Below are positions 1 to 64,000 of a stretch of 64,000 nt of DNA, one piece after another. The DNA is from Leucoraja ocellata. Its lineage: Eukaryota. Location: assembly GCA_036785375.1 (NCBI GenBank), contig JAWMAR010000028.1:2294001-2358000 (forward strand), in the 5' to 3' direction. Within the stretch, counting starts at the first letter, position 1. Every line of letters starts with the position of its first letter. Below the pieces are notes generated by a model. It saw only the letters and a program-made list of their open reading frames with translations. It searched no databases and was not told the origin of the DNA. The translations under genes were made by a program, and so were the position numbers.

Positions 1-188
1 TAACTATAAAATCCCTGCAGAAAGCATTTAAGGGTGGGATCGAAACTTGGGGAAATTGTAAGCTTTTGATCAATGAAGATATTGCTCGAAACCATTCATT
101 TCAAATTTAGCTTCTGTAAAGCTCTCCTTATTTAAGTGTTTTTATCATACGACCTTTTGATTTGACGTTTGAATTTATTTTTGTACAG

Positions 189-326
189 GTGACTGCCAAA
201 ACTCTGGCACAACATGACGAGCTGATGAAAAAGACAGAGACAATGAATGTTCTAATTGAGACAAATAAAATGCTACGAGATGAGAAAGAAAGGTTGGAGC
301 AAGAACTCCAGCAATCAAGGGCAAAG
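189..326 (+). CDS. TPR: TPR exon (1/24 in window): VTAKTLAQ...QQSRAK
   Basis: tacag|GTG ... AAG|gtcagt; 138 nt, phase 0-0. Confidence 0.93.
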
Positions 327-3300
327 GTCAGTATACTTCTCAAGATCAGAAAATGCACGTCAGTTCAGTCCTGTCATGCAGGTAGAGTTTGGACATTTTG
401 AGCACTGATTGGTATACAGCGCATCACTAGAAATACCAAGTCAAGCAGATAATGGTTTCAGAATAATGGGGTGTGTGCAGGCTTGATTGAGTAGCCTTGC
501 TCTTTGAAATTGTACAAAGAGATCTTTTGGTTGACAGGGCTGTATGCCCACTTAAGAGAACATATAGGTTCTGGAAAAGATGTGCCCTCTGCCAACATAT
601 CAAGTCAGTTCTAGGCCTTGAACTGTTCCCTATCCATTGGGCTTTTGTGAATTATTATTCAGGAAACAGTATATTTTTAGAGAGCACTAACTTGAGCGAT
701 GCAAATAGAGTAATGTTTTGTTGCATGATTCTTAGATTCGTAAGCTAGAATCTGACATCCTACCTCTTCAAGAATCCAACACTGAGCTCAGTGAGAAAAG
801 TGGTATGTTGCAAGCAGAGAAGAAATTGCTGGATGAAGATCTCAAACGCTGGAAGGCCCGTGCCCAGGTATGACGGGCAATTTATTTAAATTACTACTCA
901 TTTCATTACTCATTGCATTTGGTGGTTCAGTAGCTCATTGCCATTTGTGTAGCTTTTGGCTGAAGAACCACATTAATAACAATTGGTGCTACATTTGATA
1001 TCTTCGGAACTAAACCAAGAACAACGAGGATTTATGGCATTGGAAGAAAAAATGTGGAATCTGTCTATTTAGTGTCTTGTCATTCGACTTTTTTTCTGCC
1101 AAGTACTGATTAACTTTGATGCGTGATCGATTGTCTCTCTAGTTTAGATTCGTCATGGTATACAATATTGAAATGGGGCCCGTTGACTCAACTGATCCGC
1201 CAGCCAAAATGCCTTTCTTTGCAAATCCCATCTACCTATGTTTGGCCCATATGCTTCTAATTCTTTCTCATCCATATATTTATTCAAATATCTTTTAACA
1301 ATTGTAGTCGTACCTGCCTCTGGCGCCAGCTCTGGCATCTTGTTGTATGTACCCACCTGTGTAGAAAAACCCACTCCTCGGATCCTATATACATTTTCCC
1401 CCTCTTAAGGCCATGTCCTCTAAAGTGAATGCTCAGGTTTTTTCCCCAGGGTAGAGGATTCAAAAACAAGAGGGCATTGCCTCATCGCCTTAAGGTGAGT
1501 GGAGTGATTTAAGAGGGACCTCTGGGGCAACTTTATCATCCCATATCTCTGCCAGAGGAAGCTGGATAAGTGGATACAATTGTTTAAAAGACATTTGGAC
1601 AAATAATTGGATAGGCAGTTCAGATGACTATGGACCAAATGTAGGCATATGTGACTGGACAAGTGGGCCAATTTGGTTGGTATGGACAAGATGGGATGAC
1701 AGGCCTATATATGTAATCTATAGCTCTGACGATCTTGTTGTAACCTTGGACAATGTTCTTCACTGTGTGCAAACTTACTAAATGTGCAGCCTATATTTAA
1801 TTGCCAAATCAATAATATATTTGGCAAACGGGATCCAGCACTGATCCCTGTAACACACTGCAGTTTGAATTATTTCATTGTGTGTATATATAATCTGATT
1901 CATAATTATTTAGTTGAAATTCTTATCAATTAACTGAATCTTTGATACATTTGAAATTTGAATAAATAACATTTATGACAATACCTTTGTATTTAAGCAA
2001 TTAATCAGCCAGCAGAAGGAGACGGATCCTGATGAGTACAAGAAGCTAATTTCAGAGAAAGATACAAATACCAAACGTATTCAACAACTAACTGAAGAAA
2101 CTGGGAAATTGAAAACTGAAGTTGCTAGGTAAACAAATGTGTCGTGTATGTGTTGTGTAGAAGCATAACCAGTTAAAAATGCTTCGATCTTTGGGTGAGC
2201 GATTTTGATCTTATAGATGGTCCAATTACTTTATGTACAATACATGAATAATAGCTAAGTATAAAGATACTGCCAGAAAACAAAATTTAAATGCTGTAAA
2301 TATGCATAGAGAGCAGAAAGAAGAAAATGCTGCAAACTGGAGGAACACTACCTTGTATTCCATTTGGGTATCTTACAATCCAAAAATCTCCAACTTCAGC
2401 AAATTCCATCCCCTCCCACCTTCCTGTGCCAGCTTTTGCCCCGTCTCAACCTCTTGCCTGACATTCTCTCCGCCGTCCCCTGCTGCAGTCAATCTGAACA
2501 AAAATGGTCCCAACCTGAAACATCACCCCTCCAGATGCTGCCTGACCCATTGTTCCTCCAGCGCTTAGTGTTTTTCTCAGGATTTTGGAATCTGCAGTTT
2601 CTTGTGTGTCTGTCTTAATTAGAATAAAAATTGTTTTATATTGCATTTAGTCAAGACCAATTTTGACACACTTGCAATGTTTTTAAATGTCTGACTATTG
2701 AAATCTGCTTTGTTTGCAGACTGAATGCATCATCATCTGTATCACAACGTGATGTACAGACATTGAAGACCGAACTCAGTCGAGTGTCTGTTGATCGGGA
2801 TAAACTAAAACAAGAAATGATGGCAAGGGTGGCAGATATCCAGGAAAAGAACAAAACTATTACCCAGGTTAAAAAGATCGGCCGTAGATACAAGACCCAG
2901 TATGAGGAGCTGAAAGCGCAGTATGATAAGGTAAATTGTGACTCTTTATTTAAAAAGGTTTATCCAAGCTAAGATTTTTAAACCTTGTTTAAAAGAGTAA
3001 TGTATTTCCTGATCCATTAAGATGTTTCATTTCATTCTCTTTGACATTGTTATTTGTAAAAACCTACTATTAAGATGAATTCTAACTAATCTCACCATAA
3101 TTCGAATCCCTCCAAATCCTGTCCAAAAACTGCTTACCACAGCTATAAAGCTCACTGAGTTGTAGTTTCTTGGCTTAACCCTGTTGTACTAAAATAAAGC
3201 AACATTAGCTCTCCTAGTCTTTCTGTACCTAGCATTGTGATTAGCTAAATCAACAATTTTGCTAGTCTCAACAATCTCCCGTAACATCAAAGGATACATC

Positions 3301-6300
3301 TGGCCTTGGAGATGTATCCACCTTTGTGTTTCTGGACCTACAACACCACCACCTTCGTAATGTTGATATGTTCCAGGAAATCACTGTTCCTTCATTTAAG
3401 ACTTCATTTAAGATTGCTAATTTCCAGTGGCTCCATACATTGATAGCCACATTGATCCTCAAGGTGAGCTACTCTCTCCCTCGCTACCTTTTTACTATTC
3501 AAGGATGTCTTGATCCCAGCTGCCTATACGTGACATAAATGTTCTCTTTTTTCCTGACCAGATCCTCAACATCCCTCACCAACCAAGGTGTCTTAAATCT
3601 TAACAGCCTTGCCCATCACACTAACAGGAACTTGATTTAAAAAATATTAGCCTTCTGTGCACTGTGCCCCATAGTCCAATTTGATCATCCTTCCAGGGCA
3701 TTAGGTTTCATCATTGAATTATGTTAAAAGAATGAGTGAAAGATTTTCTTCAGAAGACCATATCCATCCTTTTAATCTGTTAGTTTTGTCAAACTTTTGT
3801 CCTGCCTTCCAGATGGTTGCTGAAACATCTTCTCAACGTTCAGCAGAGCAGCAGGCAGAACAATCCTCTGTTCAAGCCACTCAAGATTTGCAAGATGCTT
3901 TGGCTCAATCTGAATCCAGAGCTAAAGCACTAGAGTCTCAGGCTGAAGCCCTGCAGAAGGTAAGTCACAAAGTGATTGTGTTGGCATCCTGTTAAGATTG
4001 TCTTCATATTTGGGACGAGTTTTTAAAGTATTGTCAGGCTGTGATGTACCTCAATCTTTTCCTGGATTTAATGGGCTCACTTTGGATGACTAAAGTATTT
4101 GTAGTTTAGTTTATTGTCACATGTACCAAGGTAGAGTGAAAAGCTTTTTTGTTACCTGCTATCCAGTCAGTGGTCAGTTCCGCTCTCCGGTTGGTAATAG
4201 GGATAACAGCTGGAAGAAACTGTCCCTGAATCTGGGGGTATGCGTTTTCACACTCTTGTACCTCATAACTACTGGGAGAGAGGAGAAGAGGGAGTGTGTA
4301 TGTTGAGATTTGTCCTCGACTATGCTGGTGGCTTTAACGAGGCAGCGTAAAGTGTAGATTGAGTCAATGGAATGGAGGTTGGTTTGCGTGACAGTTTGGG
4401 CTGTGTCCACAATTCTCTGCAATTTCTGGTGGTCTTGGATGAAACTGTGGTGCATGCCAATAAAATGGTGTCTTCAGCCCATCTGTAGAAATAGTGAGAG
4501 TTTTTGGGACATGCTGAATTTCCTAAGCCTTCTAAGTAAGTGGAAGCATTGGTGTACTTTCTTGACCGTTCCTTCGATATGGCTGGTCCAGGACAATTTG
4601 CTGATGATATTTACTCCTAGGAACCTGGAGCTTTCAACCATCTTTATTTTAACGCCGGCAATTTATACCACGGTACGTGCACTGCTTAGCTTCCCGGAAT
4701 TCCTTCTTGCTGACATTGAGAGAAAGGTTGTTGTCTTGGTAACAGGTTACGAATCGGGTTTTCGATCTCCTTCCTATACTGCGCATCATTGTTAGTTGAT
4801 ATCCAGCCTACAATGGTGGTGTCATCTGCAAATTTGTAAATTAAGTCAGATTTGTATTTGGCTGAACAGTCGTAGGTGTAGGGGACTGAAAAGGCACCTT
4901 TGCAGGGCACCTGTGTTGAGGATTATCGTAGAGGACCATTTGTCACATCCGAACAGAAGGACTGTGTTGGGGCACTGGAGAGGCAACTGGATGACCTCGG
5001 GGAAACGAGAGTTTCCTGGACAGGACCTACAGTAAGATCGTTACACTGAAGATACCGGAAGAGAGAAGGTGGGTGATGATGAGGAAGGAAAGGAAACTTG
5101 GAGCACAGGAGACCCCGGGGGAGATGTACCTCTTGAAAAAAGGTTCACCCTCTTGGAAGCTGTAGGGACAGAAGACACTGGCATTCTGAGTTGGGGACAG
5201 GGCTGCAAGTAAAAACGTGGCGCTGAAGTAAAGCTGAAGAGACAGACGTCAGGCAGAGCCGTGGTAGGCGGGGGGACTCCATCGTGAGAAGTACAGACGG
5301 GTTTCTGCGGCAACAGGCGGGATACAAGGATGGTGTGTTGCTTCCCTGGTGCCAGGATCCAGGACATCACAGACCGATTGCAGGGCGTCCTCAAGGGTGA
5401 AGGTGAGCAGCCGGAAGTGGCAATCCATGTCGGCACAATTGACGTCGGGAAGAAGAAGAAAGAGATTCTGCGACGTGATTTGAGAAAGCTTGGAAGAAGG
5501 CTGAAAAACAGGACCTCCAGGGTGGTTATTTCCAGTTTGCTTCCAGTTCCCCGTGCTGGTGAGATGGGGAATCCGAGTATGTGGTTGATTTGCAGACGGG
5601 TGGGTTTAAACTAGATAATGGGGGGGAGGGGAGGAGACAAATTGGAAAGACAAGGATGGAGATAAAGAGAAAGAGAGTATAGGACAAGTTAAAGACCAGA
5701 ATTAATGGGGCAGAAAGCTCACAAAGGGATAGGTGATTATGGCCAAGTGAAATAGGAATCGATGTGAAAGGTGAGGTGAAGAATGGATTTTAAAGTATTA
5801 TATATGAAGACTCGAAATATCAGAAGTAATTGGATCAGCTTGAGGCTCAGTTAGAGATTGGTAGATATGTGGGGATTACAACGACATGGCTGCAGGGGGA
5901 TCGGGACTGGGAAAAGAATATTCAGGGTTATACAACCTATTAGAAAGGACAGGCCGGTCGGTGAGCAGAGGGGAGTTGAGGTAGCTGTTGGTGAGGGATG
6001 CAATTCAGTCCCTTGCGAGGGGTGACATAGGGACTGACGATGTAGCGTCGCTGTGGATAGAATTGAGGAATTGTAAAGGTAAGAAGACACTAATGGGAGT
6101 TATCTACAGCCCCCAAACAATAGCCTGGATATAGGGTGCAAGTTACAGCAGGAGTTAAAATTGGCATGTAACAAAGGTTATGGGAGATTTCAATATGCAG
6201 GTAGACTGGGAAAATCAGGTTAGTTCTGGACCCCAAGAAAGGGAGTTTGTAGAGTGCCTCTGAGATGGATTCTTAGAGCAGCTTGTACTGGAGCATACCA

Positions 6301-9300
6301 GAGAGAAGGCAATTCTGGATTTAGTGTTATCTAATAAACCAGATTTAATAGGGAACTCAAGGTAAAGGAACCGCTTGGAGGTAGTGATCATAAGGTGATA
6401 AGTTTTAATCTGCCATTTGTGAAGGAGAAGGTTAAATCAGAAGTGTCAGTGTTGTAGTTGAACAAAGGGGACTCTGAAGGCATGAGAGAGGAGCTGGCCA
6501 AGGTCAACTGGAAAAGGATCCTAGCAGGAATGACAATGGAACAGCAATGGCAGGAATTTCTGGGCATAATCCAGAAGATGCAGGATCATTTCATTCCAAA
6601 GAGGAAGAAAGATTCTAAATGGGAGAGTAAGAGGTAACTAGCTGACAAGGGGAGTTAGGGATGGAATAAAACTAAAAGAAAAGGTGTATAACATAGCAAA
6701 GAGTACTGGGATGCCAGGGGATTGGGAAACTTTTAAAGGACGACAGAAGGTAACAAAAAGGGCAATACGGGGTGAAAAGGTGAGTATGAGGGTATCTGAG
6801 AAATGAAGGTTAGTAAAAGATTCTTTAGGTATGTTAAGAGAAAAAGATTAGTAAAGACAAATGTGGATCCTTTGAAGGCAGAAACAAGTGAAATTATTAT
6901 GGGGAACAAGGAAATTGCAGAATAATTGAACAGGTACTTTGTTTATGTTCTCCTTAGTGAAGACTGAACCAATCTCCCAGATGTACGAGAGAACAGAGGA
7001 TCTAGGGAGACAGAGGAACTGATATAAATTTGCATTAGGCAAGAAATAGTATTGTGTAGACTGATGGGCCTGAAGGCTGATAATCTGCATCCCAGGCTCT
7101 GAAAATCGTAGACGCATTGGTGATCATTTTCCAATATTCTAAATATTCAGGATCAGTTCCTGTGGGTTGGAGGGGAGCTAATGTTATCCCACTCTTCAAG
7201 AAAGGAGCGTGAGAGAAAACGGGGAATTATAGATCAGTTAGCCTGACATCGGTAGTGGGGAAGATGCTGGAGTCAATAACGGCGCATTTGGATTGCAGTA
7301 ACAAGGATCGGTCCAAGTTAGCATGGATTTATCATGGGGAAATCCTGCTTGACTAATCTTCTGCAATTTATTGAGGATGTGACAAGTGAAATGGATGAAG
7401 GAGAGCCAGTGGATGTAGTGTATCTGGACTTTCAGAAAGCCTTTGATAAGGTCCCACTGGAGATTTGTTGGCAAAATTAGAGCACATGATATTGGGGGTA
7501 GGGTATTGACATGGATAGAAAATTGGTTGGCAGACAGGAAACAGAGTAGGAATAAATGGGTCCCTGTACGAATGGAAGGCAATGGTGAGTGGAGTGCCAC
7601 AAGCCTCGGTGCTGGGGCCGCAACTATTTACAATATATAAATGATTTAGATGATGGGATTAAAAGTAACACTAGCAAATTTGCAGATGGACACAAAGCTG
7701 GGTGGCAGTGTGATCTGCAAAGAGGATGCTAGGGTGACTTGGACAGGTTGAATGAGTGGGCAGATGCATGGCAGATGCAATATAATGTAGATAAATGTGA
7801 GATTATCCACTGGCAGCAAGAACAAAGAGGCAGATTATTATCTCAATAGTGTTGGATTAGTAAAAAGGGAAGTGCATTGAGACCTGGGCGTCCTTGTACA
7901 CCAGTCACTGAAAGTAAACATGCAGGTACAGCAGGCAGTGAAGAAAGCTAATGGCATGGTGGCTTTCATAACGAGAGGATTTGAGTATAGGAGTAAATAG
8001 GTCCTTCTGCAGTTGTACAGGGCCCTAGTGAGACCACGTCTGAGGAAAATAAATGGTACAAATCTGTTAGAATCTCCCGATCTCTCCTGGATTGGGGCCT
8101 GTGTACTGAAAACTAGTTATTAAATTATCTGGTCAAGATTGAGAGATGTCAAATTAATGTCTATTCTGTGGCAATTAAACAATATATTGGTGTGCTAGAT
8201 GCAGTCGTGCTGAAGAGTTTGTTATGTCCTGATAAACAATTTACTAAATATTCGGGAAATAGACTGATATCACTCGTATTATAACTAGCTTAGCACGATT
8301 CGAGTTCAGCTTGGAACTTCTCTACTTTAATATCTCTTATATTCCAAAAATGAATAGGATAAGCTACAGGAGGATTTAAAAGTAGATTTTGTAACGGAGT
8401 AAAACAGTGGCAAAAATCAAGTGCTCTACATGCAGACTATACCCTCAAAAATGGACTGTTACTTAAATGGAGATTGTGCACGGGAAGAATGAGATCAAGG
8501 AATGACACTCTTATGCTACATACCTTAGAAATTTAAATAAAAACACTTCAGAATCTGGGAGAAATGAAATTGTTTGGGGAAAGTTGTCTCTGAGAAATGT
8601 CTGTGCTACTGTGCTCATCTGCTTTTTAAAAAAATATGGATTGACTGATGAAGATCGTTTGCTGTGTTAGGTACAAAGCTTCATTGATCAAATGGTTCAT
8701 ATGTTTCCATTCTTGACTAATATAGTCTAACATTTCATGAGGGTAATCTTATACAATGCAGCCCATTGACTAACTATAACTTTCTGTACTTTTTTCAGTC
8801 TGTAAGTGAGAAGGAATCTGAAGTTAAAAAGTTACAGGATGAAGTAACCCAGTTGCAAGGAGAACTTTCACGCTTGCGCCAGGAACTGCAGGAGAAAGCA
8901 AACCTTGAAGAACAGCTTCGGCAACAGATACTGGAGAAAGAAGAGAAGACCAAGAAAGCAATATTGGTAGCCAAACAGAAGATAACACAGCTAGCTGGTC
9001 AGCCATTTGTATTTTTGAAAATTCTTTTAAAATAGTGAATAGAATAATTGATTGTAGTAAAGAACAGATAATTAGAGTTCATGCTTGTACCGTCACACCT
9101 CAGAGATACAGCGCAGAAACAAGCTATTCAGACCACTGACTCGCGCCAAACAGTGATCACCCCCCGTATACTAGCACTATCGTACACATTAGGGACACTA
9201 CGATTTCTACCAAAGCCAATTAACCTACACGCCTTTGGAGTGTGGGAAGAAACCGAAGCACCCGGAGGAAACCCACGTGGTTACAGAGAGAACGTACACA

Positions 9301-12300
9301 TTTTATATAGACTGCACCCATGGTCAGGATCCAACCCAGGTCTCTGGCACTAGGGCAGCAACTCTGCCGCTGCATCACTGTGCTCACCGTTGTGTCTGAT
9401 TGTTCAATGTTTCCAGTGTATTAAGAAATCCTATATTACAGGTCATTAATATAGGATTTCTTAATACACTGGAAATATTGCTTGTGTTTTATTTAACTGA
9501 TTGAGGACCAGCTTTTGGTGGCCATCTAATGTGACTAATGCCAAAATCAGCTGTTTTATAGAAATACTGGCAAGGGGAGTGCCTTAATCCCAAACTGGGT
9601 CAAATTGCAATTGGCTTTCATCTCCTTAAGTACAAAGGAATGTAATGCTAGAGTATTGTACTAGTGCCACAGATAATTCAGCTGTTCCACAGTCTCAGAG
9701 ATCCATGTTTATCTTGAGTTTAAACATTCTCCTTGTAGTTGCGTGGGCTTGCTCTTGTTCTCCATTTTGCTCCTACATCCCAAATGCAAGTTGACTGTTG
9801 GGTAATTACTTAAACTGCCCCTTGTATAGTTTGCTGGTGTGAGACTTGGAGAGGAGTTAATGAGCTTGTGTAAGAAAATAAGATATGGACAAATAAGAGG
9901 TGGGGGGGGAGAATCTGGTTAATGGGAGAGAATTGTATCAATATAGAGATGCCAGAGGCAAATGTTTCCCATCATCATCATCCTTTATTGTCATCTTGCA
10001 AAGCAATAGTTGTACAGTGCAAATGAGAAGATGTTTCCCAGGGAATACAAATGTAGTTACTCTACATTTGCATATGACAATGCACTCTTCGGGACTTTCC
10101 AGAAATCTAGGAAAACAAAATTCTGATGTTTTTGTTTGGGGATATAAAGAGAATATTGAAGAAAAATAATTTTGCATCAGTTAAATAAACTGCTCCAACC
10201 AAGAATTGAGATAAAACTTGCTCTAACGTTATGAATTGTCTTTAAAGCTTTCTGTTATTAATCCTTATAACCGTTTACCTTCAAGCATGAAAACAAATGT
10301 GTAGAGCAATGATATTTTGCTGATTTGAAATTAAGCCAGTTGGTTTGTTTTAGGTTTGAAGGAACAATTGGCGAAGGAGAATGAAGAGTTGAAGCAGCAC
10401 AATGAAGAGTTTAAGCAGCGTGTCAGTAGTTTGGATCAGCAAAGAGAGGAGCTGGAGGTGCGCATGAGTGCACTGAAATCACAGTATGACGGTCACATTA
10501 CTCGACTCAAACGAGAGCTGAAAGAACACCAGGAACGACATGAACAACGTGAGGAACCACAAGAACTAACCATTAAGGTATGTGCAAGAAAGGTCCTGGC
10601 ATGGAAATGCTGAATTATAAAGATCAAAGATCTATATATATATATATAAATTTAATTGACAAAATTGGAAAGGGAATTTGATACTTGATTCAGTTATATG
10701 GTATTCTTCTTATCGAGTCCACACGCAAGATTAGAAGTTGTGCAGGCAGAGCTGAAGTTCAGCCAGAGCTGAACACATTTCTCGGCATCTGCATACAATG
10801 GTGTCTGTCTTTTGCCTCTTGTGCGTGGTGGTGGAAAGATTGGTGGAAACAGGGTCGCGATGTGAACACTCTTTCCTTCACCCCCAATGTATGCTTTATG
10901 GGAGTAATTGCCATATGACTAAATACTTGGAGAATAAAACATTTAATTCACTGTGCCACATTAAACTTGGTGCAGCGACATCCATGAAAATACAGTATTG
11001 TTTTCTCTGTCACTGCATCCTGTTATTCAGAACTACCTTTGGTTATATCAAAACGTTGAGTTGCCTGAAAATTCAACTAATTTTGTATTGCAAATTATTT
11101 TTATCTCTGCATTGTGCATATAAATAGTTGTGACTGCCTCAGCAAAGGTTTTTGAGAACTGTTGCTTCATCTTTTAATTATGGTATGAAAATCTAGCAGC
11201 TTAAATCATGAAGGTATATGAGAGAAATTATTTTTAATGCATTAGAATGGCCGATGTGACTTCATAAATGCAGAATATAATCGTCTGTTACATTTTTAAT
11301 GCATAGCATAATATGACACCAATGATAATATTTATTTCTGTTTTGCATTAGACTTCTGAACCACAGAGACAGTTGGATCCACAGAGGCAAATTACCTTGA
11401 AACAAACTACTGTATCTACAGACAGAGGAAGGTAAGAATAAGCATTATCTGTGGTTTGTCTGAAGAAGGGTCTCGACCCGAAACGTTGCCTATTTCCTTC
11501 GCTCCATAGATGCTGCCACACCCGCTGAGTTTCTCCAGCATTTTTGTCTACCTTTGATTTTCCAGCAACTGTAGTTCCTTCTTAAACATTATCTGTACCC
11601 ATGTCATTTTGTTTTACAACTAGCCCCAATTATCAATATAAAGCGGTACTTTGCATACACCTATCCTAAATTCTCATGTAACTAAATGAATAACGCTGTC
11701 TTTTTTAGCACAAGATTTGGCAACATAATTTAACTCTGCTGTTCAATCTTGTTTTACTTTTAAAAGGAAACATATCTGGCAGCTTTTAACAGTTACAACA
11801 AATTCCAGTGACGTTGTATGCTTACAGAGTTAATTATTTTCTGTTCATTTTTTAATTATACTTTCATTATGAAAGGCAATCTTTTTACGATAAACTTTCT
11901 TTAAAATGTTATACAGTTCATGCTCATCTGATCCACCAACGGCCAATATCAAACCAACCCCTCTCGTGGCAACACCGAGTAAAGTAGCTGCTGGTCCAGC
12001 GCCTGGCAGTAAGTCCACACCAAGAGCCAGTATTCGTCCAATGGTTACTCCAGCGACTGTCTCAGGACCGGCCACAACACCAACTGCAACAGTGATGCCC
12101 ACAACACAAGTTGAAACTCAAGAAGGTATCTAGTTTTAAACATTGAATCGTGTAGCATTTACAGCTATCAGCCTTAATATGTACCAGCTGTATAATAATC
12201 ACATAGATTTGCCACTGTAGAAGACAATTTGATTTTTAAAACCTATTCTATTTTGTTTCATGGAAAACTATGTTCTAATAGACAGTTTTGCCCGTGTCCT

Positions 12301-15300
12301 TATTCAGCAGCCATACAGTCAGAAGGACCAGTGGAACATGTAACCGTTTTCGGTAGCGCAAGTGGAACAGTGCGTTCAACGAGTCCAAATATCCCGAGCT
12401 TGTCACAACCAATTTTAACAGTCCAACAGCAGCAGACGCAGGCAACAGCCTTTGTACAGCCCACCCAACAATCTCTTCAGCAGATAGAGCCAGCAAATCA
12501 GGAACTTTCAACAAACCTCGGAGATGTGGTGCAGAACACCCAATTAGAACGACCATCCACTTCTACAGCTGTATTTGGAACAGGTTAGTTTATGTTGTGA
12601 TCTGAAAATGATTTCTTCAAAGGATAACTTAATCCCGGAAATCAAAAAGAACTACAGTTGCTGGAAATCTGTAACGGTTTAATTTAATTTAGAGATAAAG
12701 TGCTGAAATAGACCCTTCGGCCCACTGAATCTGTGCCGACCAGTGATCCCCGCACACTTAACACTATCCTACACACACTAGGATTTACAATTTTACCAAG
12801 CCAATTAATCAATAAGCCTGTAGGTCTTTGGAGTGTGGGAGGAAAACCCACGCAGGTCACAGGGAGAACGTGCAAACTCCATACAGACAGCACCTATAGT
12901 CAGCATCGAACCCGAGTCTCTGGCGCTGTAAAGCAGCAACTCTACTGCTGCGCCACCATTGCCGCCCATGAGGAAAATTACACCTTAAGATTAAGAAGAT
13001 TTAAGTTGTCGAGAATGAACAATGCTGGAAATACTCAGCAGGTCACTCCATCTCTTTGGGAAGAGAAAGGGGCAAATGTTTTAAGATTGGAGTTTCAACC
13101 ATTTTGTCTCTGACATGAAACATCGACTATGTTTATCTTCTTGTATTTTATTTATTTGTTCTCGACAACCTAATCTTCTTAACCTTGTTGTAATTTTTCT
13201 CTTCAGACTTTATTAATTTTGTCACTTAGGGATGAGAGCGAGTCATTCAACTCGTGTCTGTTCTGACAATTCTGTAGATCGCAGCTGATCTGCATTAACT
13301 CCACTCTTTTACTACACACCCCTTCACATCCTTGAATGAATAACAAAAATCTTATTGGCCTCAGTCTTGGAAGTGTCAAATTCAGTGGGGATGGATGATT
13401 GGGGCTCTGCTATGCTCTGGTTTTATCTCCAAAGGTTTACCTTGGAGTCGTAACTTTATGCAGCATGATAGCAATTCGTTCATGCCAACCTCAATGTCTC
13501 CCTGTACTTACCCAACCTACCTGTGCTTGGCCCATTATTCCTTTTTTTTAGATTTAAGATCGTGCCCCGTGGTCCATATGGCATACATATCCTTAATTCA
13601 CCATTATTTGGTGTATTAATAACTAATGTATTGGATAACTTCTTTTGTCTATCTCTTTTAATGAGCCATTCTCGCGCAAGTGAATAAATGTGTGGATTTT
13701 TAGGATCTTTTGGGGCCTTTTGAGTTGAAATAACGGTTTCATAAGGTGTCACCTTTCAGTTTCAGGTTCCACTACTATGTCCAAGCGTCAGCGTGAAGAT
13801 GATGACGAGATGAGTGCAGATAACACAGTTCATGGCCAGGATGAGTCTTTGGAACATCAACCAAAGAAGTTGAAACTTACCCAACGAGCAGTACGTGAGA
13901 TGGTTGATGTATTCCTGGTGTAATTGGAAAATAGACTAGGGCTATGGGAGCATCTCTTGATTCAATCACATAAATGGGAAAATCATTTGTATGTTTTTGG
14001 AAATCCAGAACAAATGAGCAAAATAAAATTAGAGACAAACCACAAAGGAATGCAGTTCGAGAGTGTTTGTTTCCACAAAGGGTTGTTGTAATCTGGAACC
14101 ATCCCCCTTAAATGCACATGAATGGTGAAACAAGTGCCATTTTCCAAGTCAATCGGATGGGTGATTAGAGGGAAGGGTATCAAGATAAATGGGGGTTCAC
14201 TATTGAATAGCAGTAATCTAATTAATGGCTGAATATATACAGTTGAACTGGCCTGTTACATTAAGTATGTTTGCGAATGGCAAATAGCTTAAATATTTGT
14301 GAAATCACGTTCAAACCAAGCTGTTTGAATGACAATAAAAGGCATTCTATTTTATTCTAAAACTCTGATAATCAGTCACTATCGGGACTTTCATGGTGCT
14401 AGGTAGGCATATTTTCCAGACTATAGGGTATTGCACGAATTGAATTCACTTTTTTATCTGTTAAACAGCATTACAATGAATTTTCCAGTGAGCCAGATAA
14501 ATATGAAGGGAGCACAGTAACTGGATCGTCAGTGAATAGGAAGGAAGCCCCTTGAGCCTTATTCTGAATCATCGAGATTTCCCTATAGCTGGATGGTGGA
14601 TTTTCAGTTTGTGTAGTCAGAAAAGGAAAGTTAGGGGGAAAATATATATATATACACTGAATTTCTTGCTCCTCTGCTAGTTTTTGAAATGTTTTTGTAG
14701 AATTAATGTTAAAGGCTAACCTAATTGAAAACTATACTACTAAACTGTTTCAACCTCAGGAAGAGCACATGCAAGAGGTGGATGAAAGCGCAGAAACAGA
14801 TACTGAAATGCAGATGCAGTCAGAGAACTTGGATTCACAGGACTCTCTCACCCAAGTGAGTTAATTGCCACCAGTCAATTTTAGACTGGAATGAAATGGG
14901 TGTAATATTACATCCTGACTAGGTACAATGCTCTCCATCATGTTTGGGACGAAGACCCTTCATTTATTTATTTGCCTCTGTATTCCTCAATTTGAGTTTT
15001 GTAATAGAAAAAAATCACATGTGGTTAAAGTGCACATTGGCAGATTTTATTAAAATATTTTTATACATTTTGGATTCACCATGTAGAAATTACAGCAATG
15101 TTTATACATAGACCCCCCCCCCCCCCAGCTGATTTACAATTACAAATTACAGCCCCCCCCCCGATTTCAGAGCACCACAATATTTGGGACGCATGGCATC
15201 ACAGGTGTTTGTAATTGCTCAGGTGTGTTTAAATGCCTCCTTAATGCAGGTATAAGAGAGCTCTCAGCATCTAGTCTTTCCTCCAGTCTTTCCATCACCT

Positions 15301-18300
15301 TTGGAAACTTTTATTGCTGTTTATCAACATGAGGACCAAAGTTGTGATAATGAAAGTCAAAGAAGCCATTATGAGATTGAGAAACAAGAATAAAATTGTT
15401 AGAGATATCAGCCAAAACCGTAGGCTTACCAAAATCAACTGTTTGGAACATCATTAAGAAAGAGAGCACTGGTGTGCTTGCTAAATATAATAAAGAAAAA
15501 TCCCCAAACACCTATCCAACAGATCAGAAACACTCTTCAGGAGTCGGGTGTGGATTTGTCAATGACCACTGTCTGCAGAAGACTTCATGAACAGAAATAC
15601 AGAGGCTACATTGCAAGATGCAAACCACTGGTTAGCTGCTAAAATAGGATGGCCAGGTTACAGTTTGCCAAGATGTACTTAAAAGAGCAACCACAGTTCT
15701 GGAAAAAGGTCTTGTGGATAGATGAGACAAAGATTAACGTATTAGAGTGATGACAAGAGCAAAGTATGGAGGAGAGAAGGAACTGCCCAAGATCCAAAGC
15801 ATACCACCTCATCTGTGAAACACGGTGGTGGGGGTGTTATGGCCTGGGCATGTATGGCTGCTGAAGGTACTGGCTCACATCGTCATTGATGATACAACTG
15901 CTGATGGTAGTAGTGTAATGAATTCTGAAGTGTATAGACACATCCTATCTGCTCAAGTTCAAACAAATGCCTCAAAATTCATTGGCCGGTGGTTCATTCT
16001 ACAGCAAGACAATGATCCCAAACATACTGCCAAAGCACCAAAGGAGTTTTACAAAGCTAAAAAATGGTCAATTCTTGAGTGGCCATGTCAATCACCTGAT
16101 CTGAACCCAATTGAGCATGCTTTTTATATGCTGAAGAGAAAACTGAAGGGGCTAGCCCCCCCCCCCCCCCCCCCCCAAACAAGCATAAGTTAGATGGCTG
16201 TAATACAGGCCTGGCAGAGCATCACCAGAGAAGACACCCAGCAACTGGTGATGTCCATGAATCGCAGACTTCAAGCAGTCATTGCATGCAAAGTATATGC
16301 AACAAAATACTAAACATGACTACTTTCATTTACACAACATTGCTGTGTCACAAACATTATGGTGCCCTGAAATGGGGGGGGGGGGTCTATGTATAAACAC
16401 TGCTGTAATTTCTAAATGGTGAAACCAAAATATATAAAAAATGGCCTATATTAAAATCTGACAATGTGCACTTTAACCACATGTGATTTTTTTTTTCTAT
16501 TACAAATCTCAAATTGTGGAGTACAGAGGCAAATAAATAAATTATGAGTCTTTGTCCCAAACATTATGGAGTGCACTGTATCTCATATGCCATCTGGGAA
16601 TTGAGATCATTTGGATTTCAGCTCCTGAAGTCCATAACATCTTTTGTTCATTGACATTTATTCTCCTTTGCATTAAATTATTTTCAACTGGTGAAATTTG
16701 CCCATATTGGTAATATTTAATCCAGTTAATGTGTAAATTTAAGGACCCATCTCCTTGACATCATGCACAGTTGACAGCATGGTGCCATGGGCCGAATGAC
16801 CTGTTAATATGGTGCATGATTCTTTCCAAAAAGTATTGTTGAATTCTCCTCCGTCTGTAACCAGGGAATCGACATTGATCAGAAATGCCGTTGTGTGATA
16901 ATAGCAACACATCAGAACTTTGTATTCTGTAGAATGTAGCCTATTTCTTATCCACAAAATATTACGTAAATAATTTATTAATCGCTTGGCCAACATTTGT
17001 TGCTCTCAACAAACAACAAATAACCAGACTACCAGCCTGGAAGAGTGATGAACCTTCAAGAATAATCATGTAAAAAGTGCAGTAACATTCAGGACAAAAC
17101 AAGTTTGTTAACCAGCACCCTGACCATAATCTTGAATATCTCATTCCCTCAACAACCCAATGCCTGCTCTGCATATTATTTGGACTATTTTGCAGCTCCC
17201 TGCCGTAGGGCTCTCCCACAAATTTGTGACCTTTGTCACAAGTCGGTTGAGAGAGGTTTTGGGTGCCTCTCTGACTTGGAACCACATCATCCTTCCTTCC
17301 TTTGTCATTGACCCTTAAACCTGGAGCTCCTTATCAAAAAGCACATTGAGACTATATATACTACACAAACTGTGGTGCTTCAAGAAGACAGTTAGCCATC
17401 AATACTCATAATCCAATTACGAGCCACACTGTACTTTTAATGAAGTACAGTTGCCTCAGGAAAATTAACTTCTAGAAGTGAAAACTGTTGCGCCCAGTGT
17501 GTATTCACAGCTCTCTGCTGAAAAATAGGAATCATGTATAAAGATCTAAAAGGTGTTTCCCAGACACAGACAAGAAGAGTAACCTCATTGTTAAAATAGT
17601 ATCGAGCAAACATTGCACAATAAAATGTAGCAAACTACAAGGATTTTTTTCCCTGACTAGTCTGAAGAATGGTCAAGACCTGAAACGTTACCCATTCCTT
17701 CTCTCCAGAGATGCTGCCTGTCCTGCTGATTTACTCCAGCTTTTTGTGTTTATACAAGGATTGCTTTGCCAGCACTTACAAACCTGTAATCTCTGCACCA
17801 TTACCCTTTTTGAAAAAAATGATTGGCAGTAAGGATACCTCTATGATGGTATATATTGCTGAACAAAATGAGCCATATAATTGTACTTAAGTGAAACTGT
17901 TATTAAAATTGATTGCAAAGAAATCAAGGTGGCATCTGGGCAAAATATTTCAAAAACTTCTGCATTGACAAATTTTCACAATGTAAAGAACTTGGCTATA
18001 AGAATTTACAACAGCCTAAGCAGATAACACATGTAACCCAACAAAAAATCTAAGGAAACATGATTTTGTATATTGTTTGCACTTGCATGTAATATTTGTA
18101 ATTATGGAGTAATTTGTTCTTATTCATGCAGTAATTTCCCAATGAAAAATAATTTATATTCTTCCTTTTTTGCAGGTGGTTATTGAAGAATATCCACCTT
18201 CTCAACTGATGGAAGATAATGAAGAGATATCACATCCTTTGAACTTGATCCCCCAACCATCAGAACATCAACAAAACACCCAGTCATCACAAAATTCTCA

Positions 18301-21300
18301 GACACAAACTGAATACATTATTATTGAGAGTGATGAAGATCAAGACAATGAAGAGGACCAAGAGCAGGTAAAAATCCTGAACCTGAATGAGATTTAATGT
18401 ATATAGTGTTTGGCAGATATCTTAGCCCAGTTCACATTTTAAGCAGTTTAATTACCAACAGTAGACATTTTGAATTAAGAAAATGTCCACTGTCATACGT
18501 GACTTCCTTGCACGTCAATCTACCTTTTGCCTTAAACATATAGGACATTGCTTCCATTGAGGCAGAGAGTTCCAAACACATTTGATCATCTGAATGGTAA
18601 ACACAATCGCTTTTGTTTTAAATGGACAACATTGTATTTATAAATATTGGCTCAATTCTAGATTCTCGCAGAAAACAAAAAAATTCCCTCCTTACCTAGG
18701 CTGCTTGGGATCTTGTATTTCAATCAAGTTATCTCAAGTTCTTCTAGGTTACAGTGATGCAAACCTAGTTTATCCAGTCTTTCCTCAAATGACAGGGATA
18801 GATACAATACAATACAGAGTGGCACAGCAGTAGAGTTGCTAGAGTAGCAGTGCTAGAGACCCGAGTTCGATCCTGACTATGGGTGCTGTATGTACGGAGT
18901 TTGTACGTTCTCCCCGTGACCACGTGGGTGTTCTCCGGGTGCTCCGGCCTTCTCTCACATTCGAAAGGCATGCAGGTTTGTAGGTTAATTGGCTGCTGCA
19001 AATTGTTCCTCTTGCCTAGGATTGAGCTAGTGTACGGGCGATCGTAGTCAACATGGCCTCGGTTGGACATAGGGGCCTTGTCTCCAGGCTGTGTCCCTAA
19101 ACATCAAAGTAAACAGTCCTCCAGATGTGGTCAGCCACACAACACTCCAGGCATCATCACGGGTGAACGAGTGGCTTACAATAACAATCAATTATTGTAT
19201 TTGCATTTTAGCCTTTTTTTAGTTATTGGTAACTCTGGAAAATGATTCTGCATCTCACTATTTAGCCAATATGCTTTATTTTATAAATGAGCAATTTTGC
19301 ATTTCTCCACATTATGATGCATTTGTCAAACTGCTGTCGTGCCTTATTTTCCTTTGTATCCTCCTTGCTTTGTCTTTGCAACTTAATTTCCTTCCTAAGC
19401 AAATTTCCTTTGATCCTTTTAAACTCTTAACAGTAGGCCCAAGCATTGATCCCTGTTGCATCACTCATTATCGTAAAACCCTTACTCTGCCACCCTCAGG
19501 ACTTTGCCGTCACACGGACAGATTTTCTGGCCGATTGGATACCACTCATTACCACAACACATTTTTGTTTTGCATGATTCACAACAGTATAATGTTCTAA
19601 TGAATCCTGGGAGTTAAAAGGGAGCACAGAAAAAGAATGAGGTAAAACGAGCTAAAGCATGCAGGAATAGAGGACACTAACTCTGGCCGCCAAACTTCTG
19701 CACTCTGGACCCCAGCTTCGTCTGCATGTGTCCGTTCCACAATGGCAGAGTTAGAAACCTAGCCAGCATCCTATCTTTGAACTAGTTTTTATGGAGAAAA
19801 TTTGAATGTTTCTCTTGCAAAATAGTTGTCTCAAGTTCAATATATAGGTAGACAACTAATTATTGAAAGACAGTTGCCTGGAAATTTTAAATTTATCTTT
19901 CAATTGCATGACCTGAAGAATTTGACCTCAAATGTTTTCAACCATTTTAGGAGGAATATGAAGAGGACGAGGAGGAAGAGGAAGAGGATGATGATACTGG
20001 TATTGAGGATGGTGATGGTGAAGATAGTAATGAGGGTAGTGCTGAAGGAGAGAATAACTATGATGATGGCAATGTTGAGGTATGCAGGATCTTTGAGATC
20101 ATTCCAGTGAAGCTGACTGAAATGTCATGATGAGAAATTTTAATGGATGATTCAGTTCCAGATACTTAATTTCTCCTCTCTTATTTGCCCTGTCATTATG
20201 GATACTAATTATTTTAAACATTCATTTTGGGTCGCCCCTCGGGAGACTCGGAAAATTTATGCAACTTCCAGCTGTTAAAACCTTGCTGAAACCTGGACTG
20301 TTTTCTTCACCAAATACATTTTTTACTGTACTTTGGTGATTATAACTGAGTGCTGCACTCTATATATGATGTGCACAAGGCTCCATGCAATTGAAATGTC
20401 ACTTCTGAATTACAACTTCTATGAAAATGCATCAATGTTCCTTTAGCCTTTTTTTTTAATCCAGTTTATCTTTGCATTAATCTGACGGACATTTTATTGG
20501 AAATTCTACGCTTTTCTCAATCTTACCATAGAAATACAAATTGTCTAGTACCTGGGCTGAATGACCCCCACAAATCTTAACGTTGAATTCTTATTTGCCA
20601 AACATTTGCACACTGTCTTTGATCTTTAACGGCTTTACCCAATGCCATCTAAACATGTACTGCACTAAGTAATCTTTAAAAGAGGGCCATGGTGCTGCTG
20701 CTTCATTAGGAGCTTAAACCTGTTATTGATCAAGTACTAACCATTATCTTTGTTAGGTCGACACTGAGAACTGTTTGGAATTGGGGTGAAATTGAAATGT
20801 ATTTACCCCTCAGGCTGATGAGGGGCTTGGTGTGGGCTTGGTGTGTGGAGTCATTCATTTGGAGCTATTGCATGATGGCCTGTTCATAACATCTTTTTAA
20901 TTAAGGCTTTGGCTTGCAAGATTTTTTAATTTAAAAATATGTTTCTACTGGCCCAGTCATAAAAGTTGTAGTAGGAGTATACTGGTAGAAGGAGTGAGGT
21001 GATGATAGTTAGCAACTTATGTTTCAAATCTTGAATTTGAATAACCTTTGGGAAGGCCACAAAAGGTGTTCTCGTAAAATGATCAAGAATTGTTTTTAAA
21101 AAAAGTCATGCAATCATAAGATATGAGGTTTCCTTGAGTGCAATTGACAGTACAATTTGCTGCTTAGAAGAAGTGTTCAATTTCAGCTAGTTGTCTCATG
21201 TTTTTGATGTACTTTCCAATTTGGTGTGATCTGGGAATATACCTTTTACTTTTGATTTTTTTTTTTGTTTGGCCTTTTTAACTAACTAATGTTTAATATT

Positions 21301-24300
21301 CTGCTGCTGCTGTTGGTTTAATTTTCACAGCCTGCTTATGGGGTGATATTTACAAAGCTCTTAATCAACTGTTTTTTCTACACAGGTTGCAGATGGGACA
21401 GATCCCAGTGCAGATGAGCAAACTACAAGAGAAAGTACCCACATTTCAGAGGATAATTGTAAGTCTTAGGAAATTATTTGATTTAAAAAGTAACCTGATT
21501 GTTAAAATTAAAGTACTAATAAAATGTATTGGAATTTAAATATTTTGCTGAGCAATTTTAGTGAAATAAAATATAAAACTCTTGCCTATATTACATTAAA
21601 TGTTATCAGTCTATTGGTTTTCTTAAAATATCCAATAGTAGAGATCCATAGGAAGCTTTAACTTTTGCTACTAAAGGCCAGAGTTTCATGGTGATGATGA
21701 GAAGTGCATTGTTCTTTATCTACGAAGCCCACAAATAAAATTAAGTTAGTTCACCCGCGTTATAGACGATGTCCAGGTCCTTGTGGACTAATGTGAAATG
21801 GTGTGGGTAAGGACTTGGAGTTCTGTCGATAGAAATGCTAAAATAATTATTTGACAACTGACTGCCTCAGCTTTAACTACAGTTAATTAACTAGTTACAA
21901 TGTTCAAATGGCTCATTCAGAAATGTTCAATATTTTTAAACTATTAATCAAACAAAATCGGAAAATTAAAAATGCTTAAATTAGCACAATACAAGTTCAT
22001 TTGATTCCTTAAAAAAGAATTGTGAAGTATCTGAAACTTTCTCATTTGCAATTCCTCATTGCATTGAAATGACTGGAGACGTTGAACCTGCAACTAGTTT
22101 AACCTTTAGTGCAGGTTCAGCAGATAGATTCCAAGTGAAAACAAATAGTCAGCTAAACTCCACCAATCACTATGAGGAATTTCCTGTTCTTTACGTCAGG
22201 AAATGTTAAATCTTTAAGGTGAAACATGGGCCTTTTTATTGGACGGCATAGCAGTCCTTTGTCATTGTATAGAATAGAACTGTGACCTTCATAACCTTTA
22301 AAGCCGAGCACAACAATGATGGCCAATAATGTAAAACAGATTTAACATGTTGTGCAATGTAATGTCGTTGTTTATATTATAAACTTTTAGAGAATATTGA
22401 ATATGGTCACGTGTCGTGGGAATTAATTTATTTAACATGCAGTTTATTTTTGTGGTGCTAATGGGCTAAGGCTTCTTAGTAACAAGCATGATGTCTCTAT
22501 TTTGTCAACAGCTGGAGGTGAAGGTAGTGTCACCACTACAGAATCCTACACTCCAGAAGCTCCAAGAGAGCAGCAGCAGCAGCAGGTTGCTGAAAGACAA
22601 GCTCCACGGCTTTTGAGATCACCAAGAAGACCACCGCATCCTCTTCCTCCAAGACTAACAATTCAGCCTCCAGCCCAAGAACTGGGACCACCTGCCCAGG
22701 TGCTTAAAACTAAGTTGGCAAAAATATATTTTTCTTAGACATTTTGATGTTCACCCCAAACTCTGTAGCTAATAGTTTTGGGTATTTTCTTTCAATTGTT
22801 CATCAACATATCAATTACTGCCTCTTGTTTAAAGTTGGATTGGCTTTATTGAATGTTACTCAATTGATAAAATCGCAAATGGTTTTGTATCAGAGATTAG
22901 CATTACAGTTATGAACAGCAATTTGTTTAAGTTTCTGTCATGTGATATACTCACATGTGCAGGTAGTTCTGCTATAACAAGTGCTTCTATAACACTAATT
23001 GGATATTACGCAAGATATAGGAGATTAGGGAACACAGTTTGCATTATGCCAGCCAAAATGGTTATAATGCAGTTTAGATCAGGAGCTTGAGAACAACATA
23101 AGTTACTTTGGAAATTGACTATACTGGGGGAAGAAACTGTCTTGAGGGGGAAAAAAGTATAGGGCCTCCTCAGTAGTGAGACTCCTGTTGCTAATGTAAC
23201 TGCAGTTGGCCATTGACATGGGACAAGCACTTGCTTCTTCTGATACATGGGGAATCGGTCGGCATGGGCAGATTGGGCTGAACCGCCTATTTTCATTCTA
23301 TACGATTCTATGTATGAGTATTAAAAAGCACAAACCATATTTTGCAAAACCCAATGCACAAGAATTGTCAAAGAGAAATGTTCTAAAATCAAATTTAAAA
23401 TATGCCCCGTTTCATAAATTTTGAATGATGTTCAAGTTTCTGTTTTACTAATTGAACATCACATGAGGAACACTGTTTTCCATAATATTTGTTGTAATCA
23501 TTTTTCATCCTATTACACAGAGATTCCCCCCAGCTCGACGGCCATCATCAAGTCGGGGAGGTATCCAGCTTACTCCAGGCATTGGAGGTGTGGTAAGTAA
23601 CCCAAATTCTTAGTGCATCATTTAGGAATACGGTATTGCCATGTTTAAATTGTTTCCTCCAAACTGGTTATCATTTTCTTTTATAGCTATGAGCTGACCA
23701 TTTTTAGAATTACCAATCAACCAGTTTCTGGATTTACAAGCACATGAATTGATTTAATTCTTTAATTTCTGTTCTTTTTTCTTCAAAGCATATAACTGTG
23801 ATTTGTGGCAATATTTATGTCTGCATAAATCCAATTAACAAGGCATTGGCATTGGAGACCATTGGTGATTCATCCACGGCAGTATTTCTGTTGCTGCATG
23901 TCTTAAGTCTTGTATTAAAATATGCCAATGCATGCGTGAACTATTAATTTTGTGTTTTGAAATGCACTGGTCTTGCTAAAAATACTTTTCCTGCTCAGAT
24001 GATGCAGTCAGATGGTATTATTTGCCTTCTCTTTTCTTATATACATGGTTTTCTTAAATACATTTTTTTTTTTGACTGGTGTTTAACACTTTTTTCAGCA
24101 TCAGCATTTCTTTGATGAAGATGACAGAATGGTACCTAGTACACCAACACTTGTTGTGCCCCACCGATCAGATGGGTTTGCAGAAGCCATTCAGTAAGTG
24201 GATTTCCCTGTTAGTGTCTTCGAAGTTCAAAATAAGGCGTCTTTTCTTCAAAATACTTTCGGTAGCTAGGTGGTATACAATAATATAACAAGAAAAAATG

Positions 24301-27300
24301 TCAGCACTGGTTAATTGAGTTTGGCTTTTTATTCTGACTGGTTATCATCAATTTAATGTATTCTGAAGTTGGGGGGTGTCAAAAACAATAAATTTGAACT
24401 TTTTTGAATATTTGTGAACTTCAAATAAATATAAGAAAAATTATGACTTTTTCCATGACAGTCATATGTTTATTTGAAGGTATGATGGTTGCCTATTTAA
24501 AATTAGCTTTGAACATCTTGCTGTGTGTTTTGAACTTGGATAATATGTATACTTTTGTGCACCTTTGAATTTAAAAGCTCATGTTAAAAACTTTCCTTAG
24601 TTCTCCCCAGGTTACAGGAGTCCCTCGCTTTAGGTTTGGACCACCTGAAGATATGAATCAAACTAGTTCAAGTCAGTCTGATCTTGGACAATTGGCATCA
24701 CAAGGAGGTAACATTTATACAAAACAAATCTAAATCTCTTCAACCTACAAACAACATATTAGTCTTAACAGAAGACCGTAAAAAAGATTGTGGCATTCCA
24801 TTGGTCAAAGTGAAGTAGTTCCTGGACTTACTGCAAGCGTACTGTGAAAGTGGAGGTCCAAGACCTATAGGCAGATATAGAAGGTGGTAGGGGAGTGGGG
24901 ACAGCAGTGCAAAGCCCTGCCTTGCTAGGATTTCCCAGCGTTACTTGGGAGAATTGCCACTCTGAACCAGCGCAGCATCTTTTTTTTATATAAATCTTTG
25001 ATATATTTTGATATTTTTATTATTATTTATTTTTATTAACTTGGATTCAGCGTTAAATTTTAAGTAGCTATACATGTCAGTTAAACAAAGTCGTGTGTTT
25101 TGACTGAACTCGTAGCTTTTTCTTCTGTCAGGGACATTGGTAAATATCATGATTGGGGCACAAGTACCATACCGTTATGGCCCAATTTCAAATGAAAACG
25201 TATGGCTGCAATCGGGTGTGGAAGGCTAGTTAAAGCAATGTAAATGAGAGTGTGGTTGTACCACAAGTGGCAATTCAGAGTGGGTTTGACAGGTCAATGT
25301 TATTCAGTCCATTCAGAACTTCAGTAACAGTGCTCCAGATGCTTTTACAGATTAATACTTCGAACACAAATTTATTTGCGTAATATTTGTAGTACCTAGT
25401 TTTTTCATAAAGATCGGGAAGTACTATGAAGATTTAGGATTTTTTTTCTATTGATCAATGACTTTCATTTTGATACTTTCACCTTTTTTGCTGATTAGAA
25501 CTGAACTTTTATCATGTCACAAACTTGACCCTGAGAATTGGTTCCCAAATGTATGAGCGGTCAGTAACAACCTGTCCAGTACAGGAGTAGTGCTGTTGAT
25601 TAATGATCAGCTTCAGATATCTCCAGTTCAATAAAGTATCTAAGATATCTCCATTTCAATAAAGCATTTACTTGGATTCAAATACTTTTTCAAAAGAAAG
25701 TGTTCTGAAATGTTGCTATATACGAAGCTGACACGATGTTTTGCTATGTCCCACCGTGAACATGCTAATCTTTTTGCTGATCTAAGCAAATCCTGTTTGC
25801 CTTCATTAGAACCGTATCCTCCTTTGCCGCTCCTATTTTAGGTCCTGTCCAAATGTCTCTTAAATCTAGTGATTGTGTCTAATCCCACCATCTCCACTGG
25901 CAGTGAATTCCAGAGATATCAACCAATCTGTCTGTAGCAACAGCATAGCCCTAGAATTCCCGTTAAAAACCCTTTCGCTTTCAACATGTGCTATCTATTT
26001 TATGATCACCCCTCACATGCGAAAATGATTCGAACTAACTTATTCCTCTAATAATTTTATATACCTCTATCAGGTCACACCTCATCCTCCTTCACTGAAA
26101 ACAAGCCCAGCCTATCCTATGCCCCATATCTAAAGTCCTCCAATCAAGGCAACGTCCTGGCAAACCTCAGCACACTCTCCAGCACAACCAACTGTGCACA
26201 TTCCTCCAAGAGCAGTCTAGCCAGCGTTTTTTAAAGTTGCAACATAATGTCCCATCTTTTGTATTCCGTACCCTGACCTGAATAGGAAAACATGCCAAAC
26301 TTCTTCATCTTATCTATCTGCGTTGCCACTTTCAGGGAATTATGAACTTGAACGCCACGGTTCAATGTATATAATATTGTAATTATATTATTACAATATG
26401 GTATGTTATTTGCTTATTCTCAAGATTTCCTTAAGAACTAATCTGTGCTAATAAGTATCTTCACCGTGGCTCTATAGGGCTAGGAATGTACGAGACTCCC
26501 ATTTACCTTGCTGCTGTGCATGAAGATGAGTCTGGAGGCCGCAGTGTACCTACAACACCATTACAAGTTCATGCACCAGGTATGGGTTTGTTGAACATCT
26601 TCTAGTGTTTTTCTATTGAAGCTTAAAATAATGAATTTCTTTTAAATGCTTCTGAAAGTGGTGCACAAATTTGGGCTTTTGGTTTTTGCAGAAGAATTTC
26701 GAAGACACATAAATTCTCAGCTTTAAATTGCCAAATTTACCCATCTAACTTTCCCTCTTTATCCTCCACAAGGAAGATCTGCATAATAATAATGATTACA
26801 TTTGTCTTGTTCAGGTTGCTGTACATGGTAATCTAATTATAGCTGGTCCATTAATATTGTTGGATCTTGTCTTGAGACAAGTCCTGTTTCTGAGCTATGT
26901 GGCTTACTTGGTGGCAGCAGCAACTGGAAACGCTTTGGGACAGATTTGCTCCCAGCTGATGTTTGACACAAGTTATTAATGACCCTTGCACTTTCCCTCA
27001 GGCAATTATTTTTACGGTAATCCTTATGTAATTGAAATGAAGAATTTTTAATACCCAGCATATTTTAAACCATGAAATTGTCAGGATATTGTAAGTAACT
27101 GCCAATACAAAATGGCATGGGAAAAATGGATACTGAATCCCATGCATTTTAAACTTCTGGTTTAGTCTACCACGAGGGACTTTATCGAATGCCTTACTGA
27201 AATCCATGTACACACCATCCACTGCCCTGCCCTCGTTGATCAGCTTTGTCACCCCCTGAAAATTCTTGAGTTTGTCAGACATGACCTGCTACAGACATGT

Positions 27301-30300
27301 ATAGATAGTCACTGTCCCTAATATGTCCATTATTTTTCAAATGTAAGTATATTCTATCCTGAAGAATCCTTTGCAATAGTTCTCTTATCACTATTGTGAG
27401 GCTCACCAGGCTATAATTCTGTGATTTACCTCTACTTCCCTTAAAACAACATTGGCTGTTGTCCAGTCCTCTACGACCTTGTGTGGCTAGAGATAGAAAT
27501 AGATAGAGGATACAAAGGTCTTTGTCAAGTCCATGCAATCTCCCATCTCGCCTCTCTCAAGAACCTGGGGTCCTTGGGATTTTTCTACCTTTATGACCCT
27601 GTCCCACTGTACGAGTTAATTTAAGAGTTCACCCGAGTTTGCTCTGATTCGAACTCGGAGATTTACGGTAATGGCCGCTCGGGGCTCTCGTGGACATTTT
27701 TCAACATGTTGAAAAATCTTCACGAGTCTTCCCGAGCTTACCGCATTTCCCATGTACCTGCCATTAGCGTTACGAGCCGCTAAGAGACGTCCCGAGCACC
27801 GACGTACCCGCTACGTACATTCTACGTGCTTACCATGAGTTTTTTTTTATTTTTTTAAACTCGGGTGATCTCTTGAATGGGCTCATACAGTGGGACAGTC
27901 CCATAATGCTCTTCAAGAGCTCCAACACCACCTTCTTTGTGATCTTAAACTGACCTAGCATATTGGTATTCTCCACACTGATTTCATGTCCTCATTGTTC
28001 TCTTTGGTTTATTCAGATGCAAAGTACTTGTTCAGTAACTCACTCACATCCCTGACTCAAAGCACAAATTGCCTCCTTTATCCTTCAGCGGTCCTACCTT
28101 GCTCCTGGTTAGTCTTGTTTGTAATGTGCATATAAAAAGTTTAGGATTTTCTTTAATCTGATTTAACAGTGACATGTCTTGGCCCATTTTTAGCTTTTAA
28201 TTGCTCCCGTGAATTCCTTCCCACTTTTTTATATTTCTCAAAGGCCCTGTTGGATTTCATATTTTTGAACCTTGACCTTTTTTTTTCCTTTTTGACCAAA
28301 GTTACAATATCTTTGATCATCCAAGGTCTCCTTACCTTTCTATCGTGAGTTAGATCAAAAGTCCTGTTCCCGTGATGTCTGACTGGCAATCTACCCATTC
28401 TAGGTCTGTTCAGATAAATCTTTGACCTGCTTTCAATGCATTTATATTTTTCTCAAATATGACAACTAATGGTGTACCTTTGTTGCCACATTTATTTTGA
28501 AGTTCTAGCCCCAGTTAGTCACATAGTTCCTTTTTTTAATTTCAGTGACTGTTTTCAATGAGGGACCACAAGCAGATGTAACTGAGACTGCCTCTCAATC
28601 TGTCCCTATGATTGCAACATCCACAAGTAATTTAACCAGCACTGTTGAATCTGGAGGTGGTGATGATGGTGATGAAGTGTTTATAGAAGGAGCAGACCAA
28701 GAAGGGTAAGATTGAAATTGCTGCTCAATGTTGGCGCTTAATTCTTTTAAAGGGCCAATTAAATCATTAACTTTCACAAATGCTTGCATTTTGTTATTTT
28801 TTCGAAAATTAAATCTTGCTTCAAAGTGGCTTTCAGCAATTTAATTGAGAAAGTTTGAAATGGACTCTACATCAAACACGAATTGACCATCTGCGCTTGG
28901 AGCTGGGAAATATCAAAGGGATCCCACATAAATATACTTCATTTCGTAGTTTCACTTTGTAGTTGGAGGATTCAACAAAAGAGAAGGCAAAAATGTCTAG
29001 TGTGAGTTTCTACAGAGGTGGTACTTGATATCTTAGTGGTCTCAAAGGTAGATAAATCCCAAGAACCAGAGGAGATTTATCTCAAGCAGGTGTGGGAGGA
29101 AATAGAAGAGATTGCCAGGGCCCTGTCTGCAAGTTTTACTCACGAGATACCAGATGCCTGGAGGATAACAAATGTAGTTCCTTTTCCATGTGAAGAAAAA
29201 GGGAAAACCTACAGACTCAGATCTAACATCAATAGTAAGGAAGTTAATTGGAAAATAACGGATGGGATTATTGATAAATTGTAAAAACTTGAAATATCCG
29301 TGTTAGCCAGCAGGACTTTGCCAAGGGCCGATCTTGTCTGGCCAATCTGATTGAATATTGCTAAGTGCAGGGCAGTAGATGTGGTTTGCATGAGCTTCAG
29401 TAAGGACTTTGAGTCCCACATGAAAGACTGGTCCAGAAGGTTAACACCCATGGACTCCAGGGCAGGTTGGTAAATTGGTTCCAAAACTGTCTTGGCACTA
29501 GGAGTCCCATTTCCTTCTGCAAATCTGCATCAGATTGTTTGTTGCTCCAGATTCCAGCATCAGCTGTCGTTTCCCCCATGTCAAAGCTAAATAAAACTAG
29601 ATGACGACAATTTAGGGTGGGGGGTATGAAATTTCGAGGAGATTTGAGCGGTCCTCCTTCCACCCAGTGAGTACGTCAGAAGCAGAGACACTGACAGCAT
29701 TTCATGTGTGGATTACCCCTTGAATTGCCTAAACTTAAAGGGTATGGGGCCAGTACAGGGAGATAGGATTAGTCCCGATAGGTGTCCGCTCTTCTAGGCA
29801 AGTATGTGCTGGACCAAATGAACTGTTCCCATGCTGTATAACTGCATAATTACAGTGTACTGTGGGCATTGTCGAATGTTAACTGTGAATATATGGAAAA
29901 CCATCAAAAGTCCATGAAGTCGCCTTGATCAGACATGTTCCAGCTTTGTGTGCCAACGACCACACGATATCCATTGGACTAATATTCCATGGAGAGCAAA
30001 ATGCTGTTGACTATTAAAAAAGCGGAAATGTCGTCATTGCCTTGAGCAATATATCTCAGAGAGACTATAAAAAATAATTCCAGTCCATCATTGTATAGGA
30101 ATTTGTTATTTTATTAGGTCAGTAACATGTTTATGCTATCCTGTATAAAGTCCTTTATAAGATCAGACTATAATACTTTCCATAACTGAGCCTTTATCCT
30201 GTATGTTGTACTCAGAATGTAATGAGGATTTTAAACCTATCCTCTTATTCACCAATCTTCAGATTAACCATCAAACTGGACCAGAATCTTGTCTCTATTA

Positions 30301-32569
30301 CCCTGATCTTTAAAATTTTCCCCTCTGCCTGTACATCTCAAATCAAAGAAGCATCAAATCTTTGATTCCATCCTATTGACACCATGCTTCAGTATAACCT
30401 CTGTTATGTACAAAATGCAAAATCATGTTCATCAATGTAATGCAACAATTTGTGTATTAAATAAGTAACCTGAGTGTGGTATACATTTAGTGCTAGGGGC
30501 TGAGCATGAAGCTGAATATCAGTTTTGTTCCATATAAGAATTCCAGGGCCAGAGGCTCAGAACAGTTAGTGTTCAGTGCAGCATCTTGAAGTGAAAATTT
30601 GTTTAAGCTGCTGCAAACTGCATCATCTCATGTGTTTTTTAGGTACTTTCTTGGTTTTATTTACATGTACATTTAACCAAACATTTTTGTAATTTGGTTG
30701 AGCAAGTTATATTCATCAGATCAGTGACCTGTTGTGCGTCTGATTGATAATATTCCCTGTTGGTTTTCTATTCCTTGTTCTTTCAAGGGGAAAGAAATAG
30801 TTTTAAATCAGCCACCTATCTTTCCAATTATCTCTGGTGGTTCAGCAACAAAGCATTATGATGTGCTCTAGTGTTTTTTTAACATCTATTTTTCTGTGTT
30901 TATTTGTTTCATTTTCAATTTTTTATAGTTGCTTGTATGCAAAGTGCTTCACCCTATGCAATGGTTAGGTAGTAAACCAAATATACTCTTCCCCTTTTCC
31001 CCCATCCCAGTCTTGGTTCAGATGTTATGTTGGAAATTGAAGGACATCAAGAGGAAGAATCTGCACAGCCATCTGAAGAAACTGATATTCCATCCACCAG
31101 CCAGGATCCTCCTTCCAGTTCAGCTGGTATGTAACTTGAAAGCGCTGTGGTGATGCATGAACATATTGAACTGTGCAGATGGAGGAATGTGGGGAATTTG
31201 CTGTGGTGGATGTTTATGTTGACTTTTATGTAGTTGTGTGTCTTGTTGCTTTTTTTTTAGTATGGCTGTATGGTAAATCGAGTTTCACTGTACCTTAATT
31301 GGTACACGTGACAATAAATGACCCTTTAAACTCTTCCAAGTCAAGGAAATGGCCACTTAAACGGGAAAGGGCAATATTGTTAGTTCTGCAATGGAATATA
31401 ATGCAAACCATATGTGAAGTTTGTCGAGATTTTCTTTTTAAACATGACATGCATTTTATGTAAGGACTTTCACACCATCCTACAGCTTAAATCTTTGAGG
31501 CTTATCTTTGTTTTACATCTAATAAGCCATCAGACAAAAGTGCTACCTCAGTTGTTTTGTTACAGTACAAATTATTTAAGGTTACCTGGGAAGTGAGTTT
31601 TACTTTAATGAAAAAGGTAAAAACCTTATTGATCATGAAGCTACTAGTGTCCAAGTGTTTTAACTTAAGTTTGTTGAACTTGCGCACCCATTCCTGTGCA
31701 CCTCAGTTTTTAATGGCAATTTATTTGGTAGACGCTGCTATCTCACGGCCTAAACCTTTGAGAAGGGTTCGACTTTATCCACAGATGGGGAGAACTGCTG
31801 TTGGAGGGCGACAGTTCCTTAGCCGAAGAGGTAAGAAACTCTACATTTATATTGTGCAACCTGGAATGGAATACTTTACATGGGATAAGTTTTTTTTGTA
31901 ATCTTGGCTCGGGGAGGGGGGAAAAATCTAAGATTAGGGTGGTGTCAGTAGGATGAAGTCGTCCAGATTTAGCAGAAATATTTGATGGGTACAACATGGT
32001 CGGAATTGTGGGTTAACCATATGGATTGACCTTTTCAGAGGTGCAGGTACCCATTTGAGAAACTCCTGCTGAGTAATGAACGTATTTGCCTATTATGGTA
32101 TAGGAGTGCGTTCGGTCCAAGGAGTCTCATTACCCCTCATTTACTTGTACTCGTGCAATCCATTTTTACTCCTGCTCACCAATTCCCCTTTTGATTCCTA
32201 TGTCACTATTTACTTGGTGTATGTAATATATGAGGGGTTTTACAGTAACCAGCACTTCCTTAGGATATTGGGAAGAAACCTTTACGGTGTTGTTCCAATT
32301 GCTGTACCACCATGCTCTGCAGATCAGTGTTTCAGGGAGCAGTATATTTCCCAGTGCAAACTTCAATACAAAATAAAGGGACTACATTTATAATTTATGC
32401 TTCAGTGTTTAGTTATATAATGTTATATTGTAGTAACACAGCAAGGAGACAATTCAATTTATAAAACAAGTGTTCTTGGTCATAAAATAAGGTTGTTATG
32501 TTTCTCATTACAGGTATGAACCTTTCAATGGGAGGAAGAAGAGGCATAAACAGAGGAAATCATAGTTGA
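189..32569 (+). CDS. TPR: TPR nuclear basket coiled-coil protein, 3' portion; 24 coding exons in window, 5' part lies upstream
   Basis: Phase-consistent GT-AG exon chain. Peptides match vertebrate TPR from [20 protein letters not shown] to the C-terminal [13 protein letters not shown]. Confidence 0.97.
736..867 (+). CDS. TPR: TPR exon 2/24: [12 protein letters not shown]...KRWKARAQ
   Basis: cttag|ATT ... CAG|gtatga; 132 nt; matches [18 protein letters not shown]. Confidence 0.93.
1180..1730. mobile_element. Two decayed CR1 3'-end fragments in opposite orientation
   Basis: Both halves resemble the CR1 3' region seen at 62.2-62.6 kb; [27 protein letters not shown] on -. Confidence 0.55.
1998..2128 (+). 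CDS. TPR: TPR exon 3/24: [17 protein letters not shown]...KTEVA
   Basis: ttaag|CAA ... AG|gtaaac; 131 nt, phase 0-2. Confidence 0.9.
2720..2930 (+). CDS. TPR: TPR exon 4/24: LNASS...[25 protein letters not shown]
   Basis: tgcag|A ... AAG|gtaaat; 211 nt, phase 2-0. Confidence 0.93.
3813..3959 (+). CDS. TPR: TPR exon 5/24: MVAETSS...AEALQK
   Basis: tccag|ATG ... AAG|gtaagt; 147 nt. Confidence 0.9.
4100..4945 (-). mobile_element. Rex1/Babar-like LINE 3' fragment
   Basis: [12 protein letters not shown] motif; [26 protein letters not shown]-terminal motif; tgacaataaac tail. Confidence 0.75.
4950..8041 (+). mobile_element. CR1-like LINE, degenerate, with ORF1 esterase and ORF2 APE/RT remnants
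   Basis: [17 protein letters not shown] (SGNH esterase ORF1); GDFN and SDH endonuclease motifs; [18 protein letters not shown]; multiple stops. Confidence 0.9.
8799..8997 (+). CDS. TPR: TPR exon 6/24: SVSEKESE...KQKITQLA
   Basis: tttcag|TCT ... G|gtcagc; 199 nt, phase 0-1. Confidence 0.92.
9101..9385 (-). mobile_element. tRNA-derived V-SINE (HE1-like)
   Basis: Reverse complement of the 63712-64000 copy; V-domain core. Confidence 0.85.
9405..9480. repeat. Near-perfect inverted repeat: 34-bp arms, 8-nt loop
   Basis: caatgtttccagtgtattaagaaatcctatatta-caggtcat-taatataggatttcttaatacactggaaatattg. Confidence 0.95.
10354..10577 (+). CDS. TPR: TPR exon 7/24: [12 protein letters not shown]...EPQELTIK
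   Basis: tttag|GT ... AAG|gtatgt; 224 nt, phase 1-0. Confidence 0.92.
11352..11431 (+). CDS. TPR: TPR exon 8/24: [26 protein letters not shown]
   Basis: attag|ACT ... AG|gtaaga; 80 nt, phase 0-2; QRQITLK motif. Confidence 0.88.
11453..11586 (+). mobile_element. Short Penelope-derived element with minimal hammerhead core
   Basis: TSD cattatctgt (11443-52 / 11587-96); CTGAAGA-a-gggtc tc gaccc-GAAAC-GTT. Confidence 0.7.
11917..12125 (+). CDS. TPR: TPR exon 9/24: [12 protein letters not shown]...PTTQVETQE
   Basis: tacag|T ... G|gtatct; 209 nt, phase 2-1. Confidence 0.93.
12311..12583 (+). CDS. TPR: TPR exon 10/24: [10 protein letters not shown]...[10 protein letters not shown] (NAGNAG acceptor, alternative start 12308)
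   Basis: ttcagcag|CC ... G|gttagt; phase 1-1. Confidence 0.9.
12677..12967 (-). mobile_element. V-SINE (HE1-like)
   Basis: tRNA head gggcggcaatggtggcgcagcagtagag, B-box ggttcgatgc, V-domain, CR1-like tail. Confidence 0.88.
13760..13890 (+). CDS. TPR: TPR exon 11/24 with NLS-like KRQR...PKKLK (alternative acceptor 13766, alternative donor after 13902)
   Basis: tttcag|TT ... GCA|gtacgt; phase 1-0; donor ambiguous. Confidence 0.8.
14760..14855 (+). CDS. TPR: TPR exon 12/24: [10 protein letters not shown]...DSQDSLTQ
   Basis: ctcag|GAA ... CAA|gtgagt; 96 nt. Confidence 0.87.
14926..16578 (+). mobile_element. Tc1/mariner DD34E transposon, IR/DR type, degenerate transposase
   Basis: TA flanks (14924-25, 16579-80); TIRs over 200 bp with inner direct repeats; remnants [19 protein letters not shown] and SPDLNPIEH (D-34-E spacing); frameshifts. 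Confidence 0.93.
17646..17752 (+). mobile_element. Short Penelope-derived element with hammerhead-like core
   Basis: TSD tacaaggatt (17636-45 / 17753-62); CTGAAGA..ggtc aa gacc..GAAAC-GTT. Confidence 0.65.
18176..18367 (+). CDS. TPR: TPR exon 13/24: VVIEEYPP...[17 protein letters not shown]
   Basis: tgcag|GTG ... CAG|gtaaaa; 192 nt. Confidence 0.88.
18816..19102 (+). mobile_element. V-SINE (HE1-like)
   Basis: tggcacagcagtagag...gagttcgatcc...ggagtttgtacgttctccccgtgacc. Confidence 0.88.
19951..20079 (+). CDS. TPR: TPR exon 14/24, acidic: [17 protein letters not shown]...GNVE
   Basis: tttag|GAG ... GAG|gtatgc; 129 nt. Confidence 0.9.
21386..21458 (+). CDS. TPR: TPR exon 15/24: [12 protein letters not shown]...SEDN
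   Basis: cacag|GTT ... T|gtaagt; 73 nt, phase 0-1; DGTDP motif. Confidence 0.85.
22512..22699 (+). CDS. TPR: TPR exon 16/24: GGEG...[15 protein letters not shown]...GPPAQ
   Basis: aacag|CT ... CAG|gtgctt; 188 nt, phase 1-0. Confidence 0.92.
23521..23592 (+). CDS. TPR: TPR exon 17/24: [24 protein letters not shown]
   Basis: cacag|AGA ... GTG|gtaagt; 72 nt. Confidence 0.92.
24099..24193 (+). CDS. TPR: TPR exon 18/24: [31 protein letters not shown]
   Basis: ttcag|CAT ... CA|gtaagt; 95 nt, phase 0-2. Confidence 0.94.
24601..24707 (+). CDS. TPR: TPR exon 19/24: [17 protein letters not shown]...LASQG
   Basis: cttag|T ... G|gtaaca; 107 nt, phase 2-1. Confidence 0.94.
25740..26370 (-). mobile_element. 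Decayed CR1 3' fragment
   Basis: Reverse complement resembles the CR1 ORF2 end and 3' UTR. Confidence 0.55.
26478..26579 (+). CDS. TPR: TPR exon 20/24: LGMYETP...[15 protein letters not shown]
   Basis: tatag|GG ... G|gtatgg; 102 nt, phase 1-1. Confidence 0.94.
27130..28380 (-). mobile_element. Decayed CR1 RT fragment interrupted by a MITE
   Basis: [21 protein letters not shown]; [18 protein letters not shown]; PWMIKDI. Confidence 0.8.
27594..27903. mobile_element. MITE, PIF/Harbinger-like
   Basis: Imperfect TIRs about 45 bp (ccctgtcccactgtacgag... / ...catacagtgggacag); TTA/TAA flanks. Confidence 0.7.
28546..28705 (+). CDS. TPR: TPR exon 21/24: TVFNEG...SQSVPM...[14 protein letters not shown]
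   Basis: ttcag|TG ... GG|gtaaga; 160 nt, phase 1-2. Confidence 0.92.
29000..29840 (+). mobile_element. Highly decayed CR1 fragment
   Basis: [23 protein letters not shown]; gggcagtagatgtggtttgcatgagcttcagtaagg. Confidence 0.65.
31011..31126 (+). CDS. TPR: TPR exon 22/24: [10 protein letters not shown]...[12 protein letters not shown]
   Basis: cccag|T ... G|gtatgt; 116 nt, phase 2-1. Confidence 0.92.
31732..31830 (+). CDS. TPR: TPR exon 23/24: [14 protein letters not shown]...RQFLSRR
   Basis: ggtag|AC ... G|gtaaga; 99 nt, phase 1-1. Confidence 0.88.
32514..32569 (+). CDS. TPR: TPR terminal coding exon: [17 protein letters not shown]
   Basis: tacag|GT ... TGA; resembles the human end MGGRGGINRGNIN. 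Confidence 0.92.
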
Positions 32570-32628
32570 AGTGCATGTACCCATGTGAAGCGTATTGATC
32601 CGTAGTCATTGGTTTGGCTCCTTGCTAC

Positions 32629-33012
32629 AATAAAAACAAATTTTTGAACTTCAGACATTTGGGGGGTCCTGTTCAATTGCAATCTTTTTCAATTGAAAAA
32701 TAAAATGATTTCCTTTTTACTTTGTGTTGAAGCTTGTTTTTTTTTTTTTTTCAAACGTTTGCTAACGGCATTCATACAAGTCCTTTGTTATACTTCTTTT
32801 CATATAAGTAGCTTGCAGGTTCACTGGATTAACCTTGTAGGAATTCTCTAAAATAGACAGAAATAAATGAAGATGAACACAGGCAATATTTAGTTTTAAA
32901 ACAAAACTGAGGGGTTGCTTCCTTCTACCATAGTGGAAAGGAGAGGAACTTAAAGCAATGTTGTAACCTTGAAATTTAGCTTGAGGTCCAACAATGACAA
33001 CAGATGAATAAA
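32629..33012 (+). terminator. Cluster of candidate TPR polyadenylation signals
   Basis: AATAAA at 32629, 32699, 32862 and 33007, with T-rich sequence following the proximal ones. Confidence 0.55.
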
Positions 33013-33095
33013 CTATAAATTAGATCTTTATAGAGTTCATTTTTTAATGTCAACCATTGGGGGGAAGATAAATTATATTACCTCTGTTACACAAT

Positions 33096-33189
33096 TTTAT
33101 TTCATGTTAATGAGTTACCTGTTCATAAACTGCTATTACAAAAGAGGGTTTTGGTGTGTCGAGAGTTTGCACCTCAATGTGATTTTATT
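33096..33189 (-). terminator. Candidate PRG4 polyadenylation signals
   Basis: TTTATT (AATAAA on -) at 33184-33189 and 33096-33101. Confidence 0.45.
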
Positions 33190-33505
33190 TTAAAGAAACA
33201 ATCCTCCCCCAACATCACTATTGAGAGGATCATGGAATCGATTGCAAAGCTAATATCTAATTCATGATCAAGTAGATTAGCAACACTATACCTGTGATCA
33301 AAAGGCAACTTTCAGAAAATGCTAGAAATCAGAAATGAAATCAAAATGCTATAAATACTCTGCAGGTCAGCATATGTGGAGTGAGAAATTTAGTTAATCT
33401 TTTGGGTTCTAGTGAAAGACATAGACCTAAAAATTCAACTTTTTCTTTCTGGATGCTGTCTGATTTGTATATTTCTAATTTTTTTTTTTGGAATTGTACT
33501 GGGTG

Positions 33506-33591
33506 CTATGAGTTATTTCCTTTCAAAGACCCGACACAACACTTGTACCAATATTGAAACATTTGATTTGGAACTGTTGTAGGAACAGGAC
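33506..33591 (-). CDS. PRG4: PRG4 candidate terminal exon: PVPTTVPNQMFQYWYKCCVGSLKGNNS*
   Basis: WYKC matches the PEX-closing WYNC motif. The phase-1 acceptor ataag|GT has no polypyrimidine tract, so the 5' boundary is uncertain. Confidence 0.55.
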
Positions 33592-36500
33592 CTTATCCTT
33601 TGCACTGGAACTCCACTAGCCTTAATGTTGTATCCATGCATTATGCTACCCATGTATAAAAAAAGTATATTGCTTTTGATCTTAAACTTTGATTGCTCAA
33701 TCATCAACAACTTGGGTAAGAGGATTCCAAAATTCACTGTCTTACAATGGGTGAAGATGGGAATATGAATTCTGCTCTCATTCTTGCAACAAATTGGGCT
33801 TCTTAAAAATGTACAAGGCATGATTAGTAAGTTTGCAGATGACATTAAAGTGGGTGGTATTGTAGATGACAAAGATAGGTTACAGCAGGATCTTGGTCAG
33901 TTGGGCAAGTGGATAGAGGAATAGTAAATGGAGTTTAAAGCAGATAAATGCGAGGTCTTGCATTTTGGAAAGTTTAACAAGGGCAGTTTCTTCACAGTAA
34001 ATGGCAAGGCTCTGGAGTTGCAGAGCAGAGGGATCTAGAAGTACAGGTGCATTGTTCCTTGCAAGTGGTGTCACAGGTAGATAAGGTGGACAAGAAAGCT
34101 TTTGGCACATTGTCCTTCACCAGTCGGTATAGAAGTTGGGATTTCATGTTACAGGGCACTGGTGAGGCCACAGTTGCAGTATTGTGATCATTTTTGGTTA
34201 CCCTGCTATATGAACGATGTTAAGCCGGAAAGAGTGCAGAGAAGATTTATGAGGATGTTGTCAGGACTTGAGGGCCTGATCTAGAGAGGGGTTTAGTTTG
34301 GAGATACAGCACGGAAACAGGCCCTTTAGCTCACTGAGTCCGTACCGACCAGTGATCCCCGCACATTAACACTATCCTGCATACAATTATACCAATCCAA
34401 TTAACCTATATACCTGTACGTCTTTGGCGTTTGGGAGGAAACCGGAGATCTCTGAGAAAACCCACGCGGTCATGGGGAGAACGTATGAATTCCATACAGA
34501 CAGCACCCGAGTCGCGGCGCTGTAAGGCAGCCACCAAGCCGCACAGGAGAATGAGGTGATCTTATAGAAGTGTATAAGATCACGAAGGAATAGATTGTAC
34601 AGTGTTTTATCCAGAGTAAGGGAATCAAGAACAACAGGACACACTAGGTTTTAAGATGAGGAAAAAGAGTTACTTGGAATCTAAGGATCAAATTTTTCAC
34701 ACAAAGGGTGGTGGGTTTATGAAATGAACAGGGAAGGAGATAATTGAGCCAGGTACTACAACATTTCAAAGGCATTTGACATTTACATGGATAGGAAAGA
34801 TTTAGAGGGATATGGGCGAAACGTGGGCAGGTGGGACTAGTGTAGATGCAGCACCCTGATTGGCATAGGCAAATTGGACCGAAGGGCCCGTTTCCATACT
34901 ATATGACTATTAATCAGATGTAATCTGTTTACAAATCTCACCTAGTTTTGGTTATGCTTGTCTAAATACTCCCTATCACTTGAAATAAATTAACATATCT
35001 CTCAGTGTTTAAGAGGGAACTGCAGATGCTGGAGAATCGAAGGTTACACAGAAAAGCTGGAGAAACTCAGCGGGTGCAGCAGCATCTATGGAGCGAAGGA
35101 AATAGGCAACGTTTCGGGCCGAAACCCTTCTTCAGACTGATCAGGGGTGGGGGTGGGTGGGGACAAGAAAGGGAAAAGGAGGAGTAGCCGGAAGGCTGGA
35201 GGGTGGGAGGAGACAGCAGGGGAGCTGAGGGAGGGGAGGAGACAGCAAGGACTAACAGAATTGGGAGACTTCTAACATATCTCTCATCTGCTTTCTAATT
35301 CATCTATGTAACATTTGCAATTTACCAATTCCTCTGTTTTCCTTATTTTTTTTAGTACCTTGTTGATTGCTAGATAAGTACAAATCAAGCTGAAACTTAC
35401 CATGTGAGAGGACATAGTATTCATATTTTTCTGCAATTCTAGGGTTTGGAAGTGAAATGGTTGAAGTTATTCTCATCGGAATTCCAGTCCAATTATTTCT
35501 TATAGACATCTCAACAGAAAGTTTAACTGAAAAAGAGTTAATTAGTGAAAAGTAAATGTATTTCAATTTGTGACTTTAAGAGAAGTACTGTTCCTTTTTT
35601 TAGCTGACCATAGCTCCTGATCCAGTTCAGTTTCCCATTTTGTGAAACTCATTGTGGTATACAATCATAACAACCAGGTTCCAATTTCTGATCCTTGCTC
35701 ACCTCATGTTTTCTCAGAGTGGCTAGAGGGAGCTCTCTGTGTGTTTTTCTCAGAGTGGCTAGAGGGAGCGTTGTCTCTGTACTGTACACTGACAATGACA
35801 ATTAAAATTGAATCTGAGCGATCTCTTGAACGATATAATACTCTGCCACTATAATTAGTAAGTAACTATGTAGGCTAAATAGCAGTAGAGATGATTATTC
35901 TCATGTGCTTTCTAGAAAATTATCCAGTGTTGTATTACAAAGTATAAAATCTGATTTGTTGCATAGTTATCATGATTTAAAAATTATTGTATATGATGAT
36001 GCCTTGTTTCAGGATGAGTTCAGAACAAAGTCTGTTGTATTTGCAGAGCACATTTAGTTAAACGAATAAAGTTTGTTTTTTAGGCATCTCAATTTTCCTG
36101 AATGCTAGAACCCCATGAATCTTAATCTAGTTAATGACACAAAACACACCCCTGGATCATCGATTGTTGAATATTCAGATATTAAATTAAAATATTTAGG
36201 AAGTTGAGTAACTTAGAGCTCTATAAATTGGCTTCAAAACACTTGCTTTGACTACTGAATTTGCACATATTAAAAACAGTACCTATATTTTGCTGTTTCC
36301 TGGTTTTTTGTATAACCACCAATGTTTGCCGCCTGTAACGGTGCCTTACCACCTGATAAGCGTGGCTCTGAGTGCGTTCTTGTGGGCAAGTTGAGACCGA
36401 TTTTTGATACACATATTTCTGGTATACTCCACCTGTAACATACAATGCATTTTCATTAATTACTACATTTTTAGTAACTGCATGACTGAGCATTTGGAAT

Positions 36501-39500
36501 TAGTTTGGTTTAGAGATACAGCGTGGAAGAAGGCCCTTCGGCCCACAGAGTCTGCATCGACCAACGATTACCCATGCACTAGTTCTATCCTATACACTAG
36601 GGACAAATTACAGAAGCCAATTAACCTCCAAACCTGCATGTCTTTGGCATGTGGGAGGAAATCAGAGCGCCTTGAGAAAACCCATGCAGTCACATGGAGC
36701 ATGAGCAAACTCGGTAAAGTCAGCACTTGCAGTCAAGATCGAACCAGAGTCTCTGGCGTTGTAAGGCAACAACTGTGCCATCTGCTTTTGTAATTGTTTA
36801 TTTTGTAAAAATAGTGTTCCTGGAAACTTGTTGATTATGACAGGTGGCCATTTGGCCCATCGGATCCATCTCCCAGCAGAGCATTCTAATTGTTCTAATC
36901 ATTCCCAACCCACCTCAAATTTCCTTCACATATTCACCAACTTCCTTTTAATTTTAGTTCCATTTAGGAACACGGGTCAATTTGCCATAGAAAATTAACA
37001 GACCAGCACAGACAGCTCTGAGTTGTGGAAGGAAGCCAAAGTATGCAGGGGTAAAACACCCAGTTAAAGTGGGGACCACGCAAACTCCACCCAGGACAGC
37101 ATCAAACCCAGGTTGTTAGAACAAGTGGGTGTCCTTGCCTGTTAATACACTCTGAAGCTTAGCAAAGAAATTGTGTACTTTGGATGTGTATGGTAAAATA
37201 CTCAAAATATTATCCTGCAGATTGGTAACTTCAATTAAGTAGCAAAAATTGAATGGAAAAGATTTGCAAGAGAACTGATAAGGAAGTAACCTCTCTTGAA
37301 GAAGTACACAGTTTCTGGTCTGTTGTTAAATGCAGCCACGGACAGGGCAGCTGTTATTTTCCCATTCAAGCCTGAAAATCCGGCTGCAATTTTCTGAGGA
37401 TATCCGCTGTCCATGGCCCCATTCTGAAATCGCCAGTAGTCTTGATCCTGCAAATGAAGCAAGAAATGTTTTTGGAGAAATTGACAATGAGCAAATCTTC
37501 ACACCCCAGCAGACAATGGAAATTCAAGGTGTTGATTGATAACACATTTCACTTGGTTACTTTTCAATTCATCCTGCTGCACAATAGGAAAATTGCAGGA
37601 AGATCAAACTGCTCCGTATTTACAATACCTAAAATTGATTGTACTGCCACAGTAATCGAGTGGTATTTATGAATGCAATTCTGCTTCAATTTCTCAATAG
37701 TTTTTGCAATGCACTACTTTTTTTTAGTACTGCTCTATGCTTCCTATTATCAGCTGAGAGCTGAGCCCATGGGAAATCATGCTAAATAGAACAATCTGTA
37801 GATAGCCAAGTATAATGTACTTCAGATTATGCTAGTTTGTTTTCATGATTTCTATTGCGTTGTGGGCATGTCGAATATAAATTCACCACCATTATCAGCA
37901 GTTTTGTTGTCAAAAAAAATCAGCTCATTAGTTGAAAATATCATCCTGGAAGAGTATTCTTTCTGTATTTTAACCTAAATTCCTTCACCCAGCTCCTTCC
38001 TCAATGGCACGTTGTGCTAGCCTCAATAGTGACTGCAGATATCTAATGGGCAGCCAGCATCACCAAAGAGCAACATCACCCTGGCCATGCTCTCATTTCA
38101 TTCCCACCATCAGGAAGATGCCAATATAGGAGAATGAAAACCGACCACCAGGTTCAAGAATGGCTACTTCCCAATAACCATCAGGCTCTTGAACACTACA
38201 CAACACTACACATGTTGGCGGCGCGACTCACCCGTTGCAGCGGCCCCTACAGCCTGTCTGTCTTTTTTTTTATTTTTTGTCTAGTTAAATGTAGTGTTTG
38301 GTGTTTTTTAATAGTGTTTTTAAATGTGTACATGTGGGGGGCGGGGGGGGGGGGGAGGGGGAAACTGTTTAAGTCTCTTCCCTGTCCGGGAGACCCGACC
38401 TTTTCCCTGTTGGGTCTCCGTTGTCGTTGGGGCCTAGCACCGTGGAGCGGCCTCCAACCTGAATGACCCGGGGGCTCGGGAGACTGCGGAGCTGCGGACT
38501 ACTCACCATCGTGGGGCTGGCCGGCCTCGGAGCGTGGGGAGCAGTGGTGACTCGCTGCTGCAACGCGACTCCTGGGGCTCGGAGGCTCCAGCAACGCAAC
38601 CGCAGGTCTGGTGAACTGGGACATCGGGAGCTCGCGGGTCCGGGGGGAGAGACTGCTTCCCGGAGCTCCCACAACGCGACTTCTCCAGCCCGTATCGCGG
38701 GGTTGGAACAACCCGGACCGGGACCGTACATCACCTGGCGTGGCTTCATGGCCGTGGGACTCACCAATGCCCGTGGGGGTTCCAACCTTGTACTTTCAGA
38801 CCGGGAGCGGGGCCGTAAATCGCCCCGCGCGGCCTAAAATGGCCGTGGGACTTATCATCACCCGCCTGGGGCTTGGACATCGGGAGAGAAATTGAGAGCA
38901 GGGGAGAGAAAAGACTTTGCCTTCCATCACACTGGGTTCACTGTGATGGATGTTTGTGTGAATTTAATTGTGTGTATGTCTGTAGGACATTGTCTTTGTT
39001 TGTATGGCTGTGGAAACAAAATTTCGTTTGAGTCTCACTGGGGCTCAAATGACAATAAATTTGTATTGTATTTGTATTGTATTGTATTGTAACTATGAAG
39101 TAAGGACTGCTTTTGGCAGCACAAAGGACCTAAAGTTTTTCTGCACTAGTACACTATTGGGATTATTAATTAATTTATCTTTTGTTTATATATTTTCAAT
39201 GTGCATCATATTTACAGGTGCCTTTGTCCAGCCCCCTCTCCTGAAGTCTGAAGAAGGGTCTCGACCCGAAACGTCGCCCATTCATTCTCTCCAGAGATGC
39301 TGCCTCACCCACTGTGTTACTCCAGCATTTTGTGTCTACCTTTGATTTAAACCAGCATCTGCAGTTCTCTCTTACATATTTACAGGCCTGTTATGCTGCT
39401 GCGAGTAAGAATTTGATTGTTCTCTTGTTGGTACATTTGACAATGAAGCACTCTTAACGCATTTATAGATTGCAAATGCAGGAGCCCAATTTCCCTCCCC

Positions 39501-42500
39501 TGATGCGATCTTAATTCAAAGGTGGAATTGTAGATCCACATTTTCATAAGTTTAGGCTGCTGTTTTCATCCGCTTGCAATTCAGATATTTGTACTTCTGG
39601 TGAGCAACCATGTTACAGTTGGTTGTATGGATCAATTTAAATCGTAAACAGGTTGTCTGTGGTACTCTAAAGTTTGGATTGAATTGCCTGGGACGGTGTT
39701 TCAAGCACAATGTACAGCAACTTTCAGAAGATAATTGAATAAATAATTTCCAGTACCATGAGGAAAAGAACAGTGGGACACTTGTCCCACTATGTATAAA
39801 ATAAAAGCAGGAAGAAAGGGGTTTAAGAAATCTTGATTTGTTTTCTTGAGTAACTTCATGAGAAAGTATTCAATCTACCGCCATTTCACTTTTCAGCAAT
39901 TACAAACACTTTTGGTGTCAAGGTGGTTATTCCATTGACCAAGCAAAGGGGCAAAGAACCTTACCTTAAAAAAATATGTTTGTCCTTTGCAATTGCACCT
40001 TGTGAAGACGGTGTCTATTGGGGATGGAATACCCCACACATCGGTGATGCTACGAGGGTGGCCTAATGTTTGTCCTTGCTGGCTTATTGTCCAAAACAAA
40101 TTACCTGAAAAACATACAATTAAGCCATTTAGTGAATAGCTATGACAGAATGAAAGGATAACTGGTATGTTGGAATATTTCAGACCGTGGCACATACTTT
40201 GTAATTATTACCAGGCAAATGATCAGCGACTGACTGATCATCAGTGAGCATTTAATGCCATTACATTATTGCCAAAACAGTTGGATTAGGATTCCAATTG
40301 CCTTCACCCTGTATTATGCTGGAAAACATTCTGCAGCACCACCCAGTCCCCCGGGTTAATGCGTTTTCATTCTGGCAGGGGATGTGTTGTAACATTTCCA
40401 GCTCAACAGATATGCTCATTCTGACTGACATTAATGCCCCTGTCCCACTTAGGAAACCTGAATGGAAACAACTGGAGACTTTGCGCCCCACCCAAGGTTT
40501 CTGTGCAGTTCCCGGAGGTTGCAGGTGGTTGCAGGTAATGGAAGCAGGTAGGGAGACTGACAAAAACCTCCGGGAACCGCACGGAAACTTTGGGTGGGGC
40601 ACAATGTCTCCAGAGGTTTCCGCTCAGGTTTCCTAAGTGGGACAGGGGCATAACTCACTTTGGGTTAAAAATATGAGACATGCTTAAAATGTAAAATATT
40701 TGCGTGTGTTAAATTATCTTGAGATCAGACCATCTATTTTTAATCATGAGTGACATTGGACATTTGTCCAGAGTTGAGGCTCTGGCTCATTCTCAGAGGT
40801 AGGGCCAAACTGTAAATGAAACACTGATCACAATCAGACAGGGGCAGCAAATGCCAACCTCTCTCGATATAAAGAGAAATATTCAAAGCTTGACATTTAC
40901 GCACTTCCTAAATCTACAGTTTCTTTCATATCTTACCTCTAAAAATATACGTTGTTCCATTCTGTAGAGTTGTCGAAGCATCTGAAGGCTTCGTGTTACA
41001 CAAATTGGGATCGTTAAGACTGGCTAAAATGGTAATTTGAATAATTACTGAATTTTCAGAAACACAAAATCATCCACATTTCATAATTTAACATTTATTG
41101 AAACTTGTTATTTCACATTTAGTTATACACTTCACTAGCAAATTTATGCTTGTGCCATTCATCATCACATGGCATAGAAATGCAGTGAGTTACAGCAGGA
41201 TTGTTATACCATGCTAATGAAGAGGCTCTTTCCATAAAAGCATTCCAACCCTTTTTTTTGATGTTATTCCATAAATTATTATATTAACTGAATTGAATTT
41301 CATAACTTGTCATGGAGCAGTTTGAAATCAAGATGCAGGGGTTACATGCAGTGGCGGACTGGCCACGGTGTCAGCTTGCCCGAATGCAAGTGGGCCCCTG
41401 ATGAAGTGGGCCCCCTTTGTCTCCTGGCAACCAATATTTTTAGACCCAGTCCGCCACTGGTTACATGCCCTTACCCATTAGGTTACAGGAGCTTCATTTG
41501 TTCATGTGAAACAATCATTGAGTTGTGTGCATTATTACTTTTTTCTGTTCTTAGTTCAGACATAGATTCCCTCAATATTAACGATAATTCAGAGCAAGTA
41601 AATTGTATACCTTACCTTCATATGACTGCATTTTCTCAGTTGTTTGATTTTCTGGTTCAACTGATGGTAATGGAAATTTAGTTACCATGTTATCATTCTT
41701 AGCAGGGCCAGTGACCTATGAAATGAAAGACATTTAAGTTTGTTTTTGTAATGGAGGAGAGAGTTGTATTTTTGGTGCTTCAGTTTCCCCGACCTGTAAC
41801 GTTCTGTAGCACCAAACTGCATTTATATTGCATTGCCGCAATGATTGATTGGACCAAAATGATGTTTTTCAACTGGGCATAATTATGGTAGTGGAATAAT
41901 TCAGATTTACCTTTTATGAGTTACTTCATGTCAGATGAACCTATTTCAAACAGAGTTGTTGAAGGATGAAGTCATGCCCTTTCAATGAAAGGCACTCCAC
42001 TTCAAAAATAGATTCCGTTGCAAGAAAGAGTGGGGGTGAAGAAATACTTTGCGTTTCTCCTGCTGAAACCACATTAAGATGGCACACCCCTCATTGCTGA
42101 CAGTATTTTCCTGCTCTCTGGCCATGCAATGCCATAGATTACTGAATGGGGCCCTCTCTGGAGATGGAGGGGTGGGGAGTGTCAGCCTTGTTAATCCTAC
42201 TGAGAGAACCACCAGCACTTTCTGACTTGAGTATCTTCAATACTTGAGAGCTTACTTTACTGCCACAAGCATGCCTCATTTACAGATTTGTACTGGAAGC
42301 AGAAGGAATCATTTGTAAAATATATTATTTGGGAATTTTGGATAATGTTATTAAAAGTGAACTGAGTTCAACCTCTGAGGTGGACAATTGATTTACAAGG
42401 TTCTCTTCGTTTTAAATGTTTTTTTCCACTAACAAGCACAGACTTACCTAATCTGGATTTAAGATTTATTCTGCATTGTTTGATTTTGTATAGTTAAAAA

Positions 42501-45500
42501 TAAATGTGCACTTGTTTAGCTATACAAATTCTTAGAATTGACAGGCAGCATGGTTTTGTTTTTATTTACATTAAGATTTGTTACCTGTGTTTATCAGGAG
42601 CAATGGGCATTTCTCATTTTTAACTTTTGAATCTGTTGTCATTGATTCTTCTGTACCGGTCTTTACTTCTGTATTTATGTTAACATGTTCATAGCCACTG
42701 GTCTTTGCAAGATATTAACTTGCTATTTCCACTTTTTGTAGTATTGGATCTTGTGGCATAGCTTTTGCAGGTACAGTGGGTTGCAATATTCTCTCTTTAC
42801 CTAAATCTGAACCAGTAAAATAGTTTATACCGACCAGCAATCACCCATACACTAATTCTATCCTGTACACTAGGGACAATTTACAGAAGCCAATTAACCC
42901 ACAAACCTGCACGTGTTTGGAATGTTGGAGGAAACCAGAGTACTCAGGGAAAACCTACGCTGTCACAGGGAGAATGTACAAACTCCGTCCAGCCAGCAAC
43001 TGTAGTGAGGATCGAACCTGGGTCTCTGGCACTGTAAGGCAGCAACTCTACCATTGCGCCACTGTGCCACCCTAATATTGATGCTAGATTATCTGGGTTA
43101 TCAGGATTAATTACACAAATTACACAAAACAAAGTTTGGAGCAAAATGCTGCAAAAGTTTGTAATTTTTGTTCTTTGATCCTTCAAGATTAATTGATTTA
43201 CTTGGGTCTTCTCGCCACATATTTAGAAAATGAGGAACCATCATGAACTGTGACTATTGCCAATTCACCTTTATTTAAAATTTTAGAATCTGCGGTCTCA
43301 TCTCCAGTGACAGAGGTTGTAGTCGATCCTCTTTCCAATATGTTATATTCACTTAACCTTTTAGTTACCTTGTTATCTAAGACTTCATCATTGATAAATC
43401 CATCTTGAGGAACAGGGTACGCTGTCATTCCTTGACCCAGGATTTTAGAATTAGTAGGGCTATTCTTATTAATGGGAGATGTTGCCACTTCTTTATCCAA
43501 TATTTTTGACCCAATGATCCAATACTCAGGGACCTGATGCTCTGCAGATCCTTTATCCAAGATTTTAATATTGTTAAAACCATCGAAAGGAACAGAGTAC
43601 ACTACTGTTCCTTTATTCAAGACTGTAGAATCTGTGGAACTGCCTTTGCTAATGGAGGATGCTATCATTCCATTGCGGAAGGTTTTAGAATCTGTGGTCT
43701 TATCCTCCATTTCAGGAAACATTGGTGTTCCATTATCTATGGAATTACCTACGGATGTTGTCATTTCATCATCCAATATTTTAGAATCCATGTCACTATA
43801 TTTTTTAGGCGAGGCTGTCAGTTTTACTTTATCCAGGATTTTAAAACCTGCGGTCCAATTTTGGGGAGAACTAGACATCGCCATTTCTTTGGCCAAGACT
43901 TTAGAACCTGTGGTCCCATTTTCGGGAGAATCAGTCATTGCCATTTCTTTATCCAAAATCTTAGAATGAGTGGATCCATCTTCAGATGGAGAGGATATTG
44001 ATCTTTCCTTGGTCATGATTTGAGAAACTATTGTCTTAAATTCAGGAACGGGAGATGTTTTTATCTCTTTATCCAATATTATAGACTCTAAAGATGCATC
44101 TTCAGGAACAGCGGGCATTGGCATTGGCTTAGTTAAGATTTGAGAATTCTTTGTCCCGCCATCAGGAAAAGCTGTTGACACTCTTTCATCTGAAATATTT
44201 AAAACCATGGTCCTAATCTCATCACTGGTGGGTGTTGTCAGTCTGTTCTCTACGATATGAGGTACCATGTAAACATCTCCAGCGGCAGAGGAATGTGACA
44301 TTCCTTCATTGGATATATTGGAATGTATTTTCTCACCTTCAGAAATAGGTGTAATCAGTCCTGTGTCCAGAATTTTCAAATGCGTGGAATTAACTATGTT
44401 ACCAGAGGGTGTTGTCCTTTCTGCATCTCCACTTTTAAAATCCCTGGATGCATTGCAAGGAACAGAGGCTGTTGTCATTAATTTGTGCAGTAGTTTGGAA
44501 TGAGTGAAAGCAACTGATGGGACAAGGGATGTTGATTTTCCTTTATCAAAGATTTTAGAGTCTGTTGACCCATGTTCAATAATGGAGGGTACCATAATGA
44601 CTTTATCCACAATTTTAGAATGTATAATCCTATCTTCAGGAATGGCTGTCGTTCTGCTAACCACGATTTTGGATCCTGTGGTCCCATCTTCAGGAGTGGG
44701 TGATGTTGTCATTGTATTATGCAAGGTTTTAGAATCCATAGAAACATTTTTGTGAAAAGACGTTGTTGCCATTCCTTTATCCAAGGCTTTAAAATTGATG
44801 GATGGAACATCGGGAACAGAGAGAGTTGTCATTCCGTTATCCACTATTTTGGAAACTTCTGAAATATCTTCAATAACAGAGGACATGGGTCTTCCATTAT
44901 TCAAGAATTTGGTAACGATTGAACCATCTTCAGGAACAGTAGTTATTATTCCTTTATCCAATATATTAGTATTCATGGAAGACTCTTTTGGGATGATGTG
45001 TGTTGTTACTCCAGTATCGACGATTTTGGATTCTATCGAATCTTCAGGAACTAAATGCATGGTCTTATTTTTAGAAACAAAAGATGTTACTATTCCCGTG
45101 TCAAAGGATGTAGAATCTGTGGAACTATCATCATGAATGGGAGATGCTGTCAATTTGTTATCTAATAATTCAGAATCTGTATTCCTATATTCAGAAAATG
45201 TGGATAGTTCTCTTCCTATATTTAAGATTTTTGTAGCTCCAGTCCCATTTTCAAGAGTGTTGGATGTTGTATTGTTATTCAAGGTTTTTGAATCAATGGA
45301 TGCACCTTCAAGAACAGAGGGAGTTGTGATGTCTTTATCCAAGGATGTAAAATCTGTGGAAACTAAGGCCCCTGTTAGTTTGTCCGAGAGTTTAGAACTT
45401 GTGGAATCATTTTCAGAAACAGAGGGTGTTCCTTTACCCAATATGTCAGGATCTGCGGAAGTCTCTTTTGGCATGATGAACGTTGTCAGTTCCATATCTG

Positions 45501-48500
45501 ATAATTCCAAATATGCAGTTCCATCTTGAGCACCATCTTTAAGTGATCCTCTAGAATCTCTTGGCACCTTTTTCGTAACAAGAGGAGTTCCTGACATCTC
45601 TTTGTCCAAGAGTTTGGAAGACGGGGTCTGTTTTTCCTGATCAGGGGACATTGTTTTTCCTGTACTCCTGATTTTAAGATCTGTGGCTTCATGTAAAGGA
45701 ATTATGGTGGATTTATTTCCTTTATTTAAGATTATAGAATCTGTAGCAACATCTTTATTGTCTGGAGGAACTGACATTTGCTTGTCCAAGATTTTCTGAT
45801 CAGTGAAATTCTTTTCAGGAGCAATGGTTGATATTCCTTTCGGTAAGATTTTAGAATGCATGGTCCCATCTTCATGAACAGAAGAAGTTGTCTCTGCATT
45901 ATTCAAGATTTCTGAATCTGTGGAAGCATCTCCAGCAGTAGTGGGAGAAGCCAGTTTATTACCCAAGGCACGAGAAACTGTGATCCCAATTTCAGTAAAA
46001 GTGGCAGTCATTATTCTTTTGTTCGTGGTCCCATTATTGGGAATGCTAGATAATGTTATTACTTGATCCAACACCTTAGAATGCGAGAATCTATTTTCAG
46101 GATCAGTGGCATTTCCTGTTATCACATTGTGAGATCCAGGTATTGTTGTTATTTCTTTAACCAAGATTTTTGAATCGGTGGAATCACTTTTAGGAACAGC
46201 GGTGGTTATTCCTTTATCCAAGATGGTAGAATCCAAGAATCCATCTTCAGGATCAGTAGGAGTTGCTGTATTGTTAGTCAAGAATGTGGAAGTTGTGTTT
46301 GTATCCTTGGAAAATGATATAGTTATTTGATGAAACGTTGAAGGTTCTGAGAGAACAGATGGAGTTGTCATTCCATCAATCGGTATATTGGAGCTTCCAG
46401 AAGCCTTTTCAGAGATGGCATGTGTCGTCAATCCTGCCTCAAAGATTTTAGATTCCGTAGAAGTCTTTTTTCTGATGAAGGCTGTTGTCGTTGTTTTACC
46501 CACGATTTTAGTATCCGTGGTCACATCAACAGGAACAAAGGAATCTGTCATTTTGTTATTCAAGATTTTAGAGCCTGTGGAAATATCCACAGTGACTGAG
46601 GGCAACACATTCTTATTATTCCAGATTTCTGAGTTTATGGAATTGCGTTCAGGAACAATTGGTGTTGCTTGATTATTCAGCAGTTTGGAATCATCGGTCC
46701 TACCTTCAGGAGCCAAGAATGCTGTCCTTCCTTCATCTAGTACAGTAGGAACCGAGGAAGCTCTTTCAGGGGCAGATGATGTTGTTTTTTCCCTATCTGA
46801 GTCTGAAATTTTGGGTTCAATGGAAGCAACTTCCGTGATAAAGTCTGTGGCCATTCCTTTATCCAAGAGTAAATAATCTACAGATTCATTTTCAGGAACA
46901 GTGTTTGTAGGTCCGATTTTTGAATATGTTGTCCTATCTTGAGGATCAAGCGACATTGTTATTCCTTTACCCAAGATGCTTTGATCAGTTGAATCAACCT
47001 CAGGAACAGTGGATGTTATTCCATTATCTAAGATTTTAACATTTATGGTTGTATCTTCAGGAACCAAATTAGTCTTTGCATTATCCAAGATTTCTGAATC
47101 TGTGGAAGAATTCCAAATAACAGTGGGAATTGCCAGATTTTTACCAAGGGTATTTGAATCTGTGATCCCCATTTCAGCAGAAGGAGCAGCTGTTATTCCG
47201 TTATTCATGGACTCATTAAGTACATAAGATGTTGTTCTTAATTTATCCAAGATTATTGAATCCGTGAATCCATCTTTGGGATCAGAAGGGGTTGTTGTTT
47301 TGTTATCCAAGAATGCAAAATCCGTGTTTGCATCTTCAGGAAATGAGTATGATGTCGTTATTTTATAAAAGGCGTTAGAATCTGTGGTTTCAGTTTCTGG
47401 AACAGAGGATGTGATGTTTCTATTGTCCAAGACTTGTGAATCTGTAGAAGCAGTGACAGGAATAGTGGGAGTTGTTCTTTCATTAATTAAAACTCTGGGA
47501 TCCATGGATGTCTCTTCAAGGAAAGTGGGTGTTGTCATTTCTGACTCCACGATTTTTGTTCCTTCAGGAGCATCTTGTGGGATAGAGACTGTTTTTGTTA
47601 TTTTATCAAAGTTATCAGAATCGGTGGTTGCATCAACAGGAACAGAGGAATTTGCGATTATGGTATCCATGTATTTAGAACTTGTGGAAATGTCCTCAGT
47701 AGCTGAAGGCATTGTCTTTCCATTGCTCTCAATTTCTGAATCCATAAAATCATTTACAGGAATATTGGTTGCCACTTTATCCGGAATTTTAGAATTGTTA
47801 GTTCCATCTTCAGGAACAGAGAACGTTGTCATTTCTTTGTCAGATACACTTGGAACTGCTGAAGGCTCATTTGGGGCAGTGAATCTTGTTACTCCTGTGT
47901 CTGAAGTTTTAGGTTCCATGAAAGTAACTTCTGCGTCAGTGGCTGTTGGCATTCCCTTCTCCAAAAACATAGAATTAGTGGAGGCATCTTCATGAACAGT
48001 GTCTGTTGACTCCACTTTGGAATTTGTAGAACCTCCTTGAGTAATCGAGGTCATTGCCAACCCATTGTTCGTGATTTCTAAATCCATGGAATCATCATCA
48101 TCATCAGGAACAGTACTTGTTTTCATTCTTCCTTGCAACATTTTAGAATCCGTGGTCCCACTTTCAAAAACGCTGTATGTTGTCATTATGTTTTCCAAGA
48201 GTTTAGAATGTATCTTCTTATCTTGAAGTACTGAAGATGTAGTCATTACTGTTTCCAGAATTTTTGAATCTGTAAACCTGTCTTCATAGGTTGGTGTGAA
48301 TTCTTCACTTACGACTTTAGAATCCCTTGTCCCATCCACATGGTCAGAGAGTGTAGTCAATACTCGATTCAAGATTTCAGAATCAGTGGTTCCATCTTCA
48401 GGAATAGATGATGGTCTGCTCACAATATTGGAGATTTGAGAGTCATTTCGTCTACCATCGGTAACAATGGGCACTGTTGTTATTTTCAGAGACATCTTAG

Positions 48501-51500
48501 AATCCTTGGTAGTAGCTTGAGGAACAGAAGGAGTTGTCAGTCTGGTATCAATAATTTCAGAATATTTGGAATAATCTGCAGGAACAGAGGAAGTTGTATT
48601 TTTTTCATACCCGATTTTAAAACTAATGGAAGGGCCTTCAGTAACTGATCGTGCTGTTGTTCCATTGTCCATGATTTTTGAATCCATGGAATTGGTTTCA
48701 TAAATAGTAGTTGTTATATTTTCCAGGATTTTAAAATCATGTGTCCTACCTTTAGGAACAAGAAGTGTTGTTATTCCTTTATCCAATGTACTACTAGCTG
48801 AGGAAGCCTCTTTTAGGGCAGTGTGTGTTGTTAGAGGTGTATCTGAGGTTTTGATGCCTTGAGAGTGGCCTTCTGCAACAGAAAGTGATGTCTTCCCTGT
48901 ATCCAAAAATATAGCATCTATGGTGACATCTTCATGAAGAGGTGATGTTATTATTCTTTTATTCAAGACTGTTGAGTTTGTGAAAGCTTCTTCTGGATGA
49001 GTGGTTGCATTTATTCCTTTATCCGTGATGTTAGGTGATACAAGAACACTGTGCGTTGATGTAATGTTATTAATTTTAGAATCTGTGGTCCCAACTTCAG
49101 GAAGAGCTGTTGCAGTTATTGCGTTAGCCAGGATGTTTGAATCTGTGGAAGCATCTGCAGAGACATTGGGTGCTCCCAATTTTTTATCCAAAACATTAGA
49201 ATCTGTTATCCCATCCACAGAAAAAAATGCATTTGTTATTAAAGACCTTGTTATTCCTTTATCCAAAATGTTAGACTTTGTGGAAGCAGCTTCAGGAAAA
49301 GGGGAGGTCATCATTATTTTAGACTGTATTTTAGAACTTATGGTCTCATCTGCTGGAACCATGAGCATTGTCATTCCGTTAGACAAGATTGCAGAATCGG
49401 TAGAAGCATTGGCATGAGCAGAGAAATTTGCCACTCCACTCTTGAATATATTTGGACCTGTTGATGCTTCTTCAGGGACTGTATGCATTTTCATACCTGT
49501 ATCTAAGGTTTTAGATTCTGTGGAATTATTTTGTGGCATAAAGGCTGTTGTCCTTCCTTTATCGAGAATTTTTAAATCTGTGGACGCATCTGAGGGAACG
49601 GGGGATGTTTTTATTTTATTATCCAAGATTTTAGAACTCGTGGAAACATCTGTAATTGAGAGCATCATGGTACCATTGTTCAGGATTTCTAAACCCTTTG
49701 AACCACTTGCAGGAATAGTGGTTGTTATCTCTTTATCTAAGTTTGTCGATTTACTGGTCACATCTTCAGGAATGGAGCGTGTTGTCATTTCTTTGCTTAG
49801 TTTATCGGGATCTGAAGAAGAACCTTCTGCGACAATGCGAGTTGTCATACCGGTGACTGAGATTTCAAAATCTACACTCCCATCTTGAGGAACAGTGTTC
49901 ATTGTCATTCCATTAATCATGAGTTGAGAATCTGTCCTCTTATACTCAGGAAGTTTAGACCATGATGGTATTCTATACAGGATTCCTGAATCCGTCATCA
50001 CTTCTCCTAGACTTGGGGTAGCCGTAGGTGTCACAGTTTTATATAACATTTTAGATTCCATGATCTCGTTTTCAGGAACAGAAGGAGCTGCCAATCCATT
50101 GTCCAAGAGTTTTAAATGAATGGAAGCATCTTCAGAAAGTGGTGTTGTCAATTCCTGATCCAAGATTTTGGAATATCTGATCCCATCGGCAGGAAAAGTA
50201 GAAGTTGTTATTTTATGTAAGGTTTTAGAATCAGTGGCCTCGCCTGCCGAAACAGGGAGCAATGTAATTCCATCATCTAAGATTCTTGAACTTGTTGAAG
50301 CATCTACAGGGAAATAAGTTGTTTTTCTATTATCCAAGATATCAGAACCCATTGAGGTCGCTACAGTGACAAGGTGTGTCTGCATTCCTGTACTCATGAT
50401 GTTATCATTCATAAACTCACCTTCTGGAACACCAAGGGTCGTCACTTTGCTTACCAAGGTTTTAGAATGCGTATTCCCACCTTCAAGATCAGATGGTGTG
50501 GCCATTCTTGTGTCCAAGATTTTAGAATCTGTGAAACTATCTTTATTAGCAAAAGGTGTTGTCAATCCTTCATCAAAACTTTTCACATCCCTGGACTTAT
50601 CCTCGGGACCAGAGAGCGTTGTCAACACTTTAAGCATGATTTCAGGATCCCTGGTCCTATCCTCTGGGAATGTGGAAGATGTCATTATTTTATACAATAT
50701 TTTAGACGCTGTGGTCTCACCTAACGGAACAGAAAGCAACGTAATTCCTTTATCCGAGAATCTAGCACCCATAGAAGCAACTGCAGGAGGGGCAGAGGTT
50801 GTAACTCTACTCTCTGATATTCTAGAACCAGCAAAAATCTCTTCAGGGTCAGTATTTGCTGGCATTCCCTTGTTCAAGATTTTGGAATCTGTGGAAGCAA
50901 ATTCTGGGATAGAAGTTGCTGTTGTTCTTTTATCCAGGATTTTAGAATTTGCGGAACGATCTACGGGAACTGAAGGAGTTGTCATTCTATTATATAGAGT
51001 TCTAGTACTTGTGGAAGTATCCTCAGAAATTGAGGGCACGGATATCCTATGGTTTGGGAGTTTTGAAATGAAGGAATCACTTTCAGGAACAGTTGTTATT
51101 TCCTTATCTAGTGTTTTAGAATAATTGGTCAAATCTTTAGGAGTGGAGGGTGTTGTAATTCTTCTATCCAATATACTTGGAACTGAGGAAATCTCTTCTG
51201 GGAGAGTATGTGTTATTATTCGTGTGCCTGAGATTTTAGATTCTATGGAAGCAACCTCTGTGCTCAAGGATGTTGTCATTCCTTTATCCAAAAACATAGA
51301 ATCTGTCGTTCCATGTTTAGAAACAACTGATATTGTTACTCTTTTACTCAAGATTTTTGAATTCATGGATGCTTCATCAGGAAGAGTGTTTTTTCCCATT
51401 CCTTCATCCAATCTTTTACGATCAGTGGATCTATCGCCAGAAACACTGTACATTGTCATTTTGTTATCCCAGGCTTTAGAATACATCCTCCCATCTTCAA

Positions 51501-54500
51501 GAGAAGATGTGGTCATTTCTTTCTCTGAGAGTTTATAATCTGTGAAACTATCTGCGTTAGCAAAGGGCGTTGTCAATCCTCGTCCTAAGATCTTAATGTA
51601 CCTGGTCCCATCCTTAGACATGGAAGATGTACTCATTAAATTATCAAGGATTTTAGAATGTTCGGTCCTACCCTTGGGGATGAAGGGTGTCGTCACCACT
51701 TTATCCAAGATTTTAGGATCCCTGGTCCTATCCTCAGGAAATGGGGAAGATGTCAACATTTTATACAATATTTTGGATGCTGTTGTCTCACCTACCGGAA
51801 CAGAAAGCGATGCCATTCCCTTATCCGAGATTCTAGTATCCTTGGAAACAGCTGCAGAAGGAGCAGCAGTTGACATTCCATTCGCCGATATTCTAGAACC
51901 ATTTGCTGTCATTTCCTTGTCCAAGATTTTGGAAACATCTTTTGGCACGATGGTTGGTGTTCCTTTATTCTCGCTTTCGGATTTGTTAGAATGATCCACA
52001 GGAACCGAGGGATCATTACTCAGGGGTTCGGACCTCTTGGAAGCATCTTTGGTGGCCGTGGGCACTGTCATCCTATTGTTTGGGATTTTTGAATTGAGGA
52101 AATCACTTTCAGGAGCAGCTGTCAATTCTTTATCTAGGATTTTGGAATCATTGGGCCCGTCTTCAGGGGTGGGATAAGTTGTCATTCCTCTATCCAATGC
52201 ACCAGGAACAGTTGTTGTTGTTGCCGTTGTTTCTTTAACTAAGATATTTGAATTTGTGGAAGCGACCTCAGGAACATTGGTTGTTTTCAATCTTTTATCC
52301 AGGATTTGGGGATCTGTGGAGCTATTTTCAGGAACGACAGGATCGTCTTTGTCGTTTTTAAATTTGATGGGATCTACGGTGGTCAATCCTTCAATTTCTT
52401 TAGCTGTTTCAGTTTCTGTAAGAGTAAGTTTTGATAAATCAGAAAAACTGATAATTCACTAACAAGCCATCTTCATTTCTTATGCACATACTCATGGTCA
52501 GCTATCAATTAATTACCTGACAATGGAAACATCACGCTGATTTTGAGCAACGTCACAAGGTAATTTTCCTATTTATCCTAATTAATCATGGTAGCCAACA
52601 ACTCCATGTTCAGTTAACATAGTCCTTTGCTAATATCTTATTCTGGGAAGTGTTGTTGCACAGTTTCACATTATTCAAAATTTTCTTTGAAATTTCTGTG
52701 GATCTTATTCCTGACAGATGCCTCAATAGTCCCTACCTTTGCACTTGGATTTTCTATGTGTTTGCCTCTAATGGATCCCACGTATTTAGTGAGGACCATG
52801 TGTCTGTACATCATTAATGTTGACTGTAATCCAGAAATTAGAGCTGTCTGTTCTGTCCACTAAGACTTCTGGTTCAAGGGGGATTCCAATTCTAGTCTCT
52901 CTGGCAAAGCTGTTCTTCCTCAAACTAATTTAATTTAATGTGTGATTCTTAAAGCTCATCCATTACTTTTGTGTCCCCTTTAACTATTGCCAGAACATTT
53001 GTTAACATATCAATCATTTCACCATAGACTGTGGATTTCTACAGTTGGGTTTCAATCATTTCATTAATACATTGTGAATTTCTCCCCAGTCTAATGATCC
53101 ATGGTCTTTGGCCTTCCATTAAAACGTTCTTCTTGTCATGTAAGTTAAGGAGTTCATGCATGCTGATAAATAGCATGTATTATTATTATTATTGTTGTTC
53201 TGAAGCATAAAGCAGTTAGCAGCCTAGAATCTGCACACAGAATCTGACTGCACTTGGTGCAGTATAAATATTACATTTGACGATGGTGCTAATTTAAAAA
53301 GGTTTTGACACATGGCTGACTCGCACACTATTGAGCATATCACAATTTGTTAGAAGAAAACTGTTTCATACTTGGCTTCAAGGGTCCTTCCTTGATTTTT
53401 CCATTATCATTCAAATGGTTGGCAGAATCTTGTTGGAGCAGTGTATCACTGATTATCTCAGCTTGGCCTGCTGTTGGTTTCTTTGTGAAGCTGGTGACTG
53501 GTAAAGGTGACCTTGTAGTAGCTACAATCGTGGGACTTTTTTGGATGTCTACGATAAAAAATTAGTTCAGAGTGAATAATCACAATTTATTTCTAATGTT
53601 TACAGTTCATGTTTTTTTGTAATTGTAATGCAGTTTGTGCCAGCAATAGAACACAAGAGAACAGCATGGACTAGAAATTGATATTGGGCACTTAAAGCAT
53701 GCTCAAAAATTCTTGTATGGCATATCAATAAATATTTAATTCTGGATTTTCCATAGTAGGCAGGTCTAGTGCTGGGGAACCTAAATACAGCAAGGAATGA
53801 GGATGGCTGTTAATGGAGGCCGGAAGGTGGGGTGGTTAGAGAAAGAAATGTTTGTGTTTGGACACAGGTCAATGCCAGAGTGTTGGGGAGGGAAGTGGGG
53901 GAGGATCGAGAGAACATCAGACCTCTGGGGAAAATGGTGGCCAGAGTTCTCGACGGGTAGTCACAATCACGTTTATCTTTGGGGAAAAAAAGCAATTTCA
54001 GATGTGTAACTCTAATGAAAACAAAGCTACACATCCAAACTTGTTACGTTACATGCAGCTGACAACATTAGTGAGAGACCTGTATAGAGGTGAGGTGAAA
54101 TGAATCTTAACAAAATTATTACTTCAAATGCAAATTTATAACTGAAATGCTATAATGGGAACTTCACAGTTTTTAAATGCATTAGGCAGGTGGAAGTCAA
54201 ATGGCTACTTTTCATCTAGATCTTTCAAATTGCAAAATAAATAGTGAAGGTTCTGATTTTTATTTTAGTGATTTACGATTTGATTGAAGATAAATTACAG
54301 CTCCAGATGTTAATAATTCAATTAGGTGTCAGCAATTTAAACAATGTTTTATGTTACTATTCTGTGTTAGTTCTCTTGCAGGAGAAACTCCAAGCAAATT
54401 TCTCATGGAAAGTTTCCTAGCTGCCTTCAGAAATGCAAAGGACCAATGCTGATTGAAGTATCAATATAACATAAGCTAGATTTTTCTTAGGTTTTTAACA

Positions 54501-57353
54501 TATTACGGTCCGAGTCATCAAACATTGTAATGATTAACTTCAGCTAAAATGTTATCTTGCGTAACCCACCGAGAAAATGTGAAAAAAACCGTAAGACATG
54601 CACCCACAGCTTGGCAGCCTTATTGTACCTTCTTCACAGTTTGCAGCAAAATCAGCACAGCAATCACTGTATTTCACACAGATGGGATCACACTGGCATT
54701 TCCGTCCTCGTTGGTGCTTCTCATAGCAGCGTCCAGAACAGGAGGTTTCTGTACAAAGAACAGGTTTTGGTATGAACATAGAAATTAGGTGCAGAAGTAG
54801 GCCATTCGGCCCTTCAAGCCAGCACCGCCATTCATTATAATCACGGCTGATCATCCAAAATCAGTACCCCGTTCCTGCTTTCCACCTCATATCCCTTGAT
54901 TCCTTTAGCCCTCAGAACTATATCTAACTCTCTTTCGAATACATCAAGCAAAGTACAAGGTCACCTTGTTGACTGGACTAGAGAACATGGTGGAGTACTG
55001 AGCAAGGTAACTCGGTAACATCTCATATGTAGGAAGGAACTGCAGATGCTGATTTACACCAAAGATAGACACAAAATGCTGGATTAACTCAGCGGGACAG
55101 GCAGCATATATGGATAGATAGAATGGGAGACGTTTCGAAACGTCACCCATTCCTTCTATCCAGGGATGATGCCTGTCCTGCTGAGTTACTCCAGCATTTG
55201 GTGTCTATCTTCAGTAACATCTCAGCTGGAATAGTTTTGAAAATGGAGGATGAATATGGCTATAGCCCTCTGCTTTGTGTGCACACACAATTACATTACA
55301 TTTTCCCTATACACACCTGCCTTTCAGCAACATGCAGAGACATAAGAATAACCAATAAACTGAGATACACAAGTGTGTAATTTGGGGTTGGTTATCAAGA
55401 TGAGCCTTTGCATCCTGCAGATTATGAAATAACATGACAATAAAATACAGCACTTAATTACATGTATATCCATTAAACGAGAACAAATGTAGTTACTTTT
55501 GGAATTTATATATCCCACTCAGGTTTTTTGTTAGTTTGAAATCAGAATGCAAGATTTTATCTTTGAATTGGCAGAGATCTGTTTCCTGGACAGGTACTCT
55601 CCAGAGGTTAATAAATGTTTTAACAAGTGGGCCGAGATGTTTAACTATTGCTGTTTACCTGATGTACAGATATCTCTGTAATCTTCGCAGCATTCATCAT
55701 AACGAATACATTCGATGTCACAGTTGCAAACGTGGCCTCGCTCGTACCTGGGAACACATCTCCCTATACAGCTGTCTTCATTTTAGGGGGAAAAAAACAC
55801 AAAAGTAAGTGAAGCATCCAAACACAGAGATCTACTTACTTTACTGAGACGGATTCGCCGATATCAATCACAAAATTGCATATTAATAATTTATTTTTCG
55901 TTTTTTTTTAAGCCATTTTCCAGATTTGAATGTATTAATAATGAAGTGGGGGAATGTGTGCTGCGCCCTTCACTGAAGCACTTCACTGGACTCTTGCGTT
56001 GGGGGCTGCAGGTGTCATCCCACCTGTTCAATGGAGAACGAAGCTGGGCTTGTAGAGAGGGGAGTGGAGTGGAGTGGGGTGGAGGGGCAAGATAAGGTAG
56101 CGCGGCCCGGGGGAGAGGGAGAGGTGAGAACAGCGGGCTCCTGGTGAGGGGAAACAGTGGGGGCTCCGGGGAGATGTTAGCGGAGTAATGGTGGGGAGGG
56201 GTGTGAAATAGAGGGGCTCAGGGAGCAAGTGAGAGTGCGAGGGAGAGGCACCGGGTCTCCGGGGTTGGTGTGTGGAGGGGAGATAGCAGGAGTTCAGGGA
56301 AGCGGGGATAGCGGGGCTCTGGCGGAGAGTAGTGTGTGGGGAGATAGCGGAGCCCCTGGAGGGAGTGGGGCCGGGGAAGGGTTGGGAAGGACTGGCAGCG
56401 GGTTACGGTCGGAGCGCGGAGATGGGGGGAGACAGCGGGGCTCCGAGCGAGGGGTGGGGGAGAAGTGTTGGCGGGGAATGGAGGGGGAGACAGATGGGCT
56501 TTGAGGGAATGCCCGAACAGTATATGCACTGAGACTGCCAGGGCACGACACTAGCACTTTGAGGCAACGCCAGTGGAATGTTGACGCTGCACCAGGCTTG
56601 TGTGTGAGAGAGAGTGCGCTTCAGGCTTGTGACTGAGACGTGGGGCAGAAAACACACAGAATTTGGTATTTTCTTTCAATTCATGTAATTGGGAAAAAAC
56701 TGACTTTCCAAAGTAAGCAAAGGCCTGAAGGGAGAAATTTGGGTTGAGAAAGGGCGAGGAGAGAAGCGATTGGGAACGTGGATCTGTCTACATCTGTCGT
56801 GGAGGAGAGGTGGGTGGAAGATTGCAACCTTCACGTGGTCCGCCCTGTTTCAACTAATGCAATCAACTCGACGTGCACAAACGGAAGATCAAATAGAACA
56901 AGTTGTCCAACAACATTAGGCTGTGCACGCCACACGAAATAAGAAGAAGAAGTGGAGGAGAGGTAAGGGTTAAAGTGATAACAGAGTAAGGGGCGGGAGG
57001 GCAAGCAACTGGAAAGATGACTGAGAAGTAATGAAGTTTGAAATGAACTCACGGAATGCAGTGAGTGAATAAGGACAAACGACTGAAGTAAAGGATTCCA
57101 ATGCAGACCCATGCACCCCTAGTGGGGTTAGGGTAGATGAGAATTGTAACTAACTTTTAACTTTTGTTTAAACAGAACAACACAAGACAACTGTAGCATA
57201 AGTGCTCCGCTGACCTCGACACCATGCAATTATCAAAGTTATTGAAGCTATTTAGTCATTAATGTTATTTCATTTCCAGCACTTACCTTGAGTTGCGATC
57301 ATTTCTGGCAAGGTCACGGAGGATACAATTAAAAGAATGGTTTGCCATTTCAT
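33506..57353 (-). CDS. PRG4: Proteoglycan 4 / lubricin (signal peptide, 2x somatomedin B, giant mucin-like repeat region, hemopexin domain); about 3,470 aa
   Basis: SMB-SMB-mucin-PEX exon order; VWGIPSPIDTVFTRCNC motif; tail-to-tail with TPR as in human. Confidence 0.94.
33810..34910 (+). mobile_element. CR1 3' fragment with nested V-SINE
   Basis: ISKFADDIKVGG; YRALVRPQLQYC..W.P..ERVQRRFMRML; CR1-type 3' tail. Confidence 0.85.
34291..34540 (-). mobile_element. V-SINE nested in CR1
   Basis: gtttagtttggagatacagcacggaaacaggccc tail; V-domain. Confidence 0.85.
35005..35272 (-). mobile_element. Penelope-derived element with hammerhead core
   Basis: 14-bp TSD taacatatctctca (34991-35004 / 35273-86); on -: CTGAAGAagggtttcggcccGAAACGTT. 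Confidence 0.72.
35401..35526 (-). CDS. PRG4: PRG4 exon: KLSVEMSIRNNWTGIPMRITSTISLPNPRIAEKYEYYVLSH
   Basis: tttcag|TT ... G|gtaagt; 126 nt; cf. human WRGLPNVVTSAISLPN...YDYYAFSK. Confidence 0.9.
36283..36432 (-). CDS. PRG4: PRG4 exon with proprotein-convertase-like site: GVYQKYVYQK...RHRYRRQ...QQNI
   Basis: ttacag|GT ... G|gtactg; 150 nt, phase 1-1; cf. human GGSIQQYIYKQ...RRRRFER. Confidence 0.85.
36501..36780 (-). mobile_element. V-SINE (HE1-like)
   Basis: Same family sequence as the other copies. Confidence 0.85.
37291..37447 (-). CDS. PRG4: PRG4 hemopexin exon: DQDYWRFQNGAMDSGYPQKI...PETVYFFKR
   Basis: tgcag|GAT ... G|gttact; 157 nt, phase 0-1. Confidence 0.94.
38212..39091 (+). mobile_element. 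CpG-rich non-autonomous retroposon with (TTGTA)n tail
   Basis: Abrupt GC/CpG-rich island in an AT-rich intron, ending tgacaataaa-(ttgta)n. Confidence 0.6.
39219..39374 (+). mobile_element. Penelope-derived element with hammerhead core
   Basis: 12-bp TSD catatttacagg (39207-18 / 39375-86); CTGAAGAagggtctcgacccGAAACGTC. Confidence 0.72.
39965..40104 (-). CDS. PRG4: PRG4 hemopexin exon: NLFW...ITDVWGIPSPIDTVFTRCNCKGQTYFFK
   Basis: tttcag|GT ... AAG|gtaagg; 140 nt; diagnostic PRG4 motif. Confidence 0.96.
40435..40650. mobile_element. Palindromic MITE, PIF/Harbinger-like
   Basis: TAA TSD (40432-34 / 40651-53); TIR tgcccctgtcccacttaggaaacctga; arms about 90 bp. Confidence 0.85.
40937..41023 (-). 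CDS. PRG4: PRG4 hemopexin-domain start: SLNDPNLCNTKPSDASTTLQNGTTYIFR
   Basis: tttag|CC ... G|gtaaga; 87 nt; cf. human NICNGKPVDGLTTLRNGTLVAFRG. Confidence 0.92.
41349..41459. mobile_element. 111-bp hAT-type MITE
   Basis: 8-bp TSD gttacatg; 14-bp TIR cagtggcggactgg / ccagtccgccactg. Confidence 0.88.
41616..41660 (-). CDS. PRG4: PRG4 short exon EPENQTTEKMQSYE (a longer phase-0 version from 41715 is also open)
   Basis: tttccattaccatcag|TT ... GAAG|gtaagg; 45 nt, phase 1-1. Confidence 0.55.
42828..43072 (-). mobile_element. V-SINE, tail-truncated
   Basis: gggtggcacagtggcgcaatggtagag head, B-box, V-domain. Confidence 0.85.
43269..52415 (-). CDS. PRG4: PRG4 giant mucin-like repeat exon (9,147 nt, about 3,050 aa)
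   Basis: cttacag|AA at 52415 is in frame with the 3062-aa ORF; donor AAAG|gtgaat at 43269 gives phase 1-1; no internal stop. Confidence 0.88.
43270..52330 (-). repeat. Coding tandem repeat, 60-bp / 20-aa unit, about 150 diverged copies
   Basis: Motifs such as tttagaat/tttggaat/tctaga recur at the same column of the 60-nt lines (e.g. 50461-51001); peptide unit SKILDKGMTTxSVPEDxSTD. Confidence 0.9.
53372..53548 (-). CDS. PRG4: PRG4 linker exon: IQKSPTIVATTRSPLPVTSFTKKP...GPLKP
   Basis: tttatcgtag|AC ... A|gtatga; 177 nt open, phase 1-1, S/T/P/K-rich. Confidence 0.75.
54629..54748 (-). CDS. PRG4: PRG4 somatomedin-B domain 2: TSCSGRCYEKHQRGRKCQCDPICVKYSDCCADFAANCEE
   Basis: 8-Cys SMB pattern; tacag|AA ... 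G|gtacaa; 120 nt, phase 1-1. Confidence 0.93.
54776..54945 (-). mobile_element. CR1 3'-end fragment next to the SMB2 acceptor
   Basis: Reverse complement of the tail at 62450-62600 (gaatggcggtgctggc...cctact). Confidence 0.75.
55026..55213. mobile_element. Inverted (head-to-head) pair of the same Penelope-derived element
   Basis: 11-bp TSD gtaacatctca; central palindrome gacgtttcgaaacgtc at 55129-55144; imperfect arms about 75 bp. Confidence 0.75.
55659..55775 (-). CDS. PRG4: PRG4 somatomedin-B domain 1: SCIGRCVPRYERGHVCNCDIECIRYDECCEDYRDICTS
   Basis: 8-Cys SMB pattern; gaag|AC ... G|gtaaac; 117 nt, phase 1-1. Confidence 0.92.
56040..56500. repeat. G-rich degenerate minisatellite / low-complexity tract
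   Basis: About 9 variants of gagatagcggggctcc separated by G/A-rich spacers; strong G skew on +. Confidence 0.65.
56812..56951 (+). mobile_element. Short retroposon with (AAG)n tail
   Basis: 13-bp TSD gtggaggagaggt; second copy at 58351-58481. Confidence 0.75.
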
Positions 57354-57380
57354 GAAATTTTGAGGATTGGCCATCACCAT
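57287..57380 (-). CDS. PRG4: PRG4 signal-peptide exon: (MVMANPQNF)MKWQTILLIVSSVTLPEMIATQ
   Basis: aaacag|ATG ... CAAG|gtaagt; in-frame ATGs at 57380, 57374 and 57353; MKWQT resembles human MAWKT. Confidence 0.82.
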
Positions 57381-57749
57381 CTGTTTGTAAGTACATGAAG
57401 GAAATACGGTTGTAATTTGAGAGAATACTATATAATATTTAAAAAACTCTACCATCGTCCCCACCCTTATAGGAGCTAAAGAAAACAACTGTTTTTACAG
57501 TGTACCCTTCATGACAACAAATCCTAATGGGGTGTTTAAATCCAAACAAATAGTAATGAACATTAAATGCCTTCAAATAATGAGGTAAAACACGAGATTA
57601 ACTGCTTGTAGTGATGTTTATTAAATGATGAATACTGGCAAAGGTCAGGCTCCTCAACCTAATGCCATAACCATAATCTAGAAGCACAGACTAGCTTAAT
57701 TTGAATGTCTCCTTATAAGAAGCACCTCTGACAGTGCACCATTTCCTTG

Positions 57750-58640
57750 ATTTTAACCAAGCTGATCTCACTTGTCTGCACCTGGTCCATATCCTTCCAA
57801 ACCTTTTAAAGTTTTCTAAGTTTCTTTTAAATGTTGCAATCATACCTGCCTCTGCCACTTCCTCTGCAAGCTTGTTTCATTTACGCACCATTTTCTGTGT
57901 GAGAAAGATCGTCCCTCGGGTCCTTTAAAATCTTGCACCTCTCACCTTAAATCTACTTCTAGTCTTAGAATCCCCCATCCTGGGAAAAAAGACTGTGGTT
58001 ATCCACCTTACCTATGCCCCTTATAATTTTATATACCTCTGCCCTCCAGAGAAAATAGACCCAGCTTATCCAGCCTCTGCTTATAACTCAACCTACAATC
58101 TCGGTAACTTCTCATGAATCATCTTTACACTCTTTCCAATTTAATTACTTTCTTCCTGTAGCTGGGTAACCAGAACTATAGGCAGTATTCCAAACGTGGC
58201 CTTACCAATGTTTTGTACAGCTTTAACGCAACATCCCAACTCCTATACTGAATAACCTGACTGAGAACTGTGAGCCTTCTTCACCACTGCGCCCACCTGT
58301 ATCACCACATTCAAGGAACTATGCAGCTACATTTATAAGTCTCTCCATTCTGCAACCTTCACGTGGTCTACCCTCTTTTGACGAATGCAATCAACCCGGC
58401 GTGCACAATCAAATAAGATCAAATAGAACAAGTTGTCCTACAACTTTAGGCTGTGCATGCCATACGCAGGAAGAAGAAGAACCTCCCCAAGACCTTACCA
58501 ATTACAATGTAGGTCTTGCCCTGGTTTAACTCATCATGTTGCACCCTCTATCTCTTGCCTTCAAGCCAAGTTTGTATCCATTTGGTTTGCTCACCCTGGA
58601 TCACATATGATCCAATGTTGTGGCTGAGCCTACCATATGG
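57750..58640 (-). mobile_element. Decayed CR1 fragment
   Basis: Reverse-complement similarity to the CR1 ORF2 C-terminus and 3' UTR. Confidence 0.55.
58351..58481 (+). mobile_element. Second copy of the (AAG)n-tailed retroposon, nested in a CR1 fragment
   Basis: tgcaaccttcacgtggtc...gatcaaatagaacaagttgtcc...aagaagaaga shared with 56823-56951. Confidence 0.7.
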
Positions 58641-61164
58641 TAAGTTGTGAATAATTTCTGAAGGTTTAAATTGCCCCAAAAATCTGATTTCTGCTGGTAA
58701 TGGAGAAACTGCACCCAACACAACTTGGTGCATGACAGGTGTCATTCATTGTGCTTGTGTGGAAGTGCCTGGGCAAGTTTACTGATGGCTGCAGTTTCAC
58801 CCAGAAGTGGTCACTGACACAATCGACTTTAAAACTGCTTTCTGTGCATTTGCATATAGATGTGGCAAATGGGTCACATTTCTAGACTGCAGTGCTCTAA
58901 ACAATATTGCTGTAAATGTAAGGCATAGTTAATACTGATTTATTTTATCTTTTAAACAGGAAATGCTATAAATAACAAGTAAATCTAATTTTTATTTTGC
59001 GATAATCCAGTTTTCTACACTTGTCAAATTATATCAATACACATCTTGTTATCTGTGTTAATGGTATGAAGAAAGTACACCATTTTTGTTTGTCAAATAT
59101 ACGTTTATTTAGTGCAGTTAGGTGGAGAGTAACAGTGCTGCAGAAGCTAAGATTGCCATTTGTACTATGTTTACATATTCTGTTGTGCTGCAGCAAGCAA
59201 GAATTTCATTGTCCTATCTGGGACATATGACAATAAAACACTCTTGATTCTTGACTGTTAGTACCAAGTCATCCCTGTTCAGAATCACTGCAGATTCTGT
59301 GATTAGAGGGGCTCTTGATATATGGTTCATAAGACCAAGACAGAGGAAAAAAGAAAGACGTGTTTTTTTCACAACTTTATGGTACCAGAAAGCATTTTTC
59401 AACAAGTTTATTTAAAGAGCGGTTATAACTAGCAGCTAATTTTCCTCGTATGAGCTCTGTTGACAATGGCGGAGAGGCGACCGGCCAATTTGTTTTAGTG
59501 ATGTTGCTTGAAGGATAAATATTTACCAGGTTATGGGGTTAGTTTTCACAGGGACCTTTACATCCACCCAAGAGAAGAGAGGGCATCCCGAATAGTACGG
59601 CACTCCCTCAGTATTACATTACGGCTTTACAACATTTTAGACCTCAAGCTCCTGGAATAGCGCTTGAACTCGCAAGTGACTCGGGACAGTTGAAAGTGGA
59701 CAATTGAGCATTGTCCATAAAATTAGCACGACAGTCTCACTATTCGCATCACACATCCTCAACACCTGCTTATTATTGCTTTTTTCCCCTGTAATGAAAA
59801 CCTAGTTCAATGTAGGTATTTTTTGTTTCTTCCCCCAAGTGTTCAAATCATTGGATTTTTTTTCATTTCTGCATGTTTTCTTTCCTTACACTTAATAGTT
59901 TGTAAACTATTAATGCATAAGTGTCACTTGTTAGTAATTCTTACATTTATCACATCTTCCCTCTTTGTGGATTTGATGGTGTTCTGCATATTGGTATCAG
60001 CCATGCACTCAGTCCTCAAATTGAAAACATATTGGCAATGAAATCTGGTGCTTAGGACAATTCTTCAAGTTTGGAAGTATTCAATTTAGCTTAATTTATG
60101 AACCTTAACAAGTGTTTGGAGAGGAAACTGTCTTTGAATTAACAGCTAACGTGGCTCTAGTGCTTTTCAGTGGGGTTTAATCCATTCATCATTACATTTC
60201 TTTTATATTGGGGACTATCATGATTTAAATCATGCATCTTCTTTCTGATTTTTAAGAGATTATCATATATCTACTCAACAATGTACCTCGGTGACTGCCA
60301 ATCACCCCCCTCTCCCCCCCCCCCCCCCCCCCCCCCCCCGACACTCCTCCCACAGGAAAAACACTGTATGCATGTAAATAGATTTATTTATTGAAATCAT
60401 ATTCTATGTCGCTCTTCCAGGGAGATGCTAACTTCATTTCGTTGTCTCTGTACTGTACACTGACAATGACAATTAAAGTTGAATCTGAATCTGAAGTTGA
60501 ATCTGAATCTGATATCCCAAAAGTGGTGCTGAAAATCACTAATTGTATAATTAAATTATTATTATTAATTTAACAATATATCTATGTTAACATTTTATTG
60601 CTAAGTGGTGATGAAATGATGTAAATATCGGCATTTACAAAGATTGTAACTTTAAGAAAGCTTGCATTCTTCCAGTAATTTTTATTAATGGACAAAAGCA
60701 ACTGTTAAATTATTTTTTATAAGGAAACAGTGAATGAATATGCTAGAACTAACACCATAAATCAAGTTTTTTAATCTTTTGAATTGGTCATTTCTACACA
60801 GTCTTTATTAATGCAGTCGTAAGACCTGACATATGATAGATTGAAAATATTTATGACAACCTCCTTAGTTCATTTGTTGTAATGGTCAAATAGTCAGCAG
60901 AGGATATATTCACAAATACCCTTATAATGTCACTGTACACTTAAGCAAGATAATGCTGACATCCTTACTGAATTAGCAGCTCTATATGGACTAAAATTAT
61001 TCTAATATAAAATGCTAAACAAAACTTTAAAAAATGCTTAAGATATCTATCAGCAGAAAAACAAATCTAACAAATACATTGTTAAATTTACATTGGTAAA
61101 TAATTTGGTGTAACATTCAAAAGAACAGAATGATATTTTAATGTAATTCCTTAAGTATACTCAC

Positions 61165-61260
61165 CATATATGAATCCAATCTCATAAATTTTATAAATTT
61201 ACATTTCAAACCCTCTGCACTTATATAGTCTTTTTTTAAGGAAGTGAAAGTGACTAAACA
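61165..61260 (-). promoter_or_regulatory. PRG4: Candidate PRG4 promoter (TATA box) and short first exon
   Basis: On -: TATATAAG at 61227-61220, then a strong donor ATG|gtgagt at 61165 about 55 nt downstream; the exon at 57380 begins with an acceptor and needs an upstream exon. Confidence 0.55.
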
Positions 61261-61856
61261 AGATTTGATTTGTCAAATTTTTAAACCTATTGCCATTTGT
61301 GCAGACAAAATGCAATACCCGGCCAAAGAAAGCAAATATTCTCAATAAATATTGGGAAATAAGTTTATTAAAAACATTCTTGTGGTTTTCAGTGAGGCTG
61401 ATATTTTGAATGTTGTTGAAAATGGTTTTAACCCGCCGATTACACATCAAGTCCCACTTGTGTGCCAAATATGTTGCAATTCATATCCGCATTAGAAGAA
61501 AACATATGCTCGATAAGAAAATGTCTGGAGCAAAATGATCAGAGAGGCAAACACATTACTTTATTGCAGAAGGATTCAACTGAGCTTTAAATGATAATGG
61601 TCTGGCTGGGAAAAGCCAACATAGTTTACAAATGGGGGACTGGCTGCTCAAGTGTAGGCTGGAGAATGTGCGGCACATAGATATGTACTGGTATTAGAGG
61701 TTTGCAAGTGGTTCGGGTGATTAAGAAGAGACTTTGGTGGGCATTGGTAAATAAGGCCGTTTAATATAAGAACAGTAGTGCGAGTAGTCAGTATCATTAG
61801 TGTTAGCTGCTGTGTGGAAACATTGACGCAGAGATTATACCTGATAATAACTGGAA

Positions 61857-62598
61857 GGCAGATTATTATCTAAATGGTGTCAAGTTGGGGAAAGGGGAAG
61901 TACAACGGGATCTGGGGTCCTTGTTCATCAGTCAATGAAAGTAAGCATGCAGGTACAGCAGGCAGTGAAGAAAGCGAATGGCATGTTGGCCTTCATAACA
62001 AGAGGAGTTGAGTATAGGAGCAAAGAGGTCCTTCTGGAGTTGTATAGGGCCCTAGTGAGACCACGCATGGAGCATTGTTTGCAGTTTTGGTTTCCAAATT
62101 TGAGAAAGGACATTCTTGCTATTGAGGGAGTGCAGCGTAGGTTGACAAGGTTAATTCCCGGGATGGCAGGATTGTCATATGCTGAGAGAATGAGGTGGCT
62201 GGGCTTGTATACTCTGGAATTTAAAAGGATGAGAGGGAATCTTATTGATACATATAATATTATTAAGGGTTTGGACACGCTAGAGGCAGGAAACATGTTC
62301 CCGGTGTTGGGTGAGTCCAGTACCAGGGGTCACAGTTTAAGAATAAGGGATAAGCCATTTAGAACGGAGATGAGAAAACACTTTTTCACACAGAGAGTTG
62401 TGAGTCTGTGGAATTTTCTGCCTCAGAGGGCGGTGGAGGCCGGTTCTCTGGATACTTTCAAGAGGGAGCTAGATAGGGCTCTTAAAGATAGCGGTCAGGG
62501 GATATGGGGAGAAGGCAGGAATGGGGTACTGATTGTGGATTATAAGCCATGATCACATTGAATGGCGGTGCTGGCCTACTCCTGCACCTATTGTCTAT
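61857..62598 (+). mobile_element. CR1/HER1-like LINE 3' end, 5'-truncated and relatively intact
   Basis: 205-aa ORF KKANGMLAFITRG...LYRALVRP...TRGH; close match to 7829-8040; (ctattgt)n tail. Confidence 0.92.
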
Positions 62599-62599
62599 T

Positions 62600-63241
62600 A
62601 GTCCGAGAACACTGATGCATTTATAAAGCAAGCACATCAGCGCCTCTACTTCCTGAGAAGATTACGGAGAGTCGGTATGTCAAGGAGGACTCTCTCTAAC
62701 TTCTACAGGTGCACAGTAGAGAGCATGCTGACCGGTTGCATCGTGACTTGGTTCGGCAACTTGAGCGCCCTGGAGCGGAAAAGACTACAAAAAGTAGTAA
62801 ACACTGCCCAGTTCATCATCGGCTCTGACCTCCCTTCCATCGAGGGGATCTTTCTCAGTTGCTGCCTCAAAAAGGCTGGCAGTATCATCAAGGACCCACA
62901 CCATCCTGGCCACACACTCATCTCCCCGCTACCTTCAGGTAGAAGGTACAGGAGCCTGAAGACTGCAACAACCAGGTTCAGAAATAGCTACTTCCCCATA
63001 GCCATCACGCTATTAAACTTGGCTCGGACAAAACTCTGAACATTAATAGCCCATTATCTGTTTATTTGCACTTTATCAGTTTATTTATTCATGTGTTATA
63101 TATATTTATATAATGGTATATGGACACACTGATCTGTTCTGTAGTCAATGCCTACTATGTTCTGTTGTGCTGAAGCAAAGCAAGAATTTCATTGTCCTAT
63201 CAGGGACACATGACAATAAACTCTCTTGAATCTTGAATCTT
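62600..63241 (+). mobile_element. Rex1/Babar-like LINE 3' fragment inserted in the CR1 tail
   Basis: FYRCTVES.LTGCI..W.G ... HPGH.L.SPLPSGRRYRSL..RFRNSYFP; (cttgaat)n tail; CR1 ctattgt tail resumes at 63241. Confidence 0.88.
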
Positions 63242-63329
63242 GTCTATTGTCTATAATGTTGAAACTGGTGATTCTAGAAGGCTGAAGTGAGCTCAATCAA
63301 AAGTTGAGAGTTCCTGTTATTGAGTTAAA

Positions 63330-63680
63330 AGCATGAAACCAGGCCTTTCGGCCCACCTTGTCCATTGCGACCAATTTGGAATACTGGGCTAATCTCATTT
63401 GCCTGCATTTGGCCCATAACCTATTCTAACCATATGGCCAACTATCTTTTCAAAGTTGGAATGATATCCTCTTTTTTTAGCCTCCTCTGACAGCTCGTTC
63501 TGGATATTTTCACATCTGAAAAGGATGCTCCTTAAGTTGCTCTTCAATTTCCTCCCCTTTCACCTTAAAGCTACATCCTCCAGTTTTAGAATCCTCTACC
63601 CTAGGTAAAAATGAGAGAGTTCACTTCATCCATGCCCCTCATGATCTTCTATACCTTAACAAGGTCACCCCTCAGCCTGC
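63330..63680 (-). mobile_element. Decayed CR1 3' fragment
   Basis: catgaaaccaggcctttcggccca tail in reverse orientation. Confidence 0.55.
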
Positions 63681-63711
63681 AATGTTCAAAATTAAAAGTC
63701 CCAGCCAATTA

Positions 63712-64000
63712 GGACAGCACAGTGGTGCAGCGGTAGAGTTGCTGCCAAATAGCTCCAGAGACCCGGGTTTGATCCTGATTACGGGTGCTCTCTGTACGGA
63801 GTTTGTACATTCTCCTTGTGACTGCATGGGTTTTCTCCGGGTTTTCCGGCATCCTCCCACATTCCAAAGACATGCAGGTTTGTAGCTTAATTGGCTTCTG
63901 CAAATTGTCCCTCGTATATAGGATAGAACTAGTACACCGGTGATCAGTGGGTCAAAGGGCCTGTTTCCACTCTGTATCTCTAAACTAATCTAAATTAAAC
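63712..64000 (+). mobile_element. V-SINE (HE1-like), near full length
   Basis: A-box tggtgcagcgg, B-box ggtttgatcc, V-domain ggagtttgtacattctcc...ctcccacattccaaagac, (taaac)n tail. Confidence 0.9.

Follow-up and report, generated by a model that had tools for sequence, protein, structure and literature searches.

Mammalian PRG4, the gene for lubricin, has a Ser/Thr-rich exon of very large size and codes for a signal peptide, a pair of somatomedin-B domains and a hemopexin-like end (PMC13218872); its repeat unit is KEPAPTTP (PMC11092771). The human mucin domain spans residues 232-1085 (PMC11925169), and human PRG4 isoforms are described that skip small exons and keep this domain. In mouse, one gene produces a long mucin form (Prg4-L) and a short one in which mucin is scant or missing (Prg4-S), the choice depending on context, with Prg4-S lacking the mucin exon and dominating in fracture callus (10.1101/2025.09.15.676417). 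The locus described here is no new kind of system: databases already hold giant shark and frog models, and the PRG4 gene and the two mouse isoforms are likewise on record. For cartilaginous fishes, a 2025 paper (PMC11864516) raised lubricin expression in synovial-like joints as an open question, and a study of skate joints mentions Prg4 in its introduction only (PMC11856278). A literature search found no description of chondrichthyan PRG4 structure, and the terms prg4, proteoglycan 4 and lubricin gave 0 matches in 8 supplement files of PMC13188829.

We analyzed a 64,000-nt stretch of the Leucoraja ocellata genome (the window), which contains the PRG4 gene of a skate. Its hemopexin exon is 100% identical to the Leucoraja erinacea model, 98% identical to the Amblyraja radiata model, and 78-100% identical to 10 proteins annotated as proteoglycan 4, 4b or 4-like. 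The architecture is that of known lubricins, with two N-terminal somatomedin-B domains (PF01033 above cut-off in both exons) plus a hemopexin-like domain at the C-terminus (PF00045 above cut-off in 2 exons); Pfam matches fall in 4 of the 9 translated exons, and the somatomedin-B and hemopexin exons flank the repeat exon. The N-terminus is hydrophobic and resembles annotated PRG4 models, and it may hold a signal peptide. The central Ser/Thr/Pro-rich region (S+T+P 32%) lies on one large exon, with 206 aa backed by RNA and the remainder predicted. The resulting full skate gene model is as follows.

57287..57380, minus strand: first coding exon of PRG4, with start codon and predicted signal peptide (GT-AG boundaries; 86-88% to the N-terminus of skate PRG4 models)
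55659..55775, minus strand: somatomedin-B exon 1 (PF01033, E 7.5e-11; past 54751, RNA contig X22 has a loose end that reads this exon)
54629..54748, minus strand: somatomedin-B exon 2 (PF01033, E 5.6e-12; X22 joint 54629-53548)
53372..53548, minus strand: linker exon (X22 joints on both sides; 95% to NCBI skate models P0001 and P0002)
51796..52415, minus strand: repeat exon, short form, 620 nt, phase 1 in and phase 0 out, ~206 aa (X22 and one X14 read at the acceptor; X22 exit at 51794-51796 to the 41715 exon, an exit shared by P0001 and P0002)
43369..51795, minus strand: distal extension of the repeat exon, 8,427 nt or 2,809 codons, spliced out as intron from the short form and predicted coding in the long form (no stop; frame kept in X4 and X6)
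43201..43368, minus strand: last 56 open codons past the predicted donor, containing candidate donor 43269 (GT>GA at 43269 in X4 and X6; 2-nt insertion in X6)
42830..43076, unstranded: interspersed repeat, which we take to be SINE-like, within the old 3' end of the exon (5 further copies in the window at 70-81% identity; deep read pile in 4/4 RNA runs)
42570..42819, minus strand: decayed remnant, likely the end of a shark-type repeat exon (one in-frame stop in the first 81 codons; alignment to Heptranchias PRG4)
41616..41715, minus strand: small exon following the repeat, phase 0 in and phase 1 out (X22 loose end 41713-41684; translation present in P0001-P0003)
40937..41023, minus strand: hemopexin-region exon (boundaries; in frame within the joined model)
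39965..40104, minus strand: hemopexin exon (PF00045, E 8.1e-6)
37291..37447, minus strand: hemopexin exon (PF00045, E 3.5e-7)
36283..36432, minus strand: C-terminal exon with a furin-like RYRR site (94-98% to P0001 and P0002)
35401..35526, minus strand: C-terminal exon (95% to P0001)
32762..32847, minus strand: last coding exon including the stop (89% to P0001; stop in frame)

The gene produces a short splice form that encodes 657 aa across the junction 51796-41715. X22, from a related skate and the only spliced RNA contig found across the gene, joins 54629 to 53548 and 53372 to 52415 with ends CT..AC, and then exits the repeat frame at 51794-51796 into the exon starting at 41715, in phase 0. 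One raw read (X14) also joins acceptor 52415 to 53372, and NCBI models of two skates (P0001, P0002) likewise exit after 620 nt, from donor 51796 to acceptor 41715. An initial RNA comparison of 4 raw runs (1-25% of each), which were dominated by interspersed-repeat reads, held no PRG4 splice among the 15 joints listed, with 743 further joints beyond these.

A sequence-only reading of the window had instead envisaged one constitutive exon of 9,147 nt, spliced in phase 1-1 from donor 43269 to acceptor 41660 and built independently in this lineage, and had named a transcript using only a small part of the exon as the observation that would speak against it. Such a transcript is what the RNA contains, using 620 nt and a phase-0 junction. 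The proposed 5' boundary (acceptor 52415, joined to 53372) is upheld by RNA, but the 3' boundary is not, since the RNA leaves at 51796 and enters at 41715 in phase 0, an exon inside which 41660 falls. In the window genome the GT at 43268 is intact (score 4.8), and its join to 41660 would give an open 3,482-aa protein; however, the donor reads GA in both relatives compared (43267 A>T on the plus strand), and a join from 43269 to 41715 shifts the frame and soon meets a stop. Because the GA version restores the repeat's own residues, the intact GT is probably a recent change. With the repeat unit common to sharks as well, we regard this model as refuted in its constitutive or general form and as highly improbable overall.

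The frame itself, as that reading held, is very large. The minus strand runs without a stop from 52455 to 43201 (3,085 codons); no other frame in the window exceeds 268 codons, and across 51795-43369 each of the other five frames has 44-335 stops. The top autocorrelation peak lies at 20 aa, or 60 bp (0.208 vs. a median of 0.075 for amino acids; 0.452 vs. 0.258 for DNA), and a gapless 20-aa profile finds 132 units (mean of 0.35 in 20 shuffles), spaced by exactly 20 residues in 90 of 131 intervals. The unit consensus is STDSKILDKGMTTSSVPEDA, with a mean pairwise identity among units of 25%. A diverged 60-bp repeat in a skate PRG4, unlike the mammalian one, had thus been described correctly, although the claimed count of ~150 units was simply the length divided by 20. 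The mammalian octapeptide repeat KEPAPTTP is not found, with KEPAP and PAPT each occurring 0 times in the 3,048 aa of the repeat exon, which is built on a degenerate 20-mer. The composition is 26.5% S+T, 5.9% P and 25% I/L/V/M/F, net acidic, with 43 N-glycosylation sequons; so many large hydrophobic residues with so little proline are unlike a typical mucin.

Pfam places no family on the repeat exon, nor on 5 other long frames (two antisense to the exon). Tandem Repeats Finder reports one 140-bp piece of the array only, among 21 rows, being blind to most of the array because its units are too diverged. A DNA search of the skate's own genome with 1.5 kb of the repeat returned 4 matches, all inside the exon, a result that says nothing on rarity. 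Recent expansion of the array can be ruled out as the cause of the open frame by the low unit identity and by best internal DNA matches of 65-72%, and an assembly artefact is ruled out by a single X6 contig that is collinear across the whole frame.

Comparison with other lubricins contradicts the proposed independent origin: the unit core occurs at least 3 times in 11 of the 164 proteins compared, and all 11 are shark, skate or ray PRG4 models. Shark models carry 1,100-3,000 aa of related repeat ahead of the same V-T-type junction as in skate, with 10-41 core matches each (shuffle means <2), but differ in having a period of 21 rather than 20, an extra interspersed module and a retained exon tail that is decayed in skate. 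Nor is the size unique. Shark models measure 3,222 aa (Chiloscyllium GCC29771.1), 2,248 aa (Scyliorhinus GCB68180.1), 1,657 aa (Carcharodon), 1,382 aa (Rhincodon) and 1,054 aa (Heptranchias), the two giants among them being automatic predictions named 'hypothetical protein'. Frog PRG4 (Xenopus, 2,500-2,685 aa; Hyla sarda, 3,578-3,927 aa) shares the domain order and is comparable to or longer than the predicted skate form, yet has 0-1 matches to the skate core and other periods (64-65 in Hyla), and frog PRG4 gave no match to the skate exon after composition correction (E 4 or worse). The predicted skate repeat region (3,015 aa) compares with ~850 aa in human.

A link to chimaeras is suggestive only: the Callorhinchus fragment V9KQB6, with its 21-aa period, outscores 200/200 shuffles against 4/4 shark repeats, but does so against Hyla as well, and outscores 198/200 shuffles against the skate exon. 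A whole-exon homology search for proteins of 1,676-5,334 aa matched 0 of 7,998 candidates scored; since the shark relatives of 3,222 aa and 2,248 aa escaped it too, it carries little weight.

All 6 skate and ray models read are short (523-855 aa). Five NCBI models (XP_055498138.1, XP_032884076.1, XP_078263972.1, XP_059840485.1 and XP_069794287.1) share the gene and the unit, and the first two share the short junction, but at 619-855 aa none includes the distal 2,800 codons. For Leucoraja, isoform X2 is the record compared, isoform X1 lying outside the set. Current skate models thus probably omit ~80% of the longest product.

The gene likely also yields an unannotated giant form of ~3,500 aa, because the distal 8.4 kb keeps its reading frame in related skates. 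In X4 (organism B), which covers the distal part in two contigs with gap letters fully accounted for, 3/3 indels within 43369-51795 are multiples of three (15, 24 and 3 nt), whereas 2,036 nt of intron compared alongside hold at least 4 that are not (at 53981, 54083 and 54250, and a 47-nt jump near 54140), with gap totals requiring a fifth. The probability that all 5 frame-breaking events land in the intron share by chance is 2.8e-4 (1.4e-3 for 4 events). In X6 (organism C), a single contig spans the frame; its net change is +53 nt, or +51 once the +2 beyond both distal donors is set aside. Both relatives carry a further 141-nt in-frame insert at 52203-52209. On the window's own branch we count 0 stops, vs. 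~5 expected for half of ~314 substitutions (P ~0.005). Among the X4 and X6 differences listed (40 of 596 substitutions and 12 of 51 indels), the distal part has 27 changed codons, all within 43464-44286, of which 11 are synonymous, 16 non-synonymous and 0 stops (distal dN/dS ~0.5, p = 0.05); stops or compensating shifts may exist beyond those listed. Distal codon-position composition agrees with that of the RNA-proven short exon, and the skate frame just past the short donor (51663-50149) resembles coding sequence of a Narcine model (38% over 508 columns). Judged from these sequence patterns, the distal 8.4 kb appears to be coding sequence under purifying selection, as the sequence-only reading had argued from its open frame.

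These data bear directly on whether the distal 8.4 kb might be a dead or dying relic of a shark-type exon, its frame still undecayed in skates that make the short form only. Substitutions are as dense within the frame as in an intron-rich piece (X6, 349/9,075 vs. 77/1,939; X4, 246/9,092 vs. 42/1,941), so residue constraint is weak; the RNA shows the short junction only, skate and ray annotations are short, and the sequence immediately downstream has already decayed. Against a relic stand the 0 frame-breaking indels over 8,427 nt in X4 compared with at least 4-5 in the intron, the net in-frame length change in X6, the missing stops and the dN/dS value, and decay that begins abruptly where the frame ends. 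We find a relic very unlikely.

Our preferred reading is that nested 5' donors in the PRG4 repeat exon give the 657-aa form and a predicted 3,466-aa form, to which we assign a probability of about 0.66. When the 173 phase-0 GT sites in the frame were scored with a donor matrix, the best two were 43369 (5.1) and the RNA-proven 51796 (3.8). The candidate at 43369 (AAG|GTAACT, phase 0) lies at 98% of the frame length, has no change among the X6 differences listed, and on joining to 41715 yields a single open 3,466-aa protein. In 0/8 runs does a read or contig contain a junction at 43369 or another distal donor. Distal raw reads occur at trace level in 5 raw RNA runs (X13, depth at most 0.51; X16, at most 0.25; X14, one read) and may come from pre-mRNA. 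No X22 contig falls in the distal part, contigs being able to show presence only, and the absence of a listed RNA record for the 9,147-nt stretch was not weighed as evidence. The giant form proposed earlier survives as a predicted alternative isoform with another 3' end.

The frame stays open for 56 codons beyond 43369, which could also mean that the long form is left unspliced, reading through to the stop after 43201 with intronic polyadenylation to give a 3,241-aa secreted mucin that has somatomedin-B domains and no hemopexin end. These codons hold 3 synonymous and 3 non-synonymous changes and 0 stops among the differences listed, AATAAA occurs at 42566 and 42470, and the 2-nt insertion in X6, placed between 43206 and 43214 from the distance-to-end column, would alter the last 4-5 residues only. 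We nevertheless hold read-through to be unlikely: the best of the phase-0 donors sits near the frame end and brings the hemopexin part back in frame, the hemopexin end is retained in the 3 long shark models that have a full tail, and 56 open codons are no more than the decayed remnant downstream shows. That remnant aligns to residues 692-746 of Heptranchias PRG4, directly before the hemopexin region (score 80; 200 shuffles, 36±6, maximum 55), with a marginal alignment to Carcharodon (62; shuffle maximum 64) and the other 6 of 8 proteins not above shuffles. An in-frame stop speaks against reading 42806-42585 as an extra exon, and the stretch is better taken as part of the remnant.

The exon might also be used piecemeal, with several internal donors or acceptors giving a ladder of lengths, an arrangement that could coexist with nested donors. 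The third phase-0 donor, at 50455, scores 3.6 and would yield 1,104 aa; ray models stop at other copies of the skate-type unit, ahead of the tail the whale-shark model agrees with just the first ~980 aa of the bamboo-shark model, and Hypanus is annotated in two lengths (523 and 779 aa). Selection on the frame extends to its far end, however, so some product must contain that end, and no further phase-0 donor above 1.1 lies between 50455 and 43369; piecemeal use accordingly strikes us as quite improbable.

With nested donors, the repeat exon would be cut either at the internal donor after 620 nt or at the second in-phase donor, whose predicted junction would add the distal frame, likely translated given the selection on it, for ~3,000 repeat residues in total. 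Its position and score, together with no change listed there in X6, suggest that the long form would end at 43369 and keep the hemopexin end. Exons 5-7 are left out entirely in mouse, whereas in skate a single exon would be shortened, with ~10 units retained. Donor choice may depend on tissue, with the long form made in joints or other sliding surfaces. By analogy with known lubricin, the long form would be secreted, anchored to surfaces through its somatomedin-B and hemopexin ends, and O-glycosylated on Ser/Thr into a bottle-brush ~3.5 times as long as the human mucin domain, and the role of the short form may be closer to that of a small signalling or matrix protein, on the model proposed for mouse Prg4-S. 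Historically, an ancestral shark-type exon may have been ~800 bp longer; in skates a nearer donor would have replaced the old one, after which the old end decayed and took up the interspersed repeat.

More speculatively, and with the odds rather against it, a lubricin chemistry peculiar to cartilaginous fishes, based on an acidic repeat of 20-21 residues, may date back to the shark-chimaera split, with skates tuning the brush ~15-fold (206 vs. 3,015 residues) by nested donors and a 3,466-aa joint giant missed by annotation. If so, very long brushes, as in shark, skate and frog lubricins of 2,200-3,900 aa, would be recurrent or ancestral in aquatic jawed vertebrates, and the mammalian form short and derived. 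Vertebrates have remade the lubricin mucin domain in various units and lengths between unchanged ends, a point relevant to the requirements of a boundary lubricant. Isoform-specific targets (junction 51796-41715 vs. 43369-41715; distal probes and peptides) make the joint-expression question testable in a laboratory skate.

Finally, the hemopexin exon at 37291..37447 finds one 100% match and two 46-52% matches in its own genome among 14 candidates scored. Beyond the gene's 3' end, the last plus-strand exon of the neighboring gene lies at 32514-32569, and a PF07926 match occurs on the plus strand 2.1-2.3 kb left of the window; we take this exon to be the end of TPR, whose tail-to-tail (convergent) position next to PRG4 is a known feature of the mammalian arrangement.

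Exon content and neighbourhood identify the minus-strand gene in this window as PRG4. The repeat exon is preceded by a start exon, a pair of somatomedin-B exons and one linker exon, and followed by one small exon and then six hemopexin-region exons. Compared with proteoglycan-4 models, one of the hemopexin exons matches that of Leucoraja erinacea at 100% and that of Amblyraja radiata at 98% identity (10 matches among 28 candidates), which marks the source as a skate; a search of its own 3.44-Gb genome with this exon gave a single full match and two others at 46-52%. A PF07926 match (TPR domain) lies on the plus strand ~2 kb left of the window, and we take the neighbouring plus-strand gene to be TPR:

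32514-32569, plus strand: last exon of the neighbouring gene (TPR)
32762-32847, minus strand: last PRG4 coding exon

The stop codons of the two genes are ~190 nt apart in a tail-to-tail layout, which is that of mammals. The sequence-only reading had correctly named the gene as PRG4 and the lineage as probably a skate or ray.

Its ~9-kb stop-free frame of a 20-residue repeat is likewise real: minus strand 52455-43201 holds 3,085 codons without a stop, against at most 268 codons in every other frame of the window, and its translation is a degenerate repeat array with a period of 20 aa (60 bp) by autocorrelation peaks. With a gapless profile we counted 132 units (0.35 in shuffles) of consensus STDSKILDKGMTTSSVPEDA, whose mean identity to one another is only 25%, so the array is old. 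The frame's translation contains no KEPAP motif, in keeping with the claim of a repeat unlike the mammalian KEPAPTT type, and there is a single Cys in the whole open frame. The 3,015-aa long exon comprises 26.5% S+T, 5.9% P, 13.7% D+E, 10.0% K+R and 25% I/L/V/M/F, with 43 N-glycosylation sequons.

Splicing out of this frame is observed much earlier than had been proposed. Skate and ray PRG4 models (n = 6) span 523-855 aa, and those of Amblyraja and Leucoraja track the window's frame for ~206 codons, then jump to sequence beginning at 41715. An RNA contig from organism D (X22; 7 differences in 526 nt from the window, its RNA type guessed by the tool, though spliced with CT..AC ends) carries the joints 54629-53548 and 53372-52415 and exits at 51794-51796, its loose end being identical to 41713-41684. 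The short isoform, a 657-aa product whose junction is seen in this contig, is therefore both transcribed and annotated. Acceptor 52415 of the originally proposed 9.1-kb exon holds, as it is joined in this RNA, but its 3' boundary does not: the proposed donor 43269 is GT in this genome and GA in both relatives with DNA compared (runs X4 and X6), the true acceptor, reached from 51796, lies 55 nt upstream of the proposed 41660, and joining 43269 to 41715 gives a frameshift. A transcript using only a small part of the exon, an outcome named beforehand as refuting the proposal, is seen in this contig, which leaves the frame after the short exon, and this tells against a constitutive giant exon. Within that exon, at 52203-52209, X4 and X6 each carry an insertion of 141 bases (47 codons), to which a stretch in the Rhinoraja model is similar; absent from the window and from the Leucoraja and Amblyraja models, it is a lineage marker. 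Leucoraja isoform X2 (P0002) shows a frame change relative to the window at residues 643-671, in the second-last exon, probably an assembly or model error.

A long form requires a phase-0 donor, because acceptor 41715 must be reached in frame. Among 173 phase-0 GT sites in frame, scored with a donor frequency matrix, 43369 ranks first and the RNA-proven 51796 second; no change at 43369 is listed for X6. The computed 43369-41715 join predicts 3,466 aa (~376 kDa before glycans), a probable giant isoform lying within sequence that is annotated as intron. No read shows a junction at 43369 in five raw RNA runs (1-25% of each read, with frame coverage at trace level); the trace reads over the frame are mostly in the orientation expected for PRG4, one of them, from raw run X14, near 43450-43600. 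It is possible that the long form instead reads through to the stop after the frame, giving 3,241 aa without the hemopexin end. A long transcript must also ignore the AATAAA hexamers of the distal region 51795-43201, ten in number, and its many donor-like sites in phase 1 (top score 8.0 at 50421).

Whether spliced at 43369 or read through, the distal 8.4 kb bears marks of selection. X4 and X6 cover the whole frame at ~3-4% divergence. The X4 indels in 43369-51795 are of 15, 24 and 3 nt, all multiples of three and fully accounted for, as listed indels sum to the gap totals; the short exon has paired -1 and +1 shifts together with indels of 9 nt and 141 nt, which are net in frame, and the contig breaks at 48091-48106 within a trinucleotide run. 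In the same comparison, 2,036 nt of intron show at least four frame-breaking indels, with gap totals needing a fifth (chance of such a split, P = 2.8e-4 for five events, 1.4e-3 for four). X6 has a net length change of +53 nt, +2 of these at 43206-43214, beyond both distal donors; its other indels are known as a net sum, in which compensating shifts could hide. Given the observed substitution spectrum, ~3.3% of changes would create a stop, and the window's own branch has 0 against ~5 expected (P ~0.005). The distal part shows 27 altered codons (from 40 of 596 substitution rows, minus 2 located past the stop), of which 11 are synonymous changes and 0 are stops (dN/dS ~0.5, p = 0.05). Purifying selection on the frame, as first suggested, is thus upheld. 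Against this, substitutions are no sparser here than in introns, a pattern that would fit selection acting more on length and composition than on sequence.

Directly after the frame, an interspersed repeat (42830-43076; five further copies in the window) interrupts the sequence, and beyond it lies a stop-bearing remnant that can be aligned with the last part of the repeat region in Heptranchias (a clear match for one of eight proteins, marginal for a second). Decay is therefore seen where selection has ceased and nowhere across the 8.4 kb. The insertion probably sits where the ancestral exon had its last coding stretch, and may have triggered, or come after, the shift to a nearer donor. Since the frame is kept in relatives, lacks stops and decays only past its end, translation of the distal part in at least one isoform is very likely.

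By sequence comparison, the repeat unit is not a skate invention, because a 9-residue core profile recurs at least three times in 11 of 164 proteins, all shark, skate or ray PRG4 models; independent origin in this lineage is accordingly not borne out. Two short elasmobranch models and two chimaera fragments have fewer than three matches. Shark repeats have a period of 21, whereas the skate period is 20. One chimaera fragment, whose repeat has a period of 21 aa and a unit of similar appearance, is only suggestive of a link, in a shuffle control that a frog protein passed too. Nor is the size unique, given models of 2,248-3,927 aa in sharks and frogs. A search with a shark hemopexin region among proteins of 2,420-5,000 aa (7 matches in 152 candidates) returned one Chiloscyllium model of 3,222 aa, one Xenopus tropicalis model of 2,685 aa and five isoforms from Hyla (3,578-3,927 aa); a Scyliorhinus model of 2,248 aa and a Xenopus laevis model of 2,500 aa came from a representative-protein search, among its best 150 of 1,500 matches. 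These lengths come from automatic models, on which ancestral and recurrent states are not separable. Human lubricin is ~1,400 aa. Frog repeats, unlike those of sharks, have no unit in common with the skate array; the frog models (P0013-P0018, P0034; 2,500-3,927 aa) have their own repeats, of period 64-65 in Hyla, and no paper on them was found in the literature searched. Between the whale-shark model (P0009) and the bamboo-shark model (P0012), the match covers just the initial ~980 aa of the latter, after which the whale-shark model jumps to the tail exon; sharks may use internal donors too, or one model may be incomplete.

In lubricin, end domains anchor and a heavily O-glycosylated central brush lubricates (PMC13218872, PMC11925169), and the KEPAPTTP unit is described as conserved across mammals (PMC11092771). 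By analogy, the brush of the long skate form would be ~3.5 times as long as the mucin domain in humans, whereas the short form might be a small protein of the matrix or of signalling, comparable to mouse Prg4-S, which predominates in fracture callus (bioRxiv 10.1101/2025.09.15.676417); Prg4-S lacks exons 5-7, whereas the skate short form keeps 620 nt of the repeat exon. Zebrafish prg4b is required for jaw and fin joint maintenance (PMC4951194) and lamprey prg4 showed expression only in ventral aorta (PMC10161429). Full-text searches of literature mostly outside the subscription journals found no description of PRG4 structure, repeat or isoforms in cartilaginous fish. Work on synovial joints in skates mentions Prg4 a single time, as part of the introduction (PMC11856278), while the accompanying Primer counts the expression of lubricin in joints of cartilaginous fishes among the open questions (PMC11864516), and in PMC7217701 Prg4 appears in a reference only. 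The gene, the annotated short isoform and comparable lengths are already on record; the probable giant isoform is the hidden part, and the skate gene model makes this joint-evolution question directly testable. Overall, the sequence-only reading was confirmed in part as observation (frame, unit and gene) and supported in part as interpretation, its 3' end and independent origin having failed and its size not being unique.

Past the stop codon of PRG4, AATAAA first occurs on the minus strand at 31725; its 3' UTR therefore probably extends over the final exon or exons of TPR. Three other stretches, 154-233 codons long, lack both stops and Pfam matches; they lie at 5044-5610 (minus), 38372-38833 (minus) and 61851-62549 (plus), the latter two within an intron or upstream of PRG4 and repeat-derived in appearance.
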